From contig NC_010814.1 in the NCBI RefSeq assembly GCF_000020385.1, positions 210,001 to 242,000 of the forward strand: a DNA stretch of 32,000 nt. Direction: 5' to 3'. The notes beneath the pieces are model-generated. The model ran no database searches, had not been told where the DNA came from, and saw only the letters and a list, made by a program, of their open reading frames with translations. This DNA comes from Trichlorobacter lovleyi SZ. GTDB lineage: Bacteria; Desulfobacterota; Desulfuromonadia; Geobacterales; Pseudopelobacteraceae. Made by a program: the position numbers and the translations under genes. How positions within the stretch are numbered: position 1 is the stretch's first letter; each line of letters starts with the position of its first letter. This document shows positions 1 to 32,000 of the stretch, piece after piece.

Positions 1-133
1 CGACCAGATTATCAGAACCGCAGTGGATACATTGAGTCGGTGGATTGGCTGTTTCAGCAGCAATGTGATAATCGTGAGTGTCTTCTCTGGTAGAGAGAAC
101 GTGATATCGGCGGAGGTTGAGGATGCTGAGCAT
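1..133 (-). CDS. ISL3-family transposase, N-terminal 44 aa only (gene continues beyond the left edge)
   Basis: Manual minus-strand translation from ATG 133-131 gives MLSILNLRRYHVLSTREDTHDYHIAAETANPPTQCIHCGSDNLV. This resembles the typical ISL3 N-terminus, including the zf-ISL3 CxHCG motif. A GGAGA Shine-Dalgarno lies just upstream. The ORF is absent from the ORF track because it is truncated by the window edge. Confidence 0.7.
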   Translation of the reverse strand, partial: MLSILNLRRYHVLSTREDTHDYHIAAETANPPTQCIHCGSDNLV

Positions 134-200
134 AGAGGTCTCCGGAATTCAGTGAAGGTAAGAAAATTGGAATTCGATAGTGGGGCTAATTCCGATTCTG
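1..200. mobile_element. Terminal part of an ISL3-family insertion sequence; outer boundary not resolved
   Basis: The transposase start is at 133. Subterminal GGAATTC words lie at 144-150 and 169-175, with an inverted GGAATT at 188-193, as expected for transposase-binding repeats. The exact inverted-repeat end could not be identified. Confidence 0.4.
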
Positions 201-508
201 CTTCACATTCCTCTGTCAATTACTGCATTCACGCACCTCAAGCGCCTCAATCCGAACCTTGTCAACTTTACATCCCGGCTAGGGAGTGATTTCATAGGTG
301 TCCCCAAAACAACCGGCCATGCCGACAAATGTATGTGCTGTGCCTTAACTGTACTCCCTGCTGCAGGACAGTAGGCGCGATAACGCACGTCTACGCAAGC
401 GATTACTTCCGGTTTGATCTTCGGTCTCGTGCCGGTCGCGTAGTATTTACCCTCGCCATCCGGGCACTTTGTCGCTACGAACCGCGTATCCGCTACGCCA
501 AACTAAAG

Positions 509-2053
509 TCAGCGGGACACTCCAGTGCTAGCTGTCCCGCAGGGCCTCAACTCGGGCCCCTCCAGATTGACATACACGACCACCTGATCCCCGCTTTTGG
601 TTTTACGGCAGGCATCAACATTTTTCACCACGCGCTTGTCTGCAAAATCCTTGAATCTGGATTTGCCCACTCCAGCCACAAAATCCGCTGCCTTTTGCTC
701 TGCACGTGCACATGCTTCTTCAAAGGTGAACGTCTCCACGTTCTTCGCACGATAATGCATCAGCGAAGTGAAGTACTCGCGTGACGGGCATATATATATT
801 TTCTCTGCTGAAGGGCCGACGCTGCTTCCGCCGGAGCCAGAAGCCAGTTTGGCCCTTTCTGCCTCGGCTCTCTTACGCGCTTGCTCCTGTTTGCGGGTTT
901 GTTCCTGTTGGCGTGCTTGTTCCTGTGCTTGCGCCTGTTCCTCCAAGCGTGCTTGCTTTTGCTGACGTTCCTGCTCCTGCTGGCGAATGCGGGCATCCTC
1001 CTGTACGCGCCGGGCATCAGCGGTACGTTGTGCATCCGCACGAGCGGCACGGTCCCGTTCCGCATCGCGGCGACGGTCCGCTTCACGTTCTTCCTTCTCA
1101 GCCCGGGCGCGGTCCCGTTCCGCAGCCTGTGCAGCACGCACGCGATTTGATTCGTTAATGGCGGCACTCGTCTGGCGGTCGATCCTGGCTAAGGTCGCGG
1201 CATTGTTGTTGATATTCTGCATGATCTGGGCACCGATGCTCGCATTGTAATCGCGAGTCGATTGCCGGTCCTCTGCCTCTTGCGCCTCCCGTTTTTCCCG
1301 CCATTCACGCGCTTCCCGTTCTTCATCCCGGCGGGTTTGCGCTTTCTTCTCTTCTTCATCCCGGCTGATTTGCGCTCGCCGCTCTTCTTCCGCCCTCTGT
1401 TCCCGCTCCCGCTCCTGTCGCTGTTCCTCGGCAAGCCTTTCTTCCCGGCGTTTTTCCTCCTGCTGACGGAGATCTTCTTCTATCTCGCGGGCAGTTTCCT
1501 CCCGCAGCTGTGTCACCTCCGCCGCTTCACCCGGTGTATACGGCAGGGCGGCGGCTTGGGCCAGTTTTTCCTGTCGCGCCTGCTCTGCCTTGCGTGCAAG
1601 TTCCGCCTTGCGGGCGGCTTCTTCCTTTCGTTTCCGCTCATCTTCCTGCCGCTTGAGTTCCGCCGTCACCTCCTTGCGGGCTTCCGCCAGTATTTTTTTG
1701 TCGGAAATCAACCGCACCGTCACTTCGTCCAAGGCGGCTCCTTTCACGGTAAAGGCGTCTGATACGTTAACTCCGGGTTGGATATTCACCCGCTCGCTCC
1801 TCTTTTGAGGGCCGCCGTTCTCCCAAGCAATAGTGTATTCAATCTCCACCGGGGTTTCGTAAGCGCTGCTGAAGCGCCACTGGAGATTACAGGCAGCAGT
1901 GCCACCCGGCGGGCAGTCGTTTTTGTGGCTAAACTCAATACCGTTCAGACCGCCATCGTCCAGCTTGTACCAAGGGGACCAGCCGCGGCCGGTTTCCGCA
2001 AGGGAGCTTGTTGAGCACGTGATTAACAGCACCATTATAAACAGATAACGCAT
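509..2053 (-). CDS. Exported 514-aa protein: signal peptide, Cys-containing N-domain, about 280-aa Glu/Arg/Gln/Ala-rich charged helical spacer, Cys-containing C-domain
   Basis: Long ORF with ATG and a GGAGGA Shine-Dalgarno. The N-terminus MRYLFIMVLLITCSTSSLAE looks like a signal peptide. The central region consists of EERKRKEEAARKAELARKAEQARQEK-type low-complexity repeats (TolA-like spacer). The gene lies 35 nt downstream of the FGE-fold gene. Confidence 0.75.
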   Translation of the reverse strand: MRYLFIMVLLITCSTSSLAETGRGWSPWYKLDDGGLNGIEFSHKNDCPPGGTAACNLQWRFSSAYETPVEIEYTIAWENGGPQKRSERVNIQPGVNVSDAFTVKGAALDEVTVRLISDKKILAEARKEVTAELKRQEDERKRKEEAARKAELARKAEQARQEKLAQAAALPYTPGEAAEVTQLREETAREIEEDLRQQEEKRREERLAEEQRQEREREQRAEEERRAQISRDEEEKKAQTRRDEEREAREWREKREAQEAEDRQSTRDYNASIGAQIMQNINNNAATLARIDRQTSAAINESNRVRAAQAAERDRARAEKEEREADRRRDAERDRAARADAQRTADARRVQEDARIRQQEQERQQKQARLEEQAQAQEQARQQEQTRKQEQARKRAEAERAKLASGSGGSSVGPSAEKIYICPSREYFTSLMHYRAKNVETFTFEEACARAEQKAADFVAGVGKSRFKDFADKRVVKNVDACRKTKSGDQVVVYVNLEGPELRPCGTASTGVSR

Positions 2054-2088
2054 GATTCCTCCGAAAGTTGAAACCCGAAATACAAAGG

Positions 2089-2919
2089 CTATTGGGCGGG
2101 GAGAAGCAGGCGAACCCCGTTGCTGAAGTTCCCTTTGCCGGGTTTGATCTCACTGCTCCGGAAGCTCGCCTGCGCGAAGAAAGCATTGCCGTGGACCCAG
2201 GAACTGCCGCGATTGACGCGTAATTCACCATTGTCGGGACCGGATGGGTTGTCCTTGGGGCTTTCATCGTAGTAGGACTCGCTATACCAGTCCTGGCACC
2301 ATTCCTCGACGTTGCCGCTCATGTCGTACAGACCCAGACTGTTGGGCTTTTTCATCCCCACCTTGTGAGTTTTTTTATTGGAATTAATTCCATACCAAGC
2401 GTATCGGCTCAAGGTATCTTCTTCGTTGGTGCCGGCCCATTTTTCATCCTTGCCGCCGCTTCTGGCCGCGTATTCCCATTCGGCTTCTGTCGGCAGGCGG
2501 TACTGTTTGCTGCTCTGTGTATTCAGTTTTTTGATAAATTCCTGAGCATCGTTCCAACTGATATTTTCCACCGGGCAGTCTGGACCGCATTGTTCGAATC
2601 TGCTGGGGTTCTTGCCCATTACTTTCTCCCACTGGGATTGCGTAACCTCGTACTTGCCCATATAGAAATCACTGAGGCAGACCTGGTGCACCGGTTTGGC
2701 TTCTCTGATCTCGACACTCCCCATCTGGTAGCAGCCCCCCTTGACAAAGACGAACTGCATGCCGGTAGTTGGGTCGGAAACCGTTTTGACGTTCTCTTTG
2801 GTCGGTTTTTCAGGTTCTCTCAGCTTCAGCTTGACCGGCGGGGCGTCGGCGGCAAACGCTGTGCTGATGCTGAAAAGTATGCTAATGATAATTGCTAAGG
2901 GTATACTGACTCTGGGCAT
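2089..2919 (-). CDS. Exported FGE-sulfatase (SUMF1-like) fold protein, apparently non-catalytic
   Basis: Signal peptide MPRVSIPLAIIISILFSISTAFA. Family-typical segments are FVFVKGGCYQMGS, YMGKYEVTQSQWEKVMG, NISWNDAQEFIKKLN, YRLPTEAEWEYAAR, GLYDMSGNVEEW and RVNRGSSW. The region where true formylglycine-generating enzymes carry the CxxxxC pair has no Cys (GSSWVHGNAFFAQASFR). Confidence 0.8.
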   Translation of the reverse strand: MPRVSIPLAIIISILFSISTAFAADAPPVKLKLREPEKPTKENVKTVSDPTTGMQFVFVKGGCYQMGSVEIREAKPVHQVCLSDFYMGKYEVTQSQWEKVMGKNPSRFEQCGPDCPVENISWNDAQEFIKKLNTQSSKQYRLPTEAEWEYAARSGGKDEKWAGTNEEDTLSRYAWYGINSNKKTHKVGMKKPNSLGLYDMSGNVEEWCQDWYSESYYDESPKDNPSGPDNGELRVNRGSSWVHGNAFFAQASFRSSEIKPGKGNFSNGVRLLLPAQ

Positions 2920-3050
2920 GGTTGACTCCTGTTGAACAAGATTAATATGAACTGTCTTTAGTGGGGCGAAGTGAGGCTTGAAAAAGTCGCCCGTATATTC
3001 AAGCTCACCAAGTCAGCATACACTCCTATTAGAAAACTCCCCATACATAC

Positions 3051-3085
3051 AAAAAACGCCCATTTCCATATGCGGAAAACGGGCG
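3051..3085 (-). terminator. Rho-independent-type terminator read on the minus strand
   Basis: The minus strand reads CGCCCGTTTTCC-gcatat-GGAAATGGGCG followed by TTTTTTG (plus-strand A-run 3051-3056). No intact minus-strand gene lies upstream of it, so it is probably orphaned by rearrangement. Confidence 0.45.
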
Positions 3086-3346
3086 AAATTAGTCCTGATG
3101 TCAGGATAAAGAAGAAGGAATAATTTCACTCTCATCAGTAATCCGGCTATCCTTTCATGGGACCCGTGATTTTGCGCCATCAGGTCACCCTGATTTTGCT
3201 CTTTAAAGGGTGGTTATTTATTTCAGAACTACATTTTAAAAACATTTACGTCAAGTAAATTAAATATTGCCAAAAATGACTGTTTTTGCGATGTCAAGCT
3301 ACATTGCCATTAGCCTCCATCAACAGCTTTTTACGAATCACAATGA

Positions 3347-3547
3347 TCGTTACAGACAAGAAGCAAAAGCACGAATCAACGACTTTTTACGAATACCCCA
3401 TTTAAAGAGGTGACTATCGGGATCGAAGACCGGAGCAATCTGAGCGAAGTCGTTGCAGGGCTTGATGCCGGTGACCGTGTAGCAGTGGCTCCCCCTGCGA
3501 ACATGGCAAAATTCAAGGAAGGCATGCGGGTGCGGGGGGCGAAATGA
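3347..3547 (+). pseudogene. 3-prime remnant of an HlyD/DevB-type membrane-fusion (periplasmic adaptor) gene
   Basis: Manual translation ends ...TPFKEVTIGIEDRSNLSEVVAGLDAGDRVAVAPPANMAKFKEGMRVRGAK*. This is the typical C-terminal beta-barrel tail of adaptor proteins. The stop overlaps the permease ATG (ATGA at 3544-3547). There is no start codon, and stops lie in frame at 3311 and 3344. Homology begins at about 3395. Confidence 0.55.
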
Positions 3548-4746
3548 ATCTCGCCATTCGGGACATACGCTACCACCGGGGCAGGTTTATCCTGACCTCC
3601 ATCGGCCTTGGGCTGCTCCTCGGTGTGGTCATCAGCATGGGAGGCATCTACCGGGGACTTATCGCCGACGCCCTGGCGATACTACACGCGAATAAGGCCG
3701 ACATCTGGGTTGTGCAGCAGCATACCAACGGCCCGTTTGCCGAGAGTTCGCGCATCCCGGAAGACATCAAGTACCGCATACGGGCGGTGCCCGGTGTTGC
3801 TGAGGCATCCCCGCTTTCCTTCCAGACGGTCCAGATCGAGCGTCATGGCAAACCCTTCCGTTTTTTCCTGATGGGTTATGAATTGAGCGGTTTCGGCGGA
3901 CCGCCGGAGATAGTTGCCGGTCGCGGCATCCGCCAGAAGCACTACGAAATGGTAGCAGCCAGAGCGATGGGAATGCAGATCGGTGAAAAGATCCATCTGG
4001 GTCTCCATGATTACACGATCGTAGGATTAACCGGCAAGATTGTCTCTTCCAGCGGAGATCCGGTTGCCTATGTGAGTCTGGCCGACGCCCAGGATATTCA
4101 GTTCAAAAAGGACAACGACGCCATCAGGAACGACCGGGAAAGGATCGGAGCCAATCTGGCTAATATTCAAACTCTGTCTCCTGTCCAAGGAAAATACCTG
4201 CAGCAGAATATTTCAGCTATCACTGAATCAACGCACACGGTCAATACAGTCGTTGCGCGGCTGGCGCCGGGTGCGAACCTCCAGGAGGTGCAGGAGCGGA
4301 TCAGCCGTTGGAACCATTTCAAGCCGATTTCCGATTCAGAACAGACTGCCATCCTGGCTAAGGGAATGATTGAAAAAGCCAGGATGCAGTTGGGGCTTTT
4401 CCGGGTCATCCTCCTCGTTATCTCGGCCGTCATAATCTCCCTGATCATCTACACCTCGACCCTAGACAAGATCAAGGTCATCGCCACTCTGAAACTGATC
4501 GGCTCACCAAACCGAGTGATCATAGGCATGATCCTGCAGCAATCGCTGTTGATGGGCTTCATTGCGTATTTTATCGGCTACGGACTGATTTTGCTGACCT
4601 ATGAAAAATTTCCCCGGCGGATCGTCCTGGAGACTTTTGACATGCAGATGTTGTTTGTCATTGTCATGGCGATTTGCATCATTTCGAGTTTTGTGGGTAT
4701 CCGGAAGGCGCTCAAGGTTGAGCCGGGGGAGGCCCTGGGTGGATAA
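3544..4746 (+). CDS. ABC exporter permease, FtsX/MacB-DevC type
   Basis: 400 aa. The N-terminus is MNLAIRDIRYHRGRFILTSIGLGLLLGVV (TM1). A large periplasmic loop follows, then three C-terminal TM helices (FtsX-like). The gene sits immediately upstream of a MacB/LolD-type ATPase. Confidence 0.8.
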   Translation: MNLAIRDIRYHRGRFILTSIGLGLLLGVVISMGGIYRGLIADALAILHANKADIWVVQQHTNGPFAESSRIPEDIKYRIRAVPGVAEASPLSFQTVQIERHGKPFRFFLMGYELSGFGGPPEIVAGRGIRQKHYEMVAARAMGMQIGEKIHLGLHDYTIVGLTGKIVSSSGDPVAYVSLADAQDIQFKKDNDAIRNDRERIGANLANIQTLSPVQGKYLQQNISAITESTHTVNTVVARLAPGANLQEVQERISRWNHFKPISDSEQTAILAKGMIEKARMQLGLFRVILLVISAVIISLIIYTSTLDKIKVIATLKLIGSPNRVIIGMILQQSLLMGFIAYFIGYGLILLTYEKFPRRIVLETFDMQMLFVIVMAICIISSFVGIRKALKVEPGEALGG

Positions 4747-4750
4747 GAAC

Positions 4751-5473
4751 ATGTATGCAATCGAGGTGGAAAGGCTGACTAAGATCTACGGTAAAGGCGA
4801 GACGGCGGTTACCGCTATTGCAAATGCGACTCTGCAGGTGAAACCAGGGGAACTGGTTGCCATTCTCGGCCCCTCGGGTTCTGGCAAAACAACACTGCTG
4901 ACCTGCATCGGACTGATCAATGAACCGACCAACGGCAAGGTCGTTATCGATGGTACTACTGTCGCTGATGAAGGCTGGAATAGCGGTATTGATCTAAAGC
5001 GGATGCGCCGGGAAAAGCTTGGCTTCATCTTTCAAGCCCACAACCTGATACCGTTTTTGACCGCTCAAGAAAACGTCATGATTGCTCTGGAGATCAACCA
5101 CCTGACGAAGAGTGAAGCCAAAGGTCGCGCGACTGAGCTGCTTGTATCCCTCAATCTTGGCCACCGGCTGAACAATTACCCTTCAGCGCTTTCCGGTGGC
5201 GAAGCTCAACGGGTTGCCATTGCACGGGCATTGGCCAATAAGCCGAAGGTGATCCTGGCCGATGAGCCGACCGCTGCCCTCGACACTGAGAATGGAAAAA
5301 ACGTCATGACGCTCCTGAAGAAACTGGCAGTGGAAAACCATTCCGCTATCTTGGTTGTCACCCACGATCATCGCATGGTGGAAGGTTTTGACCGGATATT
5401 CCAAGTTAACGACGGCCGCATTACCGGCGAAAAAAGTAACTTGGAGGTGTGGGCAAGCCATGAACTGGGATGA
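4751..5473 (+). CDS. ABC transporter ATP-binding protein (MacB/LolD/DevA type)
   Basis: Start taken at internal ATG 4751 (MYAIEVERLTKIYG...). The track ORF from 4601 overlaps the permease. Motifs present: Walker A GPSGSGKTT, Q-loop FIFQ, signature LSGGEAQR, Walker B ILADEPT, H-loop VVTHD. Confidence 0.9.
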   Translation: MYAIEVERLTKIYGKGETAVTAIANATLQVKPGELVAILGPSGSGKTTLLTCIGLINEPTNGKVVIDGTTVADEGWNSGIDLKRMRREKLGFIFQAHNLIPFLTAQENVMIALEINHLTKSEAKGRATELLVSLNLGHRLNNYPSALSGGEAQRVAIARALANKPKVILADEPTAALDTENGKNVMTLLKKLAVENHSAILVVTHDHRMVEGFDRIFQVNDGRITGEKSNLEVWASHELG

Positions 5474-5582
5474 ATGTTACAGCGAACCGGGCTTTGCCTA
5501 TGGTACGGCACCAAATGAGTTTCTCGTTTCGGTATGGAACCGGCGGACCACAATCGTTCTATATGTTGATGTTTCTCGATGA
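5460..5582 (+). pseudogene. 5-prime remnant of a class I SAM-dependent methyltransferase gene
   Basis: MNWDECYSEPGFAYGTAPNEFLVSV matches the usual N-terminus of small TehB-like or Methyltransf_11-type methyltransferases. The sequence then degenerates (WNRRTTIVLYVDVSR*) before any SAM-binding GxGxG motif. Confidence 0.5.
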
Positions 5583-5755
5583 TGTGACAGAAGAACTTGC
5601 CGGACTGGATCTCTTCTGTTTGTATTAATCAGAAATGGTGGAAACGAAAGATAAGTAGCGGTATGGAGTTGGAAAGCTTCACACTCCGTCGGAGTGTATA
5701 GACTTAAATTTAGTCGAATATAGCACCTACCTGGAACCAACTCAAAGCTCTCTCC

Positions 5756-5784
5756 TTGTAAAATCACCCGTAAATTGATAGATT
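5756..5784 (+). promoter_or_regulatory. Candidate sigma70 promoter of the nuclease operon
   Basis: TTGTAA (5756-5761), a 17-nt spacer, then TAGATT (5779-5784). A GGAGG Shine-Dalgarno lies at about 5797-5801 and the ATG at 5810. Confidence 0.3.
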
Positions 5785-5809
5785 TACGCCTTCTTGCGGA
5801 GGCTTACAT

Positions 5810-6616
5810 ATGAGTATCAAAAGATTTCTTCTAATAGCGTTGTCGATATCCGTTCTTCTGCATCCTGTTACAGGAATGGCCTCCCAAACAGGCTGCTCAG
5901 AACATTTTGCCAATGGCCAGGCCCCTGACTTCATCAATCAAAAGCTCACCGCAAAAACGCGTGAAATCTGCTATTCGGGTTTTGCGGTCAAACATTCCGG
6001 TGTGACCAGGACGCCGCTCTATGCAGCTGAGCATTTGACGCGTGATCGGATCTTGCAAGGTAAAGGTCTCAAGCGGCAGAGCAAGTTCCACCCCGACGAG
6101 AATATCCCGCGTTCGGAACGGGCTGAACTGCATCACTATGCTCGATCTGAATATGACCGTGGCCACATAGCACCATCTGCTGACATGTTCGACATTAAAT
6201 CACAGTATGAATGCTTTTCCTTGGCGAATATGGTTCCCCAGATACCCGAGAATAACCGTGGGCCATGGGGGGGCATAGAATCTGCTGTGCGGATGATGGC
6301 GAAGAGCAAAGGCAACCTTTATGTCGTCACCGGCCCAATTTATCAAGGTGGCAACATCAAACAAATCGGTGGAGCAGTGATGGTTCCGACAAAACTATTC
6401 AAGGCCGTTTACGACCCGCAGAGAAAAGAAGCCGGAGCATACCTGATTGACAATACCGCAGGTGCCCAGCCAGAAAAAATATCCATAGCAGAGCTTGAAA
6501 CACTTACCGGGATCACCATCTTCCCGGCAGTAGAGGAAACCGTCAAATCCAGACTCATGCGTCTGCCTGAACCTAGATCATACAAGGAGCGCAAGCGCAA
6601 GGGAGGCCGAGGATGA
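5810..6616 (+). CDS. Secreted DNA/RNA non-specific endonuclease (Serratia NucA / EndoG beta-beta-alpha-Me family)
   Basis: Signal peptide MSIKRFLLIALSISVLLHPVTGMA. The active-site block is YDRGHIAPSADM (DRGH motif), followed by NMVPQ...NN. Confidence 0.85.
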   Translation: MSIKRFLLIALSISVLLHPVTGMASQTGCSEHFANGQAPDFINQKLTAKTREICYSGFAVKHSGVTRTPLYAAEHLTRDRILQGKGLKRQSKFHPDENIPRSERAELHHYARSEYDRGHIAPSADMFDIKSQYECFSLANMVPQIPENNRGPWGGIESAVRMMAKSKGNLYVVTGPIYQGGNIKQIGGAVMVPTKLFKAVYDPQRKEAGAYLIDNTAGAQPEKISIAELETLTGITIFPAVEETVKSRLMRLPEPRSYKERKRKGGRG

Positions 6617-6867
6617 GTAGGAAAGGAATCAAGCCTTTTGCAAATGAAAGCGATTGCCTACAGATCGGCGGGATCACCATCGAAAACCGGGTCGACAGGG
6701 TGTCGATCTTCGGCAGCATTGACATCACCCGTGACAAAGAAGGCCTTGCTGCCGCCCGGGAGATGAAGACTATCCTGGAACTGACCCTGACGGAACTGGA
6801 AAGCGCGGATCTTCCAGACAAGGTGACACTGAGACCGGCCAAGACCGTTAAGAACCCCTTTGAGTAG
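6613..6867 (+). CDS. Hypothetical 84-aa cytoplasmic protein, translationally coupled to the nuclease
   Basis: Its ATG overlaps the nuclease stop (ATGA at 6613-6616). No signal peptide is present. No family was recognised. Confidence 0.6.
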   Translation: MSRKGIKPFANESDCLQIGGITIENRVDRVSIFGSIDITRDKEGLAAAREMKTILELTLTELESADLPDKVTLRPAKTVKNPFE

Positions 6868-6886
6868 GCAGATCACAGAATGGAGC

Positions 6887-7171
6887 ATGGAATTGCCGAA
6901 ATCCATTGAAGTGACGATCGAACCTGATGATAACTACCCCCAACAACATCAACCCGAACATGACGAGGATGGGGTCGATGTACCTTGGGACAGCATCAAC
7001 CCTGAAACACTTCGCAACCTGATTTCCGAATTCGTCACCCGGGAGTGGCCAGACACGGAATACTCCCTCGAAACCAAAATTGATCAAGTGCTGAAGCAGC
7101 TCCGCACCGGGCAGGCGAAAATAGTTTTCGACCTGGTATCCAAGACCTGTAACATCATTCCGAGCAGGTGA
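6887..7171 (+). CDS. yheU: YheU family protein (UPF0270)
   Basis: VPWDSINPETLRNLISEFVTREWPDTEYSLETKIDQVLKQLRTGQAKIVFDLVSKTCNIIPSR aligns by eye with E. coli YheU ([27 protein letters not shown]...). The start is uncertain: TTG 6860 or ATG 6887. Confidence 0.65.
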   Translation: MELPKSIEVTIEPDDNYPQQHQPEHDEDGVDVPWDSINPETLRNLISEFVTREWPDTEYSLETKIDQVLKQLRTGQAKIVFDLVSKTCNIIPSR

Positions 7172-7179
7172 CCGCATCG

Positions 7180-8760
7180 ATGGAGAAACGATTCTTCCCC
7201 CTCTCCGCTATTACAAAGCGGATCAATGAACTGCTGGAGCCTGCCATCAGCAAGCAGTTCTGGGTCAAGGCCGAGATATCCACTGGCCGTGAACGAGGTG
7301 GAGCTTTTTACTGTGATCTGGTTGAAACAGATGATGGCGGAAAAATCGTTGCAAAGATAGCCTGCACAATCTGGCAAAGAGAACTTTCCACCATAAAGGA
7401 GCTGTTCAAAGCCAGGAACATGGATCTTGTGCTGACAAACGGCACAGTGGTCGGCTTTCTCTGTTCTCTTCAGTTTAGTCCCCAGTATGGCTTGTCCCTC
7501 AGAGTCATTGATGCCGATCCATCGATTGCTTTGGGTGAAATGGAGCTGAAAAAGAGGGAGATCATCGAGCGCCTGCAAAAGGAAGGGCTGTTCGAGACAA
7601 ACAAGGAACGCTTCGTACCGATCCTCCCGATAAGGCTCGGCCTGATTACCAGTTCTGGGAGCGCGGCATACAATGACTTCATCCAGACCCTCACGGCGTC
7701 AGGCTACGGCTTCAAGATCTACCTGGCCGACGCTATGGTCCAGGGAGATCAGACAGAGAAATCGGTCCTTCGTGCTTTGGATGCCCTTACTGGACTCGAT
7801 GTTGACCTTGTGCTTATCCTCCGGGGTGGCGGTAGCAAGACGGATCTCTACTTCCTGGATAATGAGGCCATTTCCAGGAAAATTGCCGGATACCCCAAGC
7901 CGGTGTGGACCGGTATCGGCCACGAAATCGATACGAGTATCCTGGACTATATCGCCAATCGCTCCTTCAAGACTCCAACGGCGGCGGCAGAGGAACTGGT
8001 GGCCCGCTTTGTTCAGATGCGCCGGCAGTTGGACGAGGCAACCAACACCCTGAAGACCGTCTGGGCCTACCGGTTGAAAATCGACCAGGACTATCTGGCA
8101 AGGGCGGTGACCGGCATCCAGCAGGGGCCGAGAAAACTGCTTGATGTGACAGCAAGTTGCTTGAGGGAGCAGGCACAAGAACTGCGTGCCCGGGTACAGC
8201 GTCGGTTGTCAACTGAGCAGATTGGAATAGGGAGAAGAAGGGAAAAATTACGTTCTCTCCCGCTGACCCTGACCAAAAATCATATGGAACGTCTGGCAGC
8301 AAAACGGCAAGAACTCTCATCGGGAGTAACTCACTGTCTTACCCGAACCGGAGAGACTCTGTCCGGACTGAAGCAACGCTTTGAAAAGGAGCGCTTTCTG
8401 CGGCGCCTGGCAGTTGAGCGTGAGCGCAACGAGAAAAACCGGCAGCAATTGAAAGCCCGGTTCTTTTCGGTATTCAAAATGAAATATATGCTTCTCACGA
8501 ACATCAAGGGGCGGCTCAAGCAAGAGCGGGTTTTGCAGAGAATTGCTTTGGCTCGTACCAGTCTGAATGACAAAATGGCCACCCTGAAAGCTATCGACCC
8601 GCAGACTGTTCTGAAGCGTGGCTTTGCCCTTGTCTACAGCCAACAGGGCACTCTTGTCAGATCCATTGCTGATGTCGCTGAAAAGCAGCTTATTCAAACC
8701 CGCTTAGCTGATGGCTCTCTGATCAGCGAAGTTACTGCAAAGGAGATAAACCATGAGTGA
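7180..8760 (+). CDS. xseA: Exodeoxyribonuclease VII large subunit
   Basis: The N-terminal OB-fold region reads FWVKAEIS. The catalytic region LILRGGGSKTDLYFLDNEAISRKIAGYPKPVWTGIGHEIDTSILDYIANRSFKTPTAAAE matches XseA. A long coiled C-terminus follows. The stop overlaps xseB. ATG 7180 is preferred over GTG 7168. Confidence 0.9.
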   Translation: MEKRFFPLSAITKRINELLEPAISKQFWVKAEISTGRERGGAFYCDLVETDDGGKIVAKIACTIWQRELSTIKELFKARNMDLVLTNGTVVGFLCSLQFSPQYGLSLRVIDADPSIALGEMELKKREIIERLQKEGLFETNKERFVPILPIRLGLITSSGSAAYNDFIQTLTASGYGFKIYLADAMVQGDQTEKSVLRALDALTGLDVDLVLILRGGGSKTDLYFLDNEAISRKIAGYPKPVWTGIGHEIDTSILDYIANRSFKTPTAAAEELVARFVQMRRQLDEATNTLKTVWAYRLKIDQDYLARAVTGIQQGPRKLLDVTASCLREQAQELRARVQRRLSTEQIGIGRRREKLRSLPLTLTKNHMERLAAKRQELSSGVTHCLTRTGETLSGLKQRFEKERFLRRLAVERERNEKNRQQLKARFFSVFKMKYMLLTNIKGRLKQERVLQRIALARTSLNDKMATLKAIDPQTVLKRGFALVYSQQGTLVRSIADVAEKQLIQTRLADGSLISEVTAKEINHE

Positions 8761-8959
8761 CACTACCGAACCTACTTATGAGCAGAAAGTAGAAAAGCTG
8801 GACGAGATCCTGACCAAGCTTGACAATTCAGAGACCCCCATCGATAAACTTGCAGAAGATGTCAAGGAAGGAACCCGGTTAATCAGGGAACTGGACAAAA
8901 AGCTCAAGCAGGTCGAGACTGAAGTGCTTGATGCCTTTAAGGAACTGGAAAGCGACTGA
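8753..8959 (+). CDS. xseB: Exodeoxyribonuclease VII small subunit
   Basis: 68 aa. YEQKVEKLDEILTKLDNSETPIDKLAEDVKEGTRLIRELDKKLKQVE is a typical XseB helical hairpin. The gene overlaps xseA by 8 nt. Confidence 0.9.
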   Translation: MSDTTEPTYEQKVEKLDEILTKLDNSETPIDKLAEDVKEGTRLIRELDKKLKQVETEVLDAFKELESD

Positions 8960-8980
8960 TATTAATAGAGGACACGGCAA

Positions 8981-9256
8981 ATGACCAAAGCAGATATTGT
9001 TGAAAAAATCCATACCAACACAGGTATGACCCAGAAAGAGTCGGCTGAAATGGTGGAGGCAGTCTTTTCCATCATGAAATCGACCCTTGAAACCGGCGAG
9101 ACTTTGAAAATCTCTGGCTTCGGCAGTTTTGTGGTGAAACAGAAAAACGACCGGCGGGGCCGTAATCCTCAGACTGGCGAAGCGATCACCATTGAGGCGC
9201 GGCGTATATTAACCTTTAAGCCAAGCACTGTGCTACGCGATGCAATCAACAAGTAG
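8981..9256 (+). CDS. ihfA: Integration host factor alpha-like / HU family DNA-bending protein
   Basis: 91 aa. The core LKISGFGSFVVKQKNDRRGRNPQTGEAITIEARRILTFKPS is the IHF/HU beta-arm signature. Confidence 0.8.
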   Translation: MTKADIVEKIHTNTGMTQKESAEMVEAVFSIMKSTLETGETLKISGFGSFVVKQKNDRRGRNPQTGEAITIEARRILTFKPSTVLRDAINK

Positions 9257-9286
9257 AGATTGCAGTCTCAGCGAGGATGTGGACTC

Positions 9287-9526
9287 ATGAAGTTCGGAAT
9301 TCGTACACCTTCACTGACGAAACGGATTGCCGCACGGACATCGTTGAAGAGATACGTCCGGCAGTCTTTGGGTCTTAAAGCCCCAAGAGGATGGGGTTGG
9401 CTGACGAATCCCAAGAAGGCTGCCTATAACAAAGTCTACAATCGGACGTCTGTAGGTTGCTTGATTCCGTTGACAGTAATTTACATGATTATTTTCCTTG
9501 CGGTATTCGCTATGGCGAAGATTTGA
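9287..9526 (+). CDS. Small basic protein with C-terminal transmembrane anchor (hypothetical)
   Basis: MKFGIRTPSLTKRIAARTSLKRYVRQSLGLKAPRGWGWLTNPKKAAYNKVYNRT followed by a hydrophobic tail. By recollection the basic N-terminal motif recurs in many uncharacterised bacterial or phage small proteins. ATG 9287 is preferred over TTG 9260. Confidence 0.5.
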   Translation: MKFGIRTPSLTKRIAARTSLKRYVRQSLGLKAPRGWGWLTNPKKAAYNKVYNRTSVGCLIPLTVIYMIIFLAVFAMAKI

Positions 9527-9569
9527 TAAAAGAAGGATTACGTTGAAAAATACAGCCAAAGACATACCA

Positions 9570-10478
9570 ATGAATCCGATTGAAGCAGAGATTGCTGTAA
9601 CAGGCCTTCATGCGACTGGCGATTACATGGTGTTGCGCAGAATGAACCTGAGCCAGGACAGCCGTTTCGCCGGCAAGGTTATAGCCAACCCCAGGATCGG
9701 GCTCTGCCTCGACACGGAAACAACCGGGTTGAACCCTGCTTGCGACAAGATAATTGAGCTTGGGATCGTGGCCTTCCAGTATGACCCGCTGACATCTGGA
9801 ATAATAAAGATCATTGGCCGGTATGCGGGATTTGAAGACCCAGGAATTCCTCTTTCAGCTGAAACAACGGCGATTACCGGCATCACTGATGAGATGGTGT
9901 CTGGCCAGTCCTTCGATGACGCCCAAGTATGCCGACTCGCCGATCAAGCAAGCCTGGTAATTGCCCACAATGCCGCGTTTGACCGCAAGTTCGTCGAGGC
10001 TCGATTTCCGGTTTTCTCAAAAGTGCCCTGGGGCTGTTCCATGACTCAGGTCGACTGGCAGGCAGAAAGGATTTCCACCCGGGTACTGGAATACCTATTG
10101 TTCAAGTTCGGCTGGTTTATCAATGCCCATCGTGCCTTAGACGATGCTGAAGGACTGCTCGGTATTCTTCTGGAATCTCTTCCTGTCAGTGGCACCCCAA
10201 TATTCAAGGTGCTGTTGGAGAGATATGATGAGGTCTCCGCAAAAGTCTGCGCGGTAGGGGCCCCCTTTGAGAAGAAGGACGTACTGAAACAGAGAGGATA
10301 CCGCTGGAATGACGGGGCGCAAGGCGGCTGCAAGGCATGGTGGATAAGTGTTCCCGGGGATATGGAAAGAGAAGAACTTGCCTGGCTTGCCAACGAGGTT
10401 TATCCCCGTGGCATAACGGACAGCGTGGAGATAACGCGAGTCGACGCACTTGATCGCTTCTCAATTCGGGAGAGATAA
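9570..10478 (+). CDS. DEDDh 3-prime-to-5-prime exonuclease (DnaQ/epsilon-like) with a small C-terminal GYRW-type domain
   Basis: Exo I is CLDTETTGL, Exo II is IAHNAAFDRKF, Exo III is HRALDDAEGL. The C-terminus PFEKKDVLKQRGYRWNDGAQGGCKAWWISVP resembles the short domain seen on plasmid primases and topoisomerases (DUF5710-like, from memory). Start taken at ATG 9570. Confidence 0.8.
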   Translation: MNPIEAEIAVTGLHATGDYMVLRRMNLSQDSRFAGKVIANPRIGLCLDTETTGLNPACDKIIELGIVAFQYDPLTSGIIKIIGRYAGFEDPGIPLSAETTAITGITDEMVSGQSFDDAQVCRLADQASLVIAHNAAFDRKFVEARFPVFSKVPWGCSMTQVDWQAERISTRVLEYLLFKFGWFINAHRALDDAEGLLGILLESLPVSGTPIFKVLLERYDEVSAKVCAVGAPFEKKDVLKQRGYRWNDGAQGGCKAWWISVPGDMEREELAWLANEVYPRGITDSVEITRVDALDRFSIRER

Positions 10479-10498
10479 TATTTTATGTGGAATGTCTC

Positions 10499-11092
10499 AT
10501 GGCGATAACCGAGCAAATATTGACTGGTTCTGCCGTTGACGACTGTCTCAACGATATAGCATCACTTCGAATCGATATTTTTAGAGAATTCCCCTACCTG
10601 TACGATGGCCGCCGCAAGGACGAACTCCACTATCTGAAGCTTTACTCCGTAACCCCTGATTCATTCGTGATCATCGTCAAAGAGGGGGAAAAGGTAGCAG
10701 GTGCGGCCACCGGGATGCCGCTGCGACATGAGTCAACGGAACTGGTCGATCCGTTCAGCGGCACATCCTATCCTGTCGACGAGATCTTCTATGTGGGTGA
10801 ACTGCTCTTTTACCCCGAACATCGCAATCACGGTATGGGAATGCAGGTAGTGCGAATGGTAGAGGAGCAGGTTCGTTCCTACAGTACCTACCGGTACCTG
10901 ACCTGTGCCACTGTGGTTCGGCCTGACAATCACCCGCTGCGTCCGGCAGACTATATCCCCATTGACAGGTTTCTCGCACACACCGGTTTCAACCTCCTGA
11001 CCGGAATAACGACGAGCTTCACCTGGCTGGAAACGGATGGTGTCAGGCGCTCCCACCCCATGAAATTCTGGATCAAGGAGTTGCTGGTATGA
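10499..11092 (+). CDS. GNAT-family acetyltransferase-like protein
   Basis: Motif A-like segment LLFYPEHRNHGMGMQVVRMVEEQV (R-x-x-G-x-G). The size and predicted beta-alpha pattern fit GNAT. The stop overlaps the next ATG. Confidence 0.55.
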   Translation: MAITEQILTGSAVDDCLNDIASLRIDIFREFPYLYDGRRKDELHYLKLYSVTPDSFVIIVKEGEKVAGAATGMPLRHESTELVDPFSGTSYPVDEIFYVGELLFYPEHRNHGMGMQVVRMVEEQVRSYSTYRYLTCATVVRPDNHPLRPADYIPIDRFLAHTGFNLLTGITTSFTWLETDGVRRSHPMKFWIKELLV

Positions 11093-11259
11093 TCTGGCAA
11101 TTGTGGCGTCAGGACGACAACGGCGTCAGGTACCTGGTCGGGACATACAGCTCGAAGGAAGAGGCACAAGAGAAGATAACGGAACTGACCAAGTGTCACC
11201 ATAAGCAGACCTACTGGGTAAGTGAAGCAATAGACGCAATAACAGGTGCCGAATCATGA
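11089..11259 (+). CDS. Small conserved hypothetical protein (56 aa)
   Basis: Manually found; it falls below the ORF-track cutoff. Sequence: [60 protein letters not shown] overlaps occur at both ends (11089-11092 and 11256-11259). It resembles a widespread small-protein family of the WxxYRQDDNGNxF...GHKQxYW type (recollection). Confidence 0.5.
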   Translation: MIWQLWRQDDNGVRYLVGTYSSKEEAQEKITELTKCHHKQTYWVSEAIDAITGAES

Positions 11260-12023
11260 GTAAGCCGACGATAACCACAGAAAGCGGCAGGTACTTCCTG
11301 ACAGACCGGATCAGGGAAGAGGTTAATTTCTATTGCACCCCGCAGTCTGAAGGGGTCGATCCGCCTCCAGTTCAGAAACCTGCGCAACCGGGCAGCCGAA
11401 TCATCCCTCTACCGTCCCGGCATGAATGGTCGATTAAGGCGTATGACCTGCAGACAGCAATCGCCGATCGTGAGAGCCACCGCCGCTTTACGGGCGATCA
11501 CCTTTCCCTCGATGAATTGGCCTTTCTCCTCTGGTCAACCCAGGGTGTTCGTGCCGTGATCCACGAAGCTGCAGTTCTACGCACAGTCCCTTCCGCCGGT
11601 TGCCGTCACCCCTTTGAGACCTACCTTGGTGTGCTCAAGGTCGACGGTCTTGACCCGGGTCTCTATCGCTACCTCCCTCTTGATCACGCTCTGGTGCATG
11701 AACGGGATCTCCCGAACCTGCCAGCCTATCTCACCGCCGCCTGCCGCGGTCAGGCATTTGCCGGGCAAGCAGCCGTAACCTTCATCTGGACTGCGGTAAT
11801 GGCTCGCACCGAGTGGCGTTACGCCGAGGCATCCTACAAAGTCATCGCCCTCGATGCCGGCCATGTTTGCCAGAACCTGTACCTGGCCTGCGAAGCGATC
11901 GGTTGCGGCACCTGTGCCATCGCTGCCTATAATCAGGGTCTGGCGGATGAATTGGTTGCCGTAGACGGTTATGAGGAATTCACCGTCTATATCGCCCCGG
12001 CAGGCAAAGTGACCAGAAAATGA
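11256..12023 (+). CDS. SagB/ThcOx-type dehydrogenase (nitroreductase superfamily), stand-alone
   Basis: [29 protein letters not shown]...[39 protein letters not shown] is the SagB-type dehydrogenase signature. No YcaO or cyclodehydratase gene is present in the window. Confidence 0.8.
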
Positions 12024-14206
12024 ACGGGAAAGGCACCACTTCAGATGTCCCGGTCGAACGGATTTCCGGTTCCGTCGAGAGGGTAACCTTCCACAGCGAG
12101 GAATCAGGTTTCTGTGTGCTCCGGATCAAGGTAAAAGGTAAGCGCGAGTTGGTCACGGTCATCGGCAGTGCGGCAACGATAACCCCAGGTGAATTCGTCG
12201 AGTGTGTTGGTACCTGGCATAACGACAAGACCCACGGCCTGCAGTTCAAGACTACTCACCTGAAAACAGTCCCCCCGAGTACCCTGGAAGGCATCGAAAA
12301 GTACCTTGGCTCCGGCATGGTCAAAGGGATCGGCCCCCATTTCGCCAAAGTACTGGTGAAGGCATTCGGCGTCGACGTCTTCACCGTTATCGAGGAAACC
12401 CCGGAGAAAATGCTGTCACTCCCCGGCATTGGCAAGAAAAGGACGGATAAAGTTACCGCTGCCTGGGCAGAGCAGAAAGCGATCCGGGAGATCATGGTTT
12501 TCCTCCAGTCCCATGGTGTCGGGACCGGTCGGGCGGTCAGGATCTACAAAACTTATGGCGATGAGGCCATCATCAAGGTGTCTGAGAACCCCTACCGCTT
12601 GGCTCTCGACATTCACGGAATCGGTTTCAAGACCGCTGACGTCATTGCCGACAGGCTGGGTATTGCCCCGGACTCACTGATCCGGGCTCAGGCCGGCGTG
12701 CGCCATGTATTGCAGGAGTTGTCCGGCGACGGCCATTGTGCCGCCACCCACGACACCCTCATCAAGGAGTCGGTAAAGCTTCTGGAGATTGACGAGGCAA
12801 TCCTGGAAGAAGCGATCCGGGAGGAAGTCACCCAGGAAAACCTGGTGCCGGAAGAAATCGACGACGTTCCCTGTCTGTTTCTGTCCGCGCTTCACCGGGC
12901 TGAACTGGGAGTGGCGAACAGCGTCAGGAGAATACTGAGTGGAGAGCCGCCATGGGGCAAAATCGATATGGAAAAGGCGCTCCCCTGGGTGGAAGAGAAG
13001 ACGGGCCTTTCACTCTCCCAGTCGCAGCAGGACGCTGTATGCCTTGCTTTAACCAGCAAAGCACTCGTCATCACCGGCGGCCCGGGCACCGGCAAGACGA
13101 CCCTGGTCAATAGCATCCTGAAGATCCTCGCAGCCAAACAGCTCGAAATCCTGTTGGCCGCCCCGACCGGACGCGCGGCCAAGCGGATGACCGAGACTAC
13201 AGGACGGGAGGCCAAGACCATTCATCGCCTCCTGGAGTTTGATCCCCAGAGTTTCGGTTTCAAACGCGGGCGAGACAACCCTCTCGAAGCAGACCTCATA
13301 GTCATTGACGAATCATCTATGGTGGATGTGGTGCTGATGAACAAGCTCCTCGCGGCAGTCCCCGAAAGCACCGCTCTGATGATTGTTGGCGATGTAAATC
13401 AGCTGCCTTCAGTCGGTCCCGGTGCGGTGCTGGCCGACATCATCACATCCGGTTCTGTCCCGACCGTCAGGCTGACCGAGATTTTCCGCCAGGCAGCCAC
13501 CTCAAAGATCATCGTCAATGCCCACCGGATCAACAAGGGAGAGTTGCCGCTGAGAAATGAAACGGAAGAGCTATCCGACTTCTACTTCATACCGGCAGAA
13601 ACTCCGGAAGAAATTCACGCCAAGCTACTGCAGGTGGTTACCGAACGCATTCCGAAGCGCTTCGGCCTGCATCCGGTCAAGGATGTCCAGGTTCTCACCC
13701 CGATGAACCGGGGAGGACTGGGCGCTCACGCCTTGAACGCGGAACTCCAGAAAGTGCTCAATGGGAACAGCGAGCCCAAAATAACCCGCTTTGGAACGAC
13801 GTACTCGCCGGGTGACAAGATCATCCAGACGGTGAATAACTACGACAAGGAAGTCTTCAACGGGGATATTGGCCAGATTCTTGAAATCGATACCGAGGAA
13901 AGCTCCCTCAAAGCTGATTACGACGGTAGAATAGTCGAGTATGAATTTGGTGAACTGGACGAGGTGTCGCTGGCCTATGCCACCAGCATCCATAAGAGCC
14001 AGGGTTCAGAGTACCCAGCTGTCGTGATTCCACTGGCAATGCAGCATTACATGCTGCTGGAGAGGAATCTGATCTATACGGCCGTCACGCGGGGGAAAAA
14101 ACTGGTGACGATCATCGGCCAGCCCAAGGCATTGGGTATGGCGGTGAAGAATAAAAATGCCACAAAGCGTTTGACGAATTTGACAGCGAGGCTGCGTTCC
14201 GCATGA
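12020..14206 (+). CDS. recD2: RecD2-type SF1B ATP-dependent DNA helicase (RecD/TraA family)
   Basis: 728 aa. The N-terminal OB-like region reads [22 protein letters not shown]. HhH repeats are present. Walker A is GGPGTGKTT and Walker B is LIVIDESSM. Motif V/VI region: [17 protein letters not shown]...YTAVTRGKK. Confidence 0.9.
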
Positions 14207-14463
14207 CCGACCTGATCCTTGATCATCCAACTCTCACGGCACGTTACTTCTACCCCTGGCCGAATCGGTTTGACGATCCTTTCTACGTGCAGGGGGATGG
14301 TTTCCGTCTGGGGTGTCACTATCGGCACATCTCAGATGACCTGCCGACGATTATCCATTTCCACGGAAACGGAGAGACCGTAGCAGACTACCTTGGCGAC
14401 TTCGAAGATCGGATTACTGGGGCCTGTCAACGAGATTGTGTAAATGACTTATCGGTTTTCTGA
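14203..14463 (+). pseudogene. 5-prime fragment of an alpha/beta hydrolase gene, truncated at about 14416-14420
   Basis: LPTIIHFHGNGETVADYLGDFEDRI is the usual N-terminal strand and oxyanion region of a BAAT or DLH-like hydrolase. After about aa 71 the sequence becomes unrelated (TGACQRDCVNDLSVF*). No nucleophile elbow GxSxG is present. Confidence 0.6.
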
Positions 14464-14560
14464 AGTTCAGTATTATTCCAACGCAAGTTGGACATTCTCT
14501 GTTCTCACGCTATATAATCGGTGTGGTTGGGCAGTCGCTATTTATATGCTTTTATGTCGT

Positions 14561-16081
14561 CTATGCAGTTTCCTTAATTGTTAAGAAATTCGCCACAGAT
14601 GGCTCTTGGGATTGTGTTATTAGCCATTCTAGACGCGTCAGCGCGTGCAAGAAACGCTGATCATGGCTGACTAGCAATAACGCACATGGACAATCGGCCA
14701 GCGCACTTTCCAGACATTCAACCGAAGGCAAATCTAAGTGATTTGTCGGCTCGTCCATGACAATGATGTGCGGCTGCCTCGTCATGCCAAGCGCAAGTAA
14801 TAGTTTCCGAATTTCACCGGGACTGGGTTCACGGCTATCCAGTAAACGATGCGGACGCGATCCTAACCGGCTGATAATAGTCATCACTTGCCCTAATTGC
14901 TCATGCGGCAAAGTTTGCACTTCCGCAAGAATGGCGCGCGATTGCGCCGCGTCAATTTCCTGCGGCAGATAGATCAATTGACCTGCGGGCACGTTGAGTT
15001 GCGGCAGCAGCCAGCGCAACATCGTGCTTTTCCCCGCGCCATTCTGCCCCGTCAGGGCGATGCGATCCGTCGGGCGGATACCTAATTGCGGAAAGGCTAA
15101 CAGTTTTTCAGTATTTAAGGGCAACGTGCCGGATACATGTTGGAACAGCACGTTCCGCTTCGACACCGACCCCGGAAGCCAGATACCGAGCGAATACTCT
15201 TTTTTGACTTTGATCCCCTCCAATTCCTTCTGTGCATGTTCAAACCGACCATCCAACTGTCTCAGAAGTTTCCCTCCGACAATGTCTTTGCCGGTCAAGC
15301 GGGCTGCATCAATTTTCTGCTTGGCATCATGATCGTGTTTTGCAATGCCTTTTTTCGAGCGTTTGTGTTCGTATTGATTGGCTAAATCCCGGCGAAGACC
15401 AGCTTCGCGGCGCAATTCTTTATAGGCCTGTTTCTTCTGGGTATATTCCTTTTTGATGGTCTGAGCATCTATGGCCGCGATTTGCGTGCCTTTTGAATAA
15501 TTGCCGGGCCGTGCTATTACTTCTGGCGGCTCAATAAACAAGCATTGCTGGCATAAGATATCCAGCAATTCACGATCATGGCTGACTAGCAAGCCTACGC
15601 CGGGAAACGACTGTAATGCGCGCAGCAGAATGTTGCGCGCCACAGCATCTACATGATTCGTGGGCTCATCAATTGCGAGCACTTCCGGTTCCAACCATAA
15701 TGCGACTGCGATTTGCGAGCGTTTGCGTTCACCGTGGGATAACGTTGGCCATCGTACCAGCCAATCTTCCTGGATGCCCAACCGACCGCGAATGACTGCC
15801 GCAGTTTTGGCTGTATCCTGTAACAGTTCGGCCAGTTGTGGTGGCGGATCATCGGTGCGTTGGTCACAATAAACTAACCGTGGCGGTGCATCCACATAGC
15901 CGTCATCAGGCAGCAGCAGGCCGGTTGCTAATTTCAGCAGCGTGGTTTTACCAGTACCGTTCGCACCGACAATGCCCGACCAACCCACCGCGAAATGCAG
16001 CGATACATCACGGAACAGCGGTTCATGAGCTGTTTCATAGGTATAACTGATGTGATGGAATTGTAGAAATGGTTGCGACAT
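14561..16081 (-). CDS. ABC-F family ATPase (two ABC domains joined by a charged linker; no TM domain)
   Basis: Start taken at ATG 16081 (GAAGGAAG Shine-Dalgarno upstream): MSQPFLQFHHISY... Domain 1 has GANGTGKTT, LSHGERKR and LAIDEPTNHVD. The linker reads KKEYTQKKQAYKELRREAGLRRDL...DAKQKIDAARLTGKD. Domain 2 has GQNGAGKST, PSPGEIRK and IVMDEPTNHLD. A/T-ending codons (CAA, TTG, AAT, TAT) are visibly more frequent than in neighbouring genes. Confidence 0.85.
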   Translation of the reverse strand: MSQPFLQFHHISYTYETAHEPLFRDVSLHFAVGWSGIVGANGTGKTTLLKLATGLLLPDDGYVDAPPRLVYCDQRTDDPPPQLAELLQDTAKTAAVIRGRLGIQEDWLVRWPTLSHGERKRSQIAVALWLEPEVLAIDEPTNHVDAVARNILLRALQSFPGVGLLVSHDRELLDILCQQCLFIEPPEVIARPGNYSKGTQIAAIDAQTIKKEYTQKKQAYKELRREAGLRRDLANQYEHKRSKKGIAKHDHDAKQKIDAARLTGKDIVGGKLLRQLDGRFEHAQKELEGIKVKKEYSLGIWLPGSVSKRNVLFQHVSGTLPLNTEKLLAFPQLGIRPTDRIALTGQNGAGKSTMLRWLLPQLNVPAGQLIYLPQEIDAAQSRAILAEVQTLPHEQLGQVMTIISRLGSRPHRLLDSREPSPGEIRKLLLALGMTRQPHIIVMDEPTNHLDLPSVECLESALADCPCALLLVSHDQRFLHALTRLEWLITQSQEPSVANFLTIKETA

Positions 16082-16477
16082 GCTTCCTTCTTCAGTCCCG
16101 TTACTCCTTAGTCCCAGGGTGGGTTCAGCTTGCCGCCTCAGCGGCAATAGCTTTTCGCCTTTTCTGAATTTAAGGTTTTATGGGGAAAGTCTGTAACACC
16201 ATGTGATTCCTGACTTCGCAGATTTTTCTGATAATTCTGCTTTTACACTCGTATTTGCCCAACCAGCTTACTTCTCCTGCACAAACCCGGCACAGCAGAT
16301 TCGATTCTCATTCCTCCGCTTGCACCGCCAGCGACCTTCAACTTCAGCGACTCCACTTGCTCCTCCGCGATGCTCCTCGGTTTTCTGTCTTTTCTGTTTT
16401 TCTTCTGTTCAACGGCGAGGGAGATCACCGGTCGGCATTTGGCCCGGTGCATCTATCCTGGTTAGGCCTTTCTTGAA

Positions 16478-17179
16478 CTATCTTCGAGCTTTACCGCTAA
16501 TCCGGGCGATTTCGATTTTGAAGACCTTGGTAATCTTGTCTTTTTGCTCAATGTAGCGTTTGCCCTCTTCGATAAAGTCTGAACAGTATTTCTCCAACAG
16601 CCACAACAAAGCGTGATGTCTCTCGGCGCCATTCACTTCTGAAACTCGGCCAAAGACCACGGCACTTTCGTATTCGGTGCCAAACTTGTCTGGCAGAACC
16701 TTGGTCTTGCCAACCACGCAAAAAGAAACCTTTGCGTTGTGCTCGATATTTTCGAGTTTATGGCCGCTGATGGCACAGTGGAAATAGATTGATCCCTTGT
16801 GAACGTAACTCAACGGCACGCCATAGGGTTGCCCGTCGTTGCCTACCGTCGATAAAATCCCATATTCTGCGGTGTCGAGGATGTCAATTGATTCTTGTGG
16901 GGTTATCTCTCGGTCACTTCTCCGAACTTCCATCATTTGTTCTTCCTTTAGGGGAATAGACTGTCCTCCGTGTGAAGTAAGTACTATCCCGCGGGATGCC
17001 CCTGTTTTCTTGAGCCATCCTTTTTTTTCGAGAGCTTCGAGATGTCGATTCACCCCGGAAGGACTGCTGACACCAAGGTGAGCCGCGATGTCACGCACTG
17101 TCGGTGAGTATCCATGCGTCTGCGTAAAACGGGTAATGAAGTCCAAAACCATTTGTTGCCGTTCAGTAATGGCGATCAC
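16478..17179 (-). CDS. Fusion regulator: LexA-type winged-helix DNA-binding domain + pyridoxamine-5-phosphate-oxidase-like (Nim/Pyridox_ox_2-type) flavin-binding domain
   Basis: The N-terminus (V)[64 protein letters not shown] parallels the E. coli LexA DBD ([54 protein letters not shown]). The C-terminus [75 protein letters not shown] is a typical stand-alone PNPOx-family protein. No S24 peptidase domain or Ala-Gly cleavage site is present. GTG 17179 with GAGGAG 6 nt upstream is preferred. The track start TTG 17242 lies inside the -35 box. Confidence 0.7.
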
Positions 17180-17192
17180 TGTGTTCTCCTCG

Positions 17193-17216
17193 TATAGTGT
17201 ACACCTGTTCACTATA
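17193..17216. promoter_or_regulatory. Candidate operator (inverted repeat) in the divergent regulator / transfer-operon spacer
   Basis: TATAGTG-N10-CACTATA spans 17193-17216. It contains the perfect palindrome GTGTACAC (17197-17204). It also contains GTAC-N4-GTTC (17199-17210), one mismatch from the GAAC-N4-GTTC Cheo-type LexA box. The repeat overlaps the -10 box and the predicted transcription start. Confidence 0.4.
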
Positions 17217-17242
17217 TACTCTCGTTCATATCTTCTTGTCAA
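17213..17242 (-). promoter_or_regulatory. Candidate sigma70 promoter of the LexA-DBD fusion gene
   Basis: The minus strand reads TTGACA (17242-17237), an 18-nt spacer, then TATATA (17218-13), followed by the operator-like palindrome and GAGGAG-N6-GTG. Confidence 0.45.
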
Positions 17243-17289
17243 GACGGTGCCACCTTCCCCCCTACAAGATTATCAGTCAGGAGGAACGA

Positions 17290-17796
17290 ATGTGTCGATT
17301 ACCAGGCATCTGCCTGCTCATGATCAGCCTTGTCAGTTTGCCGATTCAGGCCAAAGCTTTCTGCTTCGAGGAGGCCGGGAGTCAATACGGCATATCGCCA
17401 CAGCTGCTCTGGAGCATTGCCAAGACGGAGAGCAACTTCAACCCCCGTGCGATCAATCGGAACAGTAACGGAACCTACGATTACGGTCTGATGCAGATCA
17501 ATTCAAGTTGGGCCAAGAGACTTGGCAAAACATGGAATGAACTGGGAGAGCCATGCACGAATGTAAAGGTGGGAGCCTGGGTGCTGGCCCAATGTATCCA
17601 GGATTATGGCTACACTTGGCGGGCTGTCGGTTGTTACAACTCGCGCACCCCGTCGAAGGGGGACCGATACGCCGGGAAAGTGTATCGCATCCTCGCTGAG
17701 CATACAAAGCCACAGGCGACGACGCTTATCGCAGCTATCAGCACACCTAGAATCGATTCACCATGGGATGAGGTGTTCGGCAATGCTGTCCGCTGA
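17290..17796 (+). CDS. Lytic transglycosylase (SLT domain), conjugation/T4SS-associated type
   Basis: Start at ATG 17290 (CAGGAGGA Shine-Dalgarno). Signal peptide [21 protein letters not shown]. The catalytic block is [28 protein letters not shown]. Confidence 0.85.
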
Positions 17797-18493
17797 TCTT
17801 CTCCACAAATACGGATTGCCGGAGGACGAGATTGTCGATGCTGTTGAATGCGCTGTGGCAAAGACACTGACGGCAGCTTTTCAGAGAACGGTTACTGTCC
17901 GGGCAGAGGGTGAACTGGAAATAATTGCCTATCCCAAGTTGGGACACCCGGTCGAAATGCAGTTGAAGGACATTCCCAAGAAGCTCCGCCGGCATATCAT
18001 TCACAGTGTCGAAGCGGAACTGCAAAAACGCCAGATCCTGCTGGAAGCAAAAAAACTGCAGGAACTTCAGGGGAGGGTTTTTTGTGGGGCTGTGGGGCGT
18101 ATCGGTTCCCGAGGGACATTGCACGTAACTCTGGAAATTGATGACTTACTTAAGCCTCTCATCCTGTTCGGAGAATGCCCATTACGTTATCAGCCGCCAC
18201 ATGAACGTTCCCGTTATCGCATAGGTGAGCAGCGCAGCTTCCTGGTGACGAGTGTGCGCCCCGTCATGGTGGGAGGCGACATTGCAAAGGTTCGACTCAT
18301 CCTGAACCGGACATCTCGTGTTTTGCCGGCTCTGCTGCTTCAGGACCTGACCGGTATTGCTGGGATCAAATGCCGACGGCGTATCGCAGGAGGGTTCAGT
18401 GAAGTTGTTACGCCGGTTCGGATACCAAAAAAATCGATTAATACAGTCGGAAAGGAGTTGAGGGAACATGTTCAAGTCCTCATCGCACCGTAG
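17783..18493 (+). CDS. NusA-like paralog (NTD + S1-like + one KH-like domain), truncated architecture
   Basis: By-eye alignment to E. coli Nus[25 protein letters not shown] parallels the NusA N-terminus. [12 protein letters not shown]...[62 protein letters not shown] parallels the S1 region through [51 protein letters not shown] parallels KH1. The start is ATG 17783 or 17768 and overlaps the SLT gene end. Confidence 0.5.
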
Positions 18494-19841
18494 CACCACC
18501 AACCCGGAATTCATGACCTCCATCGGTAACGGAGTCCAGATGGAACGACCGACCCGGATCGTTCCGATTTCGATCCCTGATGAATACCGAAAACGGCACA
18601 TGTTCGTATTTGGCACTACCGGGGTCGGCAAAACGCGACTCTGCGAGAACCTAATTGAGCAGGACATCATGAAAGGCAACAGCGTGGTCTACTTCGACCC
18701 CAAAGGTGACCAGCAGATCTTCACCAAGATTTTCGAGGTTGCCCGTAGGGCGGAGAGACTCAAGGATTTGATGCTGGTAACGCCGATTTTCCCGGAATAC
18801 TCAGCGGTCATCGATCCTATGGCCTATTACTTCATGCCGGACGAACTCGTCGGCCATATCGTCTCAGGCATCCAGGGCGGACGTGAACCATTCTACCGCA
18901 ACATTGCAAAGGAAATCACTACTGCCATCATCTCAGCCAACATCATCATCGCCGATTGGGAAAAACGTCTTCCCAAGCAAAATATGGATACTATCAGACA
19001 AAGCATTCGCCGCTCATCATTGAGCAGCACAATGGGGCTACTGCAAGAAATCAAGACACCCGAGGCGCTGCTAAACGCCGGCATGATCCAGGACATCCTT
19101 GAATCTCCCCAGGAGTATTATTCGAAGGTGTCTTCAACATTACGTACCTGCTTGATGGAGCTTTCCTCCGGGAACATCGGCAAGATTATCGGTCAGGCCG
19201 ACAGCAACCGCTTCATCAGCCGACTTGAACGAAAGAAAGGGGTCATCATGGTCGTGCACACCGGCACCATGATTACCAGGGAGGCAGCCACAACACTTGG
19301 CAAAGTCCTCTTGTCGATGATCCAGTCTTTCATCGGCAGGGTCTATCTCTCTGACAAACAGAAAGTATTCCCACCACTGTCCATCTACATAGATGAGGCC
19401 CAGAGCCTGTTCTACCAAGGTATTGAGGACCTTTTCGCCAAGGCTGGATCAGCAGACGTAATGGTGCACGCCTTCGCCCAGTCCGTGAACCAAATATATG
19501 CCGCCATTGGTGAGGAATACGGCAAATCGATCCTCGACAACACCAACACCAAGATCTTCATGCGCTGTTCTGATGCTGAAACATCCGAGTACGTCGTACG
19601 GCATTTCGGCGTGCGCAACGTGCTGACCGGCATTTTCGGGTCCAACCAGGTCACTACCCGTGAAGTGGAACAGGACATTTTGAAAGTGCAGGATATTCTG
19701 GGGCTGCAACCAAGGGAATTCTACATGCTGACCTACTCCGGTAGGTACAAGGGTGTGACTCGTGATGCCAGAGACCCGCAGTTGAAGATAGTCTTCCCGT
19801 CGGCGCCATCTTCCATAACCATGAGCAGAGGGGCCGCATGA
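18468..19841 (+). CDS. TraD/VirD4-type coupling-protein-like ATPase lacking transmembrane segments
   Basis: Walker A is FVFGTTGVGKT and Walker B is LSIYIDEAQ. The T4CP-like C-terminal block reads KIFMRCSDAETSEYVVRHFG. No hydrophobic N-terminal helices are present. Confidence 0.6.
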   Translation: MFKSSSHRSTTNPEFMTSIGNGVQMERPTRIVPISIPDEYRKRHMFVFGTTGVGKTRLCENLIEQDIMKGNSVVYFDPKGDQQIFTKIFEVARRAERLKDLMLVTPIFPEYSAVIDPMAYYFMPDELVGHIVSGIQGGREPFYRNIAKEITTAIISANIIIADWEKRLPKQNMDTIRQSIRRSSLSSTMGLLQEIKTPEALLNAGMIQDILESPQEYYSKVSSTLRTCLMELSSGNIGKIIGQADSNRFISRLERKKGVIMVVHTGTMITREAATTLGKVLLSMIQSFIGRVYLSDKQKVFPPLSIYIDEAQSLFYQGIEDLFAKAGSADVMVHAFAQSVNQIYAAIGEEYGKSILDNTNTKIFMRCSDAETSEYVVRHFGVRNVLTGIFGSNQVTTREVEQDILKVQDILGLQPREFYMLTYSGRYKGVTRDARDPQLKIVFPSAPSSITMSRGAA

Positions 19842-21304
19842 TAATCCTGCTCTACTTCTGTGGCGTTATCGGTTTCCTGATGGTCACTTACAACCTGTGG
19901 CGAATTTTAACCAGGCGTCCGGCTGAAGTAGAGCAAGAACCGTGGGTTCCACTGTCAATTTCGGAACTGGAACCGGATGATGACCTGCCATGCACTGATC
20001 TCGCCACGGTATCTTCAGTATGGACAGGCCGTGTTGTTCACTTCACTGATCTGTCTCGGCTCTGGCGTGAACCCACTCCTAAACAGGAAGAGGAAGCCGC
20101 ATTTCCAAGACCGACATTCCGGCATTCGGAGATTGAAGAGTTCTACAGGGACATTGTGGAACCGGAACCGCTTATCAATGGGAAGCGTAAGACTGTGATC
20201 GTCTATCTGCTTAAGATCCTCGACGCGGAAGGTACATGCCCCTCGGTTGTCGGAATCAAGAAATATGCAGCTGTCGGCAAGCAGATATCTGATCCGGATT
20301 CGGCGTACGGAGCAGCAGCTCTTGCCCAACTGGCTACCATACCGCTCTATCGGCATTCCCTGGGGGTTGCCCGCAAGTTCGTAGAAAAGAACTCTGAAAG
20401 AATCATGCTGCCTACGATCCTCATCGTGTCACTGGCGCATGACATCGGGAAAATTCCCTCTTTCCACAGCCAGTATTATTCGACTGCAGATCATCCGCAA
20501 ATAGCGCTCATCATACTTGCGAGCATTCCGGAATACGTTGCGTTGTCGAACAGGGATGAACTCGACAGCATCATCCGCAACCATCACCAGATAACGCCGA
20601 ACAATCCTCTCACGGCCTGTTTGAAACGGTGTGACCAGGAGTCTCGTAATGATGAGATGGGGTCTTTTCTTGGGCAAATGGCGCAGGTGAGGGCTTCCGA
20701 AGAAAGTTCGCTGCCAATAGCTGAGTCACTGCCACAACCTGATGTACCTGTCACTAAAGAAAAAATTTCGCAGGAATGGGATCACCCGCTCGGATCTCCA
20801 GAATCGGGAAAGTACGTTCCCCAGAAGATAAAGCTTCCTGCATGGTTCAATGCCGATACGATCCTTGGTGGCATCCACGGATTGATCAACCAGGTGGAGA
20901 AAACTTCGTCCGGAGTCAAGTGGCTGGCTGTTTCACTGCCGAACGGGTTGGTCTATGTGAAGCCAGAAGCACTTTGGCAGGTGATCCATCAAGTTAGCGA
21001 TGGCGATCCCATGATCTTGGTGGCTGATGCTGATGAAGAAACCAAACGTAATCTTCTCCATACTGTCGTCTGGGAACTGAGTGCCTCCAGAGATGCCATT
21101 GCCACGGAACTCATGACCAATGCTTACTACACAACGAATGCATCCATCGTGACGAATAACGATAAGTCATTCAACAAACTCCTGATCCCGTTCCGGGTCG
21201 ATGCCTTTGGTGTGCTCACCTCTGAACTGGAAAGCACCAAACCTCCGGTCTTGAGAAAAATAGTCAAGGACATCAGGCCGAAGCATGCGGAGGACAAAGA
21301 ATGA
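19838..21304 (+). CDS. Membrane-anchored HD-domain protein; possible MobH-type (TraI-like) relaxase
   Basis: N-terminal TM helix IILLYFCGVIGFLMVTYNLW. HD motifs are YRHSLGVARKF, LAHDIGKIP, ADHPQIA, RNHH and CDQESR. The C-terminal region (WLAVSLPNGLVYVKPEALWQV) is reminiscent of the C-terminal domain of HD-type conjugative relaxases. The position after a T4CP-like gene fits that reading. Confidence 0.45.
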   Translation: MIILLYFCGVIGFLMVTYNLWRILTRRPAEVEQEPWVPLSISELEPDDDLPCTDLATVSSVWTGRVVHFTDLSRLWREPTPKQEEEAAFPRPTFRHSEIEEFYRDIVEPEPLINGKRKTVIVYLLKILDAEGTCPSVVGIKKYAAVGKQISDPDSAYGAAALAQLATIPLYRHSLGVARKFVEKNSERIMLPTILIVSLAHDIGKIPSFHSQYYSTADHPQIALIILASIPEYVALSNRDELDSIIRNHHQITPNNPLTACLKRCDQESRNDEMGSFLGQMAQVRASEESSLPIAESLPQPDVPVTKEKISQEWDHPLGSPESGKYVPQKIKLPAWFNADTILGGIHGLINQVEKTSSGVKWLAVSLPNGLVYVKPEALWQVIHQVSDGDPMILVADADEETKRNLLHTVVWELSASRDAIATELMTNAYYTTNASIVTNNDKSFNKLLIPFRVDAFGVLTSELESTKPPVLRKIVKDIRPKHAEDKE

Positions 21305-22137
21305 GGAGACTGATACTGGCCTCTATTCTCCAACTCTCCGTGACCACCGCTTCTGCCGGCTATTATGCCGACTCGGCCAAGGGCTGGTGGTGGTACCAGA
21401 AAGAACCTGAGAAGCAGGCCGAAAAGCAGGAAAAGAAGAAGAAACCGCCCAAGAGCACGCCATCGCTCAAGGATTATTCTTATGAGCAGGTTTGGGAGAT
21501 GCATCCCGACCAGTTCCAGGAGTTTGCCGAAGTATTGAAAAAGAAGGCTGTCCAGAAGCCGAGTGAAGAGAATGTGAAGGAGTACTTCGAGGTCCAGGAG
21601 ATTGCCCGCAAGAAGGCGCTGGCTTTTTCCAACGTGGCTCAGTTTGTCTGGCAGAAGTACCCGGAGCTGACCACCAAGAAGGACTATCCGATCACGACTC
21701 CCGGCAACCTGGCGAGGATCTCCCAGATCAATGAGGAGCGGCAGCGCATTCTGCGGGACAACCGGGATGACTTTGCCCTGATTTATTTCCAGAGACCTGA
21801 CTGCAGCTACTGCGATGAGCAATCCCGCATCCTTGACTGGTTCACCAACGAGACCGGCTGGACCGTGAAGAAGGTCAACATCAGTGAGAACCCGGGACTC
21901 GCCGCCAAATTCAGCGTGGAGATCACGCCGACCCTGATCCTGATCCAGAAAGGGAACCAGGATTATCTACCGGTCTCGGCAGGCGTCATTTCCGCCGACG
22001 AGATCGAAGACAAGGCATACCGGGCCGTGCGCCTCCTCAAGGGTGACATCTCCCCGGAGGAATATTCGCTCTACGAATTCCAGAAGGGAGGCAGTTTCGA
22101 CGTGAAGAAACGCCGTCTTCAGGAGGAGCGGCCATGA
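21301..22137 (+). CDS. traF: F-type conjugal transfer protein TraF-like, thioredoxin fold with intact CxxC
   Basis: A signal peptide is present. The motifs GWWWYQKEP and ALIYFQRPDCSYCDEQSRIL...ITPTLILIQ parallel F-plasmid TraF and the TrbB-like disulfide isomerases. Confidence 0.8.
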   Translation: MRRLILASILQLSVTTASAGYYADSAKGWWWYQKEPEKQAEKQEKKKKPPKSTPSLKDYSYEQVWEMHPDQFQEFAEVLKKKAVQKPSEENVKEYFEVQEIARKKALAFSNVAQFVWQKYPELTTKKDYPITTPGNLARISQINEERQRILRDNRDDFALIYFQRPDCSYCDEQSRILDWFTNETGWTVKKVNISENPGLAAKFSVEITPTLILIQKGNQDYLPVSAGVISADEIEDKAYRAVRLLKGDISPEEYSLYEFQKGGSFDVKKRRLQEERP

Positions 22138-23660
22138 GTCTGCCGGTACCACTGCAACAGAAAAGAGGTGTCAGTGTGAAACGAACTGTTATTACCAGAA
22201 CCGCCGCTGCCTGCCTGGCGGCAACAATTGCCTTGAACCCTGTTCTTTCCTGGTCCGGCTGGGTCGATGACTGGGTGCAGCAAAAAAGCTCCACTTCTCC
22301 CAGCTATTATGAAGGATCAAAGCGTGGCTACTACACTGGCGGCAGTTTCTCTGCCAGATGGGCGAACACCGATGACCATCTGTTTACTGCCTCGCTGCCC
22401 AAACTGAAGTCCGGCTGCGGTGGGATCGACATGTTTCTCGGCGGCTTCTCGTTTCTGAATGTGGATTACCTGGTGCAGAAGCTCCAGAACATCCTGTCGG
22501 CAGCTCCGGCCGCAGCCTTTGATATTGCCCTGAAAACCCTGGCACCCCAGGTTGCCGATACCATCAAGAGTCTTGAAGCAATCACCGACCGGTTGAACTC
22601 GCTACAGATGAATGACTGCAAGGCGGCCAAGGCTCTAGTGGCTACTGCTGCCAGTCCGTTTTCATCAGTCATGTCCGACAGCCTGAAGGCAGAGATGAAA
22701 ACAGCCCAGACCGACTTCATGGTATCAAGCGGCGCCAAGGATCTTTATCAGGATGTCAGCAAGCTGTTCGAGAGCGAACAGAAGACCAATGCTGGTAACA
22801 AGCCTGGCGTTCCCGGAACGACCCAGACCTCAGCCACCAGTGCTACCGCCGGTTGCCCGACCGAAGTCCTGCAGGTATTCGGGGACGGGTCGGTCCTGGA
22901 AAACCTGGCCGGCAAGAAAGGAATGAGCAGCGAGTACGTCAAACTGGTGCGCGGCTTCATCGGCGATGTGATCATCCAGAACCCGGCGACGACCGGTACC
23001 ACCTACCAGGCCCAATACATTCCTCCGTGCGACAAGAACAACAGCTTCGATTCCTTTATCAGCGGTTCCGCCCAGGGACGGGATACCGCCGGGGCCTGTG
23101 CCGATATTACCGATGCCAACAAGAACCTGATGGTCTATGTGGCCGGCAAGATGCAGTCCATCGCTACCAAGATCAAATCGAAGACCGCCCTTACCGCCGA
23201 CGAGGAGGCGTTCCTCAAGAGTACGCCGCTGTCGGTCGGGCTGATCCTCAAGAATGCCACTGCCACCAATACCGAGGGTGAGGTCATCGGCAAACTGGCA
23301 GAACTGACCGCCCGGGCCTACGGCTACTACATGCTGCTCGACCTGTTTGGGCGTGCAGTCCAGTTGCAGGAGATGGCCCGCAACATCATGTCTACCCAGA
23401 AGGGTAATAAAGCCGGGGCTTCGCCGGAGACCTGCCAGTTGGCGCTCCTCGGCGAAGGTATGCAGCATATCCAGACGCTTGAGGAAAAGACGCTGCAACT
23501 TCTGAGCGTTGCCCAGCAGAGTTACGCCAATGCAGCTTCTGAGATCAATGCGGTGGAAATGATCGTCCAGAATATGAAGAAATTCGACGACACAGTGTTT
23601 TCGGAATTATCAGACCGGTTCGGCAAAGGAATCGCCATGAGGGCTACCGGCAGAATCTAA
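22134..23660 (+). CDS. traH: F-type conjugal transfer protein TraH-like
   Basis: SPSYYEGSKRGYYTGGSFSARW...LPKLKSGCGGIDMFLGGFSFLN...AFDIALKTLAPQV parallels F TraH (YYSGGS..., SAGCGGIDAFAGSFSHIN). A signal or TM segment lies at the N-terminus. Confidence 0.8.
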   Translation: MSLPVPLQQKRGVSVKRTVITRTAAACLAATIALNPVLSWSGWVDDWVQQKSSTSPSYYEGSKRGYYTGGSFSARWANTDDHLFTASLPKLKSGCGGIDMFLGGFSFLNVDYLVQKLQNILSAAPAAAFDIALKTLAPQVADTIKSLEAITDRLNSLQMNDCKAAKALVATAASPFSSVMSDSLKAEMKTAQTDFMVSSGAKDLYQDVSKLFESEQKTNAGNKPGVPGTTQTSATSATAGCPTEVLQVFGDGSVLENLAGKKGMSSEYVKLVRGFIGDVIIQNPATTGTTYQAQYIPPCDKNNSFDSFISGSAQGRDTAGACADITDANKNLMVYVAGKMQSIATKIKSKTALTADEEAFLKSTPLSVGLILKNATATNTEGEVIGKLAELTARAYGYYMLLDLFGRAVQLQEMARNIMSTQKGNKAGASPETCQLALLGEGMQHIQTLEEKTLQLLSVAQQSYANAASEINAVEMIVQNMKKFDDTVFSELSDRFGKGIAMRATGRI

Positions 23661-23681
23661 CAACAATGAAAGGGAGGAATT

Positions 23682-24083
23682 ATGGCAGACAAGACTAACA
23701 AGGCGGATAAGGGTAACAGCACCCCTCCTGCTTCCAAGAAAGTCGACTGGCAGGCTAGAAAGCTGGAGAATGCGAAACGGGACGATACAAGTGTTGTTTT
23801 CTGTCGCGCTCGTGATACCGGCGACTTCATCAACATTCTCAACTCAAACGATAATCTCGTCTACCAGATGCGGATGAACATGGGGAGGAGGGAGTCCCTG
23901 ACATTTGAGGTAGTGAAGAGCTACATCGACCGGAGCCGGCGAATTAAGGAAGAACTAAATCTCATGAATGCCGAAATGTGCCAGTTGCTCGACTACACGT
24001 ACAAGCCGCCACGGGGATTCGATAACCCTCTCAAAAAGCAGGATAAGCAGGCAGTCCCTGGGGTAGAAACCGGCAAGAAATGA
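23682..24083 (+). CDS. Hypothetical 133-aa basic protein
   Basis: ORF with a GGGAGGA Shine-Dalgarno. No family was recognised. It is the last cistron before the non-coding region. Confidence 0.55.
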   Translation: MADKTNKADKGNSTPPASKKVDWQARKLENAKRDDTSVVFCRARDTGDFINILNSNDNLVYQMRMNMGRRESLTFEVVKSYIDRSRRIKEELNLMNAEMCQLLDYTYKPPRGFDNPLKKQDKQAVPGVETGKK

Positions 24084-24141
24084 TTACTCTGTTTCAGTCG
24101 AACCGGGACGATGCCAAATGGGTCGTCCCGGGTGAATCCTC

Positions 24142-24470
24142 TTGACTTGTAAGAGGAATATCGATAGCGTTTCAGTATTATAGACTCTTTCAAGAGACTC
24201 CGTGCGGCCTTTGAGCCCCGGATAGACTTTTTCGGATAGCCCGAAGAAGAAATGCCCCCGGCAGGGATGAACTACCTGGAAAGACAAGGCCGCAGTTGCC
24301 CCTTTCCGGATGACACCAGGAACGGCTTATGCCTTCCTCGATCAGTCGTATGGGTAATGCGACTTGAATCCAATCTGAAGGTGCGCCCATCAATGTAGCG
24401 CGTGCCTCTGATAACCAATAATCACGAAGAACAGTGACCTATTCTGGCAATGGCCGGAGTGGGTTTTTTG
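24142..24470 (+). ncRNA. Candidate structured non-coding transcript (alternatively oriT or a single-strand promoter region)
   Basis: TTGACT (24142-47), a 17-nt spacer, then TAGCGT (24165-70). At least five local hairpins follow. Examples: CTTTTTCGG/CCGAAGAAG at 24227-24249; GGAAAG/CTTTCC at about 24277-24307; AGGAA(C)GGC/GCCTTCCT at about 24318-24339. A terminal hairpin TCTGGC-aatg-GCCGGA (24443-58) is followed by TTTTTT (24464-69). No convincing ORF lies on either strand. Confidence 0.3.
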
Positions 24471-24528
24471 TTGTTCAAAATCCGCGACAAGCTTTGTAAG
24501 CGGCGGATACTTTCACCACATCCCGACC

Positions 24529-24601
24529 GGGAGACATTTTGTTCTCTCCCTACGGGACAGACATCTGTCTCTTTGCTTCGGGAAAACCACAAGGAGGCAG
24601 T
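24529..24601 (+). promoter_or_regulatory. Two-hairpin leader module A (upstream of ssb)
   Basis: GGGAGA-N10-TCTCCC at 24529-24550. Palindrome GACAGA-ca-TCTGTC at 24556-24569. Proximal stem CTCTTTG/CAAGGAG (24569-75 with 24590-96) pairs the Shine-Dalgarno. Confidence 0.45.
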
Positions 24602-25021
24602 ATGGCAAGTTTGAACCGCGTAGAACTCATCGGCAACCTGGGTCGTGATCCTGAAATCAGGTACACACCAGGAGGCACCGCTGTCGCAAGTTTTTCACTC
24701 GCGACCAGTGAAAAGGTAAAAACCAAAAGTGGCGAATGGGAGGTCCGGACCGAGTGGCACAACATCGTCCTATACGCACGTCTCGCAGAAGTAGCTGGCG
24801 AGTATCTGTCGAAAGGAAAAAGTGTTTATCTCGACGGCAAACTCAAGACCCGCAAATGGCAAGATCGGGACGGTAAAGATCGCTACACAACCGAAATCAT
24901 CGGCGACAAGCTTCTTATGCTGGGTAGTAAAAATGGCAGCATTCCTGACGGGAGTGACGATCAGCCATCAAATAGCCAGGCACATGAGGACATTCCGCAC
25001 GATGACACCGATCCGTTCTAA
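24602..25021 (+). CDS. ssb: Single-stranded DNA-binding protein
   Basis: [37 protein letters not shown]...[48 protein letters not shown] is the OB fold. The acidic tip is DDTDPF. Start at ATG 24602 with an AAGGAGG Shine-Dalgarno. Confidence 0.92.
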
Positions 25022-25051
25022 CAACCAGTAACCACAACTCAACAGTCCTAC

Positions 25052-25131
25052 GGGGAAACATTACCAAGTCCCCAAAGGGATTGGTCTGTCTTCTCTGTCG
25101 GACACAACCCACAGAAAAGGAGACAGACAGA
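25052..25131 (+). promoter_or_regulatory. Two-hairpin leader module B
   Basis: GGGGA-N12-TCCCC at 25052-25073. Proximal stem TCTGTCT+TCTC (25085-95) pairs with GAGA-c-AGACAGA (25120-31). It covers AAGGAG and the first base of the ATG. Confidence 0.5.
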
Positions 25132-26087
25132 TGAACGCACCAGCTCAAATCATTCCCATCAACCCCGCAGCATCATCCCTCACTCACCACGCTGTCAACA
25201 TCAGTGAACTGAAGGCCCAGGTAAACCTGATTCAATACGTCATGCGTGACGTCATGAAATCAGGCGAGCACTACGGCACCATTCCCGGTTGCGGAGACAA
25301 AGCAGTTCTTCTCAAACCGGGCGCCGAAAAGCTCATGCTCACCTTCAGACTGGCAAACGACGTGGATGTGGAAACCATCGACCTGCATCTCGGCCATCGG
25401 GAGTATCGCATCAAGGTGACGCTCTACTCACCGGCAGGCCAGCGTCTCGGTACAGGTGTCGGTTCATGTTCGACCATGGAAAGCAAGTATCGTTTCCGTG
25501 TCGGGCCAGTTGAACTGACGAATAAGCCGGTACCGAGGGAGTACTGGGATCTTCGCAAGGAGAACCCGGCATTGGCTCAGGAGATCATTGGTGGACGCGG
25601 CTTCAGCGCAAAAAAGGATGACAGCTGCAACTGGAAAATCGCTCGCCAGGGAGAAAAGGTCGAGCACGATAATCCGGCAGATTTTTATAACACGTGTCTC
25701 AAGATGGCCAAGAAGCGGGGATTAGTGGATGCAGTACTCACCTCAACCGCCGCCTCGGACATCTTCACCCAAGACATCGAGGAAGATCCTGACCTTTATG
25801 GACAGACGGAACACAACGGGGGAAACAGTGCCGGCACTACCAGCACTACCTCCGGGACTTCGCAGGGTCACAAACCGGACAGCACCCCATCATCCCACGG
25901 AGCCGGACCAGTTTCGACTTCCGAGATCATCGGGTATCTGACGGCTAAGGGAATCAGAATGGAACTCTCCGCAGATGAATCGGAGATCTCCGCCTTCCCG
26001 GACTTCAACGACACCTCAGCCCGCCAATGGCTGAAAGATCACGGTTTCAAATGGGACGGCAAGGGCAAATGCTGGCAGTACCGGTAG
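25131..26087 (+). CDS. Hypothetical 318-aa protein; possible single-strand annealing (Rad52/ERF-like) protein with Ser/Thr-rich linker and C-terminal GFKW mini-domain
   Basis: Coding status is clear. The function is weakly supported by synteny, since the gene lies between ssb and a Cas4-like nuclease. A KMAKKRGLVDAVLTSTAASDIFTQDIEED segment resembles the conserved C-terminal helix of annealases. The C-terminus reads WLKDHGFKWDGKGKCWQYR. Confidence 0.35.
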   Translation: MNAPAQIIPINPAASSLTHHAVNISELKAQVNLIQYVMRDVMKSGEHYGTIPGCGDKAVLLKPGAEKLMLTFRLANDVDVETIDLHLGHREYRIKVTLYSPAGQRLGTGVGSCSTMESKYRFRVGPVELTNKPVPREYWDLRKENPALAQEIIGGRGFSAKKDDSCNWKIARQGEKVEHDNPADFYNTCLKMAKKRGLVDAVLTSTAASDIFTQDIEEDPDLYGQTEHNGGNSAGTTSTTSGTSQGHKPDSTPSSHGAGPVSTSEIIGYLTAKGIRMELSADESEISAFPDFNDTSARQWLKDHGFKWDGKGKCWQYR

Positions 26088-26132
26088 CACCTGACGTTAC
26101 AGACTGAACCTCACTCACAACCAACCTCAGCA

Positions 26133-26211
26133 GGGAGACAACGACTTTCTCCCTACCGGGGGTGTCTTGTCTCCTCTGCCGGGTACAACCCACAGATAAG
26201 GAGACAAGATC
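26133..26211 (+). promoter_or_regulatory. Two-hairpin leader module C
   Basis: GGGAGA-N9-TCTCCC at 26133-26153. A perfect 11-bp stem TCTTGTCTCCT (26165-75) / AGGAGACAAGA (26199-209) sequesters the Shine-Dalgarno. The loop shares ACAACCCACAGA with module B. Confidence 0.55.
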
Positions 26212-26376
26212 ATGACTACCCACATCATCAAACACGTAACAATCAAAGGCTGTCAGATACCGGTCTATGCGCCCGTTAAGGAGCGACAGATCAGCATCGA
26301 TGTCACCAGAATCATTGCCGGCGTTATTTTCGGTTCCCTGCTCACCGCAGTCGGAACCCTGCCGTTTCTGATTTGA
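26212..26376 (+). CDS. Small 54-aa protein with C-terminal TM helix (hypothetical)
   Basis: Manually found: MTTHIIKHVTIKGCQIPVYAPVKERQISIDVTRIIAGVIFGSLLTAVGTLPFLI. It is preceded by AAGGAGACA and followed 12 nt later by the next gene with the same AAGGAGACAG Shine-Dalgarno word. Confidence 0.5.
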   Translation: MTTHIIKHVTIKGCQIPVYAPVKERQISIDVTRIIAGVIFGSLLTAVGTLPFLI

Positions 26377-26388
26377 AAGGAGACAGCC

Positions 26389-27363
26389 ATGAGCAAACTC
26401 GCTGCATTTCTGGGACGGGCTATACCGACCCATCAAAAGAAACAATCATCACATCTTGGTGACCGAACTGTGTACGTCGGAGCCTCCGACATTGCCGGCT
26501 GCCCACGTAAAGCGGCTCTCGGCAAACAATGCCCGTCCAGTCACGACATCTCGACACTCCTGCGCTTTTCCCGTGGCCATGCTGCGCAAGCCATGTATGC
26601 CGAGTTCTTCAAGACTGGCGGCGCCCTCTTCGAGGAAGAAGTCGAAGTACGTCACACGGACATCCCTGAAATCAGGTGTCACATTGACTTTCTGTTCTAT
26701 GCGAACCGGCAGACTAAAAGGCTGCACATCGTGGAGATGAAGTCGACCGATGGCATCCCCGATGAACCTTACGCATCCTGGGTGGATCAGCTGCATGTCC
26801 AGATGGGCCTGCTGCAACTCACCCTCGATCCGGAAGTGCAAATCGGCGGATCAATTCTAGTGGTTGACCTCAATGCTGGAACATACCGGGAATTCAATAA
26901 CTATGCACCCAACAAGCTGGTGTTTAATCAGCTTATGGAAAAAGCTCAGCACATCCTTTCGGCAACGCGAGGCGAGTGTGCACCTAAAACGGAACCAGGC
27001 ATTCTCTGCGGTTATTGCACGTTTCGCCAGGATTGCCCTTCGCATGTGGCTGATATGGAACTTCCTCCGGAAATCCATCAAGCCAGCAAAGCATACCTGG
27101 AATTGAACGAGCAGAAAAAAGCTCTCGACACTCGTCTGGAAGTTCTGAAAAACGACATCCTCACTTTTGTGAATGGTGCGTATAAAGGGGCTTCGGACGG
27201 TATCCTTGTTAATGTCACATCAGTGTCAGACTCGGTAATCGTCGACGGCAAGAAGCTGAAGAACTCGTATCCGGATATCTATGATCAAGTCACGAAACCG
27301 AAATCTGGCTTTCTGAAGCTTGAAATCAAACCATTCATGCCGCTCGCAGCACAGGCGGCCTGA
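26389..27363 (+). CDS. PD-(D/E)XK nuclease, Cas4/RecB-like with four-Cys cluster
   Basis: An N-terminal Cys lies in SDIAGCPRKAAL. The catalytic motif is HIDFLF...LHIVEMKS (D...ExK). The C-terminal cluster is CGYCTFRQDCPSH (C-x2-C-x5-C). Confidence 0.75.
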   Translation: MSKLAAFLGRAIPTHQKKQSSHLGDRTVYVGASDIAGCPRKAALGKQCPSSHDISTLLRFSRGHAAQAMYAEFFKTGGALFEEEVEVRHTDIPEIRCHIDFLFYANRQTKRLHIVEMKSTDGIPDEPYASWVDQLHVQMGLLQLTLDPEVQIGGSILVVDLNAGTYREFNNYAPNKLVFNQLMEKAQHILSATRGECAPKTEPGILCGYCTFRQDCPSHVADMELPPEIHQASKAYLELNEQKKALDTRLEVLKNDILTFVNGAYKGASDGILVNVTSVSDSVIVDGKKLKNSYPDIYDQVTKPKSGFLKLEIKPFMPLAAQAA

Positions 27364-27376
27364 TCCAACCCCACAA

Positions 27377-27447
27377 GGGGGCGTTACGCTCCCCATGGGA
27401 AATCTCCATTCTTGGAGGCGTGCGCCCCCATTGAAAGGAGATTCCTG
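27377..27447 (+). promoter_or_regulatory. Two-hairpin leader module D
   Basis: GGGGGCG-tta-CGCTCCC within 27377-27394. Proximal stem GGAAATCTCC (27398-407) / GGAGATTCC (27437-45) sequesters the Shine-Dalgarno. An alternative pairing exists between GGGGGCG (27377-83) and CGCCCCC (27422-28). Confidence 0.45.
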
Positions 27448-27648
27448 ATGAAAATCTATCGTACCGGCACGTTGCCCCCTGACCTTAAATCCTTCTCCTG
27501 TGAGAAAAGGCATGAAGACCTGAAAGAGGTCCTGCATGCCATTGTCTCACTGTTGCTCATCGCGGCGATGTTTTTCATGTTCATGATTGCCGCAGCAGCA
27601 CCTGAACCCCAGGTTTATCCTGTGGGGTGGGAGGAGGTGCGAGGATGA
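27448..27648 (+). CDS. Small membrane protein (66 aa, hypothetical)
   Basis: Start at ATG 27448 after AAAGGAG. The central helix is AIVSLLLIAAMFFMFMIAAAA. The stop overlaps the next ATG. Confidence 0.5.
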   Translation: MKIYRTGTLPPDLKSFSCEKRHEDLKEVLHAIVSLLLIAAMFFMFMIAAAAPEPQVYPVGWEEVRG

Positions 27649-27914
27649 CGGAGCCAACCATTGCCATCTATACGGAAGAGGAGACTGGCCCGTCTGATGC
27701 TGCTGTGAATGAGGTCAACCTCTCGTTGCACGGAGCCAACCGGGTTCTGGAACGTGACATCCCTCTGGAAGCTCTCGAAGGTGTTCGTCATCTTCTGCCT
27801 CTCCTCAACACGAAACCACTCAAATTCAGGTACAAGGGGGTTTTCGTCGTGGCCCGCCTGGTAAATGGTTCACCAAGAATCATCACCGCCTGGCGCCTAC
27901 TTCCCCCCTCGTAG
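27645..27914 (+). CDS. Hypothetical 89-aa protein
   Basis: ATGA overlap at 27645-27648 with a GGAGGAGG Shine-Dalgarno upstream. No family was recognised. Confidence 0.5.
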   Translation: MTEPTIAIYTEEETGPSDAAVNEVNLSLHGANRVLERDIPLEALEGVRHLLPLLNTKPLKFRYKGVFVVARLVNGSPRIITAWRLLPPS

Positions 27915-28013
27915 ATGTCTTAGTAGGACAGCGAAATTAACCATCACCCTTGGCGGGATGCATGACATCTCCGCAAAGGAGAGGTATCCCGTCGTCAATA
28001 CAAGGAGGCATCC

Positions 28014-28427
28014 ATGAGTCCTAAAATTCCACGACCCAAGGCTGTTCCCGGCTTCACCATCGAACGCCGGTCTGCCTGCGGGAAAATTTACACTACTGTC
28101 ACCCTGTCCCCGACAACAGCTGCACCAATGGAAGTCTTCATACGCTTCGGCAAGGCCGGAGGTTGTGGTTCTGCCATGGCCGATGGTATCGCTCGCCTGG
28201 TCTCCTACGGTCTCCGTTCGGGACTGGAGCCAACCGATGCGTTCAAGGCTCTCACCGGCATAGGTTGTCATCTCGGGGCCAATACCTGCCTCAATTGCGT
28301 TGCCGAATCCATAGGCATCGTTTTGGAGCATCTGAAAACAGGGCGTGATCTCAACGACCTCATCGAGGAAGCTGACTTCGCGGCAATTAACCAAATCGGA
28401 CAAGGAGCTGATCACCATGAAATATAG
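28014..28427 (+). CDS. Stand-alone TSCPD-domain protein
   Basis: The Cys-containing blocks ACGKIYTTV, EVFIRFGKAGGCGSAMADGIARLVS, GIGC and NTCLNCVAESIG match the TSCPD domain. That domain is otherwise found at the C-terminus of class II ribonucleotide reductases (by recollection). Confidence 0.65.
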   Translation: MSPKIPRPKAVPGFTIERRSACGKIYTTVTLSPTTAAPMEVFIRFGKAGGCGSAMADGIARLVSYGLRSGLEPTDAFKALTGIGCHLGANTCLNCVAESIGIVLEHLKTGRDLNDLIEEADFAAINQIGQGADHHEI

Positions 28428-29340
28428 CATCAAGGACATATTCAATATTCCTGTGAAAGAGAGTCTCTGCGTGGAAGGTCGGCCTCAGTCCGACAACCCA
28501 TTTATCCCTGAAGTTGACAGCGACTATGTGTTCAGGAAGGAAATCCTGTCGGATGTACTTTCCTGGTACATGATGGGCGCCAACGACGGCCTGTACCTGA
28601 CCGGTCCGACCGGCAGCGGCAAGTCTTCGATTGTCTTGCAGACCGCTGCCCGGCTCAATATTCCGGTCATGGTCGTCACAGGGCACAGCAGACTCGAAAC
28701 CCCGGAACTTGTGGGGCATCACGTAATCGTCAACAACTCGATGGAGTACGTCTACGGACCGCTCGCCATGGCCATGAAAGAAGGTCACTGGTTCCTGCTG
28801 GACGAGATCGACTTGCTCGATCCCGCCACTGCAGCAGGTTTGAACGGCATCGTAGAAGGAAGACCCCTCACCATTCCGGAAAAGGGTGGTGAAGTCATCA
28901 AGCCGGCACCGGGCTTTCGCTTCATTGCGACAGCCAACACCGCCGGCAGCGGTGATCGCTCAGGTCTCTATCAAGGGACTTTACGGCAGAACGGCGCATT
29001 TCTGGATCGTTTCTGGATGGTTGAAGTCGACTATCCTGACGAAGTCCAGGAAAGACAGATTCTGGCCAAAGCCATGCCCAGCCTGGCTGATACGGTCAGG
29101 GAAGCACTGGTATCCTACGCCAACGAAATCCGCAAACTCTTCATCAAAGGGGAAATAGAAGTCACCTTCTCCACCAGAACCCTCGTCAGATGGGCGAAGC
29201 TTGTGTATCTCTTCCGCCCGGCATCTGCTGAAGGGAAAAACCCGATCATCCATGCTCTTGATCGTGCTCTCGGGTACCGAGCAGAGCCGGAAAGCCGCGA
29301 GGCGTTGCACGAACTGGCGCAACGCGTCTTCGGCGGATAG
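28417..29340 (+). CDS. CobS-like / MoxR-type AAA+ ATPase
   Basis: Start at ATG 28417. Walker A is LTGPTGSGKSS and Walker B is FLLDEIDL. The segment FRFIATANTAGSGDRSGLYQGTLRQNGAFLDRFWMVEVDYPDEVQERQIL closely follows the aerobic cobaltochelatase CobS pattern. Confidence 0.85.
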   Translation: MKYSIKDIFNIPVKESLCVEGRPQSDNPFIPEVDSDYVFRKEILSDVLSWYMMGANDGLYLTGPTGSGKSSIVLQTAARLNIPVMVVTGHSRLETPELVGHHVIVNNSMEYVYGPLAMAMKEGHWFLLDEIDLLDPATAAGLNGIVEGRPLTIPEKGGEVIKPAPGFRFIATANTAGSGDRSGLYQGTLRQNGAFLDRFWMVEVDYPDEVQERQILAKAMPSLADTVREALVSYANEIRKLFIKGEIEVTFSTRTLVRWAKLVYLFRPASAEGKNPIIHALDRALGYRAEPESREALHELAQRVFGG

Positions 29341-29350
29341 GGGGTGCTAC

Positions 29351-29683
29351 ATGGCATTACGACAGCATCTCCATCTCCAATGCAACACTACGGCTGGCGG
29401 CAAGTTCTGGATCGCCCAGATTCATGACGATCCGCCGCGGGTTACGGTCAATTGGGGGCCTACGCGCAGCCAGGGGCAGACGAAGTCTTATGACGTCAAC
29501 TCAATGTCCGAGGCATTCACGTTCGTTTCCAAGAAGAAGAAGGAAAAGCTGGCCAAAGGGTACTACGAAGTTGCTTCATCGCCGCCTCGTGAACCTGTCC
29601 AGCCAACACCCCGGAAACAGACAGACAAAACAATCATGAAGGATCTCATGTCCGGTGCAAACACCAAGGACTGGTTCTTCTAA
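29351..29683 (+). CDS. WGR-domain-like small protein
   Basis: GGKFWIAQIHDDPPRVTVNWGPTRSQGQTKSYDVNSMSEAFTFVSKKKKEKLAKGYYEV follows the WGR pattern (KFY..., WGRIG..GQ, ...K..KGY) with WGP replacing WGR. Start at ATG 29351. Confidence 0.6.
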   Translation: MALRQHLHLQCNTTAGGKFWIAQIHDDPPRVTVNWGPTRSQGQTKSYDVNSMSEAFTFVSKKKKEKLAKGYYEVASSPPREPVQPTPRKQTDKTIMKDLMSGANTKDWFF

Positions 29684-29693
29684 CGCCCTTCAG

Positions 29694-29760
29694 GGGAGGC
29701 CTTCTCCCTGTTGGGGGCCTCCCTTGATCACACCATCATACTGATCAAAGGAGAAAGAAC
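29694..29760 (+). promoter_or_regulatory. Two-hairpin leader module F
   Basis: GGGAGGCC-N14-GGCCTCCC at 29694-29723. TTGATCA-N11-TGATCAA (29724-29748) abuts the AAGGAG Shine-Dalgarno at 29748-53. Confidence 0.4.
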
Positions 29761-30645
29761 ATGAACGAAATACTTTCAAAGCTGGTAGTTGTGTCCCTGT
29801 CCATTTCACTCTGGACTGGCCGGAAGAAACTCTCGCCGGAAGACCTTGGGCTCGACTTTTCCAAACTCCCTCCCGAAAAACTGGCCACGCTCGGTAGCAA
29901 GAAGATCTGCGACCCGGAGAAACTTGCCGTATTCAGCGCCCTGAAGCGTCGTGCCGAACGGCAGTGTGAAGCGGTAGGAGTCAGATTCCTCGGTGGCTAT
30001 GCCATACCGGAGGATAAGGCCGACGAGGTGATGAAGATCCTCGACGGTGTTCGGGATGAGTTTGAGAAGGAGAAGCAGGAATTTTTGTCGGAGTACGACC
30101 GCAGTCTGAGGGAATGGATTGATGCGAACCCCGAATGGGCAGCCATCATCGAAAAAGGCGTAGAACCAGCGTCAACAGCGGCACGCCGTCTGGGCTTCGC
30201 AGTCCAGGCGTTCAAGGTCAAGAACATCGACGGACTGGACAAGGGGCTGAACGAACATGCCAGTACCCTGTCAGAACGGCTGATCTTTGAAATCAATCAA
30301 CAAGCCAGGCAAGCCTGGGAGGAGTCGTACAAGGGACGCCCTTCTGTAACCCGGAAAGCGCTACGCCCGATCAAGTCCATGCTCGACAAACTGCGTGGTC
30401 TTGAGTTCCTTTCTCCCTACCTGCTCACTCTGGCAGTACAGGTTGAAGACGTGTTGGCCTCATTACCAAAAAGCGGTCCCATCGAAGGACGGAATCTCAC
30501 CTCACTTATCGGGATATTGCATGTCCTCGGCGATTTGCCGCTGGATGAAGTCCCGGCAGAGGAAGAAGAGGATGTTGTTGAAAACATCCTTCCCGAGACC
30601 AGAACCGCTGAGCCGGTAAGCCTGCCCAGCGAATGGTTCTTTTAG
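29761..30645 (+). CDS. DUF3150-like protein
   Basis: The N-terminus KLVVVSLSISLWTGRKKLSPEDLG...LPPEKLATLGSKKICDPEKLAVFSALKRRAERQCEAVGVRFLGGYAIPE matches my recollection of DUF3150 proteins, which accompany CobS/CobT-like pairs on plasmids and ICEs. Confidence 0.55.
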   Translation: MNEILSKLVVVSLSISLWTGRKKLSPEDLGLDFSKLPPEKLATLGSKKICDPEKLAVFSALKRRAERQCEAVGVRFLGGYAIPEDKADEVMKILDGVRDEFEKEKQEFLSEYDRSLREWIDANPEWAAIIEKGVEPASTAARRLGFAVQAFKVKNIDGLDKGLNEHASTLSERLIFEINQQARQAWEESYKGRPSVTRKALRPIKSMLDKLRGLEFLSPYLLTLAVQVEDVLASLPKSGPIEGRNLTSLIGILHVLGDLPLDEVPAEEEEDVVENILPETRTAEPVSLPSEWFF

Positions 30646-30654
30646 GAGGCCGCC

Positions 30655-32000
30655 ATGAAACACACCACACTGCCCCTGGTTGCCAAGGCACTCGGGGAAA
30701 AATACGACATTCAGGTACAGATCTCCGGCGACCAGGCGTACACCAACGGACGGATTATCAATCTTCCGTCCCTGCCAGACAGCAAAGAGGCGGCACTGCT
30801 TGCCCGTGGCTATATCGACCACGAGAGCGCCCACATCCGGTTCACGGATTTCAGCGTTAAAAGTAGTACCTCCATGCTCAAGTGCCTGACAAACATTCTT
30901 GAAGACATCCGTATCGAGAAGATGATGGGAGCGAAGTATCCCGGGTGCCGGTCTAATTTGAAAGATCTGGCCGAGCACCTGAAGCAACAGGGGAGTTTCA
31001 CACCGTCACTTCAAGACCCACCGCAGACCCTACTGGCATGGCTATGCGCCAGGGGACGGCTAACCTTGAATCAGGACTTCAGTGACATCCTTGCCATGAC
31101 CAGCAGTACGGTCAACGGGTTTCTCGGCACCGGATACAAAAAGTTGCTGGACCTGACCGAGAGAATTCCAAATCTCGTCTCCACCAGGGACTCACAATCC
31201 ATGGCGGAGGAGATCCTGCGGTTGATCCGTGATGAAAAACACCAACAGGAGCAGGAACGGAAACGTCAGGAAGACCAGAAGGCGAAAACCACCTGCAGCT
31301 CTGATGGGTCAAAACCTGATGGCAGTTCCAATGATCAGGAAGAATACAATCAGACATCCGGCACTGACCAGCAGTCAGGAAAACCGAAACAGGATACCGA
31401 TGATTCATCACCCGATGGTGATAACACCGGTACTGCAGCAGGCGATGATTCTCAGTCCCAAGCTGCAGGCAATCCGTCGCCTCCTGTTCCCAAGAGTGGT
31501 TCCAGTGGGGAATTGGGTGGTAATCCCGAGGCTCTTCAGGAAATGCTCGATTGTGATCCTGGCGGGTTTGGCGATGTCGGTGAAATTCTCAAACATGAAC
31601 TGATAACTGAGGGTGAAACAGTCGGCAATCGGGGTGGCGTTCTGCTTCCACCGGAGGCCTCTCTGCGCACCTTTCCCATCGATATCCATGAAACCAGACG
31701 ACATACGGCGCTGCTCAGAGCCCGGCTTAGCGGATTAATCCAGGCAAGCCGACTGAGGAGACGTCATGCACGCCGCACCGGTAGCAAGATAGATAACCGG
31801 GTGGTGCATCGTCTTGCATTAAACGACACCAGGCTGTTTCTGCACCAAGAGGAGAAAACGGAGGTCAATACCGCCATCATGATCCTCGTGGACAGGAGTG
31901 GGAGCATGCAACACCAGAAAATCGAGGTTGCCTCTAAAACTGCATATGTTGTGGCAGAGGCCCTTGATTCAATCCCTGGATGTTTTGCTGCCGTTGCCGC
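30655..32000 (+). CDS. CobT-like protein: N-terminal HExxH region, acidic/Ser-rich linker, C-terminal vWA domain (3-prime end beyond window)
   Basis: Manually translated; it is absent from the ORF track because it is open at the window edge. Sequence: MKHTTLPLVAKALGEKYDIQVQISGDQAYTNGRIINLPSLPDSKEAALLARGYIDHESAHIRFTDF... followed by a low-complexity linker DGSSNDQEEYNQTSGTDQQSGKPKQDTDDSSPDGDN. Then ...AIMILVDRSGSM, the start of the MIDAS DxSxS motif. An AGGAGG Shine-Dalgarno lies upstream. Confidence 0.75.
   Translation, partial: MKHTTLPLVAKALGEKYDIQVQISGDQAYTNGRIINLPSLPDSKEAALLARGYIDHESAHIRFTDFSVKSSTSMLKCLTNILEDIRIEKMMGAKYPGCRSNLKDLAEHLKQQGSFTPSLQDPPQTLLAWLCARGRLTLNQDFSDILAMTSSTVNGFLGTGYKKLLDLTERIPNLVSTRDSQSMAEEILRLIRDEKHQQEQERKRQEDQKAKTTCSSDGSKPDGSSNDQEEYNQTSGTDQQSGKPKQDTDDSSPDGDNTGTAAGDDSQSQAAGNPSPPVPKSGSSGELGGNPEALQEMLDCDPGGFGDVGEILKHELITEGETVGNRGGVLLPPEASLRTFPIDIHETRRHTALLRARLSGLIQASRLRRRHARRTGSKIDNRVVHRLALNDTRLFLHQEEKTEVNTAIMILVDRSGSMQHQKIEVASKTAYVVAEALDSIPGCFAAVA

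Follow-up and report, generated by a model that had tools for sequence, protein, structure and literature searches.

A very young LexA-PNPOx hybrid gene in a Geobacterales conjugative island, probably accidental in origin

Beside a conjugative transfer module of Trichlorobacter lovleyi SZ lies an open reading frame (ORF) in which a LexA-type winged helix (wHTH) is followed by a PNPOx/Nim-like domain, which raises the question of whether the hybrid is genuine, how it came about and what it might regulate. The window analyzed here is the whole stretch of 32,000 nucleotides surrounding this gene; it is numbered from its first letter, and all positions below refer to it. The gene and its two domain-coding parts are located as follows.

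16478-17179, minus strand: chimeric ORF of 233 aa, with a GTG start and the ribosome-binding site (RBS) AGGAG at 17190-17186
16949-17179, minus strand: lexA-derived part, codons 1-77, matching the full-length lexA of Geomobilimonas luticola JCM 17780 (locus L018) at 222 of 230 nt
16478-16936, minus strand: complete PNPOx/Nim-like coding sequence of 152 aa, delimited by homology to stand-alone proteins

The open frame itself spans 16478-17242 on the minus strand. A TTG start at 17242 was rejected, as this codon sits within the -35 box of the promoter described below and the frames of the orthologues are closed 10-14 codons upstream of the start; the GTG at 17179, with its RBS, is preferred. In the product, aa 1-67 form the LexA wHTH and aa 68-86 a disordered linker, and the split barrel extends from about aa 90 to aa 233. 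Pfam searches placed both domains above their gathering scores, in support of the initial annotation, which had described a LexA winged helix fused to a complete PNPOx-family domain: LexA_DNA_bind (PF01726) matched at 4.7e-19 (68.4 bits against a cut-off of 23.7), Pyridox_ox_2 (PF12900) at 4.5e-15 (56.3 bits against a gathering cut-off of 27) and PNPOx_N (PF01243) at 2.2e-13 (51.0 bits against a gathering cut-off of 28.1). Among PDB sequences, residues 2-78 matched the LexA N-domains 1lea, 1jhf and 3k2z (1e-9 to 1e-10), and residues 84-230 matched the flavin-binding split barrels 2hti and 2fg9. The claim that the S24 domain had been replaced and the cleavage site lost was likewise upheld: the Pfam search returned no match to Peptidase_S24 (PF00717) in the chimera, and no Ala-Gly dipeptide occurs in the whole 233-aa translation. 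Against the NCBIfam lexA equivalog (TIGR00498), the chimera scores 58.5 bits, under the cut-off of 110.95.

Structural modeling with AF2, in which the chimera was treated as a monomer without ligands, yielded two well-folded domains, with pLDDT values of 80-88 for the LexA part and 96-98 for residues 90-233, and a disordered linker between them. The modeled N-domain consists of three helices and a wing. The top Foldseek matches of the C-domain were 2fg9, 2hq9, NimA (1w3o) and 2hti, with a probability of 1.00 and target-normalised TM scores of 0.58-0.85. In the model this domain is an intact flavin-type split barrel, so the objection that a flavin or ligand pocket would be lacking does not arise. 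The PNPOx part is 90-93% identical to stand-alone 153-aa proteins of Desulfuromonadaceae, of a kind common in Desulfuromonadales; K2M and the loss of one codon (KGESIY to KGSIY) set it apart from them. Its score against the NimABCDEF 5-nitroimidazole reductase equivalog is 104 bits, far under the cut-off of 260, so the PNPOx part is not a Nim resistance protein by the definition of that equivalog.

The hybrid is real. The identical protein (WP_012468334.1 / ACD93976.1) is encoded in the finished Trichlorobacter lovleyi SZ genome, the identical ORF is present on about 100 contigs, and the lexA/PNPOx junction recurs in independent metagenome assemblies from ENA and Logan (L001, L094, L095 and L096); the chimera is therefore not an assembly artefact, and no frameshift or stop separates the two parts. 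A short LexA-like gene merged with a PNPOx gene by a frameshift or a chimeric contig would account for the metagenome calls of 151-153 aa PNPOx and 126-aa LexA DNA-binding domain (DBD) proteins held in the same 90% cluster, and would recall the stand-alone 73-aa proteins, consisting of this domain only, that occur in phages. However, an inserted IS630 element with a duplicated TA accounts for the split calls, and the phage genes lie in an unrelated context and are just 54-57% identical to the chimera, leaving a sequencing or assembly error extremely improbable. The remaining features listed in the initial annotation, namely the ATGATG at the joint, the AAGGAAG before it, the spacer promoter and the palindrome, were all located where it had placed them.

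The origin of the gene can be read from its joint, which was resolved by a three-way comparison of the window with both parental sequences.

16949-16950, minus strand: recombination junction, a 2-bp TA common to both parents
16937-16948, minus strand: former PNPOx 5' leader, now read as K-E-E-Q; this leader is also found ahead of the stand-alone PNPOx genes of L002 and L003

With a slash marking the point of exchange, the lexA parent reads ..ATTCCCCTA/CCGATA.. and the PNPOx parent ..GGCATA/AAGGAAG... The window tracks L018 through ..SIPL (16949) and then changes to the PNPOx leader, so that lexA is cut after codon 77, nine codons ahead of the ancestral Ala-Gly site; residues 1-77 are the only LexA residues found anywhere in the window. 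Homology to more than ten stand-alone PNPOx loci begins at 16950, and at the DNA level (about 92% nt identity) the match opens precisely 14 nt before the PNPOx ATG, at the join point. This exact boundary bears out the earlier suggestion of a recent fusion that retained the PNPOx start codon and RBS: AAGGAAG (16948-16942) is kept six nt upstream of ATGATG (16936-16931). On sequence grounds, what reads as a "linker" is the former PNPOx leader, RBS included, in translated form. The leader lacks a stop codon by chance, and the in-frame outcome was a 1-in-3 chance. Translation of a separate, free PNPOx protein from the internal start is plausible.

The lexA parent was traced through related elements. 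A canonical LexA of 200 aa occupies the position of the chimera in 8 of 79 related conjugative-element loci (L015, L016, L018, L020, L025, L027, L028 and L055), where it heads a lexA-orf81-Y-family polymerase cassette, usually with SRAP. The intact orthologues carry the S24 domain (PF00717 at 1.8e-32 in L015) and the cleavage site ..VGTVRAG/Q.., nine residues past the breakpoint, and the N-terminus of the chimera is 92-95% identical to them over 77 residues. These comparisons showed that an SOS cassette complete in itself, lexA-orf81-Y-family polymerase(-SRAP), was present in the ancestral element and transcribed divergently from the SLT/TraD transfer module. A word-based search with the 81-aa N-terminus missed the full-length orthologues, and its match list is accordingly not exhaustive. 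Descent from an ancestral short LexA-DBD gene that had lost its stop codon was rejected, since the true orthologues are full-length LexA.

Comparison with the related loci further showed, from aligned sequence, that the truncation of lexA is one side of a replacement event with two identifiable breakpoints.

14420-16949, no strand: 2.5-kb replacement segment carrying PNPOx and ABC-F
14203-14419, plus strand: 5' remnant, 72 codons long, of a gene for an alpha/beta hydrolase that the left breakpoint interrupts; L015 has this gene intact, at 249 aa
14561-16147, minus strand: ABC-F ATPase of 528 aa, ribosomal-protection-like, under the NCBIfam cut-off

The segment occupies the place that in relatives is taken by the 3' part of lexA, orf81, the Y-family polymerase, SRAP and further genes, a stretch of 5.0 kb in L015 and 3.4 kb in L018. 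Its left breakpoint, at 14420, has no TA. Because the left flank (RecD2, nitroreductase) and the right flank (transfer genes) are both syntenic with L015 and L018, the change is internal to the element; the joint was for the same reason rejected as an att end of an integrative element, and no tRNA gene was found within the window. A 330-bp gap with a hairpin-containing repeat separates PNPOx from ABC-F, which is oriented like the chimera and may be co-transcribed with it. Import of the two genes as a ready-made pair was rejected, as ABC-F neighbored none of the stand-alone PNPOx loci retrieved. PNPOx homology ends at about 16402-16410, and the segment thus looks composite.

Upstream of the truncated lexA, the divergent spacer of 110 bp (17180-17289) contains two elements.

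17213-17242, minus strand: lexA promoter, with -35 TTGACA (17242-17237), an 18-nt spacer and -10 TATATA (17218-17213)
17195-17214, no strand: predicted 20-bp palindromic operator TAGTGTACACCTGTTCACTA, of the pattern TAGTG-nn-CA-nn-TG-nn-CACTA

Both promoter hexamers are invariant in six orthologous spacers; a consensus promoter scanner missed this promoter because its rule demands T at -10 position 6. The operator, which covers the last part of the -10 box as well as the transcription start predicted near 17206, extends to TATAGTG-N10-CACTATA at 17216-17193 and exceeds chance, with 0.07 matches expected in the window. Its position is kept in the six orthologous spacers, where TAGTG..CA..TG..CACTA is invariant and the bases between vary. 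It is found once per locus bearing this lexA clade, always over lexA -10/+1; no copy was found elsewhere in 1.3 Mb of related DNA or in the flanking 10 kb of related loci, and the window holds no further copy with up to two mismatches allowed. At the sequence level, this pattern of conservation identifies TAGTG-N10-CACTA as the conserved lexA auto-operator. The initial annotation had instead described a Cheo-box-like operator, a designation that we abandon, as its GTAC-N4-GTTC is not conserved across the orthologous spacers. The conserved positions match neither the Cheo box nor the published LexA box of Geobacter sulfurreducens, GGTT-N10-AACC (PMC8565304). Every carrier of the chimera has the operator and promoter unaltered, including those with differences in the adjoining bases.

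On the other side of the spacer begins the transfer module, which the initial annotation had regarded as the target of the hybrid protein.

17290-17796, plus strand: SLT lytic transglycosylase of 168 aa, first gene of the conserved transfer module, divergent from the chimera

The module runs in the order SLT, a 236-aa ORF, a TraD-like coupling protein, an HD protein, TraF and TraH; the best NCBIfam match of the coupling protein is SXT_TraD, under its cut-off. The region upstream of SLT was readable in 56 of 64 related SLT-TraD loci. There, lexA is directly divergent from SLT in six and about 1 kb away in two more; the remaining loci have unrelated genes upstream of SLT, and most related transfer modules are without lexA. 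With so few of the readable loci (6/56) placing lexA beside SLT, it represents accessory cargo and not a conserved transfer regulator. Neither LexA nor the chimera gene is mentioned in the G. lovleyi genome paper, which does describe the tra island. The SLT ATG follows the operator centre at a distance of about 85 bp, and a consensus scan of the spacer gave no convincing candidate for a sigma-70-type SLT promoter, so the operator may have a role in SLT transcription.

These data bear on the model of the initial annotation, in which the PNPOx domain senses a flavin, redox or nitroaromatic signal, replaces RecA-dependent induction and gates the SLT-to-TraH operon. A wHTH joined to a ligand-binding dimeric domain is formally a one-component system, the operator lies within the spacer shared with SLT, and the fused ORF is intact in an isolate genome and several metagenomes. 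However, the sole operator copy sits over lexA -10/+1, the ancestral LexA heads its own polymerase cassette and seldom adjoins SLT, and the fusion is a by-product of the 2.5-kb segment replacement, which at its opposite breakpoint also cut short an unrelated hydrolase gene and which supplied the linker as a translated 5' leader. We consider this model to have little chance of being correct. The broader notion of a newborn one-component regulator, whose flavoprotein domain would dimerise the protein and make operator binding sensitive to flavin redox state or nitroaromatics, is similarly very unlikely; nothing points to flavin or substrate modulation of DNA binding, or to the transfer operon as target, and both proposals are unsupported.

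The distribution and age of the fusion argue further against a flavin-gated switch. Its own 90% cluster excepted, no second LexA-PNPOx protein was present among the best 150 of 13,689 matches from an exhaustive HMMER scan of 1.84 billion representatives, or among the 120 word-search matches listed; PNPOx was found in none of the 79 transfer loci and LexA in none of 39 PNPOx loci. Other wHTH-PNPOx fusions were considered and dismissed, the N-terminally extended PNPOx proteins carrying CWC, GNAT or no domain. Within the scope of these searches, the architecture is confined to its own 90% cluster, and the idea of an architecture conserved across lineages as a sign of selection did not hold. The hybrid is also very young. 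Carriers whose transfer backbone is just 96% identical are 100% identical over 16326-17146, a span of 820 bp with zero divergence, and they differ at no position after codon 11. As a result, dN/dS on the fused allele is without power, and the allele is too young to reveal purifying selection on the fused state; for the ligand-sensing model, zero divergence among carriers means that there was no time for adaptation.

In related populations, the gene is moreover split by an insertion.

16982-16983, minus strand: insertion site of an IS630-type element, at the TA of codons 66/67 (GTA CTT), with TA duplication

The element, approximately 1.1 kb long and present in several assemblies, leaves two ORFs in place of the chimera, one for the LexA DBD and one for free PNPOx. 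The samples with the IS belong to the SRR17798820/21 and SRR179331xx series. Its recurrence indicates that the intact fusion is dispensable, a further point against flavin-gated transfer. An ancestral IS630-bearing state, from which the fusion would have formed by excision, is unlikely, as the TA in the window is simple and free of any insert, and 33 nt separate the IS from the junction. Nothing supports IS630 as the agent that made the junction, given that TA is missing from the left breakpoint.

The reading we favor, and hold to be reasonably likely, is that of an accidental, very recent chimera in a Geobacterales conjugative island, whose product is probably a dimeric, SOS-blind autorepressor. 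The ancestral cassette would have been autoregulated through the 20-bp palindrome TAGTG-N10-CACTA over lexA -10/+1. Illegitimate recombination then swapped 3.4-5 kb for the 2.5-kb PNPOx and ABC-F segment, the right breakpoint cutting lexA after codon 77 and joining it, through the TA microhomology and in frame by chance, to the PNPOx leader. The chimera keeps the whole LexA DNA-binding domain and hinge, and the Ala-Gly site, the Ser/Lys dyad and the S24 dimerisation domain are gone, which makes RecA-stimulated self-cleavage impossible. The lexA promoter and operator are intact and the upstream region of PNPOx itself is lost; having kept just 14 nt of its own upstream DNA, PNPOx depends on the lexA promoter, which perhaps also drives ABC-F.

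The LexA N-domain alone is a weak operator binder, and it represses again once a dimerising module is attached; NimA and other split-barrel flavoproteins occur as homodimers. Since PNPOx-fold proteins form homodimers and the linker is flexible and roughly 19 residues long, dimeric binding of the chimera to the palindrome is probable, as with laboratory fusions of LexA(1-87) to dimerisers; its two wHTH domains would have to reach half-sites 10 bp apart. Such a dimer would keep its own transcript at a homeostatic level, as an autorepressor that cannot be induced. By analogy with these systems, an SOS-blind autorepressor is the most likely function, with the flavoprotein domain as a possible means of dimerisation. 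Free PNPOx is probably also made from the retained RBS and ATG, and it could pair with the chimera as one-armed heterodimers.

The dependence of PNPOx on the lexA promoter admits another reading, namely that the promoter was captured and the fusion is inert, with poor binding or instability leaving the promoter constitutively open; expression of free PNPOx and ABC-F would be what matters, and the LexA stub would be a passenger. The native RBS and start codon within the ORF, the persistence in several assemblies of IS630-split alleles that still encode the PNPOx ORF, the luck involved in an in-frame, stop-free join, and the weak binding of an isolated LexA N-domain all accord with it. On the other hand, both domains model as intact and are joined by a long flexible linker, split-barrel flavoproteins dimerise and engineered fusions of the LexA DBD to dimerisers are known to repress, and operator and promoter are identical in all carriers despite differing flanking bases. 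Promoter capture with an inert fusion is thus possible, though we regard it as rather doubtful, and the dimeric autorepressor remains our preferred interpretation.

The locus offers a clean natural case of a two-domain, regulator-like gene born by accident through segment replacement in a cargo region, in which one can still recognize the two parental genes, the exact base of the junction, the preserved operator and a derivative split by an IS. It also led to the recognition, on Geobacterales conjugative elements, of a mobile cassette, lexA-orf81-Y-polymerase(-SRAP), which has an operator of its own (TAGTG-N10-CACTA). For annotation, caution is advised: "LexA family protein" does not mean SOS inducibility here, and LexA control of the neighboring transfer operon should not be assumed. 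Were the chimera ligand-responsive, it would represent a rare, datable rewiring of a signal, but present evidence points elsewhere. If it were nonetheless a newborn regulator, a mobile-element promoter would have shifted from DNA damage to a redox or xenobiotic signal, and a domain fusion would have been caught at birth, with a natural IS-split revertant available for comparison.

Among known systems, the nearest are the canonical LexA proteins of lexA-dinB type cassettes, including the two autoregulated lexA genes of Geobacter sulfurreducens and those of L015 and L018, with which the chimera shares the same class of wHTH. With its intact orthologues in L015, L018 and the other loci, it also shares the promoter, the 20-bp palindrome over -10/+1 and the position divergent from SLT, whereas it lacks their Ala-Gly site, S24 domain, orf81, Y-family polymerase and SRAP. 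The G. sulfurreducens box GGTT-N10-AACC (PMC8565304) is likewise a palindrome with a 10-bp spacer, but the sequences differ. Among the Nim/PNPOx-like split barrels (NimA, 1w3o; BT_3078, 2fg9; BH0577, 2hti), the C-terminal 152 aa represent a complete member of the same fold, to which the chimera adds an N-terminal DNA-binding extension present in no other member retrieved.

Engineered fusions of LexA 1-87 to leucine zippers or test proteins, used in bacterial dimerisation and two-hybrid reporters, likewise place the LexA DBD and hinge on a heterologous domain, which in the chimera is probably dimeric; in contrast to them, the chimera is a natural product of illegitimate recombination within a mobile element. 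By analogy, its predicted phenotype would resemble that of non-cleavable LexA (Ind-) mutants, namely operator binding that RecA cannot relieve. The S24-less, LexA_DNA_bind-only proteins of phage replication modules (73 aa, P0137-P0141) show that such a wHTH also occurs naturally in mobile elements, but they are unfused, 54-57% identical to the chimera and set in another genomic context. In SXT/R391 elements, SetR/CI-type S24 repressors couple ICE transfer to the SOS response, and there too a LexA/CI-class relative is encoded beside an F/SXT-like transfer module. Unlike SetR, the chimera has no S24 domain, and its intact ancestor, which most related elements lack, is tied to a polymerase cassette and not to the transfer genes.

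The minus-strand frame 16478–17242 is open throughout. GTG at 17179, with AGGAG six nucleotides before it, is the biologically sensible start and yields a 233-aa protein. The upstream TTG at 17242 falls within the −35 hexamer, and in orthologues a stop closes the frame 10–14 codons upstream of the GTG-equivalent start. The following features of the region are considered here.

5810–14206, plus strand: genes for a non-specific endonuclease, exonuclease VII large subunit, RNase T-like exonuclease, GNAT, nitroreductase and RecD2-type helicase
14561–16147, minus strand: ABC-F ATPase; best NCBIfam match 'ribosomal protection-like ABC-F', 273 bits, below the cut-off of 380
about 16407–16467: ~55-nt element with hairpin CACCGG..CCGGTG, just 3′ of the PNPOx stop codon
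16478–17179, minus strand: chimera of a LexA wHTH and a Nim-like PNPOx split barrel, the latter encoded by 16478–16936
17180–17289: 110-bp spacer between the chimera and the divergent SLT gene of the SLT-to-TraH transfer module
about 17783–18493: 236-aa ORF between SLT and TraD, with no family match
19838–21304, plus strand: 488-aa protein with a weak HD-domain match, between the TraD-like coupling protein and TraF, found in the conserved module of related loci

The initial annotation described a LexA–PNPOx architecture lacking S24, and this description is confirmed. Pfam searches matched LexA_DNA_bind (4.7e-19), Pyridox_ox_2 (4.5e-15) and PNPOx_N (2.2e-13), with no match to Peptidase_S24. The nearest NCBIfam models fell below their cut-offs for both parts: lexA for the N-part (58.5 bits vs 110.95) and NimABCDEF for the C-part (104 bits vs 260). 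In the PDB, residues 2–78 matched LexA N-domains and residues 84–230 matched flavin-binding 2hti and 2fg9. The AlphaFold2 model (mean pLDDT 89) comprises a wHTH at residues 1–67, a disordered linker (residues 72–78, pLDDT below 50) and a split barrel modelled with very high confidence (pLDDT 96–98); its closest structures in Foldseek were 2fg9, 2hq9, NimA 1w3o and 2hti. The chimera retains all of the LexA DNA-binding domain plus the hinge, and is devoid of all parts required for RecA-stimulated cleavage and LexA dimerisation. The wHTH coding region contains an A8 homopolymer at 17021–17028; one metagenome contig (L097, 2614–3215) has A7 instead, so that its lexA, full-length in other respects, falls into ORFs of 64 and 135 aa. 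This may reflect a genuine frameshift or an error in sequencing.

The chimera is real but almost unique. Among the matches listed in a word-indexed search of 5.8 billion proteins, the fusion was confined to one cluster; all others, at 93% identity and lower, were stand-alone PNPOx proteins of ~153 aa, from Desulfuromonadaceae or Geobacteraceae where named. In an exhaustive HMMER scan of 1.84 billion representatives, none of the best 150 matches spanned both domains; those PNPOx matches that are extended at the N-terminus bear CWC, GNAT or nothing there, and never a wHTH. An assembly artefact was ruled out because Trichlorobacter (Geobacter) lovleyi SZ carries a member of the cluster (WP_012468334.1/ACD93976.1) in its finished genome and the cluster is represented on about 100 contigs. 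Within this cluster, the C-terminal patch ENIGHN..ESVVLFGRASEVIGAERHG of a fused metagenome variant equals that of a stand-alone PNPOx variant (P0129 vs P0130); either the two kinds of gene have recombined or a short contig is chimeric.

To trace the parents, species-representative genomes were scanned with the neighbouring TraD-like coupling protein, yielding 79 related loci, mostly from Geobacterales and Desulfuromonadales. None of the 79 carries a PNPOx gene, and eight (L015, L016, L018, L020, L025, L027, L028 and L055) encode a homologue of the N-terminal domain at the equivalent position. These homologues are ordinary LexA proteins, of 200 aa in the six close loci and 218–221 aa in L028 and L055, with the cleavage site ..VGTVRAG/Q.., the serine in GDSM/GNSM, the lysine in TLKWF/TLKRF and Peptidase_S24 at 1.8e-32. 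On the same strand follow an 81-aa ORF that matches no Pfam family and then a Y-family (IMS/DinB-type) polymerase; most of these loci also contain an SRAP gene, which either adjoins the polymerase or lies a few kb beyond it. The arrangement lexA–orf81–Y-family polymerase(–SRAP/YedK), located at 5863–8711 in L015 and recurring in the other seven loci, is a mobile SOS cassette on Geobacterales conjugative elements.

The chimera very probably arose by a segment replacement at this cassette. It follows the LexA of Geomobilimonas luticola (L018), then departs where the latter reads PIVGTVRAGQ... L015 positions 1–3506 correspond to window 10914–14419 (94%) and 8487–21371 to 16955–29831 (96.5%), and homology to L018 picks up again at 16949; 14420–16949, with the PNPOx and ABC-F genes, thus takes the place of 5.0 kb in L015 and 3.4 kb in L018. 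At the left junction, 14420, an alpha/beta-hydrolase gene is severed after 72 codons (249 aa in the L015 version). The right junction reads ..ATTCCCC-TA-AAGGAAGAACAAATGATG.., where the lexA parent runs on TA/CCGATAGTT and the PNPOx parents read ..GGCATA/AAGGAAG.., so a 2-bp microhomology is common to both. Stand-alone PNPOx loci (L002, L003, L098 and others) share ~90–92% nucleotide identity with the segment, beginning at 16950 in all closer loci, 14 nt 5′ of the ATG, and stopping about 70 nt past the stop codon. The "linker" K-E-E-Q is thus the PNPOx leader, ribosome-binding site included, now read as protein, and the frame was kept across the junction by chance.

The segment pairs two genes of resistance-associated families, and the ABC-F gene adjoins PNPOx in none of the stand-alone loci fetched. 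The hairpin element is also kept 3′ of stand-alone PNPOx genes. With three copies in L099 (1699–1752, 5480–5544 and 8458–8517), it is a candidate small repeat or REP-like element. Synteny of 7809–12000 with L018 and of 10914–14419 with L015 indicates that the left stretch, 5810–14206, appears to lie in the same island.

Three other assemblies (L094–L096) carry the fused gene with only five differences from the window, all in the first 33 nt, and 16326–17146 is identical, even though the transfer backbone of L094 has only 96% identity. The junction therefore formed once, very recently, and later recombined among backbone variants. On six contigs (L005–L010) from two sequencing-run series (SRR17798820/21 and SRR179331xx), an IS630-type element of ~1.1 kb is inserted at TA 16983/16982 with TA duplication; it encodes a 344-aa DDE_3 transposase (L005 4604–5703; ends TTACTCCGGCAATTAAA.. 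/ ..TTTATTTGCCGCGGTAA). The insertion divides the chimera into a LexA-DBD ORF reading into the element and a free PNPOx ORF, so at least one population can do without the intact fusion.

The motifs reported in the initial annotation (ATGATG, AAGGAAG, TTGACA-18-TATATA, TATAGTG-N10-CACTATA and the 110-bp spacer) all occur where it had located them. Six orthologous spacers, whose LexA proteins are 79–100% identical to that of L015, share three invariant blocks: the operator plus −10 (ATAGTGT.CA..TG..CACTATATA), the −35 (CTTGTCAAGA) and the SLT ribosome-binding site. Within the operator the inner bases differ, and GTAC-N4-GTTC, on which a Cheo-box-like operator had been proposed, varies likewise, so that this proposal falls. 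The operator is a 20-bp palindrome with outer arms 10 bp apart. The E. coli LexA box, CTG-N10-CAG, has the same spacer length and different arms. That of G. sulfurreducens, GGTT-N10-AACC (PMC8565304), likewise has a 10-bp spacer, with arms unlike those in the window. Each locus with this lexA clade has one copy of TAGTG-N10-CACTA, always at the lexA promoter, and the 1.3 Mb of fetched DNA contains no other; the window holds no second copy, mismatches allowed. Extending from the end of the lexA −10 to about +12, it occupies the position of an auto-operator, and promoter and operator are intact in front of the chimera.

This placement for lexA counts against the proposal of the initial annotation that the fusion is a flavin-gated transfer switch, as does the poor linkage of lexA to related transfer modules. 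An SLT homologue is present in 64 related loci, 56 with a readable upstream region; this lexA is directly divergent from SLT in six of the 56 and ~1 kb away in two more, the remainder having unrelated genes there. In L017 (T. thiogenes) and L019 (a Pelobacteraceae MAG), homology to the window begins only within the spacer (at 17226 and 17251, respectively), with unrelated DNA upstream. The edge of the SLT module is thus a recurrent cargo-exchange boundary, and the lexA cassette is exchangeable cargo beside a conserved transfer module, not its conserved regulator. No sigma-70-type SLT promoter is recognisable in the spacer; operator occupancy could therefore affect SLT, but nothing supports this. 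With the accidental origin, zero evolutionary age and unique architecture of the fusion and its IS-split allele also against it, and no positive support, the switch is very improbable. The island itself appears in the G. lovleyi genome paper as a large island of the chromosome bearing F-type tra genes; the paper is silent on LexA and on the chimera gene (PMC3403914).

Split-barrel flavoproteins are homodimers, and attaching a dimerising module to LexA(1–87) restores repressor activity. The chimera is therefore probably a dimeric, uncleavable autorepressor that would keep its transcript steady and blind to SOS. The PNPOx ribosome-binding site and ATG lie inside the chimeric ORF and the gene's own upstream region is gone; free PNPOx is probably also translated from this internal start, and ABC-F may be co-transcribed. 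We regard this functional reading as tentative, at a little under an even chance; origin and function taken together are moderately likely. The main rival, in which the fusion protein plays no functional part and a promoter was simply captured for PNPOx and ABC-F, seems unlikely, with a better claim than the flavin-gated switch.

The value of this case lies in the birth of a domain fusion on a mobile element that can be reconstructed exactly, and in its warning to annotators, rather than in a demonstrated new regulatory principle. The chimera is already in databases as "LexA family protein", a name that calls for caution in annotation. The components, like the ancestral cassette, are of known kinds; the chimera itself is a new natural LexA derivative, the natural counterpart of laboratory LexA-DBD fusions.

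Follow-up and report, generated by a model that had tools for sequence, protein, structure and literature searches.

Paralogous leader cassettes predicted to bury Shine-Dalgarno sequences in the ssb operon of an integrative/conjugative element: probable translational gates

The ssb operon and its leader modules

The leaders described here are carried by an integrative/conjugative element of the Desulfuromonadales, of the Geobacter type, and were analyzed within a stretch of 32,000 nucleotides, hereafter the window. The operon codes for ssb, a 318-aa protein, a PD-(D/E)XK nuclease, an AAA/CbbQ protein, a DUF3150 protein, and a vWA protein. It is adjoined by T4SS genes, and the setting is that of a conjugative-element operon, not of a phage early region; the label "early genes" given to these cistrons in a first-pass annotation was an assumption. 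A terminator-like hairpin upstream of ssb probably stops the traF-traH transcript and marks where the ssb operon region begins.

Most genes of the operon are preceded by one and the same module. Paralogous copies of it lie in the spacers ahead of 24602 (ssb), 25131, 26212, and 29761, and weaker relatives in those ahead of 27448 and 28014. A module comprises 75-95 nt, has its 3' end at the start codon, and is built in the order c1-[G1..c2]-G2-c3-apical stem-G3(SD)-ATG. The distal hairpin G1:c2 is enclosed by the outer stem c1:G2; the proximal helix is formed by c3, a pyrimidine tract, and the Shine-Dalgarno (SD) region, G3. The features are as follows.

24436-24475, + strand: terminator-like hairpin of 13 pairs, followed by a T-run
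24480-24508, + strand: extra hairpin ATCCGC..GCGGAT 5' of module A, read directly from the alignment
24517-24604, + strand: module A, ssb leader (29.9 bits, E 8.5e-6); c1 24521-24525, G1 24529-24534, c2 24545-24550, G2 24553-24557, c3 (anti-SD, CTGTCTCTTTG) 24565-24575, G3 (SD region, CAAGGAGGCAG) 24590-24600, ATG 24602
25041-25133, + strand: module B, leader of the 318-aa gene (93.4 bits); c1 25043-25049, G1 25052-25056, c2 25069-25073, G2 25077-25083, c3 25084-25098, SD arm 25111-25128, ATG 25131
26121-26214, + strand: module C, leader of a 54-aa gene (98.9 bits); c1 26125-26128, G1 26133-26138, c2 26148-26153, G2 26158-26161, c3 26165-26175 and SD arm 26199-26209 (a perfect 11-bp helix), apical stem GGGT-ACA-ACCC, ATG 26212
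26377-26388, + strand: 12-nt spacer before the nuclease gene, in which the extended SD AAGGAGACA is kept, without a module
27372-27450, + strand: module D, leader of a 66-aa gene, divergent member (13.8 bits, E 0.086); outer stem CCCA:TGGG, hairpin GGGGGC:GCTCCC, AATCTCC with GGAGATT (SD)
27943-28016, + strand: spacer F, before a TSCPD gene (12.4 bits, E 0.19)
29682-29763, + strand: module E, DUF3150 leader (19.6 bits, E 0.003); outer stem GCCC:GGGG, hairpin GGGGAG:CTCCC, CTCC and TTGATCA with TGATCAA and GGAG (SD)

The hairpin arms listed in the first-pass annotation are all present at their coordinates, except that the hairpin starting at 27377 ends at 27393 rather than at 27394. To the two-hairpin layout proposed there, the outer stem c1:G2, which had been overlooked, is to be added. 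In module E, what was taken for the distal hairpin, GGGAGGCC..GGCCTCCC, represents the G1:c3 pairing of the alternative fold and not the ground-state distal hairpin. The loop word ACAACCCACAGA(A/T)AAGGAGACA is indeed common to modules B and C. As to the recurring word GAGACA, GGAGACA occurs eight times in the window, with six copies within 24530-26385, although the window-wide count is not in itself significant. In the aligned relatives L019 and L021-L025, pairing in the hairpin at 24480-24508 is kept by a compensatory C>T / G>A change. The nuclease gene, closely coupled to the 54-aa gene here, has a module of its own in L021 and L023.

Membership, distribution, and conservation of the family

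A first covariance model, trained on homologues of modules B and C only, finds module A with 18.9 bits (E 0.003) and module E with 15.1 bits (E 0.03). When a broader model, whose training excluded window-lineage A, D, E, and F sequences, is run over both strands of the 32 kb, C, B, A, E, D, and F are returned as the top six matches, all on the + strand and all with the 3' end at the ATG of a gene. These are the very spacers that had been regarded as paralogous cis-elements from their layout. Spacer F, which had been set apart as the weaker case, is the sixth-best match, and it is a degenerate or borderline relative, a marginal member at best; in L017 and L018, it is swapped for an unrelated short spacer.

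Among the relatives, 116 of 119 +-strand matches finish on the start codon (ATG or TTG) of an open reading frame, and the 74 matches with E <= 5e-4 are without exception on the gene strand. Four to eight copies per operon are found in L021, L023, L028, L077, and L142, where the modules precede ssb, the 318-aa gene, nuclease, AAA, DUF3150, and vWA genes as well as unrelated ORFs. Neither the window nor the relatives give a match in Rfam, and as an RNA motif the leader is apparently undescribed.

Across about 20 relatives, module identity is 0.956-0.970, similar to that of codon positions 1 and 2 (0.97-0.98); third codon positions reach 0.83-0.85, and the parts of the module-bearing spacers that lie 5' of the modules 0.87. 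A coding role of the modules is excluded because single-base indels occur inside them. These values point to strong purifying selection on whole modules, and loops and unpaired stretches are conserved in sequence along with the stems. The distal loop of module C, CAACGACTT, is invariant, and the word ACAACCC is shared by c1 and the apical stem; the distal loops vary between paralogues.

In alignments that are fitted to the model's own structure, and in which the paralogue groups amount to few independent events, 20 of 25 ground-state pairs have changes on both sides. Ground-state cells are paired to 92.7%, versus 44-61% with partners slid, and the covariation score is 0.371, versus 0.177 in shuffles (none of 500 as high). 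The masking helix c3:G3 covaries; its duplex energy is -14.5 kcal/mol within and -10.1 kcal/mol between modules (permutation p < 2e-4).

Such data bear on the idea that the modules have no regulatory role, being REP/MITE-like repeats, selfish or neutral, or else homology linkers at cassette recombination junctions. Gene content between modules does vary among relatives, with additional 147-aa, 144-aa, and 232-aa ORFs that are preceded by one module each, and similarity to the relatives breaks at spacers, at ~27893-28000 and ~28372. Yet this explanation is highly improbable in view of the purifying selection over whole modules, the strict orientation with the 3' end fixed at the ATG, and the maintenance of helices by compensatory changes. 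Besides, the window has no copies outside this operon, 604 kb of unrelated contigs yield none except in one related element, and attC core sites are absent.

Folding of the leaders and a possible second state

Compared with dinucleotide shuffles, the folds of modules A (z -3.0), B (-4.2), C (-4.05), D (-3.97), and E (-2.78) are more stable than expected, with spacer F reaching only -2.0. Energy minimization gives the canonical ground state for 20 of 21 seed variants and for 34 of 38 representatives. In it, the G-rich G1 (GGGAGACA-like, an SD mimic) would pair with c2 in a distal domain closed by c1:G2, and c3 (TGTCTCC-like) would pair over 8-12 bp with G3, which is made up of the SD and the SD-to-AUG spacer. 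The predicted probability that the SD is unpaired is <=0.005 in modules A, B, and C and 0.05 in E. In module D, where a larger apical domain competes for CTCC, the single-sequence minimum-energy fold leaves the SD unmasked (P unpaired 0.23), but the consensus fold of 15 homologues has the canonical layout. A buried SD is not unique to the leaders, being likewise predicted (P < 0.02) for 4 of the 13 other SD-bearing genes of the window. With the ribosome-binding site buried in the ground state, each translational unit would be off or very low by default, as shown computationally and comparatively.

Of the functions considered in the first-pass annotation, conditional masking of ribosome-binding sites in the mRNA is supported by the gene-strand orientation, the module ends at start codons, the covarying helix, and the predicted pairing of the SD. 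A role for the hairpins in the DNA strand that is transferred during conjugation, whether as Frpo/ssp-like entry promoters, as priming signals, or as replication roadblocks, is disfavored and very unlikely. Ssb and its neighbors are typical leading-region cargo, plasmids are known with repeated ssDNA promoters 5' of ssb and psiB (PMC13478746), and any inverted repeat can fold in ssDNA as well. However, -35/-10-like hexamers are missing from both strands of 24000-30000, the modules are short and multi-helix instead of single long hairpins, and their placement is bound to start codons. Since the SD and the ATG-proximal bases are inside the structure, a transcript begun downstream would miss them. 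The G.U pairs of the mRNA-sense helices (82 of 998 overall; 6 of 20 in one alternative helix) would be C.A mismatches in the template strand. In RNA folds, the + strand has only a small advantage in stability over the - strand (-35.8 versus -34.2 kcal/mol, p 0.067).

An alternative fold, in which c3 is captured by G1, is predicted to free the SD; this pairing is partly expected because G1 resembles G3. The fold is conserved as a possibility and has partial support from covariation. Pairing in the G1:c3 helix amounts to 85.8%, versus 55-71% when slid, and the duplex is stronger within than between modules (-13.6 versus -10.4, p < 2e-4), as is that of the distal loop with the linker (-1.95 versus -1.08, p < 2e-4). 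Support comes mostly from conserved sequence, with both-side changes in only four pairs (six cells). The RNAalifold consensus of the seed alignment is this alternative fold. In the L028 modules, it forms a continuous helix of 15-20 bp with up to six G.U pairs, and differing loop sequences are matched by differing linkers. Among the folds with a free SD, it ranks best in most modules, and, for nascent RNA ending after c3, it is the minimum-energy fold in 28 of 38. In most modules, it is less stable than the ground state by 4-11 kcal/mol (median 5.5), and the predicted barriers between the two folds are 19-28 kcal/mol (findpath); sequential co-transcriptional folding could bypass it.

The alternative fold, with its near-continuous duplex of 15-20 bp, would also suit intercistronic signals for mRNA processing or stability (RNase III or RNase E sites, end-protecting hairpins), as would the occurrence of repeated, paralogous, stable hairpins precisely between cistrons and the C/A-rich, unstructured spacer parts 5' of the modules. 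The transcript would then be cut into segments of unequal stability, and SD masking would be secondary or relieved by cleavage. This is an unlikely explanation, as it accounts neither for the compensatory changes by which the proximal helix always keeps up with the SD and the SD-to-AUG spacer nor for module ends exactly at the ATG, and the ground-state helices are just 10-12 bp long and broken by internal loops.

Summarizing, the cassettes are best explained, with a probability of roughly 0.62, as paralogous cis-acting leaders in the polycistronic mRNA of the operon, in which the SD is buried by default and which may be two-state gates. A gate for translation is probably their function. In the second state, the SD mimic G1 would capture c3 and the distal loop would pair with the G2-c3 linker, giving one long hairpin with the SD exposed. 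A shared trans-acting factor (protein, sRNA, helicase, or nuclease) would bring about the flip, or else the flip would follow from the path that folding takes during transcription. If the leaders are such two-state gates, one signal could set translation of the whole operon. The initial observation is confirmed, and its interpretation is partly supported.

Tentatively, the modules may be translational operators, i.e., platforms for one dedicated RNA-binding protein of the element or the host, which, on recognizing the CAACCC/c1 region or the apical GGGU-ACA-ACCC hairpin, itself conserved, would keep the SD hairpin locked or make it open. Conservation of loops and unpaired stretches (the loop of module C, the repeated ACAACCC) within near-invariant modules would agree with this, and the presence of the same leader before unrelated genes would be explained if many copies responded to a single factor. 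Against it, the distal loops are not alike among paralogues, and no RNA-binding protein was found: the ORFs near 17-18.5 kb, among which a NusA-like S1/KH protein had been named as the candidate, are without S1, KH, or NusA domains in Pfam, NCBIfam, PHROGs, and PDB sequence searches, and an 89-aa protein present with most module-bearing operons has no family or fold match. The operator reading is compatible with the leaders being translational gates and differs solely in the trigger.

Comparison with known systems

The early genes of phage T7 have repeated RNase III processing sites between cistrons. The modules are likewise paralogous hairpins between successive cistrons, on DNA that enters a new cell; the T7 sites, however, are not known to be built around SD and AUG, and the ground-state helices of the modules are short. 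In the MS2/PP7 replicase operator, a translational operator of phage coat protein, the control point is again a hairpin with the ribosome-binding region of the regulated gene, while the module hairpin is much longer and has a second domain added, and no binding protein was found for it.

Delayed-folding or metastable translational control is exemplified by the MS2 maturation-gene leader and the hok mRNA of hok/sok. As in these, the SD of the modules is predicted to be buried at equilibrium by an upstream complement, with an alternative fold that leaves the SD free and with large barriers between the folds. In contrast, the preference of nascent module RNA for the open form is a thermodynamic prediction only, and the modules, which are multi-copy, have neither 3'-processing nor an antisense partner.

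The ssDNA promoters of plasmid leading regions (Frpo1/2, ssp2) are long single hairpins with -35 and -10 boxes that act on the transferred template strand (PMC13478746). They resemble the modules as repeated structured elements 5' of ssb-type genes in a conjugative element, but the modules lack such boxes and are short, mRNA-sense, and inclusive of the SD.

In SD-sequestering leaders, that is, translational riboswitch expression platforms and the ROSE and fourU thermometers, a pyrimidine-rich anti-SD is likewise placed on the SD just 5' of the start codon, and a competing upstream segment is able to capture the anti-SD. Unlike riboswitches, the modules have no aptamer-like multi-helix junction with a conserved unpaired core, and their stems, at 10-12 bp and with P(SD unpaired) <= 0.005 at 37 °C, are much too stable for thermometers. 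What further distinguishes them from SD-sequestering leaders is that one cassette is reused four to eight times per operon, before unrelated genes.

Genetic context of the leaders

A conjugative element occupies the right half of the window. Its transfer genes are separated by approximately 520 nt of non-coding DNA from a co-directional row of genes starting with ssb.

Transfer genes and gene row of the element (window positions)
18468-19841, type IV coupling protein, transfer gene
19838-21304, HD-domain protein, transfer gene
TraF and TraH, further transfer genes of the element
24602, ssb, first gene of the row
25131, 318-amino acid protein of a very large family without Pfam model
26212, 54-amino acid membrane protein
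26389, PD-(D/E)XK/Cas4-like nuclease
between the nuclease and TSCPD, a 66-amino acid protein, then an 89-amino acid protein (27645-27914)
28014, TSCPD
28417, AAA_5/CbbQ_C ATPase
29351, WGR
29761, DUF3150
30655, CobT-like vWA protein

The leaders, designated modules A, B, C, D, F, and E, precede the genes at 24602, 25131, 26212, 27448, 28014, and 29761, respectively. Close relatives of the element occur in Trichlorobacter, Geomobilimonas, and Geobacter genomes as well as in Desulfuromonadales MAGs, and near-identical elements are carried by three cultured strains, Trichlorobacter thiogenes ATCC BAA-34, Geomobilimonas luticola JCM 17780, and Geobacter hydrogenophilus DSM 13691. From the transfer genes, the gene row, and these relatives it follows that the element is of the ICE type. 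The leaders had been assigned to "early genes" in the first-pass annotation; this label was an assumption, and the context of the genes is an ICE-type element.

The family of the 318-amino acid protein (25131-26087) yields more than 7000 matches at E ≤ 1e-5 from many phyla; Pfam and NCBIfam hold no model for it, and the sole match is phrog_10048, of unknown function. Its location between ssb and the PD-(D/E)XK nuclease suggests a role in recombination. Group II intron domains (Rfam RF02012, RF00029, RF02001) are found in the related locus L024 (6617-9229), where the intron splits the homologue of the 318-amino acid gene after residue 190, and in the metagenome contig L142 (8735-8910). Encoded on the minus strand at 16478-17242, immediately ahead of the transfer genes, is an unusual protein in which a LexA-type DNA-binding domain is fused to a pyridoxamine-5'-phosphate-oxidase-like domain; it is a possible regulator of the element. 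Outside the conjugative element, a c-di-GMP-I riboswitch aptamer (3134-3210, minus strand; 55.8 bits, E 1.6e-8) is located upstream of a minus-strand FGE-sulfatase-like gene (2089-2919).

Upstream of module A, about 350 nt of non-coding DNA (24084-24435) extend from a 133-amino acid ORF to a terminator. This stretch is approximately 80% conserved in relatives and, folded as DNA, is more stable than shuffles (z -3.4). Within it, at 24103-24131, lies a perfect inverted repeat of 9 bp, CCGGGACGA/TCGTCCCGG, and the stretch is a possible site of oriT, of an sRNA, or of the operon promoter. The strong terminator-like hairpin with T-run at 24436-24475 is the only convincing intrinsic-terminator site. 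It is directly followed by a hairpin, ATCCGC..GCGGAT (24480-24508), with compensatory C>T and G>A changes in the related loci L019 and L021-L025, and no sigma-70-like promoter was found between this hairpin and module A. Within the gene row, DNA similarity to most relatives falls sharply at 27893-28000 and at about 28372, from approximately 86% to 78-83% and then to approximately 67%, so that the mosaic junctions are located at spacers or gene ends. The AAA gene, which overlaps the TSCPD gene in the window, has a module of its own in the relatives diverging at these points.

Structure, conservation, and spread of the modules

By computation and comparison, the modules are conserved sense-strand leaders, anchored at the start codon, whose favoured predicted fold buries the Shine-Dalgarno (SD) sequence. 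All hairpin arms of the two-hairpin layout proposed in the first-pass annotation are present at their sites, with one end coordinate off by one, and the spacers are more stable than shuffled controls, with z between -3.0 and -4.2 for A-D, -2.8 for E, and a weaker -2.0 for the 28014 spacer; what that layout had missed is an outer stem. One shared structure was obtained for 20 of the 21 variants folded individually. The outer stem is formed by a C-rich tract, c1, pairing with a G-run, G2, and closes a hairpin composed of the GGGAG-like 5' arm G1 and the CTCCC-like 3' arm c2. Just downstream, the pyrimidine tract c3 (TGTCTCC-like), which is the anti-SD, pairs over 8-12 bp with G3, that is, the SD and the SD-to-AUG spacer. 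This helix is topped by a small apical stem, often GGGT-ACA-ACCC, and a whole module, 75-95 nt long, comprises two or three short helices.

Energy minimisation gives the SD-masked fold for 34 of 38 representatives. The probability that the SD is unpaired is at most 0.005 in A, B, and C and 0.05 in E; masking is weaker in D (0.23) and F (0.27). For module D, the consensus fold of 15 homologues has the same layout, and the single-sequence minimum-energy fold differs from it, with the SD partly masked. Among homologous spacers from about 20 loci (84-98% DNA identity), the modules are near-invariant while the spacer just upstream varies. Identity to the window amounts to 0.956-0.970 for modules A-C versus 0.83-0.85 for the third codon positions of the flanking genes, the corresponding values being 0.87 for the upstream spacer parts and 0.97-0.98 for codon positions 1 and 2. 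Coding is ruled out by one-base indels inside the modules. A TTG-initiated frame across module A, considered as a leader peptide, is broken by 1-nt indels in relatives, and no leader peptide is conserved.

In the window, a first covariance model, built solely from homologues of B and C, retrieved module A (18.9 bits, E 0.003) and module E (15.1 bits, E 0.03). A search of 79 related loci (778 kb) with this model gave 122 matches at E ≤ 1, 119 of them on the gene strand, and 116 of these 119 end at the start codon (ATG or TTG) of an ORF; the strong matches in relatives are on the gene strand throughout (74 of 74). When a second model was trained on 74 matches, with no window-lineage A, D, E, or F sequence among them, its six best matches on both strands of the window were exactly the six leaders pointed out in the first-pass annotation, in the order C, B, A, E, D, F, and each ends at the ATG of its gene. 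Because of these rankings, A, B, C, and E are treated as members of one family; D counts as a divergent member, and F is marginal.

In related loci, modules are found before ssb, the 318-amino acid, 54-amino acid, nuclease, 66-amino acid, AAA ATPase, DUF3150, and vWA genes and before several unrelated ORFs. More distant elements (L021, L077, and L028, the last being a 40%-GC Desulforegulaceae locus) contain 7-8 copies within 6-7 kb. The window genes that have no module (26389, 27645, 28417, 29351, 30655) overlap or nearly abut the preceding gene, and some of the genes without a module in the window have their own in relatives. Scanning of metagenome and viral contigs with the pattern GGGAGAC..CTCCC..TGTCTCC gave almost exclusively chance matches, the real ones being L142, with six modules, and a duplicate of the related locus L018. 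In Rfam, no family reached the gathering threshold at 24300-30000, where only two chance-level matches were seen at E ≤ 10, and the modules of L018, L021, L024, L028, L077, and L142 gave no match.

Covariation of the masked fold and a possible second fold

In a model-derived alignment of 66 distinct modules, 92.7% of cells pair, a share that drops to 44-61% when the partners are slid. Compensatory changes on both sides are seen in 20 of 25 pairs, and the covariation score is above that of 500 of 500 shuffles. Since this alignment had been fitted to the structure, the numbers lean towards it. For this reason an alignment-light test was added, in which duplex energies within and between modules were compared by permutation for 38 representatives of less than 75% identity. 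Pairing of c3 with G3 is stronger within modules (-14.5 kcal/mol) than between them (-10.1), as is pairing of G1 with c2 (-9.7 versus -8.6; permutation p < 2e-4 for either), and the control pairings c2:G2, G2:c3, and c2:G3 display no within-module excess. Clear compensatory examples are the L077 module before a 62-amino acid ORF, where the arms CGGTGTTCCC/GGGAGACACCG replace TCTTGTCTCCT/AGGAGACAAGA, and the L018 DUF3150 leader with the arms GATATCTCCTT/AAGGAGATATC.

A different structure was returned by RNAalifold on the seed alignment, namely pairing of G1, the SD mimic, with c3, leaving the SD free, and not the ground state in which c1:G2, G1:c2, and c3:G3 are formed. The two folds are mutually exclusive. 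Among structures that leave the SD free, the G1:c3 fold ranks best in most modules; it lies 4-11 kcal/mol (median 5.5) above the ground state, and for 4 of 38 it is the structure of lowest energy. Its helix is 85.8% paired across modules with few double changes, a signal partly confounded by the resemblance of G1 to G3, and its duplex energy is -13.6 within versus -10.4 between modules; the distal loop and the G2-c3 linker likewise match better within (-1.95) than between modules (-1.08). The alternative hairpin of the L028 paralogues runs uninterrupted over 15-20 bp with up to 6 G.U pairs in 20, and distinct distal loops are matched by distinct linkers, which argues for selection on the alternative fold in gene-sense RNA. 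If the RNA ends just after c3, the G1:c3 fold is the minimum-energy structure in 28 of 38 modules, and the barriers between the folds amount to 19-28 kcal/mol by a heuristic direct-path estimate. On these predictions a second state is plausible but not established, since part of its signal follows from the likeness of G1 to the SD, and ordered co-transcriptional folding could lead straight to the masked state.

Predicted function, alternatives, and known systems

From the predicted folds, the leaders would repress translation by default. Capture of the anti-SD c3 by the SD mimic G1 may switch a leader to the state with exposed SD. Given that each translational unit of the DNA-processing operon would carry the same bistable leader, a single event might flip all of them between masked and exposed, constituting an operon-wide gate; we regard this reading as doubtful, with roughly three chances in ten. 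The event could be the action of a dedicated RNA-binding factor, an sRNA, or a helicase, or could lie in the folding kinetics of fresh transcripts, newly made after induction or upon entering a new host. The stop-to-c1 distance ranges from -1 to 222 nt (median 25), so that termination by an upstream ribosome cannot serve as general trigger.

An operator for a protein is compatible with the model of SD-masking leaders and would be the most likely form of the trigger; no RNA-binding protein was identified among the ORFs at 17088-18493 and the 89-amino acid protein. The NusA-like S1/KH protein that had been placed about 7 kb upstream of the leaders was not recovered, as Pfam, NCBIfam, PHROGs, and PDB sequence searches revealed no such domain in those ORFs. 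The 89-amino acid protein accompanies most module-bearing operons, and its 120 homologues are restricted to Geobacter and Desulfuromonadales relatives. Its AlphaFold model is mediocre (pLDDT 68.8), with a confident C-terminal half made of a helix and a three-stranded sheet, and matched no PDB fold (best E 1.4); the protein has no recognisable fold, its homologues are all hypothetical, and as a candidate trans-factor it led no further. An sRNA with a GGAGACA or TGTCTCC seed was not found in the window outside the modules, the exceptions being a coding-region match at 25293 and one match at 4175.

A processing or stability signal between cistrons, for instance an RNase III site, would account for the intercistronic repetition, but leaves unexplained why the helix covaries with the SD and its spacer and why the modules end at the ATG. 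RNase III sites of the T7-early type comprise an internal loop in a duplex of about two helical turns; the ground-state proximal hairpin has 10-12 bp plus 3-5 bp plus the apical stem, and the alternative hairpin 15-20 bp.

Promoters active in single-stranded DNA consist of one long imperfect hairpin with -35 and -10 hexamers. Frpo/ssp promoters are described as long hairpins (PMC13478746), unlike the modules, which are 75-95 nt long with two or three short helices and without -35/-10 boxes. The suggestion that the leaders serve as entry promoters or priming signals in the transferred strand is thus disfavoured by the short structures and the missing promoter boxes, by the SD lying inside the structure, and by the use of G.U pairs in the mRNA sense. 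No promoter-like -35/-10 sites were detected on either strand of 24000-30000, and sigma-70 promoters are absent inside the modules. Folded as RNA, the plus strand exceeds the minus strand in stability by a small margin only (p 0.067), which is not decisive alone.

Selfish repeats or recombination linkers would agree with the breaks in similarity to relatives at the spacers, but are at odds with the strict orientation of the modules, their anchoring at the ATG, and the purifying selection on them. An intrinsic terminator is a GC-rich hairpin with a U-run right behind it. In integrons, the attC site is found at the 3' end of a cassette and consists of an imperfect palindrome between the core sites RYYYAAC and GTTRRRY. 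The modules are neither intrinsic terminators nor attC sites, since U-runs and core sites are missing: spacers B-F have no T-run of four or more, GTTRRRY is absent from all six spacers, and it is to the 5' end of the following gene that each module is tied.

Leaders that mask the SD, and leaders with two states, are well known. An equivalent leader cassette, or a description of the motif, was found neither in Rfam nor in the literature searched, and we have not found described an SD-mimic leader cassette in 4-8 copies within a single conjugative-element operon, heading genes of unrelated function. If the cassettes merely fine-tune expression or stabilise mRNA, they would be a modest addition to known leader structures. 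If they gate translation, the ICE would control its ssb, recombination, and AAA/vWA operon post-transcriptionally, gene by gene, with one reusable RNA part, a control layer of which no description for ICEs was found in the literature searched; a conserved structured RNA motif in multiple copies, lacking from Rfam, would also be gained. An operon-wide gate would be of greater interest still, as modular copy-and-paste post-transcriptional control undescribed for conjugative elements. Cassettes gating translation would provide a natural example of a leader that is portable, off by default, and equipped with its own SD mimic, a design resembling that of engineered toehold-type switches.

Follow-up and report, generated by a model that had tools for sequence, protein, structure and literature searches.

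A CobS/CobT-like AAA+ and vWA gene cassette of a Geobacteraceae conjugative element as a candidate establishment and host-defence-evasion module

Background

The closest described counterpart of the cassette analyzed here is the vcrx089-vcrx090 gene pair of IncC plasmids. Deletion of both genes reduces transfer 25-fold into a Vibrio cholerae recipient with an active type I restriction-modification (R-M) system; the defect is rescued by the genes in the recipient, not in the donor, and is gone in an hsdR deletion (PMC7498323). The same deletion raised restriction by EcoBI and EcoKI 424- to 906-fold (PMC11602122), and vcrx089 with the adjoining downstream vcrx090 constitutes an entry of AntiDefenseFinder (PMC11724313). 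Only vcrx089-093 were flagged in an IncC TnSeq screen (PMC7498323), which was blind to an R-M-specific role since Cas+ and Cas- recipients were compared and the type I system was present in both. The RT primer used for this region lies at the 3' end of vcrx094 (PMC7498323), which places vcrx094 on the same transcript as vcrx089-090. The genes at the DUF3150 and vWA positions (vcrx094 and vcrx095, respectively) have no reported phenotype in the IncC literature. By position, we take vcrx094 to be the DUF3150 gene of IncC. It is assigned no domain in PMC7498323.

Results and discussion

Cassette layout and element context

We analyzed a 32,000-nt stretch of the Trichlorobacter lovleyi SZ genome (the window), in which five co-directional genes encode TSCPD, AAA+, WGR, DUF3150, and CobT-like proteins (Table 1). 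The coordinates, overlap, gaps, and motif positions given for these genes in the first-pass annotation were reproduced on the sequence in every detail, and Pfam recovered all five of its domain calls (TSCPD, AAA+, WGR, DUF3150, and CobT/vWA). Inside the cassette the plus strand shows no terminator-like hairpin exceeding 7 pairs, and from the ssb region to the window end no sigma-70-like promoter was found, which fits a single long operon, as in IncC.

Table 1. Features of the cassette and its upstream neighbors, in window coordinates
Feature	Position	Strand	Details
ssb	24539-25021	+	SSB 4.1e-36
318-aa protein (p318)	25131-26087	+	single-strand-annealing-protein position
RecE/Cas4-like PD-(D/E)XK exonuclease	26389-27363	+	PDDEXK_1; phrog_434 RecE-like exonuclease 5e-18
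TSCPD gene	28014-28427	+	137 aa, stand-alone
AAA+ gene	28417-29340	+	307 aa; 11-nt overlap with TSCPD
Walker A GPTGSGKS	28603-28626	+	AAA+
Walker B FLLDEID	28792-28812	+	AAA+
FIATANT, GLYQGT, FLDRF	28921-29013	+	AAA+
WGR gene	29351-29683	+	110 aa; 10-nt gap after AAA+
DWFF	29669..29680	+	C-terminal tail of WGR protein
DUF3150 gene	29761-30645	+	294 aa; 77-nt gap after WGR
EWFF	30631..30642	+	C-terminal tail of DUF3150
CobT-like gene	30655..32000	+	9-nt gap after DUF3150; 448 of 572 aa inside window
HESAH	30820-30834	+	CobT-like; putative zinc-peptidase motif (H56 E57 H60)
EDIRIE	30901-30918	+	CobT-like, downstream of HESAH; bears E83 and E88
MIDAS DxSxS (DRSGS)	31891-31905	+	CobT-like

The cassette lies in the ssb/recombinase/exonuclease region of a Geobacteraceae ICE of the MOBH/MPF_F type. 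Genes for a T4CP, an HD-domain (MOBH relaxase-like) protein, TraF, and TraH are located upstream in the window, in agreement with the initial placement of the cassette near ssb in a conjugative element. The ssb-p318-exonuclease set, among whose members a match to phrog_10048 was also obtained (1.3e-50), is a functional analogue of ssb-bet-exo in the hde operon of IncC and SXT, and the order of ssb, annealing, and exonuclease genes is kept across loci.

Distribution of the module

We compared 80 genome and 8 plasmid loci of Thermodesulfobacteriota, Gamma- and Betaproteobacteria, and Lentisphaerota; wherever the flanking sequence sufficed, the order AAA+ - (X) - DUF3150 - vWA, where X is the gene directly after AAA+, was observed. 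IncC, SXT/R391, and numerous environmental plasmids all have the core module. In PLSDB the individual families were found in 1176, 1110, and 1272 records, and their breakdowns by genus are almost the same; DUF3150 is present in 1176 plasmids, 986 of them conjugative. DUF3150 is absent from IMG/VR, and the single match in a phage collection is a Salmonella Typhimurium record, presumably a plasmid. The module is limited to plasmids and ICEs, and more than 1000 of these conjugative elements carry it; the cassette represents its Geobacter form.

The AAA+ and CobT-like proteins

The AAA+ protein is a CobS-like ATPase of the MoxR clade, homologous to Vcrx089 of IncC and Orf70 of R391. It contains the AAA_5 domain (Pfam, 1.4e-22) and the CbbQ_C lid domain (6.2e-16), matches phrog_249 (8e-67), and has PDB matches to CobS (9ujv, 4.5e-28), NorQ (2.7e-18), and CbbQ. 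The Vcrx089 homologue of pSN254 aligns to it at full length (48% identity, 317 aligned columns, E 4e-105). Since recipient-side evasion of type I restriction has been published for vcrx089 of IncC together with vcrx090, the earlier remark that no experimental function is known for this gene combination is outdated.

The full-length CobT-like protein (572 aa) was obtained from Logan contig L003, its first 448 residues being identical to those in the window. Judged by its alignments, it is a CobT homologue with an invariant HExxH…E, and a putative peptidase. An acidic, disordered linker rich in Ser, Asp, and Gln joins its M48C-like N-domain to a conserved 'shaft' segment, after which comes the vWA/MIDAS domain; Pfam detects the CobT N-terminal domain (1.2e-14) and CobT_C (vWA, 2.6e-8), and the identity to the pSN254 vWA protein at the vcrx095 position is 31%. 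The profile of 56 homologues matches the solved CobT (9uka_G, 2.6e-32), including the segment just N-terminal to the vWA domain, where the shaft of CobT is located (bioRxiv 10.64898/2026.07.21.739949). Foldseek matches of the model (pLDDT 79.9; residues 216-287 disordered) included the NorD vWA domain (2.4e-10) and the MIDAS domains of Rea1/MDN1, a result dominated by the vWA domain, not the N-domain.

H56, E57, H60, E83, and E88 of this protein are invariant in the 56 diverse homologues and in 7 plasmid homologues. In genuine CobT the HExxH is deleted ('GD--SMALR' versus 'DHESAHIR' here), whereas the cassette protein keeps it. Among the MIDAS residues, S415, S417, T481, and D509 do not vary in the 56 homologues, whereas D413 shows at least 90% conservation; T481 and D509 fall past the window end.

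The prior caution that a chelatase annotation would mislead was justified: the scores against the CobS and CobT equivalogs fall far short of the cut-offs (for the AAA+ protein, 94.9 bits against 558.55 for TIGR01650 CobS), and CobN and a cob context are lacking. No cob/cbi genes were found in the window or among the genes called in about 8 kb past the CobT-like gene in L003.

The WGR and DUF3150 proteins share an aromatic tail

The WGR protein (Pfam WGR, 1.4e-8; 1.7e-10 in its counterpart on Geobacter anodireducens pSD) has a WGR core that is followed by a disordered linker and a C-terminal tail; by analogy, the WGR domain may target DNA and perhaps sense breaks in it. It occupies the X slot, the place that Vcrx090 has in IncC. 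WGR was the top sub-threshold match for the X proteins in six of eight further loci, SXT/R391 among them. A sequence homologue of Vcrx090 was not detectable in the cassette, and the hhalign comparison of the Vcrx090 family profile with the WGR-type X family profile was negative (probability 0.2%); because of this lack of sequence homology, we equate the two X proteins by position and tail logic only. The X gene is absent in some lineages (Desulfovibrio, Mailhella, Lentisphaera) and is therefore not essential to the function of the core.

The DUF3150 protein (Pfam DUF3150, 2.1e-101; 34% identity to its pSN254 counterpart at the vcrx094 position) comprises a core of roughly 255 aa, made of helices and a small sheet, and an acidic disordered C-terminal extension. 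Its AlphaFold2 model (pLDDT 88.2, pTM 0.79; final ~35 residues of low confidence) found no fold match in the PDB by Foldseek (best E 0.88, TM <0.25).

The X and DUF3150 proteins have a common, element-specific aromatic C-terminal tail that co-varies across 13 lineages. In the window, 'WFF' endings occur in 2 of 255 six-frame ORFs, namely the WGR and DUF3150 proteins. Across the 13 lineages, the last four residues of X and DUF3150 from the same locus agree at 32 of 52 positions, against 14.5 +/- 2.3 identities in shuffled pairings, and none of 200,000 permutations attained 32. Control comparisons with AAA+ or vWA tails gave no match signal. Among the six-frame ORFs of each locus, the tail is confined to X and DUF3150, with the exception of Exo in SXT/R391. 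This tail match is new here, as are the retained HExxH…E of the CobT homologue and the confident DUF3150 model without a match among solved structures.

Proposed function and alternatives

We consider the cassette, at a probability of about 0.55, to be the Geobacteraceae ICE form of the establishment and host-defence-evasion module of IncC/IncA and SXT/R391, built around a CobST-like motor. The scheme is modelled on CobST, the solved cobaltochelatase motor (bioRxiv 10.64898/2026.07.21.739949), to whose subunits the AAA+ and CobT-like proteins are homologous. The CobS-like AAA+ would assemble a hexameric ring, with the M48-like N-domain of the CobT-like protein docking on the CbbQ_C small domain of the ring and the 'shaft' entering its pore, so that the vWA/MIDAS face and the intact HExxH would be offered to a client held between both domains. 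CobN is missing, and the WGR protein in the X slot and DUF3150 would replace it as adaptors or clients; we infer that the motor binds the aromatic tail by which both would dock. DUF3150 and the vWA protein would thereby act with the AAA+/X pair. Most likely, such a motor, possibly proteolytic and served by tail-docked adaptors, neutralises restriction of incoming DNA: in the recipient it would remodel, strip, or cleave restriction complexes, chiefly of type I, which we infer to be its client, in a manner comparable to ClpXP-dependent restriction alleviation or the ArdC metalloprotease.

A rather unlikely alternative is that the module is an accessory of ssb/annealing-protein/exonuclease recombination that loads, regulates, or recycles Exo and the annealing protein on incoming or broken DNA, anti-restriction being a by-product of better double-strand-break repair. 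In almost all lineages the module is tightly linked to ssb, Bet/p318, and lambda-Exo or PD-(D/E)XK nucleases, which agrees with this reading, as do the like tails of the Exo homologue, X, and DUF3150 in SXT/R391 (..SSFYF, ..QNYYF, ..NSFYF) and the aromatic tails of IncC Bet and Exo (..GSYY, ..TFYW); however, the exonuclease and p318 of the window lack a WFF tail. EcoBI sensitivity is similar in the vcrx093 (exo) and vcrx089-090 deletions (426-fold and 424-fold, respectively), but the R-M spectra differ, EcoKI affecting only the vcrx089-090 deletion (906-fold) and EcoAI and EcoRII only the vcrx093 deletion (PMC11602122). The authors noted an apparent partial dependence of vcrx089-090 function on ssb/bet/exo, yet without CRISPR targeting, recipient-expressed vcrx089-090 fully complement their deletion (PMC7498323), and the loss of the defect in the hsdR deletion indicates the restriction enzyme, not repair.

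It is distinctly improbable that the module serves as an establishment chaperone which helps the incoming single strand to be replicated or primed, assembling or activating the DnaG/Toprim primase of the element or another replisome part. Toprim/DnaG-like genes do lie one to a few genes past vWA in SXT/R391, Marinobacter, Hydrogenophaga, Xanthomonas, Ahniella, and Geoalkalibacter; L003 encodes a DnaG zinc-ribbon protein and RadC downstream; and in the sister lineages G. anodireducens pSD, L020, and L021 the TSCPD gene shows translational coupling, through a 4-nt overlap, to a DnaG-type primase gene instead of AAA+. In contrast, no Toprim gene adjoins the module in the IncC stretch examined, and the vcrx089-090 deletion transfers normally into restriction-deficient or isogenic recipients, the published IncC data reporting no replication defect (PMC7498323).

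The first-pass annotation had proposed sensing/establishment, anti-defence, or defence; the evidence favors anti-defence and establishment, while a defence or exclusion system that senses DNA of phages or competing elements through WGR is very improbable. MoxR-vWA pairs are known in conflict systems (PMC7159879) and PADLOC has WGR models, but none of the five proteins gave a significant PADLOC match (best, WGR_XIII, E 0.0098). Moreover, the module resides in the conserved conjugative backbone beside establishment genes, not in variable defence hotspots, and the tested homologue aids DNA entry rather than blocking it (PMC7498323, PMC11602122).

Genuine metal insertion or cofactor maturation like that by CobNST, NorQD, or CbbQO, with the Cys-rich TSCPD protein or a ribonucleotide reductase perhaps receiving the metal, is scarcely credible. 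In its favor are the homology to CobS/CobT and NorQ/NorD, the occurrence of TSCPD as a Cys-rich domain in class II reductases, a class III reductase gene after the module on pGSUB1, and yfaE downstream on IncC. Against it stand equivalog scores about 6- to 20-fold under cut-offs, the absence of cob genes and of a client such as CobN, NorB, or Rubisco, the retained HExxH, the restriction to plasmids and ICEs, and the lack of TSCPD in nearly all core-bearing lineages.

The proposal of a five-family unit holds for the AAA+ - (X) - DUF3150 - HExxH/vWA core but not for TSCPD as a fixed member, since TSCPD was seen in Geobacterales loci only and is a lineage-specific add-on. The protein (Pfam TSCPD, E 2.8e-12) can be aligned with the C-terminal part of class II ribonucleotide reductase (positions 597-704 of NF006417) and is probably metal- or redox-binding; Cys22, Cys51, Cys85, and Cys92 are invariant among its Geobacterales homologues (alignment of 16).

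Gene content and domain architecture

The cassette consists of five forward-strand genes encoding a TSCPD protein, a CobS-like AAA+ ATPase, a WGR protein, a DUF3150 protein and a CobT-like protein with an HExxH motif and a vWA domain. The first-pass annotation, made from the sequence alone, had described these genes as co-directional; its coordinates, overlap, gaps and motifs were all reproduced, and each of its five domain calls is backed by Pfam (see the table below). The AAA+ protein has Walker A, Walker B and the FIATANT…GLYQGT…DRF segment. The same genes are present on a Logan contig (L003), including a CobT-like protein identical over the 448 residues encoded in the window, and there the full-length protein has 572 amino acids and a complete vWA domain. 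Its linker (residues 216-287) is acidic and disordered.

The TSCPD protein keeps four invariant cysteines and is similar to the C-terminal part of class II ribonucleotide reductases. The WGR protein comprises a WGR domain and a disordered tail and nothing else; no PARP, ligase or other domain that would couple it to an effector, as in nucleic-acid sensors of the PARP or MolR type, was found in it. The DUF3150 protein was modelled confidently (pLDDT 88, pTM 0.79), with an acidic, low-confidence segment preceding its tail. Against the PDB, sequence search with DUF3150 returned noise only and Foldseek of the model gave no match; the family is absent from PHROGs, and a literature search on DUF3150 or on the CobS+CobT+WGR combination found nothing relevant.

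Features of the cassette, its surroundings and homologous loci (window coordinates unless a locus is named; L001, pGSUB1; L002, IncC pSN254; L003, Logan contig; L093, Geobacter anodireducens pSD; L020 and L021, sister Geobacterales loci)
Feature	Coordinates	Strand	Details
Hairpin	24436-24465		13 bp, then T-run; directly upstream of ssb
318-aa protein	25131-26087		sole match phrog_10048 (function unknown), 1.3e-50
Exonuclease C-terminus	27343-27360		..PLAAQAA
Two small ORFs	27412-27914		between exonuclease and TSCPD
TSCPD	28014-28427	+	Pfam TSCPD 2.8e-12
AAA+	28417-29340	+	11-nt overlap with TSCPD; AAA_5 1.4e-22, CbbQ_C 6.2e-16
WGR, 110 aa	29351-29683	+	10-nt gap; Pfam WGR 1.4e-8, above gathering score
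WGR protein tail	29669-29680		DWFF
DUF3150	29761-30645	+	77-nt gap; Pfam DUF3150 2.1e-101
DUF3150 tail	30631-30642		EWFF
CobT-like ORF	from 30655, off window end after 448 codons	+	9-nt gap; Pfam CobT N-domain 1.2e-14, CobT_C (vWA) 2.6e-8
HESAH of CobT-like protein	30820-30834
MIDAS start of CobT-like protein	31891-31905		DRSGS
TSCPD gene overlapping DnaG-type primase gene	L093:7001-8796; L020:11704-13454; L021:13612-15365		4-nt overlap
Split CobT-like protein of pSD	L093:11285-13215		349-aa N-domain, 289-aa vWA protein
Class III reductase	L001:12536-14704
yfaE	L002:14918-15142
107-aa ORF	L002:15992-16315		ends in aromatic tail
DUF6094 + ResIII protein	L003:13624-16980; L093:1493-4855		1118 aa; in L003 past window end

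Genomic setting

Upstream of the cassette, the window encodes a TraD-like coupling protein, a MOBH-like HD-domain protein at the place of the relaxase, and TraF and TraH. These are followed by ssb, a 318-aa protein where an annealing protein would be expected, and a RecE/Cas4-like PD-(D/E)XK exonuclease. The 318-aa protein has no Pfam match, is kept in all Geobacter-clade loci and may represent an unclassified annealing-protein family. Downstream, L003 continues with two small ORFs, a DUF6094+ResIII protein, a DnaG zinc-ribbon protein and RadC. Since the DNA of 23601-32000 is 97.7% identical to a Trichlorobacter thiogenes contig of 685 kb and 94.6% identical to a contig of Geomobilimonas luticola, the cassette is carried by a Geobacteraceae integrative conjugative element (ICE). 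A megablast search of PLSDB with 24500-32000 gave no match, and plasmid relatives appear at the protein level only.

The stretch from the ssb region to the window end fits a single long operon, because no sigma-70-like promoter was detected in 23600-32000 (8.4 kb; 0 found against 4.8 expected) and no terminator-like + strand hairpin exceeding 7 pairs was found from the ssb region to the window end. A strong hairpin lies directly upstream of ssb; together with the absence of promoters, it may indicate a single-strand promoter or another form of non-canonical early expression.

Relationship to the anti-restriction system of IncC and SXT/R391

The known system to which the cassette belongs is the Vcrx089-Vcrx090 anti-restriction pair of the hde (host defence evasion) operon in IncC, within the conserved gene string of IncC plasmids and SXT/R391 elements (orf70 in the latter). 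In IncC pVCR94, vcrx089 (AAA_5 + CbbQ_C) and vcrx090 help to evade type I restriction-modification (R-M), working from the recipient and not the donor, and are not needed if the recipient is deleted for hsdR (Roy et al. 2020, PMC7498323). Their deletion raises EcoBI and EcoKI restriction 424- to 906-fold (Dimitriu et al. 2024, PMC11602122), and the pair has a 'vcrx089_090' entry in AntiDefenseFinder (PMC11724313). The IncC ssb-bet-exo genes serve the repair of CRISPR-Cas3 breaks and share one transcript with vcrx089-090, which was picked up using a primer at the vcrx094 3' end (PMC7498323). By position, vcrx094 is the DUF3150 gene, to which that study assigns no domain. We found no published phenotype for the IncC DUF3150 or vWA genes; the published TnSeq contrast between Cas+ and Cas- recipients, both restriction-proficient, is blind to an R-M-specific role (PMC7498323). 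The earlier statement that the function of the cassette is unknown is therefore only half right, since for the core ATPase pair a phenotype has been published in IncC.

The window AAA+ protein is 48% identical to the pSN254 copy of Vcrx089 over its full length (317 aligned columns, E 4e-105) and has the same Pfam architecture as is given for Vcrx089 (PMC7498323), while the DUF3150 and vWA proteins are 34% and 31% identical to their IncC counterparts. In both systems the ATPase is directly followed by a small protein ending in an aromatic tail (the X slot), the string includes DUF3150 and HExxH/vWA genes as well as a same-strand cluster of ssb, annealing protein and exonuclease, and the carrier is a MOBH/MPF_F-type conjugative element. 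In contrast, X in the window is a 110-aa WGR protein without detectable similarity to the 302-aa Vcrx090, the unclassified 318-aa protein and the RecE/Cas4-like nuclease stand in place of Bet and lambda-Exo, a TSCPD gene has been added ahead of the AAA+ gene and overlaps it, and the host belongs to the Geobacter group (Geobacteraceae). The cassette is thus a divergent variant of the IncC/SXT system.

BLASTP gave no match to Vcrx090 for the product encoded directly downstream of the window AAA+ gene. The WGR protein and Vcrx090 are equivalent in position and tail logic only, and homology is not claimed, because the Vcrx090-family profile fails to match the profile of WGR-type X proteins (hhalign probability 0.2%). 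This negative result, from the cleaner comparison, also led us to drop the idea of Vcrx090 as a divergent WGR protein, which had come from a motif likeness seen by eye and an hhalign match with a mixed X alignment (E 0.004, probability 8%). The SXT X protein shows weak pairwise similarity to Vcrx090 (BLASTP 1e-4) and a below-threshold match to Pfam WGR (E 0.06-0.09). The Pfam WGR match is significant for X in the window, in pGSUB1 (where it is annotated as WGR) and in pSD, and WGR is the top sub-threshold match in six of eight further X loci, SXT/R391 among them.

Distribution and gene order in other elements

DUF3150 relatives occur in 1176 PLSDB plasmids (986 of them conjugative), AAA+ relatives in 1272 and CobT-like relatives in 1110, with a nearly identical breakdown by genus. 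Homologous loci were searched using a 4-sequence DUF3150 alignment as the query. The order AAA+ – (variable X) – DUF3150 – vWA was observed wherever the flank suffices; the comparison covered eight plasmid loci with annotation and 80 loci in genomes, and the same core is retained across phyla. The SXT/R391 ICEs have the order ssb-bet-exo-AAA+-X(256 aa)-DUF3150-(146 aa)-vWA…Toprim and IncC has AAA+-Vcrx090-ssb-bet-exo-DUF3150-vWA. Loci of Desulfovibrio, Mailhella and Lentisphaera have AAA+-DUF3150-vWA with no X, and the Geobacterales have the core string plus TSCPD.

The TSCPD gene lies outside the conserved core, as it is added only in Geobacterales among the gene orders compared; its relatives were found in just six plasmids. 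An obligate partnership of TSCPD with the AAA+ protein was rejected on the basis of sister loci: the gap between the two genes reaches about 95 nt in a second Geobacter sub-clade, and in pSD, L020 and L021 the TSCPD gene overlaps a gene for a DnaG-type primase of 430-482 aa (the pSD copy combines a zinc ribbon, DNAG_N and Toprim). Most other lineages have a Toprim gene shortly after the vWA gene, at a distance of one to a few genes downstream. All five families do occur together outside this genome, on the distant G. anodireducens plasmid pSD, where the AAA+ protein is 32% identical to that of the window and the CobT-like protein is split in two at the position of the disordered linker.

No DUF3150 was found in IMG/VR. 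Among 50,697 phage records there was a single match, the Salmonella Typhimurium record AB571791.1, which we take to be a plasmid. The AAA+/CobT-like pair by itself is present in phages and phage-plasmids.

Comparison with CobS-CobT and related motors

Among solved structures, the AAA+ protein matched CobS (4.5e-28) as well as the AAA modules of NorQ, CbbQ and midasin. A profile of 56 CobT-like homologues matched solved CobT (9uka_G, 2.6e-32) across the N-domain, the pre-vWA segment, which has the position of the shaft in the structural preprint, and the vWA domain. In a Foldseek search with the full CobT-like model, vWA matches dominated; the modelled vWA domain is nearest to NorD of the NorQD complexes (2.4e-10, TM 0.65 on target) and also matches the Rea1/MDN1 MIDAS domains. 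In the CobS-CobT structures, CobT_N has a peptidase M48C-like fold and binds the CobS small domain, a shaft ahead of the CobT vWA domain enters the nucleotide-bound CobS ring, and CobN sits between CobT_N and the MIDAS face (bioRxiv 10.64898/2026.07.21.739949).

The cassette shares the two-subunit layout of this motor (PDB 9ujv, 9uka series), with sequence-level homology in both subunits: an AAA+ protein with an extra C-terminal helical lid, and a partner in which a predicted M48C-like N-domain is joined through a disordered acidic linker to a shaft and a vWA/MIDAS domain. The M48-like nature of the N-domain is predicted through its profile homology to CobT_N, whose crystal structure is M48C-like. 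There are also differences. The first-pass annotation had noted the lack of cobalamin genes nearby, which held over a wider range: neither CobN nor any cob/cbi gene was found in the 32-kb window, in eight annotated plasmid loci or among the genes called in L003 for roughly 8 kb past the CobT-like gene. Scores stay far under the equivalog cut-offs for CobS (TIGR01650, 94.9 bits, E 5e-27, against 558.55) and CobT (TIGR01651, 35.8 bits against 759.05). In place of the client, the window has two additional tail-bearing proteins, WGR and DUF3150. Residues H56, E57, H60, E83 and E88, which supply the HExxH and downstream glutamates of a putative M48-like gluzincin zinc site, are invariant among the 56 CobT-like homologues, whereas genuine CobT has the HExxH deleted ('GD--SMALR' aligned to 'DHESAHIR'). 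The MIDAS residues DxSxS...T...D are invariant or nearly so. Because of this pattern, the version found on mobile elements resembles a CobST motor that lacks CobN and has a predicted peptidase site that would still be functional.

NorQ-NorD, CbbQ-CbbO and Rea1/midasin belong to the same AAA+ clade, and the common logic expected of them is client capture by the MIDAS followed by ATP-driven remodelling. However, their clients (NO reductase, Rubisco and pre-60S factors) are absent here, and their vWA partners are without an HExxH peptidase-like domain. A MoxR and metallopeptidase-vWA pair with a predicted role in virion assembly has been described in group 2.2 jumbo phages (Iyer et al. 2021, PMC7824862). 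This pair and the phage 'CobS/CobT' families (phrog_249, phrog_1576, phrog_459; profile matches 8e-67, 3e-40) have the same two-protein architecture, but the phage versions are without DUF3150 and are predicted to act in virion assembly, not DNA entry. A resemblance in function only, namely recipient-side escape from type I restriction, exists to ArdC of R388, a single metalloprotease anti-restriction protein with an ssDNA-binding domain, and to the host protease ClpXP, which alleviates EcoKI restriction (PMC7213743, PMC11109961). The analogy is to a metalloprotease domain or to AAA+-driven removal of HsdR, and no sequence kinship is claimed.

A shared C-terminal tail in X and DUF3150

A new observation of this analysis is that, within each lineage, X and DUF3150 share a short aromatic sequence at their C-termini, and this tail differs between elements. 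Over 13 lineages (the window, L001, L002, L009-L012, L018, L023, L036, L047, L050 and L093), whose representatives were chosen by eye and are not strictly independent, the last four residues of the two proteins match at 32 of 52 positions, compared with 14.5 ± 2.3 after shuffling; not one of 200,000 permutations reached the observed value. Pairing with AAA+ or vWA tails as a control gave no signal.

C-terminal residues of the X and DUF3150 proteins in other elements
Element	X	DUF3150
pGSUB1	SNWF	VNWF
IncC	DHFF	DYFF
Marinobacter	GWVF	GWVF
Second Geobacter clade	SWFW	VWFW
SXT/R391	NYYF	SFYF
P. fluorescens	GVWF	VVWF
pSD	VWDF	VFDF

Within each locus the tail is confined to X and DUF3150 among all six-frame ORFs, with the exceptions of the SXT/R391 lambda-Exo homologue, which has the same tail, and of IncC Bet and Exo, which end in aromatic tails. 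A 107-aa ORF of IncC pSN254 also ends in such a tail. A type IV secretion signal was set aside as an explanation, since vcrx089-090 complement from the recipient and not from the donor. The simplest reading is that X and DUF3150 would dock through the tail on one common receptor. As the tail co-varies by element, this receptor is probably element-encoded, with the vWA/MIDAS face, the M48-like groove and the AAA+ lid as candidates.

Functional interpretation

We favor the reading of the cassette as an establishment or anti-restriction module, with a probability of roughly 0.55. A CobST-like AAA+/MIDAS machine, possibly proteolytic, would act on incoming DNA, and the WGR and DUF3150 proteins would be adaptors or clients docked by their tails. 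More speculatively, the AAA+ protein, X (WGR or Vcrx090), DUF3150 and the HExxH/vWA protein might form one ATP-driven, MIDAS-guided protease machine that receives adaptors via an element-specific C-terminal 'address tag' and destroys or evicts restriction complexes on incoming DNA. If this tentative proposal is true, it would supply a mechanism for the unexplained Vcrx089-090 anti-restriction of the IncC and SXT/R391 resistance elements, and the cobaltochelatase motor would have descended from, or given rise to, an active AAA+-coupled peptidase.

The AAA+-based anti-restriction widens the host range of elements carrying Vcrx089-090. As testable leads to its mechanism, the window provides an intact HExxH on a CobT-like scaffold, a complete MIDAS, two partners with a co-varying C-terminal tail and a WGR domain in the slot of Vcrx090. 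The tail co-variation, the retention of HExxH relative to CobT and the tight linkage of three to four genes lead to specific experiments.

Among the alternatives, an accessory role in a Red-like recombination system draws on the tails that Exo and Bet carry, the consistent linkage to recombination genes and the similar EcoBI effect of an exo deletion; we consider it unlikely. A chaperone for priming or replication establishment, to which the Toprim linkage and the coupling of TSCPD to a primase would correspond, seems more doubtful still. The first-pass annotation had also offered defence as an option, which is now very improbable: a search of PADLOC-DB v2 with the five proteins gave nothing significant, the best matches being weak, partial P-loop or WGR matches (mad8 5.5e-4, IetA 1.4e-3, WGR_XIII 9.8e-3). 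A true metal chelatase or maturase is the least probable reading, as it fails on the absent client, the sub-threshold equivalog scores, the retained HExxH and a distribution limited to plasmids and ICEs. This corrects a recurrent mis-annotation as 'cobaltochelatase CobS/CobT' or 'porphyrin biosynthesis' on plasmids, ICEs and phages; genes with such labels can be misread as auxiliary metabolic genes.

Additional observations

C-termini of the form '..AA' are enriched, being present in 9 of 17 distinct PD-(D/E)XK exonuclease C-termini and 7 of 42 CobT-like C-termini, against a background of 15/533 other ORFs and 84/5642 six-frame ORFs. The window exonuclease has such an end, the vWA proteins with AA ends come from L001, L002, L010-L012 and L036, and the window CobT-like protein ends in ..KLTR. 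These ssrA-like ends may be ClpXP-type degrons that make for short-lived early proteins.

Two unrelated plasmids have genes related to ribonucleotide reductase close to the module (pGSUB1 a class III reductase gene, IncC pSN254 yfaE), and the window lineage also carries a reductase-type domain, TSCPD. This proximity may be a coincidence or a link to nucleotide supply in establishment. In Geobacterales elements, a DUF6094 + ResIII helicase-like protein is conserved near the module (63-74% identity); its pSD copy is annotated as 'type III restriction endonuclease subunit R', and it may be a further establishment or anti-restriction protein. The two small ORFs between the exonuclease and TSCPD genes (78 and 95 aa as the longest ORF, 66 and 89 aa as called in L003) have no match in Pfam or PHROG; both are conserved in loci of the Geobacter clade, and pSD also has the second (50% identity). 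No tRNA genes were found in the window. Its first part (1-17500) encodes an FGE-sulfatase-like protein, a MacB/FtsX-type ABC transporter pair, a non-specific endonuclease, an Exonuclease VII large-subunit-like protein, an RNase T-like exonuclease, a GNAT acetyltransferase, a nitroreductase, a RecD2-type helicase and, on the minus strand, a two-domain ABC ATPase.
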